Assembly (NCBI GenBank): GCA_965263255.1
Contig: CBDHHA010000008.1
Span: forward strand, 1,916,510-1,980,509
DNA length: 64,000 nucleotides
Origin: Bryobacterales bacterium
Lineage (GTDB): Bacteria; Acidobacteriota; Terriglobia; Bryobacterales; UBA6623
Reading direction: 5' to 3'
Shown: piece by piece, positions 1 to 64,000 of the stretch
Numbering within the stretch: position 1 is the stretch's first letter
How the letters are laid out: every line of letters starts with the position of its first letter
Position numbers and translations under genes: made by a program
Notes under the pieces: model-generated
What the model was told of the DNA's origin: nothing
Database searches by the model: none
The model's input: only the letters and a program-made list of their open reading frames with translations

Positions 1-1912
1 GGGAATGCAGGCGCGCTACCAGCGCTCGCGTCCGAGGGTCGGCCTGCGGCCCGATCACAGCGACCTCGTCAAGCCCACGGTGCCAGGCATCCAGTGCGCA
101 CAGCAACCTCTCCTGCTGGAACACCGCGCGCGACGTGGAATCGACGAACACCTTCAGGATCACTCCCGCCTTCTCACGGTAATCCCCGCGCCCCAGCAGC
201 ACGGAGAGCTTCTGCAGGCTCAACGCCATCATCGAGTTCGCCGAAGGAGTGGCCCCGTCCTGCACCGACTTGCTCCGGACCAGCAGTTCCTCGTGGTCCG
301 AGGCCGTGAGGAAGAACCCGCCGGCACCCTCGTCCCAGTAGTGCTGCACCAGCGTGTCCGCGAGCTGTTCCGCCTCCAGCAGCCAGCGCAGGTCGCCCCG
401 CCACTCGTAGATCGCAAGCAGGCCGTCGATCACGAATGCATAGTCCGTGCTGTAAGCGGTGAGCCGCGCCTTGCCCTTGCCGAAGGTCGCGAGCAGCCTG
501 TCCCCGTCGCGCACCCTCGACAGCAGGAATTCCGCGGCCTGCTCGGCAGCCTCTCGGTAACGGGGCTCGTCGAACACGGCCGCCGCCCTCGCCAGCGCGG
601 CGATCATGAGGCCGTTCCAGCCTGTCAGGATCTTGTCGTCGAGCGCGGGGCGCACACGCTGGCAGCGCAGCCGGTAGAGCCTGTCCCTCGAGCGGGCCAG
701 CGACGCCTCGACCTCCTCCAGCGGAACGCCGTCCAGCTTGGCCAGCACGTCCGCAGCTCGCACCACCCGGAGCACGTTCTTCGGGCCGCTCGGCACGTGA
801 GCGTCGCCGGGGTGCATCCAGTTGCCGTGGTCCGAGACGTCGTAGTGCGAGCAGAATAGGCGGGCGTCTTCGGCGTCGAGCGCCTCTACCACCTCGCCCT
901 TGGTCCATACGTAGTACTTGCCCTCCTTCCCCTCGCTGTCCGCGTCCTCGCTGGAGTAGAAGCCGCCTTCGGGGCTGCGAAGGTCGCGGAGCACGTAGTC
1001 GCAGATTCCGCGCGCCCTTTCCGCGAAGAGCTGCTTGTTGGGAGCCTCCCCGGTCGCCTGCCAGGCATCGGTCAACACGGACACGACGAGGGCTTGGTCG
1101 TACAGCATCTTCTCGAAATGCGGCACAAGCCATTCGGGGTCCGTCGCGTACCGGTGCAGACCGCCGCCCAAGTGGTCGTAGATCCCGCCGGAGCACATTC
1201 GCTCCAGGGTGAGTTCGACGGCCGCACGGTAGCGGGCCTCGCCGGACGACTGCGCGGCACGGAGCAGCAGTTCCAAGGAGAGCGATTGCGGGAACTTGTT
1301 GCCACCGCTCGCAATGCCACCCCGGGAGTGATCGAAGGCGCGGTAGACCGCGCCGGCCGCGCTGGAAACGATGTCTGCGGAGGGGTCTGAGGCGGCGCTC
1401 TCCTGGCGGTTCATCTGGCGGAGCGCTTCGGCCACCTTCTCGGCGTTCTCGAGCAGCGCCGGCCGTTCGAGCGTCCACTTCTGCTGCAGGAACGCTAGCA
1501 GCGTCTTGAATCCGGGGCGCCCGTAGGCATCCTCCTTGGGGAAGTACGTGCCGGCATAGACGGGACGCAGGTCAGGCGCCAGGAAGACGCTCATCGGCCA
1601 GCCCCCGTGGCCGCCGGAGAACAGCATCGTGGCGGCCATGTAGATTTCGTCGAGGTCGGGGCGCTCCTCGCGGTCCACCTTGACCGGGATGAAGTCGCGG
1701 TTGAGGATCCCGGCAACCGCATCGTCCTCGAAGGACTCGTGCTCCATCACGTGGCACCAGTGACACGCGGCGTATCCGATGCTGAGGAAAATCAGCTTGT
1801 CCTGGGCTCGCGCGCGAGACAGGGCCTCTTCGCCCCACGGCAGCCAGTCGACAGGATTCCCCGCGTGCTGGAGCAGGTACGGGCTGGTCTCTCCCGCGAG
1901 ACTGTTGGGCAT
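1..1912 (-). CDS. Thioredoxin-domain protein of the DUF255/YyaL (SPATA20-like) family; 3' end lies beyond the window
   Basis: Absent from the ORF track because it runs off the left edge. My translation from the ATG at 1912 reads MPNSLAGETSPYLLQHAGNPVDWLPWGEEALSRARAQDKLIFLSIGYAACHWCHVMEHESF... then ...LHRYATDPEWLVPHFEKMLYDQA...GGFYSSEDADSEGKEGKYYVW...DDKILTGWNGLMIAAL. The frame stays open down to position 2. Confidence 0.85.
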   Translation of the reverse strand, partial: MPNSLAGETSPYLLQHAGNPVDWLPWGEEALSRARAQDKLIFLSIGYAACHWCHVMEHESFEDDAVAGILNRDFIPVKVDREERPDLDEIYMAATMLFSGGHGGWPMSVFLAPDLRPVYAGTYFPKEDAYGRPGFKTLLAFLQQKWTLERPALLENAEKVAEALRQMNRQESAASDPSADIVSSAAGAVYRAFDHSRGGIASGGNKFPQSLSLELLLRAAQSSGEARYRAAVELTLERMCSGGIYDHLGGGLHRYATDPEWLVPHFEKMLYDQALVVSVLTDAWQATGEAPNKQLFAERARGICDYVLRDLRSPEGGFYSSEDADSEGKEGKYYVWTKGEVVEALDAEDARLFCSHYDVSDHGNWMHPGDAHVPSGPKNVLRVVRAADVLAKLDGVPLEEVEASLARSRDRLYRLRCQRVRPALDDKILTGWNGLMIAALARAAAVFDEPRYREAAEQAAEFLLSRVRDGDRLLATFGKGKARLTAYSTDYAFVIDGLLAIYEWRGDLRWLLEAEQLADTLVQHYWDEGAGGFFLTASDHEELLVRSKSVQDGATPSANSMMALSLQKLSVLLGRGDYREKAGVILKVFVDSTSRAVFQQERLLCALDAWHRGLDEVAVIGPQADPRTRALVARLHS

Positions 1913-1974
1913 TCTCGTGGATGGTAGCAAGGCCGGTGCCGGTCCCGGCTTGGCGCTGCTTGCGTCGAACCGTC

Positions 1975-2751
1975 CTAGAAGGACAGGCCGACCATGATTT
2001 CGACGTGGTTGCGGAGGGCGTTGGCGAGCCCGATCTCGAACGACTTCTCCTGCCAGCGCATGTAGCGGCCCTCAACGCTCAGCTTCAGGTTGATGTCGTC
2101 GATCAGTTCGAACCCGATACCGCCGACCAAGCCCATCGTCCGCTCGTTCGCGACTTGCGGGGTGACGTCCAGGAACTGGCTTTCCCCTCCGTCGAGGTCG
2201 GCGATCTCCCTGGTGGCCTTCGCGTTCCGGACCAGGCGCATCCCGACGCCGCCGGAGATGAACGGGCGGGCCCTCTGGCGGGGCCCGTTGAGGTAGTAGC
2301 GGACTGTCACGGGGATGTCCCAGTGGTTCGCCTCGGTCACCAGGAACTCGTTCGAAAGGAGCTGGGCGGGGCGAGTCGCCGTCTGGTTCCGCTCGACCCT
2401 GGTGCTGGTCTCGAACCGGATGCTGTGCGCCATCAGCTCCGCCACCACGCCCCAGCGCGGCAGGATGTTGAACTGGACGCCGGCACCGACGCCCCAGTTG
2501 TCCTGCTGGGGCTCCGACTTCGCCGTGAACTTGGTCGGGGGATTCGTCGAGGTGCTGGTCTGATCATCCGTCCCTTCGGTGATCTGGGCGGTGATCTGGT
2601 AGCCCAGGCGGACGCCGACCGCGAAGCGATCGAACTCCACTCGCGGGCTGCGCCGTTGGGGCGCTGGATCCTGCTGGGCGTGCAGCCCGGCCGACAGGGA
2701 GCCCAGCAATCCCAGCACTAGCAAGGCGCGGTAACAACGGCGGATATTCAT
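1975..2751 (-). CDS. Outer-membrane beta-barrel (porin/OmpW-like) protein
   Basis: Has an N-terminal signal peptide (MNIRRCYRALLVLGLLGSLSAGLHAQ), an alternating beta-strand-like composition and a C-terminal aromatic residue (...VEIMVGLSF). Confidence 0.6.
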   Translation of the reverse strand: MNIRRCYRALLVLGLLGSLSAGLHAQQDPAPQRRSPRVEFDRFAVGVRLGYQITAQITEGTDDQTSTSTNPPTKFTAKSEPQQDNWGVGAGVQFNILPRWGVVAELMAHSIRFETSTRVERNQTATRPAQLLSNEFLVTEANHWDIPVTVRYYLNGPRQRARPFISGGVGMRLVRNAKATREIADLDGGESQFLDVTPQVANERTMGLVGGIGFELIDDINLKLSVEGRYMRWQEKSFEIGLANALRNHVEIMVGLSF

Positions 2752-2801
2752 GATTCGTTGAAGGGACCCCTTCCAGTCAGATTCGCACAGTGGGACGGCT
2801 C

Positions 2802-3575
2802 TTAGGTTAGGTCCGCGATCACCGGGGCGTGGTCGGAAGCGGTGAGGCCATCCTTCTTCTTGCGGTATTCGCGATCAACGCGAACGGAGTCAAGTCTCTC
2901 GGCAATGCCCGCCGTTCCCAGCAGGAAGTCGATGCGCAGGCCTTGATTGCGGTAGAACGAACCGCCCCGGTAGTCCCACCAAGAATACATTCTCTCATGC
3001 GGGTGCATGTGGCGGAAGAGATCGGCGAGGCCCCATTGCAGGAGATACGCAAATCGCCCTCGTTCGGATTCCGTGTGGAAGATCGTTCCCCCGAGGCGCT
3101 CCTCGTCCCAAGTATCGATCGGCGCAGGCACCACGTTGAAGTCACCGCACAGCACCATGGGGACGGATGGGTCGTGGCGCTCCGCCAGATGCCCGGCCAG
3201 GCCGTCGAGCCAGGCGAGCTTCCGCTCGAAGTCCGGATGCTCGATCGCCTTGCCGTTGGGGACGTAGACGGTGGTGAAGGACAGGCCTTCAACATCCGCA
3301 GTCAGCAGGCGGGCGCCGAAGTCCTCCTGGCCGGGAAGGCCGACCTGACGGACGGCAGCCGGATGCTTCGAGAGGATCGCCACGCCATTCCACGCCTTCT
3401 GGCCGTGCGTCAGCGCACGGTAGCCTTCCGCCTCGAACACCGGCAAGGGGAACTGCTCGTCGAGCATCTTGATCTCCTGGAGGCCGACGAGATCGGGCTG
3501 CCGGTCCCTGAGCCAGTGAAGCACGTACTCCAGCCGCGCGCGGAGACCGTTCACATTCCAGGTCGCGATCCGCAA
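2802..3575 (-). CDS. xthA: Exodeoxyribonuclease III
   Basis: MRIATWNVNGLRARL...LQEIK...CGDFNV...SDHAPV, the full set of EEP/ExoIII signature blocks; 257 aa. Confidence 0.9.
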   Translation of the reverse strand: MRIATWNVNGLRARLEYVLHWLRDRQPDLVGLQEIKMLDEQFPLPVFEAEGYRALTHGQKAWNGVAILSKHPAAVRQVGLPGQEDFGARLLTADVEGLSFTTVYVPNGKAIEHPDFERKLAWLDGLAGHLAERHDPSVPMVLCGDFNVVPAPIDTWDEERLGGTIFHTESERGRFAYLLQWGLADLFRHMHPHERMYSWWDYRGGSFYRNQGLRIDFLLGTAGIAERLDSVRVDREYRKKKDGLTASDHAPVIADLT

Positions 3576-3857
3576 CTCTCTATTACAGCACGAGTTGCCG
3601 GACCGGTTACGGGAGGCAGGAAGCCGGGAAGCCGCCGCTTCGACGGGCCGTGCCTGACCGTCCCGGCCCTGTCACCGGGACCCTTCTGGGGTAGACCGAG
3701 TGCTTTCCGCACCCGGCCGAGGCGTCCGGCGGACCGCACCCTGCCGAGAGCGGTTCATGGCGGATCCGACTGCCGCAGGGGTTGCGGGCAATGACGGAGT
3801 CCCCGTGCAAGCCCGGACAGCCCCGGGGCGGGCCTTTCGGCCGCGCTCGTCAGGGAT

Positions 3858-5018
3858 TCAGCAAGCGATTGCTTCCCAACGGCGGCTGGCCGAGGCCCTG
3901 GCGGCAGCGTCAAGCACCTGCTGGTTTCTCAAGCCGTCCCGGAAATCCGGATGCGTGCTCGTGCCCTCAGCGAGCGCCACCAGCCAGTCGTGAATCGTGT
4001 GCGTGAAGCTGTGCTCGTAGCCGAGAAGGTGGCCGTCGAACCACCACGCATCGGCGTACGGATGCTGCCCCAGCGAGCACGCGATGATCTCGCGGAACCC
4101 TTGCGCGTCGGGCTGGTCGTCGACCGAGTAGTACCGCAGGACGTTGAGGTTCTCCAGGTCGAACTCGATGGAGCCCTTGCTGCCGTTGATCTCGAAGGTG
4201 TTGTGGTTCTTGCGGCCGGGCGCGAACCGGGAGGCCTCGATCGTCCCGATAGCGCCGTTCTCGAACCGCACGCACAGCGCGGCGGCGTCGTCGACCGTCA
4301 CGTCGGCCATCTCGCTCGATCCGGCCGCGACAGCGCGGCGCTTGATGAAGGTCTCCGAAGTCGCGGCGAGTTCCGCGATCTCGCCGCACAAGTACCGACC
4401 CAGGTCAATGACGTGCGCGCCCAAGTCCCCCAGCGCCCCGCTGCCGGCCAGCTTGGAGTCGAATCTCCAGACAAGTTCCAGATCGGGCGAACGCGCCCAG
4501 TCCTGCAGGTAGCGCGCCCGGAAGTGGTAGATCTCGCCGATTCGCCCGTCCTCGACCATGCGCCTGGCAAGCGCGACGGCCGGCACGCGCCGGTAGTTGT
4601 GCATGAGCAGATGCGAGACGCCGGCCTGCTCGACCGCCGCGACCATGCGCTCCGCTTCCGCCAGGGTGTTCGCGAGGGGCTTCTCGCAGACAATCTGCTT
4701 TCCGGCCTCGGCTGCCGCAAGCACCATCTCGCAGTGCATGTTGCCCGGCGTCGAGATATCGACGATGTCGATGTCGTCGCGGGCCACGACGGCCCTCCAG
4801 TCCGTGGACGCCTCCTGCCAGCCGAATGAACGCCTGGCCTGCTCGGTCTCGTCGGGGCTGCGACCGCAAATCACGACCCGCTCGACGGTCGGCGCGTCAG
4901 GGAAGTACATGTTGACGTTGCGGTACGCCTGGCTATGGGCCTTACCCATGAACTTCGTGCCGAGCAGAGCAACGCGGTAGGTCTTCTGCTGGATGGATGC
5001 TTGCTCCTTGGGTTTCAA
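3858..5018 (-). CDS. Gfo/Idh/MocA family oxidoreductase
   Basis: Has an N-terminal Rossmann start (YRVALLGTKFMGKAHSQAY) and EKPLA in CEKPLANTLAEAERM; 386 aa, a typical length. Confidence 0.85.
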   Translation of the reverse strand: MKPKEQASIQQKTYRVALLGTKFMGKAHSQAYRNVNMYFPDAPTVERVVICGRSPDETEQARRSFGWQEASTDWRAVVARDDIDIVDISTPGNMHCEMVLAAAEAGKQIVCEKPLANTLAEAERMVAAVEQAGVSHLLMHNYRRVPAVALARRMVEDGRIGEIYHFRARYLQDWARSPDLELVWRFDSKLAGSGALGDLGAHVIDLGRYLCGEIAELAATSETFIKRRAVAAGSSEMADVTVDDAAALCVRFENGAIGTIEASRFAPGRKNHNTFEINGSKGSIEFDLENLNVLRYYSVDDQPDAQGFREIIACSLGQHPYADAWWFDGHLLGYEHSFTHTIHDWLVALAEGTSTHPDFRDGLRNQQVLDAAARASASRRWEAIAC

Positions 5019-5057
5019 GGCGGTTTCCTCCGGATCGATGGGATTGCGACGGACCTG

Positions 5058-5570
5058 CTAGATGAACATCTCTTCGTCCGTCGAGATGCGCTCCGGGCTC
5101 GTGGCGCGGCCGCGGTTGAACTGCCGCAGCGCGGCGGCGATGCCGGCCGCTAAGCCCCGGAGCTGGGCAATCGGAGCCCTGACGGCGCGGTCCAGCGAGT
5201 CCGCGGCGGCATTGACCCGGCCCAGCGTGTTGCTCACTGCCGACTGCACCTCGTCGATATTGCGCTCGGCGGACGTTGCAAGGCTGTTCATCAGCGAGTC
5301 CGCCCTAAGCGCCTGCTTGTGCAGGAGGGCCGAGAGGGCGTTCAGCCTGGACAGGAGCTCGCCGGACTGCTCGGTGAAGTCAGCGACCGCCGCGCGGGTC
5401 TCCGCGGCCACGGGCTCCCAAGTGTCGAGAAGCCGGTTGACCCGCTCCTCAAGCCTTCGAGCCGACTTCATCACACCGAGCACGGAATACGCCAGCACGA
5501 TGAGCACCGCGGTCGCCACCACCGCGAGACCCGCCATCACCCGCACCAAGAGTTGGATCTCGTCCATCAC
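5058..5570 (-). CDS. Membrane-anchored coiled-coil protein (DUF948-like)
   Basis: A single N-terminal TM helix (AGLAVVATAVLIVLAYSVLGV) is followed by a long Ala/Leu/Arg-rich helical region. It lies next to a YtxH-like gene, as these two families often do. Confidence 0.5.
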   Translation of the reverse strand: MMDEIQLLVRVMAGLAVVATAVLIVLAYSVLGVMKSARRLEERVNRLLDTWEPVAAETRAAVADFTEQSGELLSRLNALSALLHKQALRADSLMNSLATSAERNIDEVQSAVSNTLGRVNAAADSLDRAVRAPIAQLRGLAAGIAAALRQFNRGRATSPERISTDEEMFI

Positions 5571-5615
5571 TTGCCTCGGCTCCCCGAGGTGCCCGCATCA
5601 TGCGCAGGCCCGCGG

Positions 5616-5897
5616 CTAGGGCTTGTCGACTGCGCTCCGATACGCATCCATGCCCGCTTGGTAGGCGGATTCCAGATTCTCCCGCTGGGACTCCACCAGT
5701 TCCCTGCTCCAGTCGATCGCGACTCCTGCGGACTTGAGGACCTCTTCCGAGCCCTTCCTGAACAAGTCCTGCCCGTCCTTCGCTGCCTTCCGGAGATCTT
5801 CCCGTGTCTTGTCGCCGCGACTGGGAGCCACCAGCAACCCGAATGTCGCTCCGAGTCCCAGGCCGATCAGGAAACTCGGGATGCGATTGTCGGCCAT
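5616..5897 (-). CDS. YtxH-like small membrane protein
   Basis: MADNRIPSFLIGLGLGATFGLLVAPSRGDKTREDLRK matches the YtxH N-terminal signature. I chose the ATG at 5897 over the longer track start at 5921. Confidence 0.6.
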   Translation of the reverse strand: MADNRIPSFLIGLGLGATFGLLVAPSRGDKTREDLRKAAKDGQDLFRKGSEEVLKSAGVAIDWSRELVESQRENLESAYQAGMDAYRSAVDKP

Positions 5898-6230
5898 TCC
5901 AGCAACACTCCGGCTCGGCAAGCCGATGTTAGCACACGGAACCGCCTGCGGACCGAGCCGCCCCCGGCGCGCCTCGGACGGCTGCCGCCAAGCCGAAGGC
6001 AGCCTTCAGTAACTGCGAAACCCCACGCGAAGACCGGCACCCGGAGACCTGCGGGAGGCGGGCTTGAAGTTGCCCTTATTCGCTCTTGGGTGGATCGCGA
6101 ACGCCCGCGAGGAGCTCGCGCGAGCGATCGTTGGAACCGTGGCTGGCGCCTTGGCGCAACTTCCAGTGCCGCAACTTCCAGTTGAGAGGCGGGTGCCCTG
6201 TCCCTACAATGTTGTTGGAACCGAACCCTC

Positions 6231-7604
6231 ATGAGGCTCCAGCAACTCCTCGCGGCTCTTGCCGCTCCCCTCGTGGCGGCCGGCGCCTCGGACTCGGTCA
6301 GCTACTACAACGACGTCCGCCCGCTGCTCCAGGTCCATTGCTCGGGCTGCCACCAGCCAGCTAACACAATGAGCGGGCTGGATGTCACCGCCTACGAGGG
6401 TATAGTCCGTGGCGGTGCGAAGTACGGCAGCTCGGTTGTCGGGGGGGTGCCAGACAACAGTCCGCTGGTGAGCTTGGTCATGGGCAAGGTGGAGCCCCGC
6501 ATGCCGATGGGTGCCTCCCCGCTCCCTGCGGAGGCGATAGACCTGCTGACCCGCTGGGTCCGGGAAGGTGCGGCGGACGACACCCCGCCCGAGGCGAGGG
6601 CCCCGCAAGCCCCCGCAGAGCCTCCCACCTATACGCAGGCCCCGACGATCACCGGGCTGACTTTCTCGCCGGACGGCGAGCACCTGGCCGTCGGGGGATC
6701 CCAGGAGATCCTGCTCCACAAGGCGGACGGTTCCGCGATCGAGGCGCGCCTGCTCGGCCGGTCCGCCAAGATTCACTCGATCGATTTCTCGCCGGACGGC
6801 AAGCGGCTCGTGGCAGTCGGAGGGACGCCCGCTCGATTCGGCGAGCTGCAGGTGTGGAACCTCGAGACACGCGAGCTCGCCCGCTCGGTGACCGCTACTT
6901 CAGACACGCTCTTCGCCGGAGACCTGTCCCCGGACGGGACCCGCGCCGTCTTCGGCGCGACCGACAAGTCGGTGCGCATGGTTGATCTCGCGAGCGGCGA
7001 GGAAGTGTTCAAGGCGGGCCACCACGAGGACTGGGTCCTGCAGTCGGTATTCGGCGTGGACGGCAAGCGGATCGTGTCCGTGAGCCGGGACCGCGCAGCC
7101 AAGCTCGCCGACGCCGGAACCGGCGCGTTCCTCGAGAACGTGAACTTCCTTCGCGACAAGCTCTACGCCGTAGCGCGCCATCCGCGACGCGACTACGTGC
7201 TGATCGGCGGAGAGGATCGCGTGCCCTACCTGTATACGATGGACCGGCCGCGCGCTTTGAAGATCGCCGACGACTCGACCCTGATCCGGAAGTTCGAGGA
7301 GCAGGACGGGAAGATCTTCGCGCTGGCCTTCAGCCCGGACGGCTCGCGCATCGCGGTCGGGGGCGTAGCCGCGGAGATCCGGATCTACGACTCCGAGAGC
7401 GGGGAGCGCCTAGCCACCTGCACCGGCCACGAGGGAGGGATATTCGTAATCGCATTCCATCCCGACGGCACCCGCGTCGCGGCGGGAGGATTCGACGGGA
7501 CGGTCCGCATCTACGACTCCGGAACGGGCCAGCAGATGCACTCGTTCGTGCCTGTGCCGCTGGAACAGGCAGACGTCCCGGCGGGAGAGGCCAGCGCGGG
7601 ATAG
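6231..7604 (+). CDS. Secreted c-type cytochrome domain (PSCyt1-like, CxxCH) fused to WD40 repeats
   Basis: Signal peptide, then YYNDVRPLLQVHCSGCHQP (heme-binding CxxCH), then repeated ...FSPDG.. WD40-type blades (FSPDGEHLAVGG, FSPDGKRLVAVGG, LSPDGTRAVFG, FSPDGSRIAVGG, FHPDGTRVAAGG). Confidence 0.8.
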   Translation: MRLQQLLAALAAPLVAAGASDSVSYYNDVRPLLQVHCSGCHQPANTMSGLDVTAYEGIVRGGAKYGSSVVGGVPDNSPLVSLVMGKVEPRMPMGASPLPAEAIDLLTRWVREGAADDTPPEARAPQAPAEPPTYTQAPTITGLTFSPDGEHLAVGGSQEILLHKADGSAIEARLLGRSAKIHSIDFSPDGKRLVAVGGTPARFGELQVWNLETRELARSVTATSDTLFAGDLSPDGTRAVFGATDKSVRMVDLASGEEVFKAGHHEDWVLQSVFGVDGKRIVSVSRDRAAKLADAGTGAFLENVNFLRDKLYAVARHPRRDYVLIGGEDRVPYLYTMDRPRALKIADDSTLIRKFEEQDGKIFALAFSPDGSRIAVGGVAAEIRIYDSESGERLATCTGHEGGIFVIAFHPDGTRVAAGGFDGTVRIYDSGTGQQMHSFVPVPLEQADVPAGEASAG

Positions 7605-7608
7605 CCCG

Positions 7609-10011
7609 ATGGCAAAAGTACACCGGCTCGCCGGGCTCGCAATCGCCGGGGCGCTTTCGCTCCAGTCACTCCCGGCCAGCCCGACTCTGACCAGCGTTTC
7701 TCCGCCCGGAGGGCAGCGCGGCACGGCGGTGCGCCTGGCGCTCAGCGGAAGCGGGCTCGAAGGAAAGATTGACATCCGCTCGGGCATTCCCGGATCCATC
7801 ACCGAACTCGCCACGGAGGGCCCGGGACGGCTCTACCTTCTGGAGATCGCCGGCGACGCCGAGCCTGGTGCGTATCCGATCGCCGTCGAGACCCCGGGCG
7901 GGCTCACGAACATCTGGCTGTTCAGCGTCTCGGCATTCCCGGAGCAGCGCGAGCTCGAATCGGCCAGGCCGCGGGCTCCGCGGAACGACTCGGCCGCGAG
8001 TGCGCAGCAGATCGCGACACCAGTCGTAGTGAGCGGAACGCTCGGGGAGGCCGACCGAGACCTGTATCGCATCGGAATGGAAGCTGGCGAGCGGATCGTT
8101 CTGGAAGTGGAGGCAAGGCGAATCGGGTCCGCGATCGATCCGGTCCTCGCGGTCCACGGCACGGACGGCAGGACCGTGTCGCGCAGCGACGACTCGCCGG
8201 GAATCGGTAGTGACGCCCGGATCGATTTCGAGGCCCAGGCGGCTGGCGAGTACGTCGTGGAAGTGCACGACGCGCGTTTCAGTAGGCAGCGGCGCAACTT
8301 CTACCGATTGGTGGCGGGCCCGATCGAGTACGCGGAGGCAATCTTCCCGCTGGGGTGGACCGCCGGCAGTCCGGTCGAAGTCGAACTGTCGGGTGGCACC
8401 CTGCCCCATCCGGAGAAGGTCACGGTGCACGGCAGCCGAGTGGCAGTTCCCGGCCGGCAAGGCGGCCTACCGATCCCGCTGATCCGGAGCTCGGATCCCG
8501 AGACCGTGGAGCCGGATGCACCGGGAGACCGGTGGCTTGAGGAAGGCACGGTGGTCAACGGAAGGATCGCCGCCGAGGGAGAAGTCGACGCCTACCGCCT
8601 GGCAGTGAGGCCCGGCGACGAGTGGATGATCGAAACACAGGCAGCGATCCTGGGCACGTCAAGGCTGTACACGCTGCTTGTCCTGCGGGACCCGAGCGGC
8701 AGTAAGCTGGCGTCGGCTGGCGACCAGCCCCCGGAACAGCTGCTTTCCAATATTTCGTCGCGGGCGGAGACCTTCGGCGATCCGTCATTGGGCATTCGCG
8801 TGCCCGATGGCATCGAAGAGCTGCAGGTGAGCATCGAGGACCTGCTCGGCCGGGGAGGGCCCGCCTTCGGATACCGGCTGGTGGCACGCCGGCAGCCGGC
8901 GGATTTCATCCTGAGGCTGGACGACACCCACATCAATATCCCCCGGAGCGGCAGCGCGAGCGTGTCGCTGACAATGGACCGGAGAGGCTACGAGGGCCCG
9001 GTCCGGATCGTAGCCGAAGGCCTGCCGGACGGAGTGGTCGCGGAGGGCGGCAACATCCCCGCCGAGTTCGGAGGCATGACGACCCAGCGCCAGTCGCTGA
9101 AGGGCCGCCTGAGCCTGACAGCCCCGCCGGACGCAGAGCCGGGCCTGGCACGGGTTTCGTTCTACGGCGAGGGGCGCACCGAGGACGGAAGGGTCTTCCG
9201 GCGTCCCGCACTGACATCGGCCCTGGTAGCTCCGGTCGCGGGAGCCAAGCAGCGTCCTGTCCGCGTTCCGGGCGACGGGAATTCGGTTCCGGCAATGGTG
9301 GTCGAGGCCGGCCCGGCGAGCATCGAGGTCAACTCCCCCAGGCACCTGCGGTTGATCCAAGGACTGAAGCACGACATCAAGTGGACGTACCGGTCTCGCG
9401 CAGCCGGGACGCAGGCCATATCGGCGGTCCGACTGCTGAACGCTCCCGCCGTGGCAAACCTGCGGGTCCTGGGCAGCGCGGGCATCAAGGCCGGTGACAA
9501 GACGGGTGTCTTCGAAATGAACACCACGATGGGCACGCCCGCAATGCGGTTCGACTTGGTGCTCGAGGCCCAGGTTCGACATGGAGGCTCCAACCACACT
9601 GTCTACTCGCCGGCGATCATCGTGGACATCGTGCAGGGCTACCGGGTCGAGCCGCCGCCGCTCACGGTCCGTGCCCGCCCCGGCGCGGAATTCGAGCTCT
9701 CCGGGGTCTTCTCGCGCGAGCCCGAGTTCGATTCCGAGGTCATTGTCGAGGCCGTCAATCTTCCCGTGGGAGTGCGCTGCGAGTCCCAGCGGATCGCAGG
9801 CACGCCCGATCGCTACAGCCTGCCTTGCAGCTGCAGCGCGGAGGCTGCGGCGGGGGAGTACTCGGTGGAGATTGCCCCCCGGTCGGTCCTCGCCGGCAGG
9901 AACGAGGAAGCGGTCCCGTACAACATTCCGCCCGTCGAAGCACTCCTTGCAGTGGAAGGCGGCGATACAATGGCGGTGCAATCTGCCCCATCGGAGGGCC
10001 GAACCCAATGA
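7609..10011 (+). CDS. Large secreted protein with pre-peptidase-C-terminal (PPC)-like domains, function unknown
   Basis: Signal peptide MAKVHRLAGLAIAGALSLQSLPA. Two blocks resemble PPC domains (GTLGEADRDLYRIGMEAGERIVLEVEARR... and GRIAAEGEVDAYRLAVRPGDEWMIE). There is a 4-nt gap after the previous gene and an ATGA overlap with the next. Confidence 0.6.
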   Translation: MAKVHRLAGLAIAGALSLQSLPASPTLTSVSPPGGQRGTAVRLALSGSGLEGKIDIRSGIPGSITELATEGPGRLYLLEIAGDAEPGAYPIAVETPGGLTNIWLFSVSAFPEQRELESARPRAPRNDSAASAQQIATPVVVSGTLGEADRDLYRIGMEAGERIVLEVEARRIGSAIDPVLAVHGTDGRTVSRSDDSPGIGSDARIDFEAQAAGEYVVEVHDARFSRQRRNFYRLVAGPIEYAEAIFPLGWTAGSPVEVELSGGTLPHPEKVTVHGSRVAVPGRQGGLPIPLIRSSDPETVEPDAPGDRWLEEGTVVNGRIAAEGEVDAYRLAVRPGDEWMIETQAAILGTSRLYTLLVLRDPSGSKLASAGDQPPEQLLSNISSRAETFGDPSLGIRVPDGIEELQVSIEDLLGRGGPAFGYRLVARRQPADFILRLDDTHINIPRSGSASVSLTMDRRGYEGPVRIVAEGLPDGVVAEGGNIPAEFGGMTTQRQSLKGRLSLTAPPDAEPGLARVSFYGEGRTEDGRVFRRPALTSALVAPVAGAKQRPVRVPGDGNSVPAMVVEAGPASIEVNSPRHLRLIQGLKHDIKWTYRSRAAGTQAISAVRLLNAPAVANLRVLGSAGIKAGDKTGVFEMNTTMGTPAMRFDLVLEAQVRHGGSNHTVYSPAIIVDIVQGYRVEPPPLTVRARPGAEFELSGVFSREPEFDSEVIVEAVNLPVGVRCESQRIAGTPDRYSLPCSCSAEAAAGEYSVEIAPRSVLAGRNEEAVPYNIPPVEALLAVEGGDTMAVQSAPSEGRTQ

Positions 10012-12200
10012 ACAGGCTGCGCATCCTGATCCCCCTTCTGGCCGTGACGGTCGGATTCACCCACTCGGTCTCCGCAGCGACAGCCGACGAACGGCGCGTG
10101 ACGTTCCTACGGGACGTGATGCCGATCCTGAACAACGCGGGCTGCACCGCCGGCGCGTGCCACGGCTCGGCGAAGGGCAAGAACGGGTTCAAGCTCTCCC
10201 TGCGCGGCTACGACGCGGAGTTCGACTACCGGGCGTTGCTGTTCGAGGTGTCGGGCCGGCGCTTCGACCGGGCCGTGCCCGAAGCGAGCCTGATGCTGGC
10301 CAAGCCGACCATGAGGGTGCCGCACGAGGGCGGCCAGCGATTCGCCGAGGAATCCGAGGCGTTCGAGACCATCGTGGAGTGGATCTCGCAAGGCGCGCCG
10401 TTCGGGGACCCCGCCGCTGACAGCGTTGCAAGGATCGAGGTCGAGCCGACTGAAATCCTGCTCCCGGAACCCGGACGCGACCAAGCGCTCAGGGTTGTCG
10501 CGCACTACGGGGACGGATCGACCCGAGACGTCTCGGGCGTCGCCGTTGTCGAGAGCAACTCCACCAGCACCGCGAAGATCGAGGAGGGAGGGATCGTGCG
10601 CGGCGAGCGCGTCGGCGAGGCGGCCATCATGGTCCGCTACGAGGGGAAGTTCACGACCGTCCCCCTGACAGTGCTCAACCCTGCGCCGGGCTTCGCTTGG
10701 AAGCAGCTGCCGCAGCATAACTTCATCGACAAGCACATCGACGCGAAGCTGAAGCGGCTCAAGATCCAGCCGTCCGAGGTTGCCAGCGACGAGGTCTTCC
10801 TTCGACGCGTCTACCTCGACCTCATCGGAATCCCGCCAACGCCGGAGCAGGCGCGAGCGTTCCTGGGGGACCCGGATTCGTCGCGGGCCAAGCGCGCGCG
10901 CTTGATCGAGGATCTCGTCGGCAGCGGGCCCTACGTCGACTACTGGTCGCTCAAGTGGGGCGACCTGCTGCAGTCGAACCGCAAACACCTCGGCGAGAAG
11001 GGCATGTGGGCGTTCCGCCAGTGGATCCGGGACGCGATCGCAACGAACCAGCCGTACGACGATTTCGTCCGGGAACTGCTGACCTCCGTGGGCAGCACGT
11101 TCCAGTCGCCCGCTGCGAACTTCTTCCGGGTGAACGACGACCCGAAGCTGGCGATGGAGACCACCACCCAGCTTTTCCTCGGGGTGCGCATGGTCTGCGC
11201 GCAGTGCCATGACCATCCATTCGAGCGCTGGACGCAGAACCAGTACTTCCAGCTCGCCGCGTTCTTCTCGGCGGTCGGGATGAAGCCGGGATTCGACAGC
11301 GACGAGCAGATCGTCTACCTCAAGCGCGAGGACAGCGACTTCCTCCACCCCAAGACGAACAAGCCGGTCGAGCCCGAATTCCTGCTCGCCTCTGCGGGCA
11401 TGCCTGAGATCGGTTCGTACGGGGACAGCCGCGCGGCGCTGGCGGAGTGGCTGACATCGGAAAAGAACCCCTACTTCGGGAAAGCGATCGCCAACCGAGT
11501 CTGGAGCTATTTCTTCGGTCGAGGGATCATCGAGCCGGTCGACGACATCCGAGGATCCAACCCTCCCGTCAACCCGGCCCTAATGGACGCCCTGGAGGAG
11601 GACTTCATCAGGAGCGGCTTCGACTTGCAGCACCTGGTGCGGACAATCGTCAGTTCGAGAACGTACCAGTCCGCCATGGAGACGAACGAGTGGAATGCCG
11701 GGGACAGCATCAACTTCTCGCACTTCGAGCCGCGCCGGCTCGCGGCCGAGTCGCTGCTGGACGCAATGACGATCGCAACCGGGTCCCGACCGGACTTCCC
11801 CGAAGTTCCGGATGACTTCACCGCGCAGCAGCTGCCGGACCCGCACGTGGACGCGGGCGGGTTTCTGAACATGTTCGGCCGGCCGGAGCGCGAATCGCCC
11901 TGCGAGTGCGAGCGGCGCAACGACCTCAGCCTGCCGCTGGCGATGAGCCTCGTCAATGGCCCGACGCTGGCCGATGCGATCGCCAGTCCCGACGGACGAA
12001 TCGCAAAGGCGATCCTGGCGGGCCGGTCCAACCGGGAACTGATCGAGGAACTCTACGTGTCGTCGCTGGCCCGCTATCCGACGGGCGAGGAACTCGACAG
12101 CGCATTGACATACCTAGCCAGCTCGCCGGGACGCGCCGCGAAGGCGCAGGACCTGCTCTGGGCGCTGATCAATTCGAACGCGTTCCTGTTCAACCGATAG
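10008..12200 (+). CDS. DUF1549/DUF1553 (PSCyt2/PSD1) domain protein
   Basis: I used the internal ATG at 10008 (MNRLRILIPLLAVTVGF, signal peptide), which overlaps the upstream stop as ATGA. Family blocks: DVMPILNNAGCTAGACHGS, FIDKHIDAKLK, VFLRRVYLDLIGIPPT, CAQCHDHPFERWTQ, NRVWSYFFGRGI, PCECER. Confidence 0.85.
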   Translation: MNRLRILIPLLAVTVGFTHSVSAATADERRVTFLRDVMPILNNAGCTAGACHGSAKGKNGFKLSLRGYDAEFDYRALLFEVSGRRFDRAVPEASLMLAKPTMRVPHEGGQRFAEESEAFETIVEWISQGAPFGDPAADSVARIEVEPTEILLPEPGRDQALRVVAHYGDGSTRDVSGVAVVESNSTSTAKIEEGGIVRGERVGEAAIMVRYEGKFTTVPLTVLNPAPGFAWKQLPQHNFIDKHIDAKLKRLKIQPSEVASDEVFLRRVYLDLIGIPPTPEQARAFLGDPDSSRAKRARLIEDLVGSGPYVDYWSLKWGDLLQSNRKHLGEKGMWAFRQWIRDAIATNQPYDDFVRELLTSVGSTFQSPAANFFRVNDDPKLAMETTTQLFLGVRMVCAQCHDHPFERWTQNQYFQLAAFFSAVGMKPGFDSDEQIVYLKREDSDFLHPKTNKPVEPEFLLASAGMPEIGSYGDSRAALAEWLTSEKNPYFGKAIANRVWSYFFGRGIIEPVDDIRGSNPPVNPALMDALEEDFIRSGFDLQHLVRTIVSSRTYQSAMETNEWNAGDSINFSHFEPRRLAAESLLDAMTIATGSRPDFPEVPDDFTAQQLPDPHVDAGGFLNMFGRPERESPCECERRNDLSLPLAMSLVNGPTLADAIASPDGRIAKAILAGRSNRELIEELYVSSLARYPTGEELDSALTYLASSPGRAAKAQDLLWALINSNAFLFNR

Positions 12201-14112
12201 CAGCCTCGGGCGCGGGCTTCGGGAGCCGCTCGGCTACAAGCTGGGCGACATCCGCGACCCGCGTGTCGTCGCTTCCGGCCCGTCCCGCAGCGTCCTTGAG
12301 CATGATCGGACAATACGGGCAGGCCACGGCGACGGTATCCGCGCCGGTCGACTGGGCTTCCGCGAACCGCTTGTAGTTCACTCGGCCGCCGGGAAGCTCC
12401 ACGCGATCGTCCGCGATGTAGAGCTGGGCGCCGCCGGCGCCGCAGCAGAAGGTTCTGGACCCGTGGTGCGGCATCTCGACGAGGTCGGCTCCAACCGCCC
12501 GCAGCACCTCCCGGGGCTCGTCGATAATCCCCCTGCCCCGAGCTAGGTAGCAAGGGTCGTGAAGGGTCACCTTGGCCCCGGAGCGCTCCAGTGACAGCGA
12601 CGGCACGAGGCGGGCCAGCAGTTCCGTGTGGTGCACGACCTCGATCCCGAGTTCGCTGAACTCTGCCTGCTGGCGGTAGTCGACGTCGAACATGCGGGCG
12701 CAATGGGGGTCGCAGGTGACGATCCGGCTGACGCGCTTGGACCGCAAGGCGCCGATCACCTGCTCGGAGAGCTCTAGGTAAAGGTACTCGTTGCCGGCCC
12801 GCCGGGCAGGCTCCCCGCAGCAGGTCTCGGAAGCCAGAACTCCCCACGACAGGCCGGCAGCATCGAGAATCCTCTCCATGGAGCGCACGACATCGTGCCC
12901 GTGGGGATCGTAGCTGCAACCGCATCCCAGCCAGAGCAGCCACTCGGTTCCCTCCTGATAGACGGGAAGCCCCTCGGCCTCGAGGAGCTTCCGGCGGGTC
13001 TGCTGCGAGGCGCCCCAGGCGTTGTGCGGGGACCGCTCCATGGTGGTGAACATGTCGGCAAGCTTCTCGTTGCCGGTCCTCCCCTCGCTCACCAGGCCCC
13101 GGCGCAGATCAAGGATCTTGAGGCCGACATGCTCGATCCCTACCGGGCAGGCCTCCTCGCAGGCCCCGCACGAGAGGCACTGGTACAAATCCTGTTCGCT
13201 CACGCAAGCCTCGCCGCCAGCGACGAGGGCTTCGTCGCCGGCGATCGTCTCGCGTCCCTCTAGGAGCCCTTGCTGCATCTGAAGGACGATCTTCTTGGGA
13301 TCGAGCGAGCCGCCGATGAGGTTGGCCGGGCAACTGTCGGTGCAGCGACCGCACTCGACACATGAGTGGAGGTCGAGCACGTCCTTCTGCGAGAGGTCCG
13401 CGAACGAGACCATGCCGAAATCGTCGTCATCCTCGTCCCGCAGGGATCGCATGGAACTCGTGACGCGGCCTCGGAACAGGATCGCGATGGGGGCGAGAAC
13501 CAAGTGGAGGTGCTTGGAATTGGGAATCAGCCAGAGCATCCCCAGAAGGCTCGCCGTGTGCGCCCACCAATTCGCCCGCCAAGCCGGTGAAGCAGGGTCC
13601 AGCAAGAGCCAGTCCGCGATGTACGTCGCCATCAGGGCGACGATCAGTATTGCCACGAGGGCGGAGGTAACCGAAAGCCTGTCCCCCAGCGCGGGCGGCC
13701 GCAGGACAAATCGCCGGAAACTCAGGCCGGCGATGCCAACCAGTACCGCGACCGACCAGAACCCGGCGAAGGACTGGTACCAGGAGTGGCCAGTGCCTGC
13801 CGCAGACGGACCCGCGAAACCGATCGCCATGTGCTCGACGCTGACCCAGGCAAATGCAAAGAAGCCCCACATGACAAGGGCATGCAGCAAGCCGGCAACC
13901 GGCCGTTCCCGGATCACGCGCGTCTGAAGGAGGACCTCGCAGAACACGGTCCCTAAGCGCTTGGCGAGCCCGTCCAGCCGGAGATTCCGTTCCTTGGCCG
14001 ACCTCATAGGTGCCAGCCGACGAGCCACAGAGCGGAGGAAGTATCCGGCGCTGGCGAGCAGCGCTAGGGCCAGAACAATGGGCTCGATCACAGTCCTAGG
14101 ATCATAGATCAC
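12190..14112 (-). CDS. Membrane-anchored (Fe-S)-binding oxidoreductase, HdrD/GlpC-like with two CCG domains
   Basis: Multi-TM N-terminus, two 4Fe-4S motifs (CVECGRCTDSCP, CLSCGACEEACP), and CCG-type Cys clusters (ETCCGEP, FCCGAGG). The track start at 14223 overlaps the divergent sulfatase start, so I prefer a GTG at 14112 or 14091. The start is uncertain. Confidence 0.75.
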   Translation of the reverse strand: MIYDPRTVIEPIVLALALLASAGYFLRSVARRLAPMRSAKERNLRLDGLAKRLGTVFCEVLLQTRVIRERPVAGLLHALVMWGFFAFAWVSVEHMAIGFAGPSAAGTGHSWYQSFAGFWSVAVLVGIAGLSFRRFVLRPPALGDRLSVTSALVAILIVALMATYIADWLLLDPASPAWRANWWAHTASLLGMLWLIPNSKHLHLVLAPIAILFRGRVTSSMRSLRDEDDDDFGMVSFADLSQKDVLDLHSCVECGRCTDSCPANLIGGSLDPKKIVLQMQQGLLEGRETIAGDEALVAGGEACVSEQDLYQCLSCGACEEACPVGIEHVGLKILDLRRGLVSEGRTGNEKLADMFTTMERSPHNAWGASQQTRRKLLEAEGLPVYQEGTEWLLWLGCGCSYDPHGHDVVRSMERILDAAGLSWGVLASETCCGEPARRAGNEYLYLELSEQVIGALRSKRVSRIVTCDPHCARMFDVDYRQQAEFSELGIEVVHHTELLARLVPSLSLERSGAKVTLHDPCYLARGRGIIDEPREVLRAVGADLVEMPHHGSRTFCCGAGGAQLYIADDRVELPGGRVNYKRFAEAQSTGADTVAVACPYCPIMLKDAAGRAGSDDTRVADVAQLVAERLPKPAPEAAIG

Positions 14113-14210
14113 GGTGAGCGGGCACCGGAATTCGGTGCTCTGGAGCACCTTCCAGCACTCCTTCGGGTCCTTGGCGCGGCTGCGACCGCTGGTAGACTCA
14201 GAGTCCCGCC

Positions 14211-15716
14211 ATGGACCGTGCAAGCCTTCTCTGCCTGGCCCTCCTGTGCGCGCCCGCTACGGCGCAGGACACGCCTCCGAACGTCGTAATCGTCTTCGCG
14301 GACGACATGGGCTACGGCGATCCCCGGGTGTACAACGCGCAGTCGCGCGTCCCGACGCCGAACATCGATGCGCTCGCGGAGCACGGAATGCGGTTCCTTG
14401 ACGCCCACACGGCGTCCTCGGTCTGCACGCCTTCACGTTACGGATTGCTGACCGGGCGGTATCCATGGCGGTCGCGGCTCCCGGTAGGGATCGTCAACAG
14501 CTGGGGCGGGCCCGTCATAGACGGGGACCGGCTGACCCTCGGTAAGGCGCTACAGGAGCAGGGGTACGCAACCGCATGCATCGGCAAGTGGCATCTGGGC
14601 TGGGACTGGCCCGTCCGAGGCGGGGGCTACCTTTCCGAAGAACTCGACGGGGTCAACGTTGGCCGTGACTACGAGTCCTACGGCCTGCGGGTCGACTTCT
14701 CGAGGCCGGTCCGGGCGGGGCCGACCGAGCGCGGGTTCGATTACTATTTCGGCGACGACGTACCGAACTTCCCGCCTTACGCATTCATCGAGAATGATCG
14801 CGTCCTGGGCGACCCTACGGACCGCATGCCGGTCAACAAGGGCCAGCGTGTGGGACCCATGATTCCGGGCTGGGACTTGTGGGCCGCGCAGCCGACGATC
14901 ACGGCGCGGGCCGTAGAGTGGCTGACCGAGCGGGCTTCCAACCCGGAGGTGCCGTTCTTCCTTTACATGCCGCTGCTCGGGCCGCACACGCCGATCGTTC
15001 CGAACGCCCAGAATCGCGGTAAGAGCAAGGCCGGTCCGTACGGCGATTGGGTGCACCAGATGGACGCAATCCTAGGCAGGATGGTCGGCGTGCTGGAGCG
15101 GACCGGGGCGATCGAGAATACGATCGTCGTGTTCACTTCCGATAACGGCTCGCCCGCCCGGAGCGGGATCGGCTCGTTCGGGGCCACGAACACGGTGACG
15201 GAACTGTACTCGCATGTTCCGAACGCCCCCTGGCGGGGCCTGAAGGCCGACGCTTGGGAGGCCGGCCACCGGGTACCGTTCATCGTTCGATGGGACGGGA
15301 GGGTTCGGCCTGCCTCCGTGAGTGGCGAGACCATCTGCGTGACCGATGTCTTCGCGACGATCAGCGAGATCGTAGGCTTTGAAATGCCCGCCGAGTCCGG
15401 GGAGGACAGCTTCAGCCTGGCGCCTCTGCTCTTGGGAAAGGGTCAGTACGGCCGACAGCTCACGGTCCATCACAGTCAGAGGGGTCTCTTCGCTATCAGG
15501 AAGGGTGACTGGAAGCTCATCCTAGGCGACGGAAGCGGCGGATTCTCGACTCCGCGAGGTGCCGTCGTGCAGCCGGGAGAGGACGGTCCGATGCAGCTGT
15601 ACCTCCTGTCTGAAGATCCGAGCGAACGGAGAAACCTCGTAGGCGCCAGACCGGACAAGAAGGGCGAGCTGCTTGCCGATCTCGTCCGGATCCGGGACGC
15701 CGGACGGTCGCGCTGA
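14211..15716 (+). CDS. Arylsulfatase (formylglycine-dependent sulfatase family)
   Basis: Signal peptide, PNVVIVFADDMGYGD, and the sulfatase signature CTPSRYGLLTGR (CxPxR). Confidence 0.9.
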   Translation: MDRASLLCLALLCAPATAQDTPPNVVIVFADDMGYGDPRVYNAQSRVPTPNIDALAEHGMRFLDAHTASSVCTPSRYGLLTGRYPWRSRLPVGIVNSWGGPVIDGDRLTLGKALQEQGYATACIGKWHLGWDWPVRGGGYLSEELDGVNVGRDYESYGLRVDFSRPVRAGPTERGFDYYFGDDVPNFPPYAFIENDRVLGDPTDRMPVNKGQRVGPMIPGWDLWAAQPTITARAVEWLTERASNPEVPFFLYMPLLGPHTPIVPNAQNRGKSKAGPYGDWVHQMDAILGRMVGVLERTGAIENTIVVFTSDNGSPARSGIGSFGATNTVTELYSHVPNAPWRGLKADAWEAGHRVPFIVRWDGRVRPASVSGETICVTDVFATISEIVGFEMPAESGEDSFSLAPLLLGKGQYGRQLTVHHSQRGLFAIRKGDWKLILGDGSGGFSTPRGAVVQPGEDGPMQLYLLSEDPSERRNLVGARPDKKGELLADLVRIRDAGRSR

Positions 15717-16276
15717 TCGCACATGCCGAGCTGTGGACCGCAAGCCGATCAATCCCGGTTGCATTCCGCAAGTCCCCCCACGGCAGTGGACTCGGTCAGA
15801 TTCCTGGGAGGCTTGCGGTATGGCTGCGGACCATTGCAGTAGTGACGTAGGGATAGGGATCATCTGCGAAGGTAGCCTCTGACTTCGCAAGAGAATTACG
15901 GGGAATCGTCATCTCCCATCCTGATTCACCCGAAACGCAGGGATTCCGCCTGTCCGTTACGATCGGCGCGATGGTATTGGACTCACGGAGACCCGGAGAG
16001 TCGGAAGGGAAACCGGGCCCGGAGCAGTCGCTGCCCAGAGTCTCGGAAGTGTCCCGCCAAGAGCGGCGGACGTGGCGGGAAGATCTGGAATCGCTGAAGC
16101 CCGACAAAGCGGGTCCTTACGAGACGGACCGAACCGGGGTACTGGCAAGAGCCGAGGCGGCCATAGCCGAACTAGCCCGGATCGCTCGAACGCTGCGGAT
16201 TCCCCATGGGACGGCCAACGCTGCGGCCCCATCCGGAAGGGCGCGACCTATAGTGAAGTCCGGGGAACCTGAGGCT

Positions 16277-16516
16277 ATGGACAAGAGCGTCGAAATCGTC
16301 TCGACCGGCACGGCCGTGACCGTTCTCGCTGTGATGGTGATTGCAATCCTCGGCGCTGTATGGGCAATCAATACCCGGCTAGAGGATCGGCTGACCAAGC
16401 GCATGGATCGGATGGAAGATCGGGCCACCAAGCGCATGGATGGAATCGAAGCGCGGATCGACGGCCTGCCGGGGGATATGGAAGCCTACCGGGAGTCCGA
16501 GACTCGGAAGCCCTGA
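16277..16516 (+). CDS. Small single-pass membrane protein with 11-residue tandem repeats (hypothetical)
   Basis: ATG at 16277, in frame within track ORF 15971..16516. TM helix GTAVTVLAVMVIAILGAVWAI, then RLTKRMDRMED / RATKRMDGIEA / RIDGLPGDMEA. The 15-nt string accaagcgcatggat occurs twice, 33 nt apart. Confidence 0.35.
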   Translation: MDKSVEIVSTGTAVTVLAVMVIAILGAVWAINTRLEDRLTKRMDRMEDRATKRMDGIEARIDGLPGDMEAYRESETRKP

Positions 16517-16631
16517 CCATCCGGCGAGCGCTCCGCCGAACCTCAACGTTTGCTCGTGGCCACCGATGTATCGCACTGTGCCGAGGATCTCCCGGCATGC
16601 GCGGAACGTCGGGCTAAACTACTAGTTCGCC

Positions 16632-17318
16632 GTGGACCCCCAACTAATGGCCCTTGGGGGCCTGTGGTACGTAGCGTTCCTGCTGTCGCTCACGTGCCAC
16701 GAGGCAGCCCACGCCTGGGCGGCATTGCGGGGCGGGGACGACACAGCGGCGAGCGCTGGCCAGGTCTCACTCAACCCTGTGCCGCACATGCGCCGGGAGC
16801 CCCTCGGCACGATCGCCGTCCCGCTGCTCACGTTTGCCCTGAACAACTGGATGCTAGGCTGGGCCTCCGCGCCCTATAGCAAGCTCTGGGAGCACCGGCA
16901 CCCCCACCGTGCAGGTTGGATGGCGCTAGCTGGGCCAGGGGCAAACTTGGCCCTGGCGTTCACAGCGGCTGCGTTGATCAATGTCGGCATCGCAACGGAG
17001 GCGTTTTCGGTGCCGGCGTCCGTAACGTTCTTCAGGGTCGTCGAGGGATCAGGCGACCTAGCCCCGATCGCACAGTTTCTGAGCATCCTGTTCACGCAGA
17101 ACGTGCTGCTGATGACCTTCAACCTACTACCGGTGCCACCGCTGGACGGCCATACCGCCATTGGGCTGCTAATGCGGGAAGGGTTGGCGAGGCGGTGGTT
17201 CGACCTCACCCGCGACCAAGCCTTCGGAATCCTGGGACTAGTCCTCGCGTGGTACTTCTTCGGCGACCTCATCTGGCCTGTACTCAGGCTTGCCGTGCGC
17301 CTGCTATACTGGACTTGA
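16632..17318 (+). CDS. Site-2 protease (peptidase M50) family protein
   Basis: HExxH motif in a TM helix (LTCHEAAHAWAA), a later NLLPVPPLDG block, and a polytopic membrane profile. Confidence 0.8.
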   Translation: MDPQLMALGGLWYVAFLLSLTCHEAAHAWAALRGGDDTAASAGQVSLNPVPHMRREPLGTIAVPLLTFALNNWMLGWASAPYSKLWEHRHPHRAGWMALAGPGANLALAFTAAALINVGIATEAFSVPASVTFFRVVEGSGDLAPIAQFLSILFTQNVLLMTFNLLPVPPLDGHTAIGLLMREGLARRWFDLTRDQAFGILGLVLAWYFFGDLIWPVLRLAVRLLYWT

Positions 17319-17471
17319 GGGGAGCCACTTTGGAAATCGCACCAACGGTTGTCCGGCGGGCTTCGCGTGCACCGGGAACCGGTCGCTTTGCGAACCGGGC
17401 TCGCAGCCGAGGCTTCTGATAATTGTAGTCCGGCCTCTGCTCACTATTCGCAGACAACCCTCTAAAGAATA

Positions 17472-17825
17472 ATGAAGATTACAACCCAAAGCATGGAGAT
17501 TCTGGAAAGCAAGAGCTTCCTCATTTCCGGAAATGGAGAGACGGTGATTGCGCTGGGTGATCTAGATCCGGTTCGATTTTGTTTCAACTTTGTAGAGAAT
17601 GCAACCAAAGACACGGACATACAATGGGAAGCGATTGACGAGAAAGAGCTGCGGATCACATTGTATAATTGGAACAACCCATTGGGGGGCACTCTTGCAA
17701 AACCACATGCAGTGGGCTCCTATAATGGTCGTCAATTATTTCTTCTTTTCATGGTCAATACGACTGGCAAAGCTGAGAAGATTCGGCATGTAACGATATC
17801 GTTTTATCTGGGAGGGAATGTTTAG
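17472..17825 (+). CDS. Hypothetical 117-aa protein (AT-rich island cargo)
   Basis: Clean ATG-to-TAG ORF in a 38% G+C stretch. Non-repetitive, beta-rich-looking sequence with no recognisable motif. The stop lies 3 nt before the next ORF. Confidence 0.5.
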   Translation: MKITTQSMEILESKSFLISGNGETVIALGDLDPVRFCFNFVENATKDTDIQWEAIDEKELRITLYNWNNPLGGTLAKPHAVGSYNGRQLFLLFMVNTTGKAEKIRHVTISFYLGGNV

Positions 17826-17828
17826 CAT

Positions 17829-18155
17829 ATGACGAGAGTTAAAGTTGACGCTGAATTCGTTGCACCTCCAAAAATTATTGTTCCCCTAGTGCGAGGTGAT
17901 CATCATGCTGTGTCAAATATTTTCAGGGTCTTCTTTGAGGTTTTCTTGGCACTATCATCGACTATTTTGGGCTTCGTCCTAGCACAGCCGAGCCATGATG
18001 ATTTTCAATACGCAGTATTAGTTGCATGCGTGGTCGCTACGATAGCTTTTGCGTATTTCTCTTACAGGTACGGAAGGGTGATGCTGCCAACAGATCCCAG
18101 CCAACCAGCAGAGCATCGAGGCGGTGGTTTTAATGGGTCACCTGTGCAAGAATAA
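17829..18155 (+). CDS. Hypothetical 108-aa two-TM membrane protein (AT-rich island cargo)
   Basis: GGGAGG lies about 13 nt upstream of the ATG. Two hydrophobic helices are predicted (IFRVFFEVFLALSSTILGFVLA; AVLVACVVATIAFAYFSY). Tightly coupled to 17472..17825. Confidence 0.5.
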   Translation: MTRVKVDAEFVAPPKIIVPLVRGDHHAVSNIFRVFFEVFLALSSTILGFVLAQPSHDDFQYAVLVACVVATIAFAYFSYRYGRVMLPTDPSQPAEHRGGGFNGSPVQE

Positions 18156-18198
18156 CACCTACTGAACGGCTTGAACTCTCATGTGTAGAAAAAATTCT

Positions 18199-18960
18199 CT
18201 ATTTCGGCTCTAGACTGAAGATTCTCTCGCGATGGTACGTGAGTCTGCGGCGATGTTCGTCATTCAACGGAATCGGGCAAGTGAAACGCATTTGTGATCT
18301 TGCTTCCGCACCTAGGATTGGTGAATACTCAGGGCAGCCGTCATCATTAAACGTGACTAACCCCTTGTCGAAGGCGACGTCCCAGAGTGCAGATAATAGC
18401 AATCCATTGTGAATATTGAGGCGTTCATCGTCTTCGAGGCAATCGGCCCAAGGGATAATATGGGATGCGCGGAGTAGCGGTGGGTCTGTGATTCCCGTCA
18501 ACGGGCAGCGCCCTTGCCAATAGGTCATAAGCCTTTCTCGAAAAATGTCTTGTCCTACTCGCTGGATGACCAAGCGCTCAGCTTCGGTGGTCCTCGGCAA
18601 CTGTTTAGTCGCTGCGAGAAAATCTTCAAGCGGGCGATCCGGAAGAGTACATCCCAGGGCATAGACTCTCGTCAACACCCGATAGAGATCACCGAGGGTT
18701 GGGAATGAATAGCGTCGCAGGCCGGGTCCCGACACCTCGGCAGGAGAGATTCTTAGTTCTTGAACCACGCCGCCATGGTCAAGGGCCAGTAGCCAGGGTC
18801 CGGCTGCCCCTGTTCCGGCTAAGTAAATGGTGCCTCGTGCCGTGGTCGAGCCGTATCGAGCCCAGCCATTGGTTTCACCCATCGATCGGCGGTAACCGTT
18901 TTGTGAGGCGGCCTTCTTGCATTCTTCCCGAACGACGAATCCTTGTGGCGCTTCGATCAC
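18199..18960 (-). CDS. HNH endonuclease (HNH_2 / PF13391-like) with an unassigned N-terminal domain of about 130 aa
   Basis: QRVGQDIFRERLMTYWQGRCPLTGITDPPLLRASHIIPW...NIHNGLLLSALWDVAFDKGLV matches the HNH_2 pattern. The GTG start overlaps the methyltransferase stop (GTGA). Confidence 0.85.
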   Translation of the reverse strand: MIEAPQGFVVREECKKAASQNGYRRSMGETNGWARYGSTTARGTIYLAGTGAAGPWLLALDHGGVVQELRISPAEVSGPGLRRYSFPTLGDLYRVLTRVYALGCTLPDRPLEDFLAATKQLPRTTEAERLVIQRVGQDIFRERLMTYWQGRCPLTGITDPPLLRASHIIPWADCLEDDERLNIHNGLLLSALWDVAFDKGLVTFNDDGCPEYSPILGAEARSQMRFTCPIPLNDEHRRRLTYHRERIFSLEPK

Positions 18961-21900
18961 AGACCCAGCTCCTCGAACTGGCCAGTGCTCTCCATCTTAT
19001 CCCACACAGAAAGGATGAGACGTCGGGTACGATACTCGCCGATCTGACGAATCTCTCTGTCCCTAAGGATGCGAAAAGTCTCCGATGGGTAATCGGTTCC
19101 ACGCACTTCAGACGGGTCTAACGTGTAACGTAGTTCATCTCGCGTCAGTCCGTAGGCGCGTGCATAGAAGCAATCTAGTTCAGCACGGAGTTGTCTACGC
19201 TGATCGTTACGCCATGGGAATGGAGGACCCTTGTAGCCAAGATCACGCGCAAATGGAGCCATTTCGTGTGATGTGTAGATGAGTTCACAGAGTCGAGGAC
19301 GAACAAAGTTGAGCCGATTATCACGATAGAAGCTTGGTGTAAATAGTGGAAATTGCCGTAATATGAAATAGTTTATGGTAGTTCCGCCGAGTTTGTTTCT
19401 TGCAGAGTAGTCGAGTATGAGTGAGCACATATTCGCACATATTGAGGAGATTAGCTCTGGAAGGCGACTCGGCTCGGGCAATATCAATACAATCTTGTTT
19501 CCCACCGCAACCCTCGGAAACACCGTTGAGATGACCGTTCGCTCGTTTGTCGCATTCGTAATGTCGCGCCAACCCATCAGCCAGCGACGCGACCAACCCA
19601 AGGCAGCCAGTCGCTCGTTGACTTCTTCTACCGGCACCCAGTAGCGGGGGGCTGGTTCGAACGTTGGATCCTGCTTGTCGGTCAGTTCGACGTTAGCCGT
19701 CTTCTTGCCCTCCTCGTCATAGCTCGCCCAGCGATGATCGAACTGATGGATCATCTTCGCCTCGTAGAGCGGCACGTAGCGCTCTGCGAGTGGCTTGGCA
19801 ACGCCCAGAAGCAGGCCATCAGCTAAGGAGCCCGAGCTTGCCGAGCCCTCCGTGGCGCGCTCAGCACCCTCGCGAACCCAGTCAGTCCCTTCCCGCACGT
19901 ACCCCGCTTCCGCCAGCTGCAGCGCCGTCCGGAACAGCCCGGAGTCGTTGGACATGTCGAACATGCGCGCAAACTTGACACCCCACGGATTGCCCGCCGC
20001 TCCCTTCGTGTGGTCGACCAGCACGGGCGCATTCGCGTAGATCTTCGCGGTGAGGTCCGCATCGGCGCGGGACCGGAAGACCGGGGCCGTGCGGGTGTTG
20101 GGGTTGATCGCCGCGATTTGCTCCGGAGTCAGCGTGAAGTTCCTCGCGGGCTCCGCCAGCTGCCCCGGCTCGGTCAGGAAGAACGCGAACCGAGCGACAC
20201 CTTCGTCCCGCCCGAGCGTCAGAAGACAGAATTTGATGCGGCTGTCGATTGCCCGGAAGATCTTGGATCTGTTCTCGAAGTCCACCAGCCGGGCCAGCCG
20301 TCTCTCCGTGACCAAGTCCGCGAAGAAGTCCGCGGTGGTGGCATCGGTGGCGATTCCCGTAGGCACGATCAGTCCGGCGCGGTCGCGGGAGAGTTGAGAG
20401 AAGAGCTCCGCAAAGAGTGCGTAGGTGTTGATGTCGCCTCGGCCAGTCCGTATGAAACGCCCGCCTTCCTTGGCTGCGGTGCGTACGAAGGCGCTGACCG
20501 CTTCGGACTCTCGTTTCGCGGAAACGAACTCCTTGTACAGCCGTTGATCGGCGCTGGCTTCAGGTGCGGTTGCCAGCGCTTGGATCAAACGTCCCCGCTC
20601 TGCCTTATTCCGAGCCTGCTCGATCTCCGGCCTGCGCGCACCGAAGAACTCCTTCTCCTGGAGCTTAATCCGCTCCCACGGCGGATTGCCCAAGACCACG
20701 TCGAATCCCCCTCGGGCCATGACATCGGGGAATTCCAACGGCCAGTGGAATACCCTCGCTTCCCGAATGACTCTTACGGCACCCTGCATGGATCGCGGAT
20801 ACCCACCGCCGCCCAGGATGCTCCAGACATCCTCTGTGGTCGGCACCATATAGGCATGCTGGCTTGATTGAACATCGCCTGTCTTCGGCATGAGGAACGC
20901 CGCGACGTAGAGGTCAGCCGCCGCCTTCATGCGCTCGAACGACTTGCCCCGACGCAGCTGTTGGAACTGGCGAACCTTCTGGTCGATTTGCTTGACGGTG
21001 TCCTCCTGCAGGTCGCGCAATCCCGCGAATCCGATTGCGAGCGGCCTCATGGCCGGCAGCTTCACCTTTCCGGTCTCGAATGCAAAGCGGGCCTGCCCGG
21101 TCTTGGTGTCGCGATTGGCTCCCCGGCATGCGGCCGCGACGGCCCCGTCATCACCGGTCAGGGACTTGTAGGCGTCATCGGGTATTCCTTGCTCGAGCAC
21201 AGACAGATCGAATACGCCGACCAGCGCGTCGCCGCACCGGATCTGTGCGTCGAAGAATCCGAGAGGCAGTCCGGGATCGACTGTCTCGATCCAGAGAGCG
21301 ACCTTCGCCAGTTCCACCGCCATCGGGTTGCGGTCCACGCCGTGGATGCATCGACTCGCAACATCCCGGAGCGCATGCCGGACATCCGCCGCGGAGGGTG
21401 ACCCGTCCGCCCGTATCCGAGCAACTCGGGTCGCAATGCGCCTGGCCGCCGCCAGCAGGAAGTGGCCGGAGCCGCAAGCGGGATCGATCACCTTCAAGTC
21501 GAGCAGCGCTGCCTCGCGATCATCAGCCCGCGCCTCGGTGCGGTCGAGCACCGGCTCCAGCGCGGAGTCCAGCAGTGCTTGGACAAGGCTCTCGGGTGTG
21601 TAGTACGAGCCTGTGGTCTTCCGCTGATTCCCCTTCTGCTCGGCTACGTCGGAGGCGAATTCGAGACGCCGGCCCCCATCTGCAAGCTGCGGCTGGAGCT
21701 CCAGCAGGGACTCGTAGACCGAGCCAAGCTCCTCGGTCTCCATAGCGCGCCAGTTCACCGGCACCCTTCCCCCCTGATCGGAGAGCCACGCCAAGCGGTA
21801 AATGGCCTCCATGAACGCAGAATTCCGAATTCGGGCTTCTGCCAGGTTGGGAAGTTGGACCTCGCTGAACAGCCCACCGAGTCCGGGCAGCGCGAGCCTG

Positions 21901-22946
21901 TTCTCGCCGATGGTCAATGCGCGAAAGACCACCTTCATGCCCTCGTAGCGGTCGTGGTGTCCGTCCCATGCCGATCTACGCACGCTCTGCTCCCGAAGAG
22001 CACCGAGACTGTAACCGTCGGCATAGAGAGTTCGGGCACCGGCACGGGAGCTTGGAGGATGCAGGAGGTTCCGGTCCTCGGCAACCATAAGGAAGATCAG
22101 TCGGTAGACCAGCCGCAGGAGTTCGTTGAACCAGGCCGTCAACGAGAGGTCGGACGAGTGAAGCCGCGTGGCCAACTCCGGGTTCGCATCGATGAAGCCC
22201 GATCCAAGCACGCGGAGCGCAGCCTCGACTTGGATGGCAAGACGGTTCCGAGCAGTCTCCCCCTCGACAGCCCCTGCCTCCCGCCAGCGTTCCAACGCGC
22301 AGTCGGTAGCAGGAGTATCCTCCGAACCAAATCGGGATCGATGAACGATCAGCCAGAGTGCCGCGAACGAAGCGATGTCGTCCGTCGAGAAGATCTGCTC
22401 GAGATCGGCTTCGATGTGGGCATGACGGGTGAGCGAAGCATTGTCGCGCATCAGGCGCAGCTTCGTCCCGTTGCTCACCAGCCCCCAAAGGGCCTGCTCG
22501 TGCTGGTTCAAGTAGTCTTGCAGCGCTAAGGCGGGCGAGCGAGGCCGATCCGTGGATAGAGTGGGACTCCGCCTGTCGATGGATTCCGAAGGCGGCACGA
22601 TGATAACCGGGACGCGCGAGCCATCCAGTCCGGCAATCGTTCCAACCTCGTCCCCAAGATCAGCGAAACCTAGGGCCTCAGACAGGAGCCCTCGCACGAA
22701 GCGACGGGTGGCTTGCGCGGTGGGTGAGTCCGCGAAGGGAAATGCGTCGAAGTGAGCCTGCCCAACGCGGAAGGCGAGAGCAATCTCCTCCCTGATCGTC
22801 AGGCCCTTGCGAACGCCGTAGCTGCCGTCGCTCTGGTCACCCGCCTTGCAACGGTCAATCTTCGCAACCATCGCCGGTGCGATGAGGTTGCCTTCAAGTG
22901 ACAGCGATGGCCAAGCCGCTAAGTCGTTGGAAGCTCTGCGAGGCAC
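18957..22946 (-). CDS. Large N6-adenine DNA methyltransferase (Eco57I/PglX-like gamma class; DrmMI-like)
   Basis: AdoMet motif I, DPACGSGHF, lies at nt 21459-21485. Catalytic motif IV, NPPW, lies at nt 20676-20687. I checked both against the nucleotide sequence. 1329 aa. The GTG start lies 3 nt after the SNF2 stop. Confidence 0.85.
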   Translation of the reverse strand: MPRRASNDLAAWPSLSLEGNLIAPAMVAKIDRCKAGDQSDGSYGVRKGLTIREEIALAFRVGQAHFDAFPFADSPTAQATRRFVRGLLSEALGFADLGDEVGTIAGLDGSRVPVIIVPPSESIDRRSPTLSTDRPRSPALALQDYLNQHEQALWGLVSNGTKLRLMRDNASLTRHAHIEADLEQIFSTDDIASFAALWLIVHRSRFGSEDTPATDCALERWREAGAVEGETARNRLAIQVEAALRVLGSGFIDANPELATRLHSSDLSLTAWFNELLRLVYRLIFLMVAEDRNLLHPPSSRAGARTLYADGYSLGALREQSVRRSAWDGHHDRYEGMKVVFRALTIGENRLALPGLGGLFSEVQLPNLAEARIRNSAFMEAIYRLAWLSDQGGRVPVNWRAMETEELGSVYESLLELQPQLADGGRRLEFASDVAEQKGNQRKTTGSYYTPESLVQALLDSALEPVLDRTEARADDREAALLDLKVIDPACGSGHFLLAAARRIATRVARIRADGSPSAADVRHALRDVASRCIHGVDRNPMAVELAKVALWIETVDPGLPLGFFDAQIRCGDALVGVFDLSVLEQGIPDDAYKSLTGDDGAVAAACRGANRDTKTGQARFAFETGKVKLPAMRPLAIGFAGLRDLQEDTVKQIDQKVRQFQQLRRGKSFERMKAAADLYVAAFLMPKTGDVQSSQHAYMVPTTEDVWSILGGGGYPRSMQGAVRVIREARVFHWPLEFPDVMARGGFDVVLGNPPWERIKLQEKEFFGARRPEIEQARNKAERGRLIQALATAPEASADQRLYKEFVSAKRESEAVSAFVRTAAKEGGRFIRTGRGDINTYALFAELFSQLSRDRAGLIVPTGIATDATTADFFADLVTERRLARLVDFENRSKIFRAIDSRIKFCLLTLGRDEGVARFAFFLTEPGQLAEPARNFTLTPEQIAAINPNTRTAPVFRSRADADLTAKIYANAPVLVDHTKGAAGNPWGVKFARMFDMSNDSGLFRTALQLAEAGYVREGTDWVREGAERATEGSASSGSLADGLLLGVAKPLAERYVPLYEAKMIHQFDHRWASYDEEGKKTANVELTDKQDPTFEPAPRYWVPVEEVNERLAALGWSRRWLMGWRDITNATNERTVISTVFPRVAVGNKIVLILPEPSRLPELISSICANMCSLILDYSARNKLGGTTINYFILRQFPLFTPSFYRDNRLNFVRPRLCELIYTSHEMAPFARDLGYKGPPFPWRNDQRRQLRAELDCFYARAYGLTRDELRYTLDPSEVRGTDYPSETFRILRDREIRQIGEYRTRRLILSVWDKMESTGQFEELGL

Positions 22947-22949
22947 GAG

Positions 22950-25733
22950 TCAGTCCCCGCTCGGCAAGAGGACGAAGAGGCCAATGGCATCTGGGGGCTG
23001 CATGCCGTCAACGCTCACCCGAGGGACCGATCCAGCCGCAACCCGCAGCTTGGCGTGGTCGTCCGCCAGTGCCTTCGCCCGCTCCCGAACGAATGCGTGT
23101 ACGGTATCCCGAAGAAGATCCGGCAGTGCCTCGAGGGCCTGCCCGATGATCCGCTGCCGAGCAATGTGGGCAAGATCACCGGTAGCGGGTGCATCGAGGA
23201 GTGACCGTACGGCTTCGCCCGAGGAGACGATACCGGAGCCCTCGACAGCGATGAGAGCGGCCTCCTCCGCCAGCAGCAGGCGCTCCTTCCGAGAGTGGAC
23301 GGCGAGCTTGAAGCGCAGCCTCAGCAGCAAGACCCTTGTCATCTTGCTGACGGCGCGAGTTGGCCATGCCCCTAACCGGCCCATCTCTAGCCCTGACATC
23401 GCCACCGGGTCGAGGGCCCCTTCGACAATGGACTCTGCGACTGCGGTCGTCAGCGGATGGGTCCTGCTCAGCAACGATGTACCAGCTTGAGCGGGTTCGG
23501 AGCGAGCAAGCCGTATCGAACCGGATAGCCCATACTGGCCGAGGCGCTCCCGAAGTGGCCGGTCGAGGGCGTGTAGATGTGCCTTAAGATCCGACCCTGC
23601 CGACTCAAGAGGGACACCGTACACGGCCATCGCACGTTCCACGAATCCCAGGGCAGCCTCCGGTGAACCCAGCAGGCATCCGGACCGCTTCCATTCTGGA
23701 GCCACTTCCTGTGGCTTCATCGCATTCTGGGCAAAGCGTGCCCTGGAGCGCTGCTCGTTCTCCAGCGCATCCCGCCACCGGACGTCCATTTGGCGAGACC
23801 CGTCAGCAAGTCGAAGGTCGAGCACCATCTGCTTCCCTTCGCCTCGAAGCAGCATCACCGCAGCCATCAGGGCCTCGGTGACGGGACCTCGTTCCTCGGG
23901 GAGCGGCACCGTCACTCCAGTTGCCTCTCGAATGGCTGCAGCCTTCTTGAGGATGACCTTCAAGACCGCTCCGTCGATGGCGCTGTCCGACGAATACATC
24001 ATCACCGAACGAACGAGCTTGGCTGGCTGGCCGAACCGGTCGACCCGGCCTTCGCGCTGTTGGTGTCTCGTGGGGTTCCATGACAGGTCGTAGTGAATCA
24101 CTGTGTCGAATAGCCGCTGGAGGTTGATGCCCTCCGAGAGACAGTCGGTGGCGACTAGGATGCGCTGGACTTCGTCGTCGCCCCCGTCCGCCATGGCCTC
24201 CACTCGAGCCCTCCGCTCACCCGGGGTGAGCACCCCGGTGACGGACTCGATGCGAAGTCTCGGATAGTGCTCGCGCAACGCATCTCGAACATGCTCGGCC
24301 GTCGCGATGAACCGGCAGAAGACCACCGGGTTGGCCCCTTCCTTCAATAGCGGTCCAAGGATTCTGACCAGCTCCTCGACCTTGGGGTCAGGTGCTCTTA
24401 TGAGGCTCTCGGCCGACTCAATCAGCTCCCGGAGCGACGAATCAACCTCGAACGCTACGCTTGGCTCGACATCGACGGCGTCTTCGTTGTCACCATCTTC
24501 GTCATATATCTGGGACTCGACGCGTCCCACCTCTGTGGCCATGCGGTTTCGCAAGGCGCGAAGGGCCGCCCGGGGCGAGGAACCGACACAGCGCATTAGT
24601 GCGAGCGTTCCCCAGTACGCTAGGTGTCGCTCGTGCCGGTCGCTCCCAATCTGGCCAACGATGCCGAGGCAATAGTCGAGGACGGACTCCTGAAACTGGA
24701 GATACAACGGGGAGAGGGTATACGAGACCTCCGTGGTCTCATGTTTCGGGAACGCCTGGCTCTCTCCCCAATCCCCTGAAGTCACATCGATTCTTCGTCG
24801 CTGGACGAAGTGGCGCGCCAAGCGCTGGCGGTACCGCACGTCATCGAACTCCGGTGAGGCGAATTCGTTGTCGATGAGCGAGAGCAGGCGCGAGAACGCT
24901 TCCGCATCTCCGGAGTGCGGCGTGGCCGTCAGCATGATCATGCGACGTTCCGGATCACTGGCGAGCCGCCGTAGTAGCGCGAATCGCTGCTGCTTGCCCC
25001 TGTGTGTCCCCACACACGAATGCGCCTCGTCCACGATGACAAAGTCGGGGCACGCCTGTGCGAATGCCTCGCGTCGCCTTTCCGCCTTGATGTAGTCCAA
25101 GCTGACCACGGTATGGGGATACGCCTCGAAGAGCGACTGCGCAACGGGCAGGCCACGTTCCAAACGGGCCGCGGTCCCGGAAGTCACGGCTACCGGGTCA
25201 ATGCTGAAACGCGACCTCAGTTCAGTGGTCCATTGCTCGACCAAGTGCGGGGGGCAGAGCACCGCGAAGGCGTCCGTCTCCCCTCGATCCATCAGTTCCC
25301 GGAGGATCAAGCCCGCCTCAATAGTCTTGCCGATACCAACGTCGTCTGCGATTAGAATGCGTGGCACTCTGAGGCGGAGCGCCATGAGCAGGGGCACGAG
25401 CTGATAGATGCGCGGCTCGAAGCTGATCTGGGCGGCGCATCGGAAAGGACCAGCTCCGCGCCGGAGCGTTAGGCGTAACGCATCCGCGAGCAGGGCCGCC
25501 TTTGCCTGGACGATCGGATTCGCGTCCTCCGGCAAGTCGAATCTAGCCGGTTCAACCGGCGCAATCTCGAGGCTCGGATCAAGTAGTACGGTGTCTTTCT
25601 CGCTGCCCGACAAGGGACGAAGAGCGAGCACGTCGGCACTATGCGAGGGCACCGCGACCCACTCGCGCCCTCGCGCCCGTACGAGATCCCCGGGAGTGAA
25701 GGCAATCGGCTCCACGTTACTCTCGGAGGGCAT
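22950..25733 (-). CDS. SNF2-family helicase (DrmD-like)
   Basis: Walker A ADDVGIGKT, DEAH box (VIVDEAHSC), and helicase-C motifs LSEGINLQ and QREGRVDRFGQ. A C-terminal extension of about 370 aa follows. The ATG overlaps the upstream gene by 17 nt. Confidence 0.85.
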   Translation of the reverse strand: MPSESNVEPIAFTPGDLVRARGREWVAVPSHSADVLALRPLSGSEKDTVLLDPSLEIAPVEPARFDLPEDANPIVQAKAALLADALRLTLRRGAGPFRCAAQISFEPRIYQLVPLLMALRLRVPRILIADDVGIGKTIEAGLILRELMDRGETDAFAVLCPPHLVEQWTTELRSRFSIDPVAVTSGTAARLERGLPVAQSLFEAYPHTVVSLDYIKAERRREAFAQACPDFVIVDEAHSCVGTHRGKQQRFALLRRLASDPERRMIMLTATPHSGDAEAFSRLLSLIDNEFASPEFDDVRYRQRLARHFVQRRRIDVTSGDWGESQAFPKHETTEVSYTLSPLYLQFQESVLDYCLGIVGQIGSDRHERHLAYWGTLALMRCVGSSPRAALRALRNRMATEVGRVESQIYDEDGDNEDAVDVEPSVAFEVDSSLRELIESAESLIRAPDPKVEELVRILGPLLKEGANPVVFCRFIATAEHVRDALREHYPRLRIESVTGVLTPGERRARVEAMADGGDDEVQRILVATDCLSEGINLQRLFDTVIHYDLSWNPTRHQQREGRVDRFGQPAKLVRSVMMYSSDSAIDGAVLKVILKKAAAIREATGVTVPLPEERGPVTEALMAAVMLLRGEGKQMVLDLRLADGSRQMDVRWRDALENEQRSRARFAQNAMKPQEVAPEWKRSGCLLGSPEAALGFVERAMAVYGVPLESAGSDLKAHLHALDRPLRERLGQYGLSGSIRLARSEPAQAGTSLLSRTHPLTTAVAESIVEGALDPVAMSGLEMGRLGAWPTRAVSKMTRVLLLRLRFKLAVHSRKERLLLAEEAALIAVEGSGIVSSGEAVRSLLDAPATGDLAHIARQRIIGQALEALPDLLRDTVHAFVRERAKALADDHAKLRVAAGSVPRVSVDGMQPPDAIGLFVLLPSGD

Positions 25734-28700
25734 CTATCAACTCGGCCGGCACGCCGTCAGACCCTCCATCTGTAAGTTCGTACAGCATCCATCCACGATC
25801 TTCTGCTTCCGTCCTCGCCACATCCGGGATGGAACCGACCATAGCGGCTACGTAATGTCGGTGCCACGTGAAGGGAAAACTGGTCCCGCCGAGCGTTAAG
25901 GGCTCGGCATCGGGCAAGGGCAGACCGTGTTCGGCAATGATGTCCCGCCAACCGGCCGCAGCACCGTTCTCTGCGGAGACCTTCGTCGGGACCACATCCC
26001 CTCTCGCTAGGTCTACCAGGAGTTGTCTCACTTGCTCACTAGTGCGATCGATGTTCTCGTGATCGGGTTGGTTGTAGTAGGAAAGCAAACAACGATAGCA
26101 CCCTCGGACGCACGGGGCGTCCGGTAGATCCCTGAGATGGTCAGTACTGCCGTCTCTGACGGCTTCGGCAACTCCGTCCAGGTGCATCAGAACGAGTGCC
26201 TGTCGGGCGACGCGTCGCAGCGCTTCCGGGTCTTCGATGAGTCGGCTCAGGACTCCCGCGCCCCCCTCGGTGGCCTCATATGCGAGGATGGCGCGCCGCT
26301 TGTCTCGATCGGGCAAGGGCTCGGCGAGTATCTCCCCCTCCTCAAGTTGGAAGACTACGGTAAGGCCCCTCACCAAGGCGTGCTGGACGGTGGCGATGGT
26401 TTTTGGATGGTAGCGCCCAGGCGTTTCGAATCGAAGCAGGAGTGCGTTCTTGCGATCCTCGACGATGGGAACGATCCGCACCCGCGCCGCCTCGTCGGGA
26501 GGAGCATCGGATTCTGGGTCCTCGTCCTCGGATTTGGCCCAGTAACCAGTCCGCGGATCAATCACGAATCCAAGCACGTTCCGGTTGCTGCGCCGCTTCA
26601 AACCCTTGTTGATCCGGCTGATTCTTGCGCTGTTGGCGTATTGGAGCGTGATGATCGACGTGTCGTCGACACGGAATACCGCCTCCGAGACGTCCAAGCC
26701 GCCGTGGCCGTGCTTCACCGGCCATGCGAATACAGTCTGAATATCGAAGCCCATTCGAACGCGTTCCTCGTCGTTGACGGTGATGCGCTCAGCAGGCACC
26801 GCTTCGACGTTGTCGATCCTGAGCGTCCGCTTGACCCGAACTGCGTTGCTCATTGAGGATGCGCAACCGTGGCACCTCTCGACCTCGTCACTGTGGGAGG
26901 CACCGCAATTCGGACAGATCACCAGATCCCGCGTCGAGAGTTCCTGGCCGTCTCGAGTGCGAACCTCCGGCGGCAGCTTCGCCCTCACGACGCGAAACGC
27001 CCGGCCCTCGTGATAGATGAGACTGCGGGGCCCGAACTCGGAGATGGCAAGGAACCGCGCGCGCTGCAGGTAAGTGCCATGCTTGGAGAGGCTAGGTCCT
27101 CTTGAGCCGGGAATGAACGCATAGAGAGGTAAACGAGGGAAGTTGTAACCGGGCAGGAAACCCTCGGTAGCAAGGTAACGGTACGAGTAGAAGTCAGATC
27201 CGCCTGTCTCCCTGCCTTGCTCCAAGATCTCGATCTGATCGGAAGCCTGCGCCTGTCTGGCCCTCACCCGTCGACGTTCTTTATCCGAGAGCCCCGGCCT
27301 CTCTGACTCTTGGTTGGCTTCACTAAGTTGTGTGTGGGCAGCGCCATAGAGTTGGCGCCACCTCTCGAAGGCACGGTCAAACTGTTCCGGCGCGCCTTCG
27401 GCTACAGTGGCGACGAACTGCTCCGGATCGTCCATCCAAGCGGGGATCCCACTCTCGAGAGAATCGAGAATCTGATACAGTATCCGACTCATTGACTCCT
27501 GGGCCCTTTCGGTTAGACCGGGTTTAGTGACAGCCTCGGCAACGGCTCCTTGAAGGGGGTACGCTTCCTGATTGAGGTCTAGGATATCGGGGATCTTCGG
27601 CGCGAGGTCGAGTCCGGTCTCGGCAAGCCAGACTGCATGGAGGTGAGAGGTCACAAGACTCTCATTGGTGATGTCAAGAGCGGGCGGGCGCACAGCGCCG
27701 GCCACCATCTCGATGCGCCTCTCGAAGTAGTATTGGTCATGCGGGGACTGGGCTGCGCAATAGGTCAGGATGGCGGCCGACTGTCCCGACCGACCCGAAC
27801 GACCCGCGCGTTGCGCGTAGCTCGCCGGTGTCGGCGGGACGTTGCGTAGGTAGACTGCATTCAGGGCCGAAATATCGACTCCCAACTCCATCGTGGGAGT
27901 GCAGAACAGGGCAGGTAGCAGATTCCCGGACTCCCCGCTGGCAGTGATCTGCGCTTCGGATTCCGCAAGCCGCTGGCGATCGTCCTGCTCGTAGCGGAAG
28001 CGCCATTCGCGCCATTCCCGCTGTCGGACAGTGACTTGGGCCGTATGCTCCCGGCTCTCCATCCCGAAGAGCGAGCAGACACTAGCCCCTAGCTCATCGC
28101 CGATTCGAGTGTACAGACCATGGAAGTAGGTGTTTCCGTGGGCGTGCTCGCTCAGGGCGGCATCTCCCCCAACGAGACGGACAGCAGACGGCGAGAGGCG
28201 CCACCCTTGGAGATTCCGGTCGCCCGAAACCGGACTAATCAGCCCGTCTTCGCCCAGTACATTCAGCAGCCTCTGGAGGAACGCCAGATACTCTTCCTGA
28301 GAGAGCTTCTGGCTTATCACTTCCCGACGATTCAAGGAGCGTCCCAAACGCGAACGCGGGCCTGCACGCAGGATCAGCCTCTCTTCACCAAGACTGACTT
28401 CCCTCTTTCCGGGCGCCGTCAAGCAGAGCTTGGTATGTGGCCGGAGTGCTTCCTGCCCGTCGATGCCCCATGGACTGCGCAGCAATGTCCTTGACTTCTG
28501 CCCAACCATGTCGAGGATGGCAGGATCGAGCGCTTCGGTACCAACAGCCAAGCCCTCGAGCATGAACTTAAGGACTTTACCGATCACAGACTTACGCCCA
28601 GTCCGGTCGAGGGTGCCGAGGGCGGGAAGGACGCGCTCCAGCCTTTGCTGATCCCCCGCAATGTCGTCGAGGCCGACGAAGTGCGGTTCGATCAACCTAA

Positions 28701-30912
28701 GGTCAGCCAGGCTCGGATTGGTGAATCGCCAACCACGACGTAGATCCGACCAGATCCGGTACGAGAGCACTTTGGCCAGAGCACGTTCAGCGTCGCTGCG
28801 AATGACCGGTCCATTATCTGGATTCAGCATCCAGTGCCTGCGAAGGTCTTTGTTCGAGTCTGTGAACCCGAGCGCCCGCTGCACGCGGTAACCGAATTCT
28901 TCGTCGGCCAAGCCGTGCTCGCCAGCCCGGAGTACGGCTTGCAGCATCGCCCCGCGGAGCAGTGTGACGAACACAAAGTCGTTGAAGTGTCCAGCTTGGA
29001 GCGCAGCATCTTGTCGGTTGTCAATGAACCCGAGCAGCTTGCGCTTGTCATCCGGAACCTCGCTCTCTGGGCGGTTCAGCCACTGGAGGGCACTCGAGAC
29101 GAAGAGGGTGCTGGCGGAACTTCGGCCCTCCGATGTCAGCCCGGCTAGCTTGGTCCGTTCTCGTGTCGCAGCGTGCGGAGCGTCAATGCAGGCCAAGCAG
29201 AAACGGAATTTACCCGGAATGAACCAGAAGGCTTCGCCACTGTCGGAGACCGAGCCATCCCGAGCAACTCGCAATTCTTCGGGTATATGCCTTCTTCGGT
29301 GGCTTCGAATCCTGGTCACGCCTCTGGAGACTTCCGTCCAGTCCTCGGGCACAGTGTCGATGCTTCCGTCGAACCGGAGCGCAAACTCTCCAACCCCATC
29401 AGGCGTCAGGTAGCCCGCAACCTCCGCATCGTTTTCATCGTTGTTCGGCGTTTCGTCAATGCTTCGAGGCAGCAAACAGAATCCGTCCGCGGTCGCGACT
29501 CTGTTCACCACGTAGTATTCCTGGCCACACTCGCGACAGAATCGAACCGGATAGAGACGCGTTCCCGGGGCACTGGGGTCCTCTAGCTGGCCGTCCAGAA
29601 GTACTGTTCGCGGCCTTGACTGCAGGGTTACGAAAACGTCCCCTGCCCCCGCAACGAACCGGTGGAGCTTGAACGCAAGAAACGCATTCTCCCCGGAGCC
29701 GCCTCGTTCCGTCTCAGGCAGGCTGACCTGTGTCAGAAACTGCTCAAGGACAGTTTGGCAGCGGTCAGGGGCTGCTCCGCTGACACTCGCCAGGGCCTCG
29801 GCAGCTCGGGCGACTGACATGGGTGGTCGCCGCTTCAGTATCTGTCCATCATCAAGCCCGACGGCTAGCTCCACCCAAACTGCAAGCGCATGTTCGCGAA
29901 GGTCGGAGTCGGAGAGGCGCCTAGGGAGATCGCCAGCGACAATGGCCGGAAGCTGGTCCTTCACATCGTCAACCGTCAGGTGGTTGGCGGTCGCGCGACG
30001 CAAGGATTCGTCGATCACCGCATCTGGCCCAACCGGGGTTCCGAACAGGCGTGACGCCACCCTTGCGACCGCCCGCGCACGGTCGGAATCGCTTCCCTCG
30101 CTGGCCATCGTCGCCGACGTTCCGATGCAGATGGGAGCCTTGTCGCGCGCACAACGATCGCGAAGTCGCCGGACCAAGACAGCTACATCGGCCCCCTGGC
30201 GCCCTCTGTAGGTATGGAGTTCATCGAGAACGATGAATTGCAAGTCCTTGGCATTCGCAATGACCCGCGAATCAATGGGATTCTGCCTCGTCAGGAGCAG
30301 TTCTGCCATCATGAAGTTGGTCAACAGTATATCGGGCGGATTCGAGGCGATTCGCTCGCGCTCTTCATTTCGCTCTTGCCCCGTGTATCGTCGGACAACG
30401 GGACGAAGATTCGAAGATACACCGGACTTCTCGATGAACTTATTGATTTCGTTGAGTTGGCTGTTCGCGAGCGCATTCATCGGGTAGATGATGATCGCTC
30501 TTGTCCCATTTCCCTCCCCAGCTTTCCTCGACCGAATGATGGCATCGACGATCGGGACGAAGAAGCAGAGCGACTTCCCCGAACCGGTTCCCGTTGTTAC
30601 TACGAAACTCTGGTTCCCACACGCTTTAGCTATCGCTTGGCCTTGATGCCGGTGGAAGCGTATAGGCTTACCTCCGAGTTGGAAGACCTGACATGTTTCA
30701 GCACATATATCACCGGATGCGACCAGTTCCTCTGCGGACGGTCCTTTTTCATATAGAGGATTCAGGGATACGAGTGCATCTGGCCAAAAGTGGCCTTCCT
30801 GATACTTGCGTTCAATTCCTTCCTTTAGGTCATCCGCTCTGATCTTGCTGAATGATCGAGAGAAATCACTGTAGCTATCGATAAGGTTTTGATCGAACTC
30901 AAATGCCTTCAT
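25717..30912 (-). CDS. Giant DExH helicase fused to a DUF1998 module (DrmA-DrmB-like fusion)
   Basis: Walker A TTGTGSGKS (res 108-116), DELH (231-235), TSAT, FIDNRQDAA, TPTMELGVDI and QRAGRSGRSGQ (about res 1005-1046). The DUF1998-type block is YRYLATEGFLPGYNFP...CPNCGASHSDEVERCHGC...CVRGCYRCLLSYYNQ. I prefer the ATG at 30912; the track uses a TTG at 30918. Confidence 0.85.
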   Translation of the reverse strand: MKAFEFDQNLIDSYSDFSRSFSKIRADDLKEGIERKYQEGHFWPDALVSLNPLYEKGPSAEELVASGDICAETCQVFQLGGKPIRFHRHQGQAIAKACGNQSFVVTTGTGSGKSLCFFVPIVDAIIRSRKAGEGNGTRAIIIYPMNALANSQLNEINKFIEKSGVSSNLRPVVRRYTGQERNEERERIASNPPDILLTNFMMAELLLTRQNPIDSRVIANAKDLQFIVLDELHTYRGRQGADVAVLVRRLRDRCARDKAPICIGTSATMASEGSDSDRARAVARVASRLFGTPVGPDAVIDESLRRATANHLTVDDVKDQLPAIVAGDLPRRLSDSDLREHALAVWVELAVGLDDGQILKRRPPMSVARAAEALASVSGAAPDRCQTVLEQFLTQVSLPETERGGSGENAFLAFKLHRFVAGAGDVFVTLQSRPRTVLLDGQLEDPSAPGTRLYPVRFCRECGQEYYVVNRVATADGFCLLPRSIDETPNNDENDAEVAGYLTPDGVGEFALRFDGSIDTVPEDWTEVSRGVTRIRSHRRRHIPEELRVARDGSVSDSGEAFWFIPGKFRFCLACIDAPHAATRERTKLAGLTSEGRSSASTLFVSSALQWLNRPESEVPDDKRKLLGFIDNRQDAALQAGHFNDFVFVTLLRGAMLQAVLRAGEHGLADEEFGYRVQRALGFTDSNKDLRRHWMLNPDNGPVIRSDAERALAKVLSYRIWSDLRRGWRFTNPSLADLRLIEPHFVGLDDIAGDQQRLERVLPALGTLDRTGRKSVIGKVLKFMLEGLAVGTEALDPAILDMVGQKSRTLLRSPWGIDGQEALRPHTKLCLTAPGKREVSLGEERLILRAGPRSRLGRSLNRREVISQKLSQEEYLAFLQRLLNVLGEDGLISPVSGDRNLQGWRLSPSAVRLVGGDAALSEHAHGNTYFHGLYTRIGDELGASVCSLFGMESREHTAQVTVRQREWREWRFRYEQDDRQRLAESEAQITASGESGNLLPALFCTPTMELGVDISALNAVYLRNVPPTPASYAQRAGRSGRSGQSAAILTYCAAQSPHDQYYFERRIEMVAGAVRPPALDITNESLVTSHLHAVWLAETGLDLAPKIPDILDLNQEAYPLQGAVAEAVTKPGLTERAQESMSRILYQILDSLESGIPAWMDDPEQFVATVAEGAPEQFDRAFERWRQLYGAAHTQLSEANQESERPGLSDKERRRVRARQAQASDQIEILEQGRETGGSDFYSYRYLATEGFLPGYNFPRLPLYAFIPGSRGPSLSKHGTYLQRARFLAISEFGPRSLIYHEGRAFRVVRAKLPPEVRTRDGQELSTRDLVICPNCGASHSDEVERCHGCASSMSNAVRVKRTLRIDNVEAVPAERITVNDEERVRMGFDIQTVFAWPVKHGHGGLDVSEAVFRVDDTSIITLQYANSARISRINKGLKRRSNRNVLGFVIDPRTGYWAKSEDEDPESDAPPDEAARVRIVPIVEDRKNALLLRFETPGRYHPKTIATVQHALVRGLTVVFQLEEGEILAEPLPDRDKRRAILAYEATEGGAGVLSRLIEDPEALRRVARQALVLMHLDGVAEAVRDGSTDHLRDLPDAPCVRGCYRCLLSYYNQPDHENIDRTSEQVRQLLVDLARGDVVPTKVSAENGAAAGWRDIIAEHGLPLPDAEPLTLGGTSFPFTWHRHYVAAMVGSIPDVARTEAEDRGWMLYELTDGGSDGVPAELIDALRE

Positions 30913-31545
30913 GCCCAACTGACCAAATCACACTCTTGGACACCCACCATCGAACCCATCGCACCGAGAGATCAACATTTACTCTAGGAACTCTCGCAAG
31001 ATTTCTACCCCAACCGGAGAAACTTCGAACCGCAGGAAACATCGTGACGAGCCCGCCGTGACTACTCCGCGGTGGTTGGATTGGCAGGCGTCCGAAGAGC
31101 CCAACCCAATTGCACTCCAGCGCTCGTACGACCGAAGGCACTCCGGCGTACAGAGAACTGCGCCGACCGCACCGGAGGGTCAGTGCGGCTTGAACCCGTC
31201 CCGGACTCAGCGCAACCATCACGAATCCCTGAACGACACTAGCAAACTCTGGTCGCCTCACGGGTCGCATTCGAATCGCAGCGGGCCAGTTCAAGGATTA
31301 GATTGTGACTCGATGGGGTGAGAACAGCTGTTGGAAACCATGGGGTCCATGATCGGTAGCCGGTTCGGGTGTCTTAGTCGACACGACAAGACCACTGAGC
31401 CTGGTGGGAGCAGACTGTAGCCCGAGTGGCGGGGTGTGCCAGTTGTTCCCGCCCCAGCGTCGGATTGGCCCGGTGATCCGCCAGACAGCCCAGCCGTCGC
31501 GCACCCGGGCCGACGATGCAATCCCTTCGGCGGAGGAGAGGGGAC

Positions 31546-33090
31546 CTAGTAGTCCGGTCCTGCGTCCGGAGGCCTCGGAAACAGCCGGATCGCCGAGTAG
31601 CGGATGTAATCGTCCCAAATCTCCCCGTTGCCTCCGGCTCGCGGGTCCCCCGTCTCTTCGAGATAGGCATCGAGCTCTTCGCGAAACTCGACGAGCAGTG
31701 CGGCATGATCGTCCTGCGACGCGAGATTATTCAAGCACCCCGGATCGGCCTCGAGATCGAACAGTTCCTCCGCCGGGCGCTTGCCGACAGACCAGTCCAG
31801 GTACTGCCGAATCCCCTCGTCGTCGTGTCCTTCCACGAGCAGCGTCAGCGTCGGCGAGGCATCGATGTCGTGGTAGGAAAGGTGCATCTCCTCGAGGCTT
31901 CCGTCCGGAAGGTACTTCTGAGGGTCCCCTGCGGGCCAGCGCTGAGGCTTGAAGTTCCGAATGTAGAGATGCTGCGGAGTCCGCATCGACCTTTGCGGGT
32001 ACGTCAGGTTGTTCCAGCGGGAGGACGAGTGCCGCTCCCGTCCCGAGAACGCCCGGGTGCGGGTGGAGTCGACCAGGCCGTCGTTCTGTGACTCAAGAAT
32101 CCCTCGAATGCTCCGCCCAGCCAAGGCGGACTCGCCTCCGGGATGCGAGACCCCGGCCAGATCCAGGATCGTAGCAGTCAGGTCGACGAACTGGACAATG
32201 TCCTCGACCGTCCGTCCCGCCCGGCCCGGCCCGGCCCATCGAACCGCCAGAGGCATGTGGATGCCGTAGTCGTAGAGGTTGGCTTTCGCGCGGGGGAATG
32301 CCATTCCGTTGTCAGAGGTGAAGATCACCAGGGTGTTGTCGAGCTCACCCTTGGATTCCAGATAGTCAAGGATCCGGCCGACATGAGCATCGAACCACTC
32401 GATCTCGACGGCGTAATCGAGCAGGTCCTCGCGGACTTCCGGGGTGTCAGGCAGGAACGGCGGAACCTCGGCATCCTCGAGGCTCTTGCCCGCAGCCCTC
32501 CAAGACCCCCGCTCGAACACCCGGTGGGCTTCACTGCCACCGACCCAGAAGCTGAAGGGCTGGCCCTCGGGCTTGCTTTCGTAGAAGTCCTCGAAGTTGC
32601 CCGCGTAGTCCCAGTCCCGTATGCCTTGGTAGGGGGGCTCGAGCGTTCGCTTCATGAAGGGCGGCCCGGCAGGATTCCGCGTCCTACCGGACCGTTCCCA
32701 GCGTCCGGGCCCCCACGGCTTGCCGGTATAGCCGATGGCGTACCCGGCGTCCTCCAGCAGGTCCTGGTACGAGACGTACTTGGCCGGGAAGGAACTCGCG
32801 TGCGTTCCGGCCTGCTCGATCATCCAGATGTGCCGGCCCGTCAGGAACGCGGCACGCGTGGGGCTGCAGCCGGGCGCGGGAGCATAGGCGTTCCGGAACC
32901 AAACGCCTTCGGACGCCACCCGGTCGAACCCTGGCGTCGTAACCATCGTCGAGCCCGCAGCCGAAACGTGCGGGTAGGACACGTCGTCCCAGATCGCGAA
33001 GAGAATGTTCGGACGGTCGCTAACTGGGACCGAAGAGCATCCAGTCAGGAGCAGGCAGGCGCAGAGGAACGGCAGGCTCAGCCGGGTCAT
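31546..33090 (-). CDS. Sulfatase family protein (lipoprotein-type signal)
   Basis: I chose the internal ATG at 33090 (MTRLSLPFLCACLLLTGCSS). NILFAIWDDVSY, and the signature CSPTRAAFLTGR. Confidence 0.85.
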   Translation of the reverse strand: MTRLSLPFLCACLLLTGCSSVPVSDRPNILFAIWDDVSYPHVSAAGSTMVTTPGFDRVASEGVWFRNAYAPAPGCSPTRAAFLTGRHIWMIEQAGTHASSFPAKYVSYQDLLEDAGYAIGYTGKPWGPGRWERSGRTRNPAGPPFMKRTLEPPYQGIRDWDYAGNFEDFYESKPEGQPFSFWVGGSEAHRVFERGSWRAAGKSLEDAEVPPFLPDTPEVREDLLDYAVEIEWFDAHVGRILDYLESKGELDNTLVIFTSDNGMAFPRAKANLYDYGIHMPLAVRWAGPGRAGRTVEDIVQFVDLTATILDLAGVSHPGGESALAGRSIRGILESQNDGLVDSTRTRAFSGRERHSSSRWNNLTYPQRSMRTPQHLYIRNFKPQRWPAGDPQKYLPDGSLEEMHLSYHDIDASPTLTLLVEGHDDEGIRQYLDWSVGKRPAEELFDLEADPGCLNNLASQDDHAALLVEFREELDAYLEETGDPRAGGNGEIWDDYIRYSAIRLFPRPPDAGPDY

Positions 33091-33169
33091 CGAGAGCAGT
33101 GTACCGAAGCAGGCCAGGAAGGCGTGGGAGCGAACCGCTTCACAGCGGGTCTCGCCTATATTGAAGACA

Positions 33170-34480
33170 GTGGCCCGGACGCATGCGGGATTGGCGGCGG
33201 CGACTCTCCTAGGACTGTCGCTCGGAGCCCCCGACGCACTCGAGGCCCTGCAGCTGGAGCGCTCCTCGGAACTGGTCCGCCACGGCCTGATGGCGCTGCA
33301 ATCCCGCGACATTCCTCAGGCCCAGGAACTCCTGGAGCGGGCGATCGAAGAATCGCCCCAGGACGCAAGGGCGTGGATCGGGCTGGCGCAAGTCTACGGA
33401 ACCTTGAACCTGCGGATGCAGGCCTCCAGGCATGCGTCCGAGGCCGCCCGCCTCGGCAGTGACAACCCCCTGATCCAGCATGCGCTGGCGATGTTCTACA
33501 CCGAGTTTGGGGACCTGGCCGAAGCCGCCAGATGGGAGGAGAGGTTCGCCGGCGGCGAGATGGGCGACCAGGAAGCCTACGTGCGCACGGTTTCCCTTTA
33601 CCTGCAAGCCGGCATGCCCCTCAAGGCCGCATCTGTCGGCAAGGCTGCCCTGGAGGACGCATCGGGCAGCTCGGCGGCGATGCACAACGTACTCGGAAAG
33701 GCCTACACAATGGCCGGCCAGATGGAGGACGGACTGCGTCACTTGGAGCTTGCAGTGCAATCGAATCCCTACGAGGAATCCCTGCACTACGACCTAGGCT
33801 ATTTCCACCTGCGAAACCAGGACTTCGACTCAGCCGCAGAGGCGTTCCTGGGCGGCAGGCGGTACTTCGACAAGAGCGCGGCCATCGAGATCGGGCTGGG
33901 CATCGCCGCGTACGGGCAGCGCAAGTTTGCAGAGGCCGTCGACCGCTTCCTCCGGGCCGCAGAGCTTGCACCAGGACTCGAGCAACCCCATGCCTTCCTC
34001 GGGCGGCTCCTCCAGCACGCCGGCGGCCGGATCGATGACGTGGAGGAGCGGTTGCGGGCGTACCACGAACAGGAACGGACGAGCCATTTCGGGCCGTTGC
34101 TGTACGGTCAGGCGCTGCTGGCCAGACCCGGTGCCAGGAATGATGCGCAGGCGCTGGCCGAAGCGGAGGCCTTGTTCCAGGAGTCGATCGATCGCCGGGA
34201 GGACTTCTGGGAATCGCATTACGAGCTCGGCGTGCTCCTCGAAGGAAAGCGCGAGTTCGCCGCGGCAGAGAAGCACCTCCAGCGCGCCGCGACCCTCAAT
34301 CCGGACTCGTCCAAGCCCCACTACAGGCTGGCTCGCGTATACCAGCGGCTCGGCAAGAGCCAGGAAGCGAAGCGCGAGCGCGAATTGCACAAGCGCATCG
34401 CCGAGCGGGAGCGGGAGTCCCTGAGGGCCAGCGGGCTTCCGGGCGACCTAGCCGGGCCGATCGGTTCGGCCGCCCGCTAG
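33170..34480 (+). CDS. Tetratricopeptide (TPR) repeat protein, secreted
   Basis: Repeated TPR-like helices (AWIGLAQVYGTLN, HNVLGKAYTMAGQMEDGLRHLELAVQSNP, HYELGVLLEGKREFAAAEKHLQRAATLNP, HYRLARVYQRLGK). The start is uncertain (TTG 33161 or GTG 33170) and lies ahead of a signal-like stretch, ARTHAGLAAATLLGLSLGAP. Confidence 0.7.
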   Translation: MARTHAGLAAATLLGLSLGAPDALEALQLERSSELVRHGLMALQSRDIPQAQELLERAIEESPQDARAWIGLAQVYGTLNLRMQASRHASEAARLGSDNPLIQHALAMFYTEFGDLAEAARWEERFAGGEMGDQEAYVRTVSLYLQAGMPLKAASVGKAALEDASGSSAAMHNVLGKAYTMAGQMEDGLRHLELAVQSNPYEESLHYDLGYFHLRNQDFDSAAEAFLGGRRYFDKSAAIEIGLGIAAYGQRKFAEAVDRFLRAAELAPGLEQPHAFLGRLLQHAGGRIDDVEERLRAYHEQERTSHFGPLLYGQALLARPGARNDAQALAEAEALFQESIDRREDFWESHYELGVLLEGKREFAAAEKHLQRAATLNPDSSKPHYRLARVYQRLGKSQEAKRERELHKRIAERERESLRASGLPGDLAGPIGSAAR

Positions 34481-35634
34481 CGGGCCGGCTGCTGCACCGG
34501 GACGGGCGCTCGTATCGGCAGTTGCTCCGCGATCTCGATACCGAAGCCTTCCAGCCCGGCGACCCGCCGCGGACGGTTCGTCAGAAGGCGGATCTTCTTC
34601 AAGCCTAGATCCTTGAGGATCTGCGCTCCCAGCCCGACCCGGTACTGCAGCCGGGACCCGGAGCCGCCTCCCTTTCTTCTGTCCAGCTGCGGATGCGGCC
34701 TGATCGTCCCGGCTCCGCCAGGACCCTCCTCGAGGACGAAGCCCAGCGCACCTTGATGGAGATAGACCAAGGCCCCCCTGCCCTCCTCGGCAATCATGCG
34801 CAAAGAATCGTGCACGTAACGGTAGCTGGGATTCGCGACGGCACCGAAGACATCCCCGAACACATCGTGAGAGTGCATGCGCACCATGATCGGATCGTCC
34901 CCCGCGACATCCCCCATGACAAGCGCCAAATGCACCTCGCTGTCCAGGTCGGTCCTGTAGGCGACCACGCGGTAATCGCCGAATTCAGTGGAGACGGATC
35001 CCTCCCCTGCGCGCTGGACGAACGTCTCGTGCTCCAGCCTGAAGCGGATCAGGCTGGCGACAGTGAGCATCTTCAGCTGATGCGCCTGGCAAAAGTCCAG
35101 CAGGTCGGGCACGCGCGCCATCGTGCCGTCGTCCTTCATGATTTCGCAAATCACGCCAGCGGGAATCATCCCGGCTAGCCTTGCCAGGTCAACGGCTGCT
35201 TCGGTTTGGCCCGCTCTGACAAGAACGCCGCCCTTCCGCGCGCGGAGCGTCTGAACATGCCCCGGACGAGCAAGGTCCGATGCTCGCGAGGCCGGATCGA
35301 TGGCGACTTGGATTGTGCGCGATCGGTCCGCAGCGGATATGCCGGTTGTCACCCCATGGGCGGCGTCGATGGGCTCGCTGAAGGCCGTGCCGAATATGGA
35401 AGTGTTCCGCTGGGAGACCAACGGGATATTGAGATGGTCGAGGCGCTGCTCGGTCAGCGCGAGGCAGATCAAGCCACGACCGTGCGTGGCCATGAAGTTG
35501 ATCGCTTCAGGAGTGGCGTGCTCTGCACAGAGGGTCAAATCCCCCTCGTTCTCGCGGTCGGCATCGTCGACCACGACGATCATGCGCCCTCCGCGGAGTT
35601 CCTCAAGTGCCTCCTCGACAGGGACGAAAGCCAC
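34477..35634 (-). CDS. ribBA: Bifunctional 3,4-dihydroxy-2-butanone-4-phosphate synthase / GTP cyclohydrolase II
   Basis: GRMIVVVDDADRENEGDLTLCAEHATPEAINFMATHGRGLICLAL (RibB) followed by a RibA-like C-terminal half; 385 aa; GTG start. Confidence 0.92.
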   Translation of the reverse strand: MAFVPVEEALEELRGGRMIVVVDDADRENEGDLTLCAEHATPEAINFMATHGRGLICLALTEQRLDHLNIPLVSQRNTSIFGTAFSEPIDAAHGVTTGISAADRSRTIQVAIDPASRASDLARPGHVQTLRARKGGVLVRAGQTEAAVDLARLAGMIPAGVICEIMKDDGTMARVPDLLDFCQAHQLKMLTVASLIRFRLEHETFVQRAGEGSVSTEFGDYRVVAYRTDLDSEVHLALVMGDVAGDDPIMVRMHSHDVFGDVFGAVANPSYRYVHDSLRMIAEEGRGALVYLHQGALGFVLEEGPGGAGTIRPHPQLDRRKGGGSGSRLQYRVGLGAQILKDLGLKKIRLLTNRPRRVAGLEGFGIEIAEQLPIRAPVPVQQPAR

Positions 35635-35942
35635 GATTTGATGGTATCAGTGGCGCTTCCGCTGGGCCTTGCTGATCGCGCCGGGAGTCGTCTTGCAGCC
35701 GTGGCGCACAGTTCACGTGCACGGGTTACAGGGACGAGGCCCCGGCGCTGTCCGCTCGCATCCGAGCCGTCCCGAGGCACTCGGCATCCGCGGCAGCAAT
35801 TGATCCGGTGTCGTTGCAATAGGTCGGAAGGCAACGGCTGTGAAACCGCGACCGGCACCGACGGAACAGATCGCTGGATTCCGGCTCGCGCGGGCCAAGC
35901 GGCGAGACATGGAGCCTCGCGCGCCCAGCCCCGGCCGGCAGG

Positions 35943-36956
35943 TCATGCCCGCCGATAGCGGCTCGCCAAGTACTCTTCGACCCAGCGGCGCGAGCTGCGC
36001 CAGTGGCCGTCAGGCCCTCTGGTGGCTTTGAGGCGGCCCCGCTCGGCCGCGGCACGCAACGCCGGAGCCTTGATGCCGGGCATCTCCAGGGCTGCCAGCG
36101 GCACGAGCCTGGCGGGGCCGGCCACAGCCGGAATGACGAACCGATGAAGACTGCTGAGAACCGCGCGTGCCAGCATCTCTCCGAGAAGGCTGGGTTCACC
36201 CGCATCCGCACGGCGCAATGCGTGAAGGTACCTGCTTCGGTCGCGCTTGAGGATAATCGCCGGCGGATAGCCGAGGCGGACCAGAACCAGGTTGAGAACT
36301 AGGCGTCCGGCCCTGCCGTTGCCGTCCAGAAAGGGATGAATCTGCTCGAACCGGCAGTGAGTCTCCGCCAGGGCCTCGGGGAACCTAGTGTCCACTGCGT
36401 CAAGGGCATTCACCCGGTCAACCCACGCCGTCATCTCCGCAGGGACCAAAGGCCATGACACCGGCGTCATGCCCCGAGGGAACGAATGGATCTCATGTTC
36501 GCGGAAGTTGCCCGGTGCTTCGCGTGCAGTCGCGCTTGGATGCGGTGCCACCTGCCAGACTGGCGACAAGGCCTTGTGGTGCACCCGTCGCACTTCCTCC
36601 AGCGTCAGAACCCTCCCAGGACTTGCCAGGCCCGCAGGGCTGATCGCCTGACGGTAGATCCAGTCCGCCGCATCGGCGTAGCCGCGAACCTCCATGTACT
36701 CGCTGAGGTCCTTGTTGCCTACCGCCTTCCCTTCGTCGAGGAGCCTCTCGACCTGCTTCAGGACCAAGGTATTGCCCTCGATGGCAGTCGAGTGATGAGC
36801 CTCCTCGTACCAGATGTCGCGCCAGATACCCTCGGCCTCGACGGGACTCGGCAGGCCGCCCATGCGCTCCCTCAGCTCCAGGATCTGGATCTCGAGCTGC
36901 TGGTAGATCGCGACGCGACGGGGCCTACCACGACTTGGCCGAAAGTGTTCGCTCAT
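35943..36956 (-). CDS. Fic family protein (AMPylase-type), class II with an N-terminal inhibitory motif
   Basis: Fic active-site motif HPFLDGNGRAGR. Inhibitory (S/T)xxxE(G/N) motif STAIEGN at nt 36774-36791. Confidence 0.9.
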   Translation of the reverse strand: MSEHFRPSRGRPRRVAIYQQLEIQILELRERMGGLPSPVEAEGIWRDIWYEEAHHSTAIEGNTLVLKQVERLLDEGKAVGNKDLSEYMEVRGYADAADWIYRQAISPAGLASPGRVLTLEEVRRVHHKALSPVWQVAPHPSATAREAPGNFREHEIHSFPRGMTPVSWPLVPAEMTAWVDRVNALDAVDTRFPEALAETHCRFEQIHPFLDGNGRAGRLVLNLVLVRLGYPPAIILKRDRSRYLHALRRADAGEPSLLGEMLARAVLSSLHRFVIPAVAGPARLVPLAALEMPGIKAPALRAAAERGRLKATRGPDGHWRSSRRWVEEYLASRYRRA

Positions 36957-37311
36957 GGAAAACTAATGCTACCGAACATTTTGGCAGTTTGTCGAGTCGG
37001 GGCGAAATGAATGAAATCGAACATTCGACGGTGCTTCGAGAAGCATTGCCGGCCGTGCGCACCTGCGGGAACGCCACTTCAGGGAGCCTAATCCGGACGG
37101 CGACATTCCTGATAGATGTCGGCACCTGCCAAGCCTTGCCGGGACGGGTAGGGCATGACTCGTCTCCGCCGGGAGCCTTGCGAGACCATGCCGCCCGGCC
37201 CCGGCACACATGATAGGCTGGGGCCTGAGGCATCGGGGGCTGCCTCGTCCCAATCCCTCTCGCCCGGCTCGCCTTGCCGGCCGAGCCCCCACCCTAACCG
37301 AGCCCTGACCA

Positions 37312-38598
37312 ATGTCTGCGATAACCAGCCTGCATGCCCTAGAGATCCTCGATTCCCGGGGAAATCCCACCGTCCAGGTGGACGTGTGCCTGGCATCGGG
37401 TGCGACGGGGACTGCCCGCGTGCCGTCCGGTGCTTCGACCGGAATCAACGAAGCGGTCGAGTTGCGGGACGGTGACCCATCCCGGTACCTCGGCAAAGGC
37501 GTCCGCAACGCGGTTGCGAACGTCAACACGGAAATCCTGCTTGCCCTGCAGGGAGTCGAGGCCAGCGACCAACGAAACGTCGACGAGATGATGATCCGCC
37601 TCGACGGGACCGCGAACAAGGGCCGCCTGGGAGCGAACGCCATTCTCGGAGTCTCGATTGCCGTGGCCCGAGCGATGTCCGCTGAAGAAGGCGTACCCCT
37701 GTACCGGCGGCTCGAGAGCGCGGACAGCTATGTGCTGCCGGTGCCGATGTTCAACATCATGAACGGCGGCCAGCACGCCGACAACAACGTGGACATCCAG
37801 GAGTTCATGATCCTCCCGATCGGGTTACCGACCTTCTCGGAGGCATTGCGGGCCGCAACCGAGACCTTCCACGGTCTCAAGGCCATCCTCAAGTCCAAGA
37901 ACTACGGAACTGCTGTCGGGGACGAAGGCGGATTCGCCCCGGAACTGAAGTCGAACGAGGAACCCATGGAACTCCTGGTTGAGGCCATCGAACGCGCCGG
38001 GTACAAGCCAGGCGAGCAGATCTTCATCGGCCTGGACGCCGCGGCGAGCGAGTTCTGCAAGGACGGGCAGTATGTGTTCGACCAGTCGGACGGCAGTCAA
38101 CGCGACGCGGAAGGCATGACCGACATGTGGGATGCCTGGGCGGCGAAGTATCCGCTGATCTCGCTGGAGGACGGATTCTCGGAAGTCGATCACAAGGGCT
38201 GGAAGTCAGGCACCGCACGGCTGGGCGGGAAGCTCCAGCTCGTCGGAGACGACCTCTTCGTGACGAATCCGGACATCTTCCAGTCCGGCATCGCAGATGG
38301 CCTGGCCAATTCGATTCTCATCAAGCTGAACCAGATCGGGACGGTCACCGAGACCCTGGACTGCATCCGGCTGGCCCGCGAGAACGGCTACACATTCATC
38401 ATTTCGCACAGGTCGGGCGAGACATCGGATACGACAATCTCCGATCTGGCCGTGGCGTGCGGCGGAGGCCAGATCAAGACGGGCTCGACCTGCCGCAGCG
38501 ACCGCGTCGCCAAGTACAACCGCCTCCTGGAAATCGAGGCCGAACTTGGAGCCGGTGCCGCTTACGCCGGAGCGGAGGCATTCCGGACATGGTTGTAG
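37312..38598 (+). CDS. eno: Enolase (phosphopyruvate hydratase)
   Basis: [25 protein letters not shown]...GASTG..EA.ELRDG...[17 protein letters not shown]...IKTGS; 428 aa. Confidence 0.96.
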
Positions 38599-38638
38599 GC
38601 CGGCCCTCGACCTGGATGCGTGGGGGCGGAGCCGCTTA

Positions 38639-38665
38639 GGGCGGGCGATTTAATAACTTAGTCAG
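38639..38665 (+). repeat. Left terminal inverted repeat of the IS
   Basis: GGGCGGGCGATTTAATAACTTAGTCAG compared with the reverse complement of the right end, GGGGGAGCGCAGAAATAACTTA-TCAG. Confidence 0.55.
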
Positions 38666-38856
38666 ATAACCCGCTATTCTGCCATTGAGTGTCCTTGTTC
38701 AACGGCGATTTTGGAGTCTCACAGCCATCTGACAGGTGATTGCACCTCCCTCCCGGCGGTCTGCTGGTACGATACGGGGGATTTTGTCGTCCCCTGACCC
38801 TCTTAATGGCAATATCCGTGCCCAATAGTCGTTATTATGACGTTTAGGGGGCAGGC

Positions 38857-39612
38857 ATGAGAACCGCAACCTTCACCACTCAGACCGTCATCACCTTGCT
38901 GCGCAAGCGGACCGTCGCACCGCTGGCGGATTTCCTGGAGGCCTTCGGCTCGGCCAGTCGGCGCACCGTCTGCCGCAAGCTGGCGGCGGCGGGCTGCCGC
39001 TCCAGTTACTCCCATGGCGGCCGCTATTACACCCTCGACGAGTTGGCTGCCTATGACCGCCACGGGCTGTGGGCCTGGGAGGGGATCCGCTTCTCGCGGG
39101 CCGGGACTCTGCTGGCCACCGCCGAGGCGTTGGTCGAGCAGGCGCCTGCTGGGCGCTTCTCCGACGAGCTGGGCCGCATCGTCGGAGTCGACGTGCAGGA
39201 CGTGCTGCGCAAGCTGGTTCAAGCCGGCCGCTTGGAGCGCGAGAAGCTCGCGGGCCGTTACTGGTACTCGTCCCCCGCATTGCAGCGGCGCCAAAGGCAG
39301 TTGCGGGCGCGACGGGTGATGCTGGCGGAAGGAGTGGGACGGCCGTCCCCGGACAGCGATGACGAGCAGATCCGGGAAGCGGCGGGAACGCTGCTGAGCG
39401 TGCTCGACGAGCGCCAGCGCCGGCTGTACGCCGGCCTGGAATCGCTGCGCCACGGGCGGGGCGGCGACGCGCGGGTCGCCGCACAGCTGGGCATGGCCCC
39501 GGCGACCGTGTCCAAGGGCCGCCGCCAGTTGCTGAGCGGGGACTTCGAGACCCAGCGGGCGCGCAAGCCCGGCGGCGGGCGCAAGGCGCTCGAAAAAAAA
39601 AGCCCGCAGTGA
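38857..39612 (+). CDS. ISAzo13-family transposase, upstream frame (HTH/N-terminal part)
   Basis: ...LDERQRRLYAGLESLRHGRGGDARVAAQLGMAPATVSKGRRQL...RKPGGGRKALEKK is the typical N-terminal region of ISAzo13 transposases. The frame ends 9 nt after the A9 run. Confidence 0.75.
   Translation: MRTATFTTQTVITLLRKRTVAPLADFLEAFGSASRRTVCRKLAAAGCRSSYSHGGRYYTLDELAAYDRHGLWAWEGIRFSRAGTLLATAEALVEQAPAGRFSDELGRIVGVDVQDVLRKLVQAGRLEREKLAGRYWYSSPALQRRQRQLRARRVMLAEGVGRPSPDSDDEQIREAAGTLLSVLDERQRRLYAGLESLRHGRGGDARVAAQLGMAPATVSKGRRQLLSGDFETQRARKPGGGRKALEKKSPQ
39593..39601 (+). other. A9 slippery run at the frame junction (candidate programmed -1 frameshift or transcriptional slippage site, or else a frameshift mutation)
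   Basis: cgAAAAAAAAAgcc. Frame 0 reads GAA AAA AAA AGC ... TGA. The -1 frame reads CGA AAA AAA AAG CCC GCA GTG and continues into the DDE domain. Confidence 0.5.
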
Positions 39613-40553
39613 CCGCGGTGCTCGCCGACCTGCTGCGTCACGACACGGCCGGCGACCCCTGTTCCGGCCTGCGCTGGACCCGCCGCACTACTCGCAACCT
39701 CGCCGACTGCCTCAGCGAGGTGCTCGACATCGCCGTCTGTCCGCGCACCGTCGCCCGGCTGCTGCGCAGTATGGGCTTCTCGCTGCGCGTGAACCGCAAG
39801 TGCATCCCGTCCACCTCCCCCGCCGAGCGCAACGCTCAGTTCACGTTCATTGACCGCTTGCGGCAGGACTGTGAGCACAACAACATCCCCGTAATCAGCA
39901 TTGATTCGAAGAAGAAAGAGCTGGTCGGCCGCTTCCGCAATGCCGGGGTCCGCTGGGAACGCGAGCCCGTCCCGGTCAACGATCACGACTTCCGCTCCCA
40001 TGCCAGCGGTCTGGCCGTCCCCTACGGCATCTATGACACGCTCGCCAACCGCGGCTTCGTCCGCGTTGGCGTCTCCTCCGACACTCCCTTCTTCGCTGTC
40101 GACAACCTCGCCGCCTGGTGGACCGCCGAAGGACTCTCCCGCTACCCTCACGCCTCCCGGCTCGTCCTGCTTGCCGATTGCGGCGGGAGCAACTCCTGCC
40201 GCGCCCGGGCCTGGAAATACGCCCTCCAGCACCGCTTCTGCAACATATTCCGCCTCAAGGTGACGGTCGCCCACTATCCCGCCGGCTGCTCCAAATGGAA
40301 TCCGATCGAGCACCGCCTCTTCAGCGAGATCAGCCGCAACTGGTCCGGCTGCCCCCTCGAGTCCTTCGATCTGATCCTCAACTACATCAACTCAACTTCC
40401 ACTCGCACAGGCCTCAAGGTCACTTCCCAGCTCAACTCCAACCAATACGAAACCGGCATCCAAATCTCCGACGCCCAGATGGCCGCGATCAAGCTCACTC
40501 CCAACCAGCACATCCCCAAGTGGAATTACACGATCTCCCCCCTGCCATGCTGA
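39609..40553 (+). CDS. ISAzo13-family transposase, downstream (-1) frame carrying the DDE catalytic domain
   Basis: GDPCSGLRWTRRTTRNLA...ISIDSKKKELVGRFRNAG...VNDHDF...PYGIYD...LLADCGGSN...HYPAGCSKWNPIEHRLFS matches DDE_Tnp_ISAZ013. The -1 frame is open back through the A9 run. Confidence 0.8.
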   Translation: MTAVLADLLRHDTAGDPCSGLRWTRRTTRNLADCLSEVLDIAVCPRTVARLLRSMGFSLRVNRKCIPSTSPAERNAQFTFIDRLRQDCEHNNIPVISIDSKKKELVGRFRNAGVRWEREPVPVNDHDFRSHASGLAVPYGIYDTLANRGFVRVGVSSDTPFFAVDNLAAWWTAEGLSRYPHASRLVLLADCGGSNSCRARAWKYALQHRFCNIFRLKVTVAHYPAGCSKWNPIEHRLFSEISRNWSGCPLESFDLILNYINSTSTRTGLKVTSQLNSNQYETGIQISDAQMAAIKLTPNQHIPKWNYTISPLPC

Positions 40554-40575
40554 TAAGTTATTTCTGCGCTCCCCC
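40550..40575 (-). repeat. Right terminal inverted repeat of the IS
   Basis: See the left-repeat entry. Alignment done by eye. Confidence 0.55.
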
Positions 40576-41033
40576 TTAATTCGCATTCCCGGAGCCGCTC
40601 GTTTCCGCACCGGAATCCCCATCGACACGAGGCGACCGGCCGGAAACGGAGTCCGGTGCGCTTTGCTCCGCATGCGCAAAACTCGTCATGAATCGGCCAT
40701 GAAGAACGGAATCTCGCCCGATCGCTCTTTCCCCTGCAGTGCCCTCTGCGCTGATCGAGGACCGCTGGCTCCTCGACACGGCAGGCCCGGCGCTTCGGGC
40801 CACTGGCGAGGGCGTCGCGACCTGCAGGAGGCAGAGCCAGACAAGGCCACGCGAACCATCAACTGGCAGGGAGCGATTGCGACGGGTCCAAGTCGGGAGG
40901 AGTCGGGGATCCGTTTCGCAGGCTCCGGCCGCATCGCGCGCTGGAGCGCCGGCTCATCCACCCCCCGTGGACGGGGAATCGGAGACCAGCGCGGCGTGTG
41001 GAACAATGGAGGGGAAGGTTCTTGGAGACGAAA

Positions 41034-42962
41034 GTGAGTTCGGAAGCCCCAGAGTTGCCTATCGGGCTGCCCGAGGAAGGCAGCGAATCCGAAATCGAGC
41101 AACCGCCGGTCGCTAGCGAAGAGGCTGATCAGGCGCCAGCCATTGCGGAGAGCGAACCGGAGGAAGCCGCTGCGGCTCCCCCGGAGCCGCCCGCCGCGCC
41201 GGAAGCGCAGTCGGCCGAGCCAGCCATTCCGGGCGCACCGGGCATGCCAGCAATGCCCGGCGAAGCGGCCGGAGTCGGTGATGGAGCCGATGACGACGAT
41301 TTCGAGATTCCCGAGGACGTCGCGTACCCATCCATCGTCAGGACCAAGGACAAGCCAGCCCCAGTTCGAACCGAGGGATTCTCGGATCCTCTCCAAGGCG
41401 TGATCGTCGGGAAGCGGGACGATGGCTTCTTCGTCGATATCGGCCGCAAGTCGGAAGCCTTCCTGCCGGTCGACCCGCAATCTGACACAGCGGAGGAATT
41501 CGAAATCGGCCAGCGGATCGAAGCGCTTGTCGTCGGGCAGTCCCGCGAGGGCTACGCGCTGCTGACCCATCTCCACTCGCAGAGGCCCAAGGGCTGGGCC
41601 CAGCTGGAAGCCGCCTACCATGCGGGAGCAAGCGTGCTGGGGAAAGTGACAGGCACCATCAAGGGCGGCCTGTCGGTCGACGTTGGCGTCCGGGCTTTCA
41701 TGCCGGCATCCCGATCCGGCGAGCGGACGGAGGAAGGTCTTCAGGCACTCGTGGGCGAGCAGATCCACGCCAAGATCGTGCAGTTCGACGAGGCTGACCG
41801 AAATGTGGTCCTCGACCGTCGCACCCTGATCGAGGAGGAGCGAGCCGAGAGCAGGGAGCGGCTCCTCGCAGAGCTCAAGCGGGGCGACCGGGTGCCGGGC
41901 ACGGTCCGAACTCTCCGCAAGTTCGGCGCGTTCGTCGATCTGGGCGGGATCGACGGACTCCTGCATGTCAGCGACATCTCCTGGCAGCGCGTCAACGACC
42001 CGGCGGACGTATTGAGGGTCGGCCAGCAACTCGAGGTCGAGATTCTCAAGGTCGACCAGAAAGCGAAGCGCATCGGGGTCGGTCTCAAGCAGCTGCAGCC
42101 GGAACCGTGGAGTTCCGTGGGCGAGCAGTTCCAGGTGAATGACCGCATCCGGGGAAAGGTGACCCGGCTCAAGGATTTCGGTGCGTTCGTGGAGGTACTG
42201 CCGGGCATCGAGGGCTTGGTGCACATTTCGGACATGTCCTACTCGCGACGGGTCCGCCATCCCAGTGAGATCGTGAAGGCAGGCGACGTCGTCGAGGTCA
42301 TGGTGCTCGACATCAAGCCGCAGCAGAAACGGATCGCGCTCGGGCTCAAGCAGGCAATGGGCGATCCCTGGGAACGCGTGGTGGAATCCCACCCGGTCGG
42401 AAGCCCGGTGACCGGGACAGTCCGCAAGATCATGAGCTTCGGGGCGTTCGTGGAGGTCGTCGAGGGAGTCGACGGACTCCTCCACATTTCCGACATCACG
42501 TCGGAGCGGCGCCTGAACAGTCCCGCGGAAGTGCTGCGCGAGGGGGACAAGGTCCGGGTCAAGATCCTGGAAGTCGACACGAAGAAACGAAGGCTCAAGG
42601 TCGGCATGAAGCAGCTCGAGCCGACGGAGACGGAAACGTTCCTGGCACAAGTCGAGGTCGGGGAGACGATCAGCGGTCGCGTCTTGGAGACGCAGGGGAA
42701 CGAAGCAATCGTCGAGATCGGTGCGGGGGTGCGCGGCGTGTGTTCGATGGAAGACCCCAAGGCCCACGCCAAGAAGGACACGCCATTGGGGCAGACTTCG
42801 GACCTCTCGTCACTGAAGACCATGCTGGAGTCTGCGTGGAAGGGCGACGGGGACGGGGACGAAGCGGACACCAGCGAGCCGTTGACTCCCGGCTCCGTGC
42901 ATTCGTTCCGGATCACCAAGCTGGATCCGGAGAACGGCGCGATCGAACTGGCGAGAGCCTGA
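41034..42962 (+). CDS. rpsA: 30S ribosomal protein S1
   Basis: Six S1-type OB repeats (for example GKVTGTIKGGLSVDVGVRAFMPAS, GTVRTLRKFGAFVDLGGIDGLLHVSDISW, GKVTRLKDFGAFVEVLPGIEGLVHISDMS, GTVRKIMSFGAFVEVVEGVDGLLHISDIT). I prefer the GTG at 41034, which has GGAGA 5 nt upstream. The track start at 40998 is also possible. Confidence 0.9.
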   Translation: MSSEAPELPIGLPEEGSESEIEQPPVASEEADQAPAIAESEPEEAAAAPPEPPAAPEAQSAEPAIPGAPGMPAMPGEAAGVGDGADDDDFEIPEDVAYPSIVRTKDKPAPVRTEGFSDPLQGVIVGKRDDGFFVDIGRKSEAFLPVDPQSDTAEEFEIGQRIEALVVGQSREGYALLTHLHSQRPKGWAQLEAAYHAGASVLGKVTGTIKGGLSVDVGVRAFMPASRSGERTEEGLQALVGEQIHAKIVQFDEADRNVVLDRRTLIEEERAESRERLLAELKRGDRVPGTVRTLRKFGAFVDLGGIDGLLHVSDISWQRVNDPADVLRVGQQLEVEILKVDQKAKRIGVGLKQLQPEPWSSVGEQFQVNDRIRGKVTRLKDFGAFVEVLPGIEGLVHISDMSYSRRVRHPSEIVKAGDVVEVMVLDIKPQQKRIALGLKQAMGDPWERVVESHPVGSPVTGTVRKIMSFGAFVEVVEGVDGLLHISDITSERRLNSPAEVLREGDKVRVKILEVDTKKRRLKVGMKQLEPTETETFLAQVEVGETISGRVLETQGNEAIVEIGAGVRGVCSMEDPKAHAKKDTPLGQTSDLSSLKTMLESAWKGDGDGDEADTSEPLTPGSVHSFRITKLDPENGAIELARA

Positions 42963-43246
42963 TTCCACCAGCGCCAGTTGGCGGCGCGCACCAGTTCGAT
43001 TTCAGCCCGAGTTCGAAACCAAGGCCGGCCCGGCCTGGCGCAAGACCTGGAGACCGATACGCAAGGCCAGGGCCTCGAGGCCTTCCACCAGACGGACCGG
43101 ATCGCGCTACGCCCGGGAAATGGCGTGTCGATCAGTCCGAACGGGCCCGGCTGGTACAGCCCTGCTATTCCCGGGCACCCACCCTAGCCGGTCCGGGCGT
43201 GGATTCGACGCTGGCGGAGTGCGGCGATCGCCTAGGCGAATCCGCA

Positions 43247-43269
43247 GCAGGCCCCGAGGCGGGGCCTGC
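43247..43269. terminator. Perfect 10-bp GC-rich hairpin between convergent rpsA and the Gly-rich protein gene (possible bidirectional terminator)
   Basis: GCAGGCCCCG-agg-CGGGGCCTGC, 5 nt past the stop of the minus-strand gene. No U-tract on either strand, so confidence is low. Confidence 0.35.
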
Positions 43270-43274
43270 AAGGC

Positions 43275-44222
43275 CTACAAGGCGAGCTCGCCCTTGTAGA
43301 CCATGTCCTTGAGACGGAACTTCCTCTTGATTTCCTTGCCGAACAGCATCATTGCAGCGCGCTGGCCAGCTCCCCCGGGACGCTGGCCGGCACCCTGGCC
43401 GCCCTGCCCCTGACCGCCGCCTTGGCCAGCTGCGGGTCGCTGCCCGCCGCCGCCCTGCCCGCCGCCGCCCTGCCGGTTGCCGCCTTGTCCCCGGGCCCGG
43501 CCGCCGCCTTGCGGGCGCTCCAGCTTGAAGTAGAACTCCACTTCCTTGTCGGAGATCTCAATAGGATCGTTCTTCACGAAGTAGTACCGGAAGACGCCGC
43601 TCCCCTGGGCACCGACCTCGACTTTCGCTGGGTAGATGTCGTCTTTGCCCTTCCTGCGAAGCCGGGCGGTCGTGGCAAGCCGCTCCGGCTCCTCCTCGAA
43701 CCTGACTGCCAGGGCTGTCGGAATTCCCTCGACATTCACTACGTAGTAATCGATCTCATTGTCGAGGTACTGCTGCATCTCGGGCGTCATCTCGGTGCTC
43801 TCGCCCATCCGGTACTTCACCTTGGCATGCTTGACCGGCATTGCCTCGTCGAAGCGGATCAGCAACGAGAGCATGGGCATCCCCGGGTTCTGTGCGCCAG
43901 CGCCGCCGAAGCCGCCGCCACCGCCTCCGCCTCCGCGGCCACCGCCTCCGCCACCACCGCCTCCGCCAGGAGCGCCGCCGCCCCGTCGGCCGCCGCCAGC
44001 ACCGCCGGTGCTGCGGAGCATGGCCATGGCGTCAGCGCCAGAGACCGTGACTTTCTTGGCCCAAGGCGAGTTCTCGAAGGTCCGCTGTACTTCCTTATCG
44101 GACCACTGGGTGAATTCCTTCTTGTCCCAGAACCCGGCACCCCACAAGGTGGCAGTGAGCACGATGGCTCCCAAGGCCAGCCTCATCACGGCCCGGGCGT
44201 TGAATCTAGGTGTGGCTTGCAT
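43275..44222 (-). CDS. Secreted or membrane-anchored protein with two Gly-rich low-complexity tracts (hypothetical)
   Basis: ATG at 44222 with GGGGG 5 nt upstream. Signal/TM helix LALGAIVLTATLWGAGF. The structured segments are of normal complexity (FTQWSDKEVQRTFENSPWAKKVTV; ...YYVVNVEGIPTALAVRFEEEPE...), which argues that this strand is coding. Confidence 0.6.
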   Translation of the reverse strand: MQATPRFNARAVMRLALGAIVLTATLWGAGFWDKKEFTQWSDKEVQRTFENSPWAKKVTVSGADAMAMLRSTGGAGGGRRGGGAPGGGGGGGGGGRGGGGGGGGFGGAGAQNPGMPMLSLLIRFDEAMPVKHAKVKYRMGESTEMTPEMQQYLDNEIDYYVVNVEGIPTALAVRFEEEPERLATTARLRRKGKDDIYPAKVEVGAQGSGVFRYYFVKNDPIEISDKEVEFYFKLERPQGGGRARGQGGNRQGGGGQGGGGQRPAAGQGGGQGQGGQGAGQRPGGAGQRAAMMLFGKEIKRKFRLKDMVYKGELAL

Positions 44223-44474
44223 GTTACCCCCAATAGGCAAAGGCGAACCGCCCCGCGCGCTGGGTTACCGATTCAGGGTAGATTCTGGCGGCTCGGCAGA
44301 TCCAGCCGCCTCAAACCCAGTCGGCGGACCCAACGCCCCTGCGCAACGGCTCGTAGCGGTCACCACTCTAGCACACGGCACGTGACCACAGAGGCCCGGA
44401 GAATTGGGGCCGCAGCCTGTGAATCCGGACGATTCGGGCCGTCGAAGCCCGTGATATCGTTGGGTTTTCCGTCC

Positions 44475-45884
44475 ATGAGCATCAAGCCCCGCCTGTCGCG
44501 CGGATTGCGCGACCTGCTGCCCGAGACGATGATCGCGCGGCAGCACCTGATCGACACGGTGCGAGGTGTTTACGAGAACTACGGATTCTCCCCCCTCGAC
44601 ACACCGGCGATCGAGTACCTGGACGTACTCTCCGGATCTGCCGGCCAAGAGGCGCAGCAATCGATCTTCCGGGTCACGAATCCCGAGGAGGAGGACCTCG
44701 GCCTTCGATTCGACCTGACCGTTCCCCTGTCACGCGTCGTGAGCCAGTACCCGGACATCCAGCTTCCGTTTCGCCGCTACCAGGTGGCACAGGTGTGGCG
44801 GGCAGACAAGCCGGACCCTGGTCGCTACCGGCAGTTCACGCAGTTCGATCTCGACGCGATCGGCGCCCCGTGCGGCAGGGCCGACATCGAGGTGCTCGCC
44901 GCCATTTGCGACTCGCTGTCCGCGATCGGCGTCGAGCCCTATCTGGTCCGTTTCTCTAGCAGGGAGATCCTCAACCTCTTGCTGAAGCGGGCCGGAGTGG
45001 ACGCGGTATTGGGGCCTGACGTGTTCCGGGTGCTCGACAAGCTCGACAAGATCGGTCTGGCGAAGGTGAAGCTCGAGCTGGCTTCGGGATACACGGACGC
45101 TTCCGGGGACCCGATTCCGGGGATCGGCCTGAGCGAGGGCCAGATCGAAGTGATCGAGGAGTTCCTGTCCATCAAGGGCGCCACGCGGTCGGACGTGCTG
45201 AAGGGGCTGGGCGCGCTGTTCGCGGGCGTGGAGCGTGCTTCCGAGCAGCTCGAAGTCATCGAGGACATCTCGCTGGGGCTGGAAGCCCTGGGCTATCACA
45301 GCGACCGCGTCGCGTTGGATGTCAGCATCGCCCGGGGGCTCGCGTACTATACCGGGCCGGTATTCGAGGCAGTGCTGCTGGACGCCCCTCGATTCGGGTC
45401 TGTGTTCGGAGGCGGACGATACGACAACCTGGTCGAGCGATTCGGCGGCCCGCCGATTCCGGCGACGGGTGCGTCGATGGGAGTAGACCGTATGCTAGCG
45501 GCCATGGAGCACCTCGGCGGGTCCATGCCCGTCAGGACGGCAGCTCAGGTCCTCGTCGCCGTGATGGACGAGTCGCTGTCGCGGGAATGCATGGCCGTTG
45601 CCTTCGACTTGCGGCGGGCCGGGATCCGCACGGAGATCCAGGTCGTCCCCGGGAGGCTCGGCAAGCAGCTCAAACGGGCGAACCGGCTCGGAATACCGTT
45701 CGTGGTCCTGATGGGAAGTGACGAAGCTGCTCGAGGCGTGGTGACACTCAAGCAGATGGCAGTGGCCCACGAACAGGGCAGCGGGATCGGGGGCCACGAG
45801 GAATGGAAGCAGGCGCGGTTCGGCCAGCAGGAAGTGAGCCGTGACAAGGCTGCAAGTGTCCTGCGCAGCCTGTTGGGCCCCTAG
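44475..45884 (+). CDS. hisS: Histidine--tRNA ligase
   Basis: Internal ATG at 44475, in frame within track ORF 43422..45884: MSIKPRLSRGLRDLLPE...YENYGFSPLDTPAIEY...FRRYQVAQVWRADKP...GGGRYDNLV, followed by an anticodon-binding domain (VLVAVMDE...KQLKRANRLGIPFVVLMG). Confidence 0.9.
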   Translation: MSIKPRLSRGLRDLLPETMIARQHLIDTVRGVYENYGFSPLDTPAIEYLDVLSGSAGQEAQQSIFRVTNPEEEDLGLRFDLTVPLSRVVSQYPDIQLPFRRYQVAQVWRADKPDPGRYRQFTQFDLDAIGAPCGRADIEVLAAICDSLSAIGVEPYLVRFSSREILNLLLKRAGVDAVLGPDVFRVLDKLDKIGLAKVKLELASGYTDASGDPIPGIGLSEGQIEVIEEFLSIKGATRSDVLKGLGALFAGVERASEQLEVIEDISLGLEALGYHSDRVALDVSIARGLAYYTGPVFEAVLLDAPRFGSVFGGGRYDNLVERFGGPPIPATGASMGVDRMLAAMEHLGGSMPVRTAAQVLVAVMDESLSRECMAVAFDLRRAGIRTEIQVVPGRLGKQLKRANRLGIPFVVLMGSDEAARGVVTLKQMAVAHEQGSGIGGHEEWKQARFGQQEVSRDKAASVLRSLLGP

Positions 45885-45909
45885 TAAGCCGAACTCGAAG
45901 AAGGGCCAG

Positions 45910-47097
45910 TCAGACAGCCCTCGCGTCTCGCAGCGCTTCGATCGCACCTCGGTCGTAGCCAAGCTCGCGGAGAATCTCGTCCGTGTGCTCGCCAAGTCGC
46001 GGTGCCCGGTTCTGTACGGCGCCGGGCGTGTCACAAAGACGGACCGGTGTCGTGACCAACGGTACGGGCGCCGGGCTGCCGGGATAGTCCAAGTCCTGAA
46101 GGAATCCGGCAGCCCGGACGTGCGTGTCATCAAGTGCCTGCTGAGGCGCGTACACAGGCCCGCCCGGCACCCGAGCCTCTTCCAATGCAGCCAGGGCCTC
46201 TTCGGTAGTCCGCGAAGCGCACCATTCGGCCATGCGGGCGCTGAAGATCTCGCCATGCTCGCCGCGCGAGTCGTCGGTCTGGAACCTCTCGTCCTCCAGC
46301 CACTGGGGCTCGCCGATCATCCTTGCCCAGCGTTCGTACATGGGCGCGCCAGTGACCAGCACCATCACGCGGCCATCGAGGGTCTCGAATACGTCGGAAG
46401 GAGCATTCAACTGGCCCCTGTTGCCCGTCGCTTCCCGGTTCGGGGCATTCACGGCCTGCTCGATCAGCGCGGGGCTGGCAGTTGTGAGAGCGGTCGCGAG
46501 CAGGGAGCCCTGCACCTCCTGGCCCCGACCGGTCTGCTGCCTGGCCATGAGGGCCAGCACGGTGCCGTACGCGCACAAGGCGGCCGTCCCGAAGTCCACC
46601 CAAGGCGAGTATGACTTCGTGGGAGAGCCGGGTTCCCCGGTGAGATGCATGTTGCCGCACATCGCTTGCGCCAGGCCGTCGAAGCCGATCTTGTTCGAAT
46701 ACGGCCCCGCCGCGCCGAAGCAAGTGTTGGAGACAAGGACGGCTTCAGGGCGAATCTTGGCCAGCGAAGCGTAGTCGAGCCCGAGATTGCGGAGGGCCCT
46801 CTGCGGCATGTTAGCCACTACCACGTCAGCGGTCGCCAAGAGGCGCCGCTGCACTTCCCTGCCCTCGTTGCAAGTCGGGTCCAGAGTGAGACAGCGCTTG
46901 TTGCGGTTGACCTGCAGGAACATCGCGCCGCTGCCGTCCTCGCGGCTGATCTCGCTGATGAACCGGTCCTCGCCGCCGCTCACCTTCTCGACGCGGATGA
47001 CGTCTGCGCCGAAGTCTCCCAGCAGCGCCGCGCACCACGGACCGGCGATGTACCGCCCGAAATCCAGGACTCGAACACCTTCAAGGATTCCGGGCAT
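45910..47097 (-). CDS. CoA transferase, family III (CaiB/BaiF-like)
   Basis: Internal ATG at 47097: MPGILEGVRVLDFGRYIAGPWCAALLGDFGADVIRVE. A typical family-III N-terminus and length (about 396 aa). Confidence 0.85.
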   Translation of the reverse strand: MPGILEGVRVLDFGRYIAGPWCAALLGDFGADVIRVEKVSGGEDRFISEISREDGSGAMFLQVNRNKRCLTLDPTCNEGREVQRRLLATADVVVANMPQRALRNLGLDYASLAKIRPEAVLVSNTCFGAAGPYSNKIGFDGLAQAMCGNMHLTGEPGSPTKSYSPWVDFGTAALCAYGTVLALMARQQTGRGQEVQGSLLATALTTASPALIEQAVNAPNREATGNRGQLNAPSDVFETLDGRVMVLVTGAPMYERWARMIGEPQWLEDERFQTDDSRGEHGEIFSARMAEWCASRTTEEALAALEEARVPGGPVYAPQQALDDTHVRAAGFLQDLDYPGSPAPVPLVTTPVRLCDTPGAVQNRAPRLGEHTDEILRELGYDRGAIEALRDARAV

Positions 47098-47452
47098 AAC
47101 GGGGGCTCGGTGGTGCGGGACCGCTTCGACAGGAGCAAGGGCTGTACAGGATCGCGGCCCGGCAGCGAACGCTCCTTGCTGTTGACATGGCCGGCGGCCG
47201 AATAAGACCGACCCTGCGCTCGGGGCGATCGATGGAAGGCGCCAAGCGATATGGTAGCGATCCCAGTCCATTGCCAGTGGACGGGCCCTAGCCCGAGAAG
47301 CGATCGCCAATGCGGCCGGCCCGCGGTCGCTGGCTTCGAGCCCCTAGGGCTTCCGCCGGGCGAACGGCTTGGGCTAGCATGGTGGAGCCATGACCTTGGC
47401 GATCTGCCCTGGGTGGAATGCAGCGAGTTGCACGGGGCCAGGCGTACCCTGA

Positions 47453-49279
47453 GTGCGAATGACCGACAACCGGAGATCTGGGGGATACCGCGCCCGGCGG
47501 GCCTGGCTGCTTGCGGCCGCAGGATCCATCGCCGTTCCCGTATTTGGACAGCCCTCAGGCTGGGTCGATGACCTTCGGCCGATAGGCCCGGACAGTTGGA
47601 CGTACGAGCGCGCCGCCCACCTGATCGAGAGGGCCGGGTTCGGTGCCACACCGGAGGAAATTCGGGAGCTCGCCGCGATGTCTCCCCGGGAGGCCGTGAG
47701 CCGGATCGTCGACTACGAATCGATCGATGCCTCGGCCCTGGCCGCCTTCGAGGAGTCGGGCCTGTGGGACCCCGGCATGGACCCCTTCCCGCCCAGCCGG
47801 GCCGAAGCCGTGCGGATCGCCCGCGAGAAGGGGCGGGCGCTGGGCGAGGACGTGCTGCCGGAGGATGCCTCGAGACGCATCCAGCCCGTGGTGGACAAGT
47901 TCTTCTACGGCCTTCGCGCCAACGCCCTGGAGACCCGAAGGCTCGCGCTGTGGTGGGCGGACCGAATGGTGGCTACGCCCAGGCCGCTCGAGGAGAAGAT
48001 GACCCTCTTCTGGCACGGCCATTTCGCCACGTCCGAGTCGAAGGTCCGCGACTACCGGATGCTGCTCGCGCAGAACCGCATGCTTCGGGAGAGGGCGACC
48101 GGAAACTTCCGGGAAATACTGCTCGGCATCATGCGGGACCCGGCGATGCTCGTGTACCTGGACAACGGCAAGAACATCAAGCAACACCCGAACGAGAACT
48201 TCGGGCGCGAGCTGCTCGAGCTGTTCACGATGGGTGTCGGCAACTATTCGGAAAAGGACATCCGCGAGGCCTCGCGCGCATTCACGGGATGGACCAACGA
48301 CGTCCTTGCTTTCCGCTTCGACAAGGCCGTCCACGATGACGGCGCCAAGGAGTTCCTAGGCGAGAAAGGGCGGCTCGGTGGCGAGGAGATTGTCGACATC
48401 ATCCTCGAGCAGGACGTCACGGCGGAGTTCATCGCCTCCAAGATCTACCGGTACTTCGTCCGGCAAGGACCGTCGGATGCGGTGCGGGTGAAGCTGGGTG
48501 CCATCTTGCGGGACGCTTCCTACGAGCTGAAGCCGCTACTGCGGGCGATCTTCCTCTCGCGCGACTTTCACAGCCGGCCATCGGTGGCAACGCAGATCAA
48601 GAGTCCGGTGCAGCTGTTCGTTTCGACCTACCGGAAGCTGGGTCTCGAACGAGCCCCGACGATCCCGGACTTCAACCTCCTGACCGGGCGGCTCGGGCAG
48701 ACCTTGTTCTACCCTCCCAACGTCGCCGGCTGGCCGGGAGGCAGGACTTGGATCACGCCGGCGTCCCTGCTGGACCGGGGCAACGCGATTCACGGCGTCC
48801 TGTATCCCCAGGCGCCGGAGGAGTACGGCCATCCCGACCGGCGGCTGCCAGCGATCTACGGCCTTGTGGCCGATCGCCTGGCGCAGGGAATGAACATCAC
48901 GAACGCGACCCGGTCAGGTGATTCGGGCTCGAACATGCTGGCCGACGCCGACGAGGACTTCAACACCCGCTACGGAGGGTACCGGGGCTACGTGCTGGCG
49001 TTCGAACGGATCAAGCTGGTGCAACGTCAGGCAGCGGAACTCGACCTAGTGTCCATGGTGAGGGACGAGGGTGCCGTGACAGCCGCCGACGCGGTCGACC
49101 GGCTGGTGTCGCGCTTCCTTCGCGCTCCCCTGCCGGAAGGCAGTCGCGAGGAACTGGTGAGCCTGGTCGAGGCCCGGATCGGCTCTTCCCGGCTCCCTGC
49201 GGACTCCGATCGGGTTGGAGAGGCCCTTCGCAGCGCGCTGTATGTGCTGCTGTGCTCTCCGGAGTATCAACTGGGGTGA
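47453..49279 (+). CDS. DUF1800 domain protein
   Basis: AHLIERAGFGATPEEI, EKMTLFWHGHFATS, NENFGRELLELFTMGVGNYSEKDIREASRAFTGWT. Paired with a downstream DUF1501 gene. Confidence 0.85.
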   Translation: MRMTDNRRSGGYRARRAWLLAAAGSIAVPVFGQPSGWVDDLRPIGPDSWTYERAAHLIERAGFGATPEEIRELAAMSPREAVSRIVDYESIDASALAAFEESGLWDPGMDPFPPSRAEAVRIAREKGRALGEDVLPEDASRRIQPVVDKFFYGLRANALETRRLALWWADRMVATPRPLEEKMTLFWHGHFATSESKVRDYRMLLAQNRMLRERATGNFREILLGIMRDPAMLVYLDNGKNIKQHPNENFGRELLELFTMGVGNYSEKDIREASRAFTGWTNDVLAFRFDKAVHDDGAKEFLGEKGRLGGEEIVDIILEQDVTAEFIASKIYRYFVRQGPSDAVRVKLGAILRDASYELKPLLRAIFLSRDFHSRPSVATQIKSPVQLFVSTYRKLGLERAPTIPDFNLLTGRLGQTLFYPPNVAGWPGGRTWITPASLLDRGNAIHGVLYPQAPEEYGHPDRRLPAIYGLVADRLAQGMNITNATRSGDSGSNMLADADEDFNTRYGGYRGYVLAFERIKLVQRQAAELDLVSMVRDEGAVTAADAVDRLVSRFLRAPLPEGSREELVSLVEARIGSSRLPADSDRVGEALRSALYVLLCSPEYQLG

Positions 49280-49283
49280 CCTC

Positions 49284-50540
49284 ATGAACATCCGCCGAAC
49301 CGCAAGCCTACCGTCCCGCCGGGACTTCGTCCGTCGGGGCCTGTACGGGATCGGAGTGCCCGCCGGGCTTCCCGTTCTCCTACAGGGCACCGCCAGCGCA
49401 CTCGCAGCCGAGGCGCTGGACGGAAACAAGGAGGCGCATCCGGAGAGAATCCTAGTCGTCGTCGAGCTGACTGGCGGGAACGACGGCCTCAACACGGTCA
49501 TTCCATTCCGGAACGACGCCTACTACCGGGCACGGCCGACCTTGGGAATCTCCCGGCGCGATGCGATCGCAATCACCGACGAAGCCGGCTTCCACCCGTC
49601 CCTGGTGGGTTTCGAGCGGCTATACAAGGACGGCCTGCTTGCCGTCGTAGAGGGCTGCGGGTACCCGAATCCGAGCCTCTCGCACTTCTCGTCGATGGGC
49701 TTTTGGCATACCGGAGTGCCTCACGGTGGCGAGGCCCTGGGCTGGATCGGGCGTTTCCAGGATGCCCAGACGCCAGCCGGCACGGCGAACGCGATCGTCA
49801 ACGTGGCCAGCGCCCAGTCGCTGGCAGTGCGCGGGAGCACTCACTCGCCGCTCGTGTTCGACGATCCGGACCAGCTTCGCCGGAAGGCGACCGAGGAACA
49901 GGCAGAAGTGATCCGGCAACTGGATCTGAGCGGCGAATCGGCGAACCCTTCCCTGGACTTCCTAAGGCGGACTGCGAGGAACGCCACCGAGAGCGGGGCG
50001 CTGGTTCGCGATGCTTGGCAGTCGTACCGCACCCCCGTGGACTACGGCATCGGGGGAGGGCTCGGCTCGGACTTGCGCAAGGTGGCGGCGCTCATCGCGG
50101 CCGGCCTCCCCACGCGGGTCTACTACGTCAGTTACCGGGGCAACGCGTTCGACACGCACGTCCATCAGGCGGACCTGCACAGTCGGATCCTCATGTACGC
50201 GGCGGACGCCATCCGGGGCTTCGTCGTGGACACGGCCCGGATCGGGCGCGGCAGCGACGTTGCGGTGATGGTGTTCACCGAATTCGGCAGGCGCATTCAG
50301 GAGAATGCCAGCCAGGGGACAGACCATGGCACGGCCGGGCCGATGTTCCTGATCGGACCGAGCATCAAGGGCGGGATCCACGGGAAGGCTCCGAGCCTGA
50401 CGGACACCGACGACGGCAACCTGAGGATGACGACGGACTTTCGACGGGTCTACGCGACGATGATTGCGGAATGGATGGGATACCCAGACACGGGAGCGAT
50501 CCTCAAGGGCGATTTCCCGACCATGGGTGTTTTCTCCTAG
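49284..50540 (+). CDS. DUF1501 domain protein (Tat signal; sulfatase/phosphatase-like fold family)
   Basis: Internal ATG at 49284: MNIRRTASLPSRRDFVRRGLYG (twin-arginine type), LVVVELTGGNDGLNTVIPF, GYPNPSLSHF, FDTH, FTEFGRR..EN...GTDHG. Confidence 0.88.
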   Translation: MNIRRTASLPSRRDFVRRGLYGIGVPAGLPVLLQGTASALAAEALDGNKEAHPERILVVVELTGGNDGLNTVIPFRNDAYYRARPTLGISRRDAIAITDEAGFHPSLVGFERLYKDGLLAVVEGCGYPNPSLSHFSSMGFWHTGVPHGGEALGWIGRFQDAQTPAGTANAIVNVASAQSLAVRGSTHSPLVFDDPDQLRRKATEEQAEVIRQLDLSGESANPSLDFLRRTARNATESGALVRDAWQSYRTPVDYGIGGGLGSDLRKVAALIAAGLPTRVYYVSYRGNAFDTHVHQADLHSRILMYAADAIRGFVVDTARIGRGSDVAVMVFTEFGRRIQENASQGTDHGTAGPMFLIGPSIKGGIHGKAPSLTDTDDGNLRMTTDFRRVYATMIAEWMGYPDTGAILKGDFPTMGVFS

Positions 50541-51029
50541 CGGGAGCGCGGTCGCATCGCGTGCGTCGCTTCAGCCAGCACAGGGTTCATGCTGTGCTCA
50601 TGCAACGCGCGGCCTTTCGGCGTTGAGTGATTCGGCGCGCCCTTGACCGGCTTGGCACCTGCGGACTGCTTCGTCCTGTTCCGGGCCGCGGAATTCCGCC
50701 CGCAACGGACAAGGACGGCTGGGCGGCAGGACCCGGTCGAGCCAGATCCTGAGTTCCCGGCGTGGGTGACCGGCTGTCGATCGGTCGTCCGGCACAACAC
50801 TCTGGCCAATAGCGGATTGGAAGATCTGCAGCGCCTGCCAGGCCCGCCCTCAACGTGACAGGCCCAACTGGTCGCAGGTTCGGAACTCATGGCCCTGCCA
50901 GCGAGGCCACTGCGATCGCTGCCCCCGGGTCTCGGACGGGCCGCGTCCGCGACTGCTTTCCGGTCCGCGGGGGTTGGGTAAGATGGGACTCTCCGGTGGG
51001 CACACGGGTCGCGTTCACCACCCATTCAG

Positions 51030-52280
51030 ATGCAGATCCAGAAGTACACCTTCGGAGTGGGCGACCGCTTCGCCCACCAAGCTAGGCCACAGCTGCACGC
51101 ATGCATGCTGGCTGCTCGACGGGGCGTCGAGGTAATCCCCACCTGGAACAAGTCGCATCGCGAGCACCTCACAGTCGGGACCAGGCCGCCGAGCGTTCGC
51201 GAGGCGGCCGACGAGGCCGTCCGCGAGCTGGGCTGGGCCGATCCCTACTATGTCGACGCTGACCACATCAATCTCGAGACGGTGGACGGCTACCTCGGCA
51301 CCAGTGACTTCTTCACGCTGGACGTGGCCTACGCCATCGGCAAGCCTGCCGAACGGTCCGCCATCGACTCGCTCGTGCGAGCGCACCCGGAACTCAGCGG
51401 CAACATCGAAATCGACGGCGTGGCGGAGCCGTTCACTAGCACGCGCGAAGACGTGGAGCGCTGCGCCGCGCAGTTCCTGTTCGCGGTGCAGGAAGCCGGG
51501 AGGATCTACCGGCACATCGAGTCCGCGAAGGGCAAGGGGAACTTCGTCACCGAGGTCTCGATGGACGAAACGGACCGTCCCCAGACTCCTGCGGAGCTGC
51601 TCGTCATCCTCGCGGCGATCGCCGACGAGGGTATCCCCGTCCAGACCATCGCGCCCAAGTTCACTGGGCGGTTCAACAAGGGCGTCGATTACGTGGGCGA
51701 CCCAGCCCAGTTCGGTCGGGAGTTCTCGGACGACATCGCGGTAATCCGTCACGCGGTCGAACGCTACGGCCTGCCTTCCGACCTGAAGCTGAGCGTGCAC
51801 TCCGGGTCCGACAAGTTCTCGATCTACGAGGCAATCCGAACCGGTACCGAGCGGTTCGGGGCCGGCGTGCATGTGAAGACTGCCGGGACGAACTGGCTGG
51901 AAGAGCTGATCGGGCTGGCGGAGGCCGGCGGAGCCGGGCTGGAACTGGCCAGGGACGTCTACTCTGAGGCCTACGCGGCACGGGATGCGCTGTGCGAGCC
52001 GTACGCGGCCGTGATCGATATCGACCCCCAGCGCCTGCCCGCACCGGCTGAGGTCGCCGGCTGGGATTCGGGCGAATTCACCTCGGCGCTCCGGCACGAC
52101 CAGGCCTGCCCGGCATACAATGCCGATTTCCGCCAGCTCCTGCATGTCGGGTACAAGATCGCGGCCAAGATGGGTGACCGCTACCTCGGCATGCTGAAGG
52201 AGTGCGAGGAATCGATATCCAGAAACGTGACGGAGAATCTCTTCGAGCGACACATCGAGCCCCTGTTCCTCAGATCCTGA
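51030..52280 (+). CDS. Tagaturonate/fructuronate epimerase-like protein (UxaE family)
   Basis: FGVGDRFAHQ, YYVDADHINLE, IAPKFTGRFNKGVDYVG, LSVHSGSDKFSIY and VHVKTAGTNWLE match blocks I recall for the UxaE family. Assigned from memory of the family only. Confidence 0.55.
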   Translation: MQIQKYTFGVGDRFAHQARPQLHACMLAARRGVEVIPTWNKSHREHLTVGTRPPSVREAADEAVRELGWADPYYVDADHINLETVDGYLGTSDFFTLDVAYAIGKPAERSAIDSLVRAHPELSGNIEIDGVAEPFTSTREDVERCAAQFLFAVQEAGRIYRHIESAKGKGNFVTEVSMDETDRPQTPAELLVILAAIADEGIPVQTIAPKFTGRFNKGVDYVGDPAQFGREFSDDIAVIRHAVERYGLPSDLKLSVHSGSDKFSIYEAIRTGTERFGAGVHVKTAGTNWLEELIGLAEAGGAGLELARDVYSEAYAARDALCEPYAAVIDIDPQRLPAPAEVAGWDSGEFTSALRHDQACPAYNADFRQLLHVGYKIAAKMGDRYLGMLKECEESISRNVTENLFERHIEPLFLRS

Positions 52281-52310
52281 CCGGGAATGCAGGAACGCCC
52301 GTGAGCGACC

Positions 52311-53198
52311 GTGCCGAATCGACCTGCTAGTCGGCCTGTCGCTGCAAGCAGCAGCGTCAGTTCGGATGCCTCCGCCGATAGCAGGGCCGCAGTCGGGGAG
52401 CCCAACGCCACCGCCTTGACTCTGGGACCGTTGCTGGAAGCCAACGAGCCGGCCCCGTACCGAGTCGTGAATCCAGACGGCACGGCCCCGATGCTGCTCA
52501 CGTGCGACCATGCGTCGAGCACGATCCCGAGAAGCCTCGGCAGCCTGGGGCTCGCCGCAGAGGAGATCAGGCGCCATATCGGTTGGGACATCGGAGCGGC
52601 AGACGTGACCTTGCGACTCGCGGAGAGGTTCGACGCTCCTGCCGTGCTGTCGAACTACTCCCGGCTGGTCATTGACTGCAATCGCAAGCTCGGTACGGAG
52701 ACATCCATTCCGGCAGTCAGCGACGGGACGAGGGTGCCAGGCAACGTGGGCATTGGAGCCGCGGACGCGGCCCGTCGCGCCGCGGAACTGTTCCAGCCCT
52801 ATCACGCAGCGATCTCGCGCGCCCTGGACGGCATCCGCCGGACCGGCAGGCTCCCGGTATACGTGGCGATCCACAGCTTTACGGTCCAGCTCCACGGCGG
52901 GCCGCCGAGGCCGTGGCATTTCGGGGTCCTATGGGACGAGGATCCGCGCGTCGCGGTCCCGCTGATCCGCTCTCTCCGGCAATTCCCGGGAATCCTGGTC
53001 GGAGACAATGAACCGTACTCTGGTCGCGACCATTTCGACTTCTCGCAGGAGTTCCACGCATCGTCCAAGGGCCTTCCGAGCGCCTTGGTCGAAGTCCGCG
53101 AGGATCTCATCCGGGACGCAGCCGGCGCGGCAGAGTACGCGAGAATGCTCGGCGATGCCCTGGAGTCTGCCCTCGCAGGCCTGGAACTGACCGGATGA
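52311..53198 (+). CDS. N-formylglutamate amidohydrolase (FGase, PF05013) family protein
   Basis: PMLLTCDHASSTIP, HIGWDIGA, SRLVIDCNR, PYH, VAIHSFT. The true start is probably downstream of the track start (the N-terminal 45 aa or so are low-complexity). Confidence 0.75.
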   Translation: MPNRPASRPVAASSSVSSDASADSRAAVGEPNATALTLGPLLEANEPAPYRVVNPDGTAPMLLTCDHASSTIPRSLGSLGLAAEEIRRHIGWDIGAADVTLRLAERFDAPAVLSNYSRLVIDCNRKLGTETSIPAVSDGTRVPGNVGIGAADAARRAAELFQPYHAAISRALDGIRRTGRLPVYVAIHSFTVQLHGGPPRPWHFGVLWDEDPRVAVPLIRSLRQFPGILVGDNEPYSGRDHFDFSQEFHASSKGLPSALVEVREDLIRDAAGAAEYARMLGDALESALAGLELTG

Positions 53199-53214
53199 AC
53201 GAAACCGAGTACTG

Positions 53215-54351
53215 ATGTCACTCCCCGTGCCAACATTCACGATCGGCATCGAGGAGGAATACCTTCTTGTCGAGCGGACAACCAGAAACTTGGTCGCCGA
53301 GCCCCCCGCATCGCTGATCGACGAGTTCGAGACGCGGCTCTCCGGCCACTTCAGCCGCGAGTTCCTGCGCACCCAGATCGAGGTAGGGACATCGGTTTGC
53401 TCGTCGACCAGCGAGGTCCGGGACAACCTGAAGCACCTGCGTCGCACGGTCGCGGAGATCGCCGAGTCTCACGGACTCGCGCCCATCGCGTCGTCAACCC
53501 ACCCGTTCGCCGAATGGAAGGCCCAGAAGCACACACAGAAAGAACGCTACGAGGTGCTGCAGCGCGACATGCAGCTGGTGGCGAACAGGCTGCTGATCGG
53601 CGGCATGCACGTGCATGTCGGGATCGAGGACAACGACCTGCGGATCGACATCCTCAATCAGGTCGCGTACTTCCTCCCTCATTTGCTCGCCCTCAGCACT
53701 TCCTCGCCTTTCTGGGAAGGCACGAACACGGGCCTGAAGTGCTATCGCCTCTGCGTCTTCGACGAGATGCCGCGAACCGGCCTGCCAGAGCGTTTCGACA
53801 GCTGGGGGGAGTTCCGCCGGGCCGTGCGCCTAATGGTGGCCGCCAATCTGCTCGAGGACGACACGAAGATCTGGTGGGACATCCGACCGAGCGGGCGCTT
53901 CCCTACGATCGAGATGCGGATCACCGACGTGTGCACCCGAATCGAGGACGCCATCTGCTGCGCCTCGCTGTTCCGCTGCATCTGCCGGATGCTGTACCGG
54001 CTGCGCCGCGACAACCAGCGCTGGCGCGTCTACGTCCGGATGCTGGTCCACGAGAACCGGTGGAGGGCGCAGCGCTATGGCATCGACCGGGGCATGGTCG
54101 ACTTCGGCCGCGGGGAGATCGTGCCGTTCGAGGATCTGACTGAGGAGCTGCTCGGCCTGCTCCAGGAGGACGCGGAGTTCTTTGACTGCTGGGACGAGCT
54201 CCAGCACGTCCGAACAATACTGCGGCGCGGCACGAGCGCTCACATGCAGATCGCGAGTTACGACGAGGCAGTGCGCTCCGGCGCAACCCACGAGAAGGCC
54301 CTGCAAGCGGTTGTCGACAATCTCATCGAAGCGACGGTCGAAGGCACCTAG
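53215..54351 (+). CDS. Carboxylate-amine ligase (YbdK / glutamate-cysteine ligase family 2)
   Basis: FTIGIEEEYLLVE...GMHVHVGI...SSPFWEG.DTG..S.R (seen here as SSPFWEGTNTGLKCYR)...WWDIRPS..FPTIEMRI.D; 378 aa. Confidence 0.85.
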   Translation: MSLPVPTFTIGIEEEYLLVERTTRNLVAEPPASLIDEFETRLSGHFSREFLRTQIEVGTSVCSSTSEVRDNLKHLRRTVAEIAESHGLAPIASSTHPFAEWKAQKHTQKERYEVLQRDMQLVANRLLIGGMHVHVGIEDNDLRIDILNQVAYFLPHLLALSTSSPFWEGTNTGLKCYRLCVFDEMPRTGLPERFDSWGEFRRAVRLMVAANLLEDDTKIWWDIRPSGRFPTIEMRITDVCTRIEDAICCASLFRCICRMLYRLRRDNQRWRVYVRMLVHENRWRAQRYGIDRGMVDFGRGEIVPFEDLTEELLGLLQEDAEFFDCWDELQHVRTILRRGTSAHMQIASYDEAVRSGATHEKALQAVVDNLIEATVEGT

Positions 54352-54474
54352 CGCCCCCTCTCGCGCATGGCCGCTCCGAGCCGTGCGTTAACGCTTCGAC
54401 GGCTTCGGTCGTTCTGGGAGTGTGCACGGAGCCGCAGGCAGCCCGGACTGCCTGCGAACGAACGGGAGCAAATC

Positions 54475-54966
54475 ATGACCGGCTACATAGTCCTTCAGAA
54501 CGTCCTGCTGCCACTCGGCATGATGGCCATGGTGGTCTTGATCATCTGGCTCAGCCAGGCATCTCGCGGGAGGGAACAGGATCGAAGGGCGGATCTGATC
54601 CGCCTCATCGTCGAGAAGTTCTCGAGTGGTGAAGCCTTCGCCCGGGCGCTCGAGGGGCCGGAAGGCCCGAAGCTGACCAAGGCCCTTTCGCTCGAGAGCG
54701 ACAAGCCGCCGAGGAAGACCTGGCCGGGCTTGTTCATCCCTGCCTCGATCCTGAGCTTTCTCGGACTGGCGTTCTTCGTTCTCGCTTTCGTGGTGACGAC
54801 CAACTTCATGATTCCCGCGATCATCGTCGGGGCCATCGGAGCTGCGCTGGCGCTCTCGACGTACGCAATCTGGCGCTCGGAGGAGCGCGAACGCCTGCGC
54901 TCCTCGTCCAATGACGACGAAGGAGTTGAATCGACGGGTGCGCACTCGACGGCGGATCGGCTCTAG
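54475..54966 (+). CDS. Hypothetical membrane protein (three predicted TM segments)
   Basis: Internal ATG at 54475 (MTGYIVLQNVLLPLGMMAMVVLIIWL), with later helices LFIPASILSFLGLAFFVLAFVV and IPAIIVGAIGAALALSTYAIW. No recognisable motif. Confidence 0.45.
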   Translation: MTGYIVLQNVLLPLGMMAMVVLIIWLSQASRGREQDRRADLIRLIVEKFSSGEAFARALEGPEGPKLTKALSLESDKPPRKTWPGLFIPASILSFLGLAFFVLAFVVTTNFMIPAIIVGAIGAALALSTYAIWRSEERERLRSSSNDDEGVESTGAHSTADRL

Positions 54967-54992
54967 CGCCGCAATGCCCGGCTTGCGCGACG

Positions 54993-55517
54993 ATGAAGGC
55001 GAGCGCCTTGAACGACGAGGCCCTGGGCCGGTTCTACGAGGCCACCGCAGCGCCGATCCGCGCGTACCTGCTACGCCATTGCAGCGATCGCGACTCCGTC
55101 GACGACCTATTGCAGATCACCTTCGTCAAGTTCATGGGGAGCCGCATGGCGAGCACCCCGGAAGCGCGCGAGGCCCGCGCGTACCTGTACCGAATCGCGT
55201 CGAACGTCATCGCGGATCACGGCCGGGCCCTGCAGCGCCGCTACCGTGTGGAGGATCCCGAGAGCGAGGCGGTTGCGGCGGCGCCGGAGATCCCTGCGGA
55301 GGACAACCTCGCTCTCCGGAACGCGCTCCTGTCGCTCTCGAAACGGGAACAGCAATTGCTGTGGCTGCTCTACGCAGAGGGCTTCTCCCACAAGGAGGTC
55401 GCTACCATCATGAAAGTCAACAGCGGAAGCGTCCGCGTCCTGGCCTTCCGGGCCCGGAAGAAGCTCGCGGAGCGCTTGGGCCCGGCGGGGCCTGATTCGG
55501 AGAACGCCGCGTCATGA
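54993..55517 (+). CDS. RNA polymerase sigma-70 factor, ECF subfamily
   Basis: Region 2 (DDLLQITFVKF...YLYRIASNVIADH) and region 4 HTH (LSKREQQLLWLLYAEGFSHKEVATIMKVNSGSVRVLAFRARKKL). Confidence 0.85.
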   Translation: MKASALNDEALGRFYEATAAPIRAYLLRHCSDRDSVDDLLQITFVKFMGSRMASTPEAREARAYLYRIASNVIADHGRALQRRYRVEDPESEAVAAAPEIPAEDNLALRNALLSLSKREQQLLWLLYAEGFSHKEVATIMKVNSGSVRVLAFRARKKLAERLGPAGPDSENAAS

Positions 55518-55870
55518 CGGATTCGGGAAACGCAGAATTGGAGGCTCGCCTGCGGGAAGCGTTCGCGAGCGATATCGCCTCGCAGCGGAACCAGTACCCG
55601 AGCCTCGCCCTCGTCCTGGCGATGGCGAGAATCGACGCGCGGAACCGGAAGCAGTCCATGATCGGTCGGTTGCGGGCGTGGTCCGAAGCCCTTGCACTGG
55701 GGGGAAGCGCAGGGCTCTTGGCGTTCTTCTGGAGCGAGCTGGCGTCCGGCTTGGAGTCACTGCTCCAGCTGGCTCCGCACAGCGTCCTGTCAACGACCTT
55801 GCTGGGACTCGCCGCGCCTCTGCTTGCCTTGCTGCTCTTCTGGCCGAGGGTGTTCGGCCATGAGGGCTGA
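55514..55870 (+). CDS. Putative anti-sigma factor / small membrane protein
   Basis: ATGA overlap with the ECF sigma gene. Two C-terminal hydrophobic helices. Assigned by position only. Confidence 0.4.
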   Translation: MTDSGNAELEARLREAFASDIASQRNQYPSLALVLAMARIDARNRKQSMIGRLRAWSEALALGGSAGLLAFFWSELASGLESLLQLAPHSVLSTTLLGLAAPLLALLLFWPRVFGHEG

Positions 55871-55920
55871 CGGAGCCCGCGGACCGGCGCTTATCATGGG
55901 AATTGCCCCGGAGCGACCGG

Positions 55921-57327
55921 ATGTCGTTTATCCACGAAGATTTTCTCCTCACCACCGAACACGCGAAACGGCTCTACCACGGGTACGCCGAGAACGAGCC
56001 GATTCTCGACTACCACTGCCATCTCCCGCCCGAAGACCTGTCGTCGAACCGCCAGTTCCGCAACCTGTTCGAGATCTGGCTCGAGGGAGACCACTACAAG
56101 TGGCGCGCGATGCGTGCGAACGGCGTCGCCGAGGCCTACTGCACGGGAAGCGCTGACCCGTACCAGAAGTTCCTGGCATGGGCTCGCACGATGCCCGACA
56201 CGCTAAGGAACCCGCTCTACCACTGGAGCCATCTGGAACTGAAGCGCTACTTCGGCTTCGACGGCCTGCTGGACGAGTCCAACGCGAAGAGCGTCTGGGA
56301 CCGGGCCGGCGAGCAGCTCTCGACCGATTCCCTTCGCGTATTCGGGATCCTCCGGAAGTTCGACGTGCGCGCCGTCTGTACCACGGACGACCCCACGGAC
56401 ACTCTCGAGCACCACAAGGCGCTTGCCGAGTCCGCACTGGAGACCAAGGTCTACCCTGCATTCCGCCCGGACAAGGCGCTGACGGTCAACCGTCCCGAGG
56501 CCTTCAATGCCTGGCTGGCCGCCCTGGAGGAAGCCGCAGGCCTCGAGATCCGGTCCCTGAGCGACTTGCTGGACGCTCTGAAGCAGCGGCACGATTTCTT
56601 CCACTCGATGGGCTGCAGGCTCTCCGACCACGGGCTGGACTACCTCCCGAGCGGAATCCCGACCGAGTCGTCGGCCGAAGCCACTTTCGAGGCCGCGCGC
56701 GACGGGAATCCGGCATCCCCGTCGGAGCACGCCCAGTTCGCGGCGTTCATGATGCTGCAATTCGGCCGGCTCGACGCCGAGAAGGGCTGGACGAAGCAGA
56801 TGCACTTGGGAGCGCTTCGCAACAACTCGACGCGGGGGTTCGAAGCGGCAGGCCCCGATACGGGATTCGACTCGATCGGCGACTGGCCGCAGGTGCGGTC
56901 GCTCGGACAGTACATGGACCGCCTCGATCGCGAGGGCTCCCTGCCGCGCATGATCCTGTACAACAACAACCCGAACGACAACTACACCTTCGCGACAATG
57001 CTGGGCAACTTCCAGGACGGCGCGATCGCCGGCAAGATGCAGTTCGGATCGGGCTGGTGGTACCTCGACCAGAAAGAGGCCATGGAGTGGCAGATCAACT
57101 GCCTTTCCAACGTCGGCCTGCTTTCCCGCTTCGTGGGGATGCTGACGGACTCCCGATCGTTCATGTCGTACCCGCGGCACGAGTACTTCCGCCGCGTTCT
57201 CTGCAACCTGCTGGGCAGGGACATGGCCAACGGAGAAATCCCGAACGACGAGGCCCTTGTCGGGGGCCTGGTCCGGCGCCTGTGCTTCAGCAATGCCCGC
57301 GACTACCTGCGGCTCGAGGGCGTCTGA
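55921..57327 (+). CDS. uxaC: Glucuronate isomerase
   Basis: Internal ATG at 55921: MSFIHEDFLLTTEHAKRLYHGYAENEPILDYHCHLPPEDL...GDHYKWRAMRANGV...GSGWWYLDQ... Confidence 0.92.
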   Translation: MSFIHEDFLLTTEHAKRLYHGYAENEPILDYHCHLPPEDLSSNRQFRNLFEIWLEGDHYKWRAMRANGVAEAYCTGSADPYQKFLAWARTMPDTLRNPLYHWSHLELKRYFGFDGLLDESNAKSVWDRAGEQLSTDSLRVFGILRKFDVRAVCTTDDPTDTLEHHKALAESALETKVYPAFRPDKALTVNRPEAFNAWLAALEEAAGLEIRSLSDLLDALKQRHDFFHSMGCRLSDHGLDYLPSGIPTESSAEATFEAARDGNPASPSEHAQFAAFMMLQFGRLDAEKGWTKQMHLGALRNNSTRGFEAAGPDTGFDSIGDWPQVRSLGQYMDRLDREGSLPRMILYNNNPNDNYTFATMLGNFQDGAIAGKMQFGSGWWYLDQKEAMEWQINCLSNVGLLSRFVGMLTDSRSFMSYPRHEYFRRVLCNLLGRDMANGEIPNDEALVGGLVRRLCFSNARDYLRLEGV

Positions 57328-57375
57328 GGCCGCCGTTCGGGCTCGCGCCCTGACCGCAGGGCGAGGCAGGAGGCA

Positions 57376-59337
57376 ATGATCACTCGGCGCAGCTTCTCGG
57401 CATCGCTGGCGGCAGGAGCCTGCGCGCTGCCGCTCGGCTGCACGAAGCAGGCTCGCACGGGCGGAAGCCCGCGCAAGGTGGTCGTGCTGGGCTTGGACGG
57501 ACTCGATCCGAAGATCATCAAGGCCCTCATGGACGAGGGTCGCGCGCCCAACTTCCGCAAGCTGGCCGAGATGGGCTCGTTCCATGCTCTCGGCACGACG
57601 ATGCCGGCACTCAGCCCGGTGGCCTGGAGCACTTTCATCACCGGCACGGACCCGGGAAGTCACACCATCGTGGACTTCGTGATGCGCGATCCGCTGACCT
57701 ACCAGCCGTACTTCTCGATCTGGGAGACGCGGCCGCCCGCGCGATCGGTCAGCCTTGGCGACTACGAGCTGGCATTGGGCGGCCAGGAGATTGTCAACAA
57801 GCGCGTGGGCGTGCCGTTCTGGACCTATCTGGCGGACGAGGGCATTCCGTCGGCCGTGATCAAGATCCCGACGAACTTCCCGGTCGACGACACAGCGACC
57901 CGGGCCCTGGGCGGGATGGGAACCCCGGATCTCGCGGACTCTTTCGGCCGTTTCAACTACTACACCTCTGACGCGAGCGAGCAGTTCCCCGGGCTGACGG
58001 GCGGCGTGGTGCATCGCGTGCAGGTCCGGGACGGCCGGGCCGAGGCGAGTCTTCTGGGACCGCAGAACCCCTTCCGCAAGGACCGGGCCGATTCCAGCGT
58101 TCCAATCGCCGTGGACGTGGACAGCCGGAACGATGCAGTGCTCGTCAATGTCCAGGGCCAGCGCTTCCTGCTCCAGCAGGGAGAGTACAGCGACTGGGTG
58201 ACGGTTCGGTTCGAGATGGCTTCGTGGCTCGTAGCAGTATCCGGCATCTGCCGGATGTACCTCGCGCAGGCCCATCCCCACCTGAAACTCTATGTGACCC
58301 CGATCAACATCGACCCCAGGGCTCAGGCAATGCAGGTGTCGTATCCCGAGGAGCTCGGAGGCGAGATCGCGAAGCACATCGGCCCGTTCTGGACGAAGGG
58401 CCTGCCGTCCGACACGAAGGCGCTGGACTACCGGATCATCGATGACGAGGGCTACGTCAAGCAGGCCGAATTGATCCTGGAGGATCGCCTGCGCCTGTTC
58501 GAGTACGAGTGGGGCCGGTACCGGGAAGGGCTGTTCTTCTTCTACGTCTCGAGCACCGACCAGGACACGCACATGCTCTGGCGGAACATGGACAGGACCC
58601 ATCCGATGCACGGGGCCAGCGACGTGCGGTTCTCCGGCTACATCCATCACCTCTACGAGGAGATGGACAAGCTGGTTGGCCGGGTCCTGCCGGCAGCGGA
58701 CGACGACACGCTGCTGCTGGTCTGCTCGGACCACGGCTTCGCCCCGTTCGGCAGGCAGTTCCACCTCAATTCGTGGCTGCGACAGAACGGCTATCTGGCG
58801 GTCAAGGACGAGGCGTCAGCCAAGCAGAGGGTCACCATCGAGGACATCGACTGGTCAAGGACCGCAGCCTACGGGATCGGATTCAACGGGGTGTACATGA
58901 ACCGCCTTGGCCGCGAAGGCCAGGGAATGCTCGGCGACGACGAGGCAGCAAGGATTGCGGAACGCATCGCCAGGGAGCTCGAGTCGATCCGGGACAGCGA
59001 GACCGGCGAGCGGCCAGTCCATCGTGTCTATCTCCGCGACGAGGTCTATTCCGGCGAATTCGTCGCGGACGCGCCGGACCTGCTGGTCGGCTACACCCCG
59101 GGCTACCGCTGCTCCTCCGAGTCCGTGATGGGAGAGAGCGGCAGCGAAATCCTCAACATCAATCCGTGGGCCTGGGCGGGCGACCACTCGATGGCCCGTG
59201 ACCTCGTTCCCGGCTGCCTGTTCAGCAGCAAGCCGGTTGGGGCTCCGCAGCCCAATATTGTGGATCTGCCGGCGACGATCCTGGATTTCTTCGGGATCCC
59301 CAAGCCGTTCGGCATGCAGGGTAACGTCCTGCTGTAG
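57376..59337 (+). CDS. Alkaline phosphatase / nucleotide pyrophosphatase-phosphodiesterase family protein
   Basis: VVVLGLDGLDPKIIKAL...TTMPALSPVAWSTFITGTDPGSH...SSTDQDTHM...CSDHGF, metal-site blocks of the type I phosphodiesterase/AP superfamily. Confidence 0.8.
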   Translation: MITRRSFSASLAAGACALPLGCTKQARTGGSPRKVVVLGLDGLDPKIIKALMDEGRAPNFRKLAEMGSFHALGTTMPALSPVAWSTFITGTDPGSHTIVDFVMRDPLTYQPYFSIWETRPPARSVSLGDYELALGGQEIVNKRVGVPFWTYLADEGIPSAVIKIPTNFPVDDTATRALGGMGTPDLADSFGRFNYYTSDASEQFPGLTGGVVHRVQVRDGRAEASLLGPQNPFRKDRADSSVPIAVDVDSRNDAVLVNVQGQRFLLQQGEYSDWVTVRFEMASWLVAVSGICRMYLAQAHPHLKLYVTPINIDPRAQAMQVSYPEELGGEIAKHIGPFWTKGLPSDTKALDYRIIDDEGYVKQAELILEDRLRLFEYEWGRYREGLFFFYVSSTDQDTHMLWRNMDRTHPMHGASDVRFSGYIHHLYEEMDKLVGRVLPAADDDTLLLVCSDHGFAPFGRQFHLNSWLRQNGYLAVKDEASAKQRVTIEDIDWSRTAAYGIGFNGVYMNRLGREGQGMLGDDEAARIAERIARELESIRDSETGERPVHRVYLRDEVYSGEFVADAPDLLVGYTPGYRCSSESVMGESGSEILNINPWAWAGDHSMARDLVPGCLFSSKPVGAPQPNIVDLPATILDFFGIPKPFGMQGNVLL

Positions 59338-59400
59338 CGACCGCCGGCGGGTCCGCTGCCTACGAATCCCTCGGCGGAAGGTCCGGAATCGATCGGCAGG

Positions 59401-60213
59401 TCAGCTCTCGGCAAGTTCCTCGGAACGTTCGGTCGCAGCTTCGACGGCCTCCAGGAGGCCGGCGCGAACACCGTGCAGCTCGAGTTCCTTCAGGCCGGCA
59501 ATCGTGGTGCCGGCAGGGGTGGTCACCATGTCCTTGAGCTCGGCCGGATGCCATCCCTTCTCGCGCAGGAGCTTGGCAGTTCCGAAGAGAAGCTGGCACG
59601 CCATCTCCCTGGCAAGGCCCGGCTGGAGCCCCTTGCTGACGGCTCCGGCAGCCAGCCCCTCCACAAGCACGCTGACGTACGCGGGCCCGCTGCCAGCAAG
59701 ACCGGTCACGGCGTGCATCTGCGATTCCTCGACATGCACGACAGTCCCCACGGAACGGAACACTGACTCCACTGCCTGCATCTGATCCGGGCTCACGTGC
59801 TGGTTGGCGCACAGCGCCGTGGCGCTCTCCCCCACGAGCATGGCCAAGTTCGGCATCACCCTGACGACCGGCCAGTCAGCGGGCAGTCCGCACTCGATCC
59901 TAGCGATCGGCACGCCGGCCGCTACCGAGACAACGACGCAGCCGGGCCGCATTGAACCGCGCAACTCGTCCAGGACTGCCGGGAGCACGTGCGGCTTGAC
60001 TGCCAGGGTCAGGACATCCGAGGCCGACACCTCGTCCACAGCACCGGCAATGGAGAACCCTGCCCCGGCACGGGCCGCGACATCCTCCAACCGCTGACGA
60101 GAGATATCCGCAGCGATCACCTGCGAAACAGCTCCCGCGGCTAACGCCCCTTCGGCCAACGCCCCGCCAAGATTGCCGACGCCTACGATGCCGAGAGTCA
60201 GTCCTGTCCCCAT
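59401..60213 (-). CDS. proC: Pyrroline-5-carboxylate reductase
   Basis: Internal ATG at 60213: MGTGLTLGIVGVGNLGGALAEG...RVMPN....GSGPAYV...MVTTPAGTTIAGL. Confidence 0.9.
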   Translation of the reverse strand: MGTGLTLGIVGVGNLGGALAEGALAAGAVSQVIAADISRQRLEDVAARAGAGFSIAGAVDEVSASDVLTLAVKPHVLPAVLDELRGSMRPGCVVVSVAAGVPIARIECGLPADWPVVRVMPNLAMLVGESATALCANQHVSPDQMQAVESVFRSVGTVVHVEESQMHAVTGLAGSGPAYVSVLVEGLAAGAVSKGLQPGLAREMACQLLFGTAKLLREKGWHPAELKDMVTTPAGTTIAGLKELELHGVRAGLLEAVEAATERSEELAES

Positions 60214-60372
60214 TGGATCAAGTGTAGAACGCAACCCGAGGGGCCGACGCCCGACGGCCGCCACGCCCAGCAAGGACGCCGCGCGGAGGCAGCAACGAAC
60301 GTAGGACGCGCGCTGCGACCAGCCAGGCGCACGCGGGCAAGGGCCCGGGAAACCCGGCAAGACTCGCGCCGG

Positions 60373-61815
60373 TCAGTTTCGCGAGTTCAGGAACTCGAAC
60401 TCCCACCCGGCGTGGTCGCATTGGCTGCGAATGCGCCAGGCGAGGAGCGCGTCCAGCAGTTCCCGCTTCTTGTCCTGGCTGCTCGGGTCGTCCCAAAGGT
60501 TGCGGATCTCGTCCGGATCAGAGCGGAGGTCGAACAGCTGCCCGTCTGCAGCATCCAGGAAATGCACGAGCTTCCAATCCCGGCTGCGAACCATGGTCTG
60601 GAAGTCATTGGTCGTGAAGTTCACGTCCCGCGCAGACTCGCAGAAGACGTACTCCCGGCCTTCCCATGGCTCTCCGCGGATCGCGCCGAGCAGGGATTCC
60701 GCTTCCATTTTCGCCGGTGGACTGATGCCGGCCATCTCCAGAATTGTCGGGCCGACATCGAGCAGCGAGCACAGTCCGTCAAGCCTGCGGCCGCCCTCGA
60801 ATCGACCGGGAGCCCAGACGATCAAGGGCATCCGGGTCACGGCCTCGTACATGGTCCATTTCTGGCTGTGTCCGTGGTCGGTCAGGCAGTCTCCGTGATC
60901 CGAGGTGAAGATCAAGATCGAATTCTGCAGGTATCCGGTGGATTCGAGCGCGCTCATGATCTTGCCCACCTGCTCGTCGATTAGCGTGACGTTTCCGTGG
61001 TAGTAGGCTCGCTGGCGGAGTCGGGCCTCGCGTGAGGGCCGCCACTGGTGGACAACGGAGTCGTGGTCAACCTCGCAGTTGTGCTGGATCATGCCCCGGT
61101 AGGCCTCCGGCTGGCTGTCGAGTTCCTCCTGGGTGACATCGAGCAGGGGCAGGTCCTTCTGCATGTACGGATCGGAGTACCGCGTCGGCGGGTCGTAGGG
61201 CGGATGCGGCCCGGGGAATCCGATCTGCAGGAACAGCGGCTCGGTCTTTGGATAGCTCTCCAGCCACCATGCGGCGAGCCCTCCGACGAAGGTGTCCGGA
61301 TGCATGTCCTCGTCGATCGGCCACTCGAAGGCCCCCAGGCGGTCGCGGTAGTCGGGCAGGTCCCGGTAGCTGAGCCGGCCCGGTTTCTTGAGCCCGCGGG
61401 CCCGCAGGGCCTTGTCCCACTCGTCGAAGAAGTAGCGCCCTTCCAGATGACGGTCCTTGTTCTCGACGGTGTACCGCTGCCGGAATCCGAAGAGCTCGTT
61501 GTATGGGAAGGTGTGCATCTTCCCGATGTTGATGGTGTTGTACCCGGCCTGCTTGAGATTCTCGACCCAGCTGTGGCGCCAACGATCACCATTGCGCAGC
61601 ACGCCGTGCGAATGGGGATACTGCCCAGTGAAGAGGCTGGCCCGGCACGGCGCGCACGACGCGGCAGGCACGTGGCAATTCGTGAATGTCACGCCCTCGC
61701 GGACAAGACGGTCAAGGTTCGGCGTGTCCATGTGGGGATAGCCGAGCTCGCAGATGGTGTCGAAGCGCTGCTGGTCAGTGATGATGAAGATGATGTTGGG
61801 CGGCGATTCGGGCAT
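60373..61815 (-). CDS. Sulfatase family protein without an obvious signal peptide
   Basis: MPESPPNIIFIITDQQRFD..., signature SCAPCRASLFTG (CxPxR), FTSDHGD. Confidence 0.88.
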   Translation of the reverse strand: MPESPPNIIFIITDQQRFDTICELGYPHMDTPNLDRLVREGVTFTNCHVPAASCAPCRASLFTGQYPHSHGVLRNGDRWRHSWVENLKQAGYNTINIGKMHTFPYNELFGFRQRYTVENKDRHLEGRYFFDEWDKALRARGLKKPGRLSYRDLPDYRDRLGAFEWPIDEDMHPDTFVGGLAAWWLESYPKTEPLFLQIGFPGPHPPYDPPTRYSDPYMQKDLPLLDVTQEELDSQPEAYRGMIQHNCEVDHDSVVHQWRPSREARLRQRAYYHGNVTLIDEQVGKIMSALESTGYLQNSILIFTSDHGDCLTDHGHSQKWTMYEAVTRMPLIVWAPGRFEGGRRLDGLCSLLDVGPTILEMAGISPPAKMEAESLLGAIRGEPWEGREYVFCESARDVNFTTNDFQTMVRSRDWKLVHFLDAADGQLFDLRSDPDEIRNLWDDPSSQDKKRELLDALLAWRIRSQCDHAGWEFEFLNSRN

Positions 61816-61952
61816 AAACCCTGTATTCTAGCCACGGGCTGGCCCTGCGACTGTCAGTCGGAAACTGCGCCGAGGCAGCCGCGGATGACATGCCCCGCGA
61901 GGCATCCGGGCGATTCAGGCCGGAATGCTCCGGGCGACGCGGCGACGGCCGT

Positions 61953-63314
61953 TCAGGCTGAGAGCCCTTCCAGCGGGCCCGTGCTGTCACCGAACGCGGA
62001 AGCATCCTCCAACCCCATGTGGTGCATCATGGCCAGATAGAGGTTGCACAGCGGCGTGTCGGGCTTGGCCCGGACTCGTCGACCCGGCCGCAGCGCTCCC
62101 TTGGCGCGGCCAGCAAGGATCAGCGGAAGATTCGAAGGATCGTGGACGTTGCCGTCCCTCAAGGAGGAACCGAACATGACCATCGAATTGTCCAGCACCG
62201 ACGAATCGCCCTCGTCGAGCCCGCGCATTCTCTCCAGTAGGTACGCAGCCTGTCTCGTGTGCCAGTTGATGATTGTCTCGTACATGGCGCGGCGGTCGGG
62301 CTCGTTCCGGTGATGCGAGATGCCGTGGAAGCTTCCATTCACACCATCTAGGAACGAGAAGTCCCTGCCGGTTTGCGCGTCGCCGAACATGAAGGTCGCT
62401 ACGCGCGTGGTGTCGGTCCAGAAGGCGAGAAGCAGGATGTCCAGCATGAGTCGGACATGCTCTTCGTGACTCTCGGGGATGCCCGCCTCAGGCCTGGAGA
62501 CTCCGAGGTCGCCTTCGTTGATCCACCGCGGCTGGGGGCTCATGGCGGCCTGGATCCGGGACTCAACGGACCGTACCGACTCCAGGTACTCGTCAAGCTT
62601 GAGCTGGTCCCTTCGGCTGCCGCGTCTCCGGACGGAAGCGGCTTTCTCCAGGACTGCGTCAAGGATGCTGGCTTCGTCCCGGTGGCTTGACGTCACAGCC
62701 GGACCACCCGAGCCCGGAGCGCCGAGCCGGAACAGCCGGTCGAAGGCCTGCTGGGGCACGATCTCCTTAGCGGCAGGCGTGTGCGGGTCACGCCAAGAAA
62801 TATAGGAACCGACGATGCGCGCGAAACCCCCGCCAATGTTGTCGACGCCCGTGCGGGGAGCGTCAACGCCAAGCTGGATCGACGGGAGCGGTGTGCGATA
62901 GCCGATCCGACCCGCGATGAGCTGGTCCACAGAAGTCCCGCCGGTATCGATGTCCCTGCCGGTCGAGCGCTCGACATAGCCGCCCGAGAGCCAGGCCGGA
63001 ACCTTGGCCCAGTGCCCGTTGCGCCCGACGGCCTGCTCGTTCCAGAGATTCTCCAGCAGGATGTAATCGCTCTTGAGCGGCTCGAACGCCTTCAGGTGCG
63101 GCGTGATTTCGTAGTTCTCGCCCTCCCCGGTCGGGAACCAGTGATCCGGGCGCACTCCGCAGGGCATGAACAGGAACGCCAGCCTCAGCGGGGGCTCGGC
63201 CAGTTTCCGCGCGCCCCCGGTTGCCGCCGGCGCGAACGACTCCAGCCACGGGAGGGCCAAGCTCACTCCTGCTCCGCGGAGCACAGTTCTTCGCGAGACG
63301 GGCTGTCGCATCAC
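61953..63314 (-). CDS. DUF1552 domain protein (Tat-like signal)
   Basis: MMRQPVSRRTVLRGAGVSLALPWLESFA, ...SHH..., GNVHDPSNLPLILAG. Downstream partner of a DUF1592-type gene. Confidence 0.85.
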   Translation of the reverse strand: MMRQPVSRRTVLRGAGVSLALPWLESFAPAATGGARKLAEPPLRLAFLFMPCGVRPDHWFPTGEGENYEITPHLKAFEPLKSDYILLENLWNEQAVGRNGHWAKVPAWLSGGYVERSTGRDIDTGGTSVDQLIAGRIGYRTPLPSIQLGVDAPRTGVDNIGGGFARIVGSYISWRDPHTPAAKEIVPQQAFDRLFRLGAPGSGGPAVTSSHRDEASILDAVLEKAASVRRRGSRRDQLKLDEYLESVRSVESRIQAAMSPQPRWINEGDLGVSRPEAGIPESHEEHVRLMLDILLLAFWTDTTRVATFMFGDAQTGRDFSFLDGVNGSFHGISHHRNEPDRRAMYETIINWHTRQAAYLLERMRGLDEGDSSVLDNSMVMFGSSLRDGNVHDPSNLPLILAGRAKGALRPGRRVRAKPDTPLCNLYLAMMHHMGLEDASAFGDSTGPLEGLSA

Positions 63315-63450
63315 AACGATCTCCGGACGGGTCCCAGCCTACCACAGGGGCCGGCTTTTCGCAGGGGATGTAAGCGCCTCTCGACGCCCAGGATTCCCGA
63401 CGCGCTGGTCCGGTCTGGGCTGGGGTGGTTTTTTTGAAGCCTGCACCGCA

Positions 63451-64000
63451 TCACGGTCCGGCGGGCCCACCCTCCTCCGCCTGCGTATAGCGGAAGGGCT
63501 TGCTGAGCACGATCTCGCGGACCAGTGACCGCGCGCCCACGCCCGACGGCTGCAGCTTGAGGACCATCTTCTCGATCACGCAATGATCGCGGTCGGAGAT
63601 GCTTCGCCCCAGGGCGTACCCGAAGAGTTTCTGCGCAACGTGCCGGACAAGCTCGTCTTCCCGCTCCAACAGGACGGCGCGGAGTTCCGCGGGGCCGTCA
63701 AACGCTTCCCCGGAAGGCAGGACGCCCGAGGCATCGACCGGGCGCCCGCGGTCGTCCGATTCGCGCCATCGTCCAAGCCAGTCGAAATTCTCGAGTCCGA
63801 GGCCAATGGGATCGATCACGTCGTGACAGGCGGCGCAGGTCGGGTTCGCGCGATGCTCGTGGAGCATCTCGCGAACGGTGAGGTCTCGCTGCTTTGCCTC
63901 GTCGGTCTCGAGTGGCGGGATGTCGGGAGGAGGCGCGGGGATCTTGGTCCCCAGCAGCGTCTCGAGCACCCAGACCCCGCGCAGGACCGGGCTGGTGCGC
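63451..64000 (-). CDS. DUF1592/DUF1588/DUF1585-family protein, C-terminal part only (5' end beyond the window)
   Basis: ANPTCAACHDVIDPIGLGLENFDWLGRWRE... and C-terminal ...SLVREIVLSKPFRY. The frame remains open to the right edge, and the track lists only the part from an internal Met. Confidence 0.75.
   Translation of the reverse strand, partial: RTSPVLRGVWVLETLLGTKIPAPPPDIPPLETDEAKQRDLTVREMLHEHRANPTCAACHDVIDPIGLGLENFDWLGRWRESDDRGRPVDASGVLPSGEAFDGPAELRAVLLEREDELVRHVAQKLFGYALGRSISDRDHCVIEKMVLKLQPSGVGARSLVREIVLSKPFRYTQAEEGGPAGP

Follow-up and report, generated by a model that had tools for sequence, protein, structure and literature searches.

A predicted ARMADA Type I operon of a Bryobacterales bacterium, from a sub-lineage with a terminal HNH nuclease gene and a degenerate Vsr-like domain in its helicase

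Which family of antiviral defence is encoded by a compact four-gene operon of a Bryobacterales bacterium, and what part does the HNH nuclease at its 3' end play? The operon occupies positions 18199-30918 on the minus strand of the window, the whole stretch of 64,000 nucleotides analysed here, and the initial annotation described it as a DISARM class-1-like locus that holds every class-1 component except the PLD gene, with DrmA and DrmB as one polypeptide and an HNH nuclease in the place of the usual effector. The genes (Table 1) encode a helicase with a DUF1998 module, an SNF2 helicase, an adenine methyltransferase and an HNH_2 nuclease, and these identities were borne out by Pfam, while a motif search recovered all of the motifs first reported in the respective genes.

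The four genes do follow one another without intergenic space, and direct reading of the sequence bore out all three junctions as first described. The helicase TAA (25719-25717) and the SNF2 ATG at 25733 give an overlap of 17 nt, though an alternative in-frame SNF2 start, a GTG at 25715, would leave a gap of 1 nt to the helicase stop; only ctc lies between the SNF2 TGA and the GTG start of the methyltransferase gene, whose stop in turn overlaps the HNH start as GTGA. Coupling of four genes this tight is far beyond chance, and internal promoter-like or terminator-like sites in the operon did not rise above shuffled controls in a consensus scan. The helicase more likely starts at an ATG at 30912 than at the TTG used in the open reading frame list, which would place the gene at 25717..30912 on the minus strand and give a protein of 1731 aa. 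Sulfatases, an M50 peptidase and a DUF6864 protein are encoded next to the operon.

Table 1. Genes and domains of the operon, in window positions.
Feature	Position (nt)	Strand	Length or extent	Basis or detail
YprA/DUF1998 helicase gene	25717..30918, from TTG	(-)	1733 aa	ORF list
SNF2 helicase gene, ArmA-like	22950..25733	(-)	927 aa	
N6-adenine methyltransferase gene, ArmB-like	18957..22946	(-)	1329 aa	
HNH_2 nuclease gene	18199..18960	(-)	253 aa	
DUF1998/MZB zinc-binding module of helicase	26086..26385	(-)	~aa 1510-1609 (Pfam MZB, aa 1512-1611)	CVRGCYRC; PF09369, E 4.6e-09
Degenerate Vsr-like (PD-(D/E)xK) C-terminal domain of helicase	25720..25995	(-)		hhalign, catalytic columns, model
HNH N-terminal domain, family-private	18601-18960	(-)	~aa 1-120	
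VcaM4I-type HNH domain	18214-18591	(-)	~aa 124-249	

ARMADA, the disARM-related Antiviral Defense Array, is a relative of DISARM and Druantia (Bell et al., 2025, bioRxiv, PMC12458937). Its Type I operons run from a YprA helicase through a BrxHII-like to a PglX-like gene, and the Type I helicase carries BrxA-like, zinc beta-barrel and MarR-like domains between RecA1 and RecA2, as well as a C-terminal Vsr nuclease described as predicted active and entered as "active?" in Table S2 (PMC12458937). Experimental evidence for defence in this class comes from ARMADA Type II only, which guards E. coli from phages without cell killing, with all four genes, the Walker motifs and NPPW needed for protection (PMC12458937, PMC13463889); ARMADA II is also among the DefenseFinder predictions.

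The helicase of the window contains DEAD, Helicase_C and MZB/DUF1998 domains (Pfam), the motifs GTGSGKS at 108 and DELH at 230, and an insertion of ~700 aa between the end of the DEAD domain (~aa 273) and the start of Helicase_C (~aa 985), with CxxC pairs at 459 and 572. Its full-length homologues share 63-69% identity with it, and CCJ05600.1, EPX87822.1 and EWY37264.1, 63-64% identical over the full length, are each entered in Table S1 as "ARMADA Type I helicase" (PMC12458937). The genes follow the ARMADA Type I order of helicase, SNF2 and methyltransferase, both here and in every related locus (>150, invariantly), and the fused OB-CON-DUF1998 module of Type I is present as well, as indicated by the Pfam MZB match and by an AlphaFold2 model of the helicase C-terminus (331 aa), for which Foldseek matched MrfA (6znp, E 6.8e-4) and, from the DrmAB complex, DrmB (7s9v_B, E 0.019). 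By these features the protein is an ArmC-like helicase of the YprA-family DExH type with a fused OB-CON-DUF1998 module. The family assignment rests on identity to the Table S1 helicases, on gene order and on PADLOC scores, in which DruE models (270 bits) far exceed DrmA (54 bits). Among solved sequences the closest are 9tu7 (2108 aa), 9wae (1970 aa) and YprA/MrfA, and the first two, helicases of ~2000 aa, we take to be DruE, a name on which their deposits are silent. Druantia itself was considered and rejected, given that the helicase is DruE-like but the partners DruA-D, DruF/G/M and DruH are absent.

The SNF2 protein has SNF2-rel_dom and Helicase_C domains and the motifs GIGKT at 133, DEAH at 235 and QREGRVDRFGQ at 559, is closest among solved structures to RapA (E 4e-24) and is 66-73% identical across 80 related genome loci; it reads as an ArmA-like, RapA-like (BrxHII-like) helicase. 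The PADLOC DpdE model PDLC02853 matches it over its full length with 611 bits, and a Dpd system was likewise rejected, with the NCBIfam scores for DpdE (195 bits, cut-off 500) and DpdJ (81, cut-off 800) below their thresholds and no flanking dpd/que genes. The methyltransferase combines Eco57I, N6_Mtase and MmeI_Mtase domains with DPACGSG at 488 and NPPW at 754, also matches PglX models of PADLOC, and is by its sequence an ArmB-like, PglX/DrmMI-like gamma-class N6-adenine DNA methyltransferase of predicted activity. It is the most variable component of the operon among relatives (46-69% identity, 1261-1804 aa).

Where the window departs from ARMADA Type I as published is in the Vsr nuclease. 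The C-terminal domain of its helicase, of which the initial annotation had no mention, is homologous to the intact Vsr domains of relatives that have no HNH gene (hhalign, 80% probability, E 1.4e-5; 98.4-98.8% through an intermediate clade) and is modelled as a confident alpha/beta domain (pLDDT 85-94). Its catalytic D...DG..H triad is replaced, with FPFTW in place of the relatives' PDFVY and VAAMVGS in place of VFVDGPH, so that the domain is a Vsr homologue without its catalytic residues. Throughout the 77 informative loci of this lineage, as in the window, these positions have been lost, and they are intact in 29/29 informative loci of other lineages.

The loss of the triad coincides with the presence of a further gene. 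Of the 77 informative related loci of the window lineage, 75 (~97%) end their operon with an HNH homologue, which bears out the initial view of the coupled HNH gene as a notable feature. Among the informative genome loci, 67 of 69 have a homologue of 57-70% identity downstream of the methyltransferase gene and in the same orientation. The HNH gene is still terminal where helicase identity has fallen to 40-47%, as on plasmids of Agrobacterium, Croceicoccus and Acidithiobacillus. Where the Vsr triad is degenerate, HNH is present in 75 loci and absent from 2; where it is intact, HNH is absent from 28 of 29 loci and present in one (L159). All HNH loci fall in one clade of the tree, and the Vsr/HNH anticorrelation is therefore essentially a single evolutionary event, its counts not being statistically independent evidence. 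The sister group of this clade has an intact Vsr, and its member L159 already carries an HNH gene. Pairwise distances of helicase and HNH proteins are correlated over 68 loci (r = 0.90; 0.64 within the window clade; Mantel p <= 0.001), and the two genes share their descent. The window thus belongs to a large, monophyletic sub-lineage with an HNH_2 endonuclease as the fourth core gene at the 3' end, found in Alphaproteobacteria, Acidobacteriota, Nitrospira, Verrucomicrobiota and Cyanobacteria. Most relatives hold variable cargo of 0.5-3.8 kb between the methyltransferase and HNH genes, so that this junction is a cargo slot tolerating insertions; in the window the slot is empty, and the two genes consequently overlap.

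The HNH protein matches Pfam HNH_2 (E 7.5e-11), and its residues H167 and N185 are invariant in 41 homologues. It is divided into two domains. An hmmsearch with the alignment of the HNH family against the PDB aligned aa 124-249 to residues 182-307 of VcaM4I (E 1.5e-19), the closest solved relative of the domain and a modification-dependent Type IV enzyme. The top Foldseek match of the HNH model is likewise 6yex, in an alignment over both domains with TM-scores of 0.19-0.24 and an rmsd of 18 Å, for a model whose HNH core is of low confidence (pLDDT ~40-46). The N-terminal domain has zero Pfam matches at E values up to 10 and no EVE, SRA or YTH similarity detectable by sequence. It returned 245 representative matches among 1.84 billion proteins, and nearly all of the 150 matches listed are of at most 300 aa, fitting the HNH family or its fragments; judged by the number and length of these matches, the domain appears to be confined to the HNH family.

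The homology to VcaM4I raises the main alternative: the HNH protein would be a modification-dependent Type IV restriction enzyme in its own right, one that accompanies ARMADA as an additional layer of defence, directed at phages whose DNA is modified, and is not the nuclease of the ARMADA complex. The ARMADA of this lineage would then, like BREX, dispense with DNA cleavage or rely on some other activity. Type IV modules are often found at the same position in Vsr-intact ARMADA Type I loci: McrBC is coupled to the methyltransferase gene in Nocardioides pNOCA01 and also occupies this position in D. radiodurans MP1, and AAA_5/McrBC and GmrSD modules are found there in metagenome loci. Because VcaM4I is a Type IV enzyme and such modules share the position, the co-inherited HNH could be mechanistically separate from the rest of the operon. 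The cargo that parts HNH from the methyltransferase in most loci would also fit this account, as would the GmrSD-like genes that adjoin the helicase gene directly upstream in Methylocystis and Paracoccus. Against it, what occupies this position elsewhere in ARMADA Type I is heterogeneous and fast-changing, no single gene being conserved 3' of the methyltransferase gene in Vsr-intact loci, whereas HNH is kept in ~97% of the loci of a deep clade, in which helicase identity spans 40-100%, co-diverges with the helicase and coincides in its presence with the catalytic loss of Vsr. Moreover, the modification reader of VcaM4I is its EVE domain, not its HNH domain, while the N-terminal domain of the window protein shows no EVE, SRA or YTH similarity detectable by sequence and, among the matches listed, is found mostly in short proteins consistent with the HNH family. 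A free-standing Type IV enzyme is accordingly considered unlikely, though more probable than the alternatives that follow.

Far less probable is the DISARM class 1 variant first proposed, with a DrmA-DrmB fusion and with HNH standing in for the PLD nuclease DrmC. What stood of that proposal is the relationship: the SNF2 protein scores 252-280 bits as DrmD-like across PADLOC and NCBIfam, the top PADLOC match of the methyltransferase is DrmMI (243 bits, partial coverage), ahead of type IIG models, and the DUF1998 module is present (Pfam) and structurally similar to DrmB. None of the operon proteins, however, reaches the cut-off of an NCBIfam DISARM model (for DISARM_DrmD, 280 bits against 610), with no DrmA or DrmB match, and separate DrmB and DrmC are both absent. 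The DrmD-like and DrmMI-like proteins are homologues below curated cut-offs, and by definition both are common to DISARM class 1 and ARMADA. The helicase scores as DruE rather than DrmA, its CxxC-bearing insertion between the RecA lobes fits the ARMADA/Druantia branch, and its close homologues are explicitly ARMADA Type I (PMC12458937), a defined system other than DISARM, an assignment which by the terms of the initial annotation refutes the DISARM reading; a helicase and a DUF1998 module in one chain are usual for YprA proteins and no DrmA-DrmB fusion. A PLD gene is indeed missing, both from the ORFs of the operon and from the classes of cargo that were sampled across related loci, but the ancestral nuclease of the lineage is the fused Vsr; the proposed swap of the effector nuclease is thus retained, by inference, with a helicase-fused Vsr and not a PLD protein as the nuclease replaced.

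That the methyltransferase and HNH form an ordinary type IIG-like restriction-modification pair beside two unrelated helicases is scarcely credible: in its favour are the matches of the methyltransferase to type IIG REase_MTase models of PADLOC, with scores of up to 147 bits, that of the nuclease to a PADLOC HNH model labelled "Type II restriction enzyme" (53 bits), and the GTGA overlap of the two genes, but all four genes are coupled without gaps, the order of the first three is invariant in >150 loci, HNH was never seen paired with the methyltransferase alone and is kept with the helicases despite the cargo that separates it from the methyltransferase, and the methyltransferase of ARMADA II is needed for defence beyond self-protection (PMC12458937).

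The locus is therefore, in our judgement, probably an ARMADA Type I operon of an HNH sub-lineage, in which HNH took over the cutting role of Vsr. In such a system, the methyltransferase would place m6A on the DNA of the host, with its variable C-terminal part specifying the motif, and, by analogy with BREX PglX and ARMADA II ArmB, would probably also belong to the complex that carries out restriction. Both helicases, SNF2 and YprA, would load on unmarked invader DNA, probably at single-stranded DNA or ends if DISARM and Druantia III are a guide. The HNH nuclease would then cut the invader, recruited via its private N-terminal domain and possibly docked on the retained, inactive Vsr-like domain, and would so assume the role of the fused Vsr nuclease of other ARMADA Type I systems. 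Replacement of Vsr by HNH as the cutting component is the best reading of these loci, and one that we infer. As to whether the architecture had been catalogued, a question the initial annotation left to database searches, the class is known, its three-gene core having been published in 2025 (PMC12458937), and the HNH variant is not described in the literature searched. The retention of HNH, the decay of Vsr, the co-divergence of helicase and HNH, and the single HNH clade are all absent from the published ARMADA Type I text.

Compared with known systems, the operon is closest to ARMADA Type I, with which it shares the YprA clade, gene order, fused OB-CON-DUF1998 module and a large insertion with predicted zinc motifs between the RecA lobes, though the published Vsr is predicted active where that of the window is a degenerate remnant, and the conserved terminal HNH_2 gene goes unmentioned in the text of PMC12458937. 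ARMADA Type II (E. coli armABCD) has homologous ArmA (SNF2), ArmB (methyltransferase) and ArmC (YprA helicase) proteins in the order SNF2, methyltransferase, helicase, whereas the helicase comes first in the window; its ArmC bears an EEP-like domain as well as Vsr-type domains, of which one is predicted to be active, and its fourth gene encodes a RelE-GajB-like UvrD helicase (ArmD) in place of an HNH nuclease. DISARM class 1 (DrmD, DrmMI, DrmA, DrmB, DrmC) similarly combines an SNF2 protein, an N6-adenine methyltransferase and a DUF1998-associated helicase, and tells self from invader by methylation, as is predicted here from the genes, but its helicase is of another YprA branch, DrmA and DrmB are separate and its nuclease is the PLD protein DrmC. 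Druantia (types I-III) provides the nearest helicase profile, DruE, and the inserted domains typical of the ARMADA/Druantia branch appear to be common to both; it lacks the pair of SNF2 and adenine methyltransferase, and DruE of Druantia III carries a PLD nuclease. Finally, EVE-HNH enzymes of the VcaM4I type (6yex) share with the nuclease of the window the HNH domain and the layout, in which the HNH occupies the C-terminus and an accessory domain the N-terminus, but the N-terminal domain of the window protein is not recognisably EVE by sequence, and these enzymes stand alone, whereas the HNH gene of the window is embedded in an operon of helicases and a methyltransferase.

The operon (window 18199-30918) consists of four minus-strand ORFs that encode a YprA/DUF1998 helicase, an SNF2 protein, an N6-adenine methyltransferase and an HNH_2 nuclease, and their junctions, read out from the sequence, are as tight as the initial annotation had claimed: the helicase gene runs 17 nt into the SNF2 gene (from the SNF2 ATG to the helicase stop), a ctc triplet separates the SNF2 TGA from the GTG start of the methyltransferase, and the methyltransferase stop and HNH start overlap as GTGA. 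All of the domains named there were borne out by Pfam and all of the quoted motifs were found, and each of the four proteins retains intact catalytic motifs. A consensus scan of the operon for internal terminator- or promoter-like sites returned nothing above shuffled controls.

Positions of the operon genes and of other features noted in the window
Feature	Position	Strand	Description
DExH/DUF1998 helicase	25717-30912	-	1731 aa; ATG two codons inside a TTG-initiated ORF
SNF2 protein	22950-25733	-	927 aa; Pfam domains
Methyltransferase	18957-22946	-	1329 aa; Pfam domains
HNH protein	18199-18960	-	253 aa; Pfam domain
Two small genes	17472-18155	+	117-aa DUF6864 protein and 108-aa protein
ORF	15971-16516		181 aa
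Tandem pair of 33-nt copies	16376-16441		82% identical; inside the 181-aa ORF
Fic-domain protein	35943-36956	-

The proposal that this is a DISARM class 1 locus was rejected on PADLOC and NCBIfam scores together with the architecture. The top PADLOC matches of the helicase are DruE models, which hit it in several places at 270 bits, whereas the DrmA match is confined to the Helicase_C motif and scores 54 bits; the NCBIfam DISARM models all stay below their cut-offs (DrmD, 280 versus 610). Thousands of full-length relatives of the helicase exist (about 1723 aa, 63-69% identity), and in Methylocystis sp. SC2 and one metagenome contig the gene for such a relative precedes the same pair of SNF2 and methyltransferase genes. 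Three homologues of the window helicase, CCJ05600.1 (Methylocystis), EPX87822.1 (Rubellimicrobium) and EWY37264.1 (Skermanella), appear under 'ARMADA Type I helicase' in the available part of Table S1 of Bell et al. (2025; PMC12458937), who named this relative of DISARM and Druantia. Matches to solved structures agree with that listing, being best to RapA for the SNF2 protein, to 9tu7 and 9wae (helicases of about 2000 aa) and YprA/MrfA for the helicase, and to MrfA and DrmB for its C-terminal module as modelled. The DISARM label is superseded for this locus, and the three-gene core and this helicase clade are those catalogued in 2025 (PMC12458937). ARMADA Type II, which is among the systems predicted by DefenseFinder, protects E. 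coli and requires all four of its genes (PMC12458937; PMC13463889); the standing of ARMADA Type I as a defence system is so far a prediction.

The PADLOC 'DpdE' model PDLC02853 spans the SNF2 protein end to end at 611 bits, the protein falls below the NCBIfam DpdE cut-off, and no dpd genes lie nearby. Assignment to Dpd was rejected, as it would rest on this single high-scoring PADLOC model, with NCBIfam cut-offs unmet and modification genes absent from the vicinity. Since the DpdE model and several DrmD/DrmMI models match the operon proteins strongly, loci of this kind could wrongly be labelled Dpd or DISARM by automated annotation.

Within the ARMADA Type I lineage to which the window belongs, HNH is part of the gene core. 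An SNF2-anchored scan of one genome per species recovered 80 loci (66-73% identity). Of the 69 with sufficient sequence for a call, 67 have an HNH homologue (57-70% identity) on the same strand after the methyltransferase gene, which it abuts or overlaps, as in the window, in 14; in the remainder, 0.45-3.8 kb of other genes intervenes. HNH is still the last gene on plasmids whose helicases are only 40-47% identical (Agrobacterium pEL101-243, Croceicoccus pCME4A9II and Acidithiobacillus caldus p1). Pairwise helicase and HNH distances are strongly correlated, with r = 0.90 across 68 loci and r = 0.64 within the window clade (Mantel p <= 0.001), so that the two genes are inherited as a unit. The N-terminal domain of the HNH protein (about aa 1-120) is modelled confidently (pLDDT above 90), and Pfam, searched to E 10, gave no match for it. 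In a set of 1.84 billion representative proteins it has 245 matches; of the 150 listed, nearly all are of <=300 aa, a length that fits members or fragments of this HNH family. The HNH gene goes unmentioned in the text of Bell et al. (PMC12458937), where HNH occurs solely in the reference list. L004 (17949-23821), one of only two window-clade loci without the gene, has a shortened methyltransferase (1109 aa), after which a bacterial cluster for ubiquitin-like conjugation (Multi_ubiq, Prok-E2_E, ThiF/JAB, BubE) lies on the other strand.

The C-terminus of the ARMADA helicase is described as a predicted active Vsr-type PD-(D/E)xK nuclease, marked 'active?' for Type I in Table S2 (PMC12458937). 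Relatives lacking HNH, including those of Nocardioides pNOCA01, D. radiodurans MP1 and many metagenome loci, carry the canonical motif '...RLPD.AQ.....PDF.Y......vfvDGp.H......D......GY.VvR', to which the window residues 'FPFTW..HYVAAMVGS...EDRGWMLYEL' align. Judged by profile-profile comparison (hhalign), the window domain is homologous to the intact Vsr domain, both directly (80% probability, E 1.4e-5) and through an intermediate Acidithiobacillus-like clade (98.4% and 98.8%). Foldseek with the helicase C-terminal model matched only the DUF1998 module (MrfA, DrmB) and gave no separate match for a Vsr remnant.

All helicase C-termini from genome, plasmid and metagenome loci were aligned to an HMM of the intact domain and the three catalytic positions read from its columns, a simple regular expression having been dropped after misclassifying about 10 loci. 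The triad is degenerate in 75 loci with an HNH gene and in two without, and intact in 28 loci without HNH and in one with it. No conserved fourth gene follows the methyltransferase in Vsr-intact loci, where the genes at this position are assorted and include McrB-type AAA_5, GmrSD and SIR2. In a neighbour-joining tree of the helicase, with the C-terminal domain left out, all HNH-bearing loci form one clade, so that these counts represent essentially one historical event and not 106 independent observations. Vsr is intact in the sister group of this clade, which includes a locus that already carries an HNH gene, L159 (4668-20023 of metagenome contig FWWM01005137.1); L159 is the sole locus found with both an intact triad (DDGHH) and a downstream HNH, which is 38% identical to the A. 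caldus HNH protein, and it looks like an evolutionary intermediate. This suggests that HNH was gained, that Vsr then decayed, and that HNH was kept through a deep radiation, which is the order that functional replacement predicts. The initial idea of a coupled nuclease replacing the usual one survives in modified form, the lost nuclease being a decayed Vsr domain and not a PLD protein.

In related loci (L005-L084) the methyltransferase-HNH junction is a slot for variable genes, exemplified by L005:17220-19180, L033:16729-17850 and L056:16826-19470. The commonest insert, in 32 loci, is a DUF2326/SMC-like ATPase of about 655 aa; others encode an ImmA/IrrE-type Peptidase_M78 protein, an HD + HD_assoc phosphohydrolase with a partner of about 175 aa, or a CBS/EAD7 protein, and several slot proteins have no family match. 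In the HNH-bearing A. caldus p1 operon, a Phd/YefM-VapC toxin-antitoxin pair (L088:19097-19731) separates the SNF2 gene from the methyltransferase gene, which makes a second internal insertion site. A GmrSD/DUF262 Type IV gene lies directly upstream of the helicase in Methylocystis sp. SC2 (L001:7869-10004), where the two genes overlap at the start of the helicase gene, and in Paracoccus marcusii pCP157_06 (L085:8950-10908); it was rejected as a conserved upstream component, as these are the only two distinct loci (L002-L003 duplicate L001). In the defence island on Nocardioides sp. JS614 plasmid pNOCA01 (NC_008697.1, 69492-96324), a Vsr-intact ARMADA Type I operon is immediately preceded by DISARM drmA and drmB and a cytosine methyltransferase; the operon's own methyltransferase is translationally coupled to an McrB-like AAA protein, which bears an Mrr_N domain, and to McrC.

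In the window, G+C is lowered to 0.54-0.61 across about 16-32 kb, versus about 0.65. No mobile-element borders were found, and this dip is the sole mark of the region: the window has no tRNA genes, and there are no convincing flanking direct or inverted repeats and no integrase. The operon is flanked by sulfatase genes in a genome that encodes planctomycete-type PSCyt2/PSD1 proteins, and the identical sequence is also present on one metagenome-assembled contig. The two small genes that converge on the HNH gene lie where the G+C of the window is lowest (about 0.54) and encode a DUF6864 protein (Pfam E 3e-20) and a protein that is hydrophobic by reading of its translation; neither has a PADLOC match, and the two might be further island cargo. 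The tandem 33-nt copies encode a repeated '..RLTKRMDRMEDRATKRMD..' segment, and the ORF containing them has no family match. The Fic gene, about 5 kb upstream of the operon and adjoining housekeeping genes (ribBA, enolase), is matched by the PADLOC defence models SoFic (77 bits) and PDC-S04 (87 bits).

Taken together, these observations are consistent with a swap of the cutting enzyme in one deep ARMADA Type I lineage, a reading that we regard as evenly poised between right and wrong. A free-standing HNH nuclease, equipped with an adaptor domain private to it, would have entered the lineage (L159, in the sister group, carries both nucleases); the fused Vsr nuclease would then have decayed to a non-catalytic remnant, possibly retained as a docking site, leaving HNH as the obligatory effector; and the methyltransferase-HNH junction would have become a within-operon hotspot at which further defence cargo (DUF2326/SMC-like ATPases, ImmA/IrrE-type proteases and HD phosphohydrolases) accumulates. 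The main alternative is that the HNH protein is a separate Type IV enzyme: the affinity of its HNH domain to VcaM4I (EVE-HNH) is clear (E 1.5e-19), and Type IV modules are frequent at this position in other ARMADA loci. Its near-universal retention, its joint divergence with the helicase and the coincidence of its presence with Vsr loss make this unlikely, however, and the EVE domain, the modification reader of VcaM4I, is not detectable by sequence in the window protein. In the most likely mode of action, by analogy with ARMADA II, BREX, DISARM and Druantia III, the methyltransferase would write an m6A self-mark and probably also take part in the restriction machinery, the SNF2 and YprA helicases would engage foreign, unmarked DNA, and this DNA would be cut by the HNH nuclease, recruited via its private N-terminal domain.

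Since its class was published in 2025, the locus is not a new kind of system; it is a useful and testable variant within a known, largely uncharacterised class. No description of the HNH-bearing sub-lineage, of its degenerate Vsr domain or of the methyltransferase-HNH cargo slot was found in the literature searched, and the slot offers a new place to seek accessory defence genes. The lineage constitutes a natural experiment in which close operons differ in their competent nuclease, either a fused Vsr or a separate HNH, with one locus having both, and the effector question is thus directly testable by point mutants. The means by which DISARM, ARMADA and Druantia block or destroy the DNA of phages are still under study; if the swap is real, it would stand as a natural and well-sampled instance of a helicase-based immune system exchanging its effector, and would provide a handle on which component executes restriction across the DISARM/ARMADA/Druantia group.
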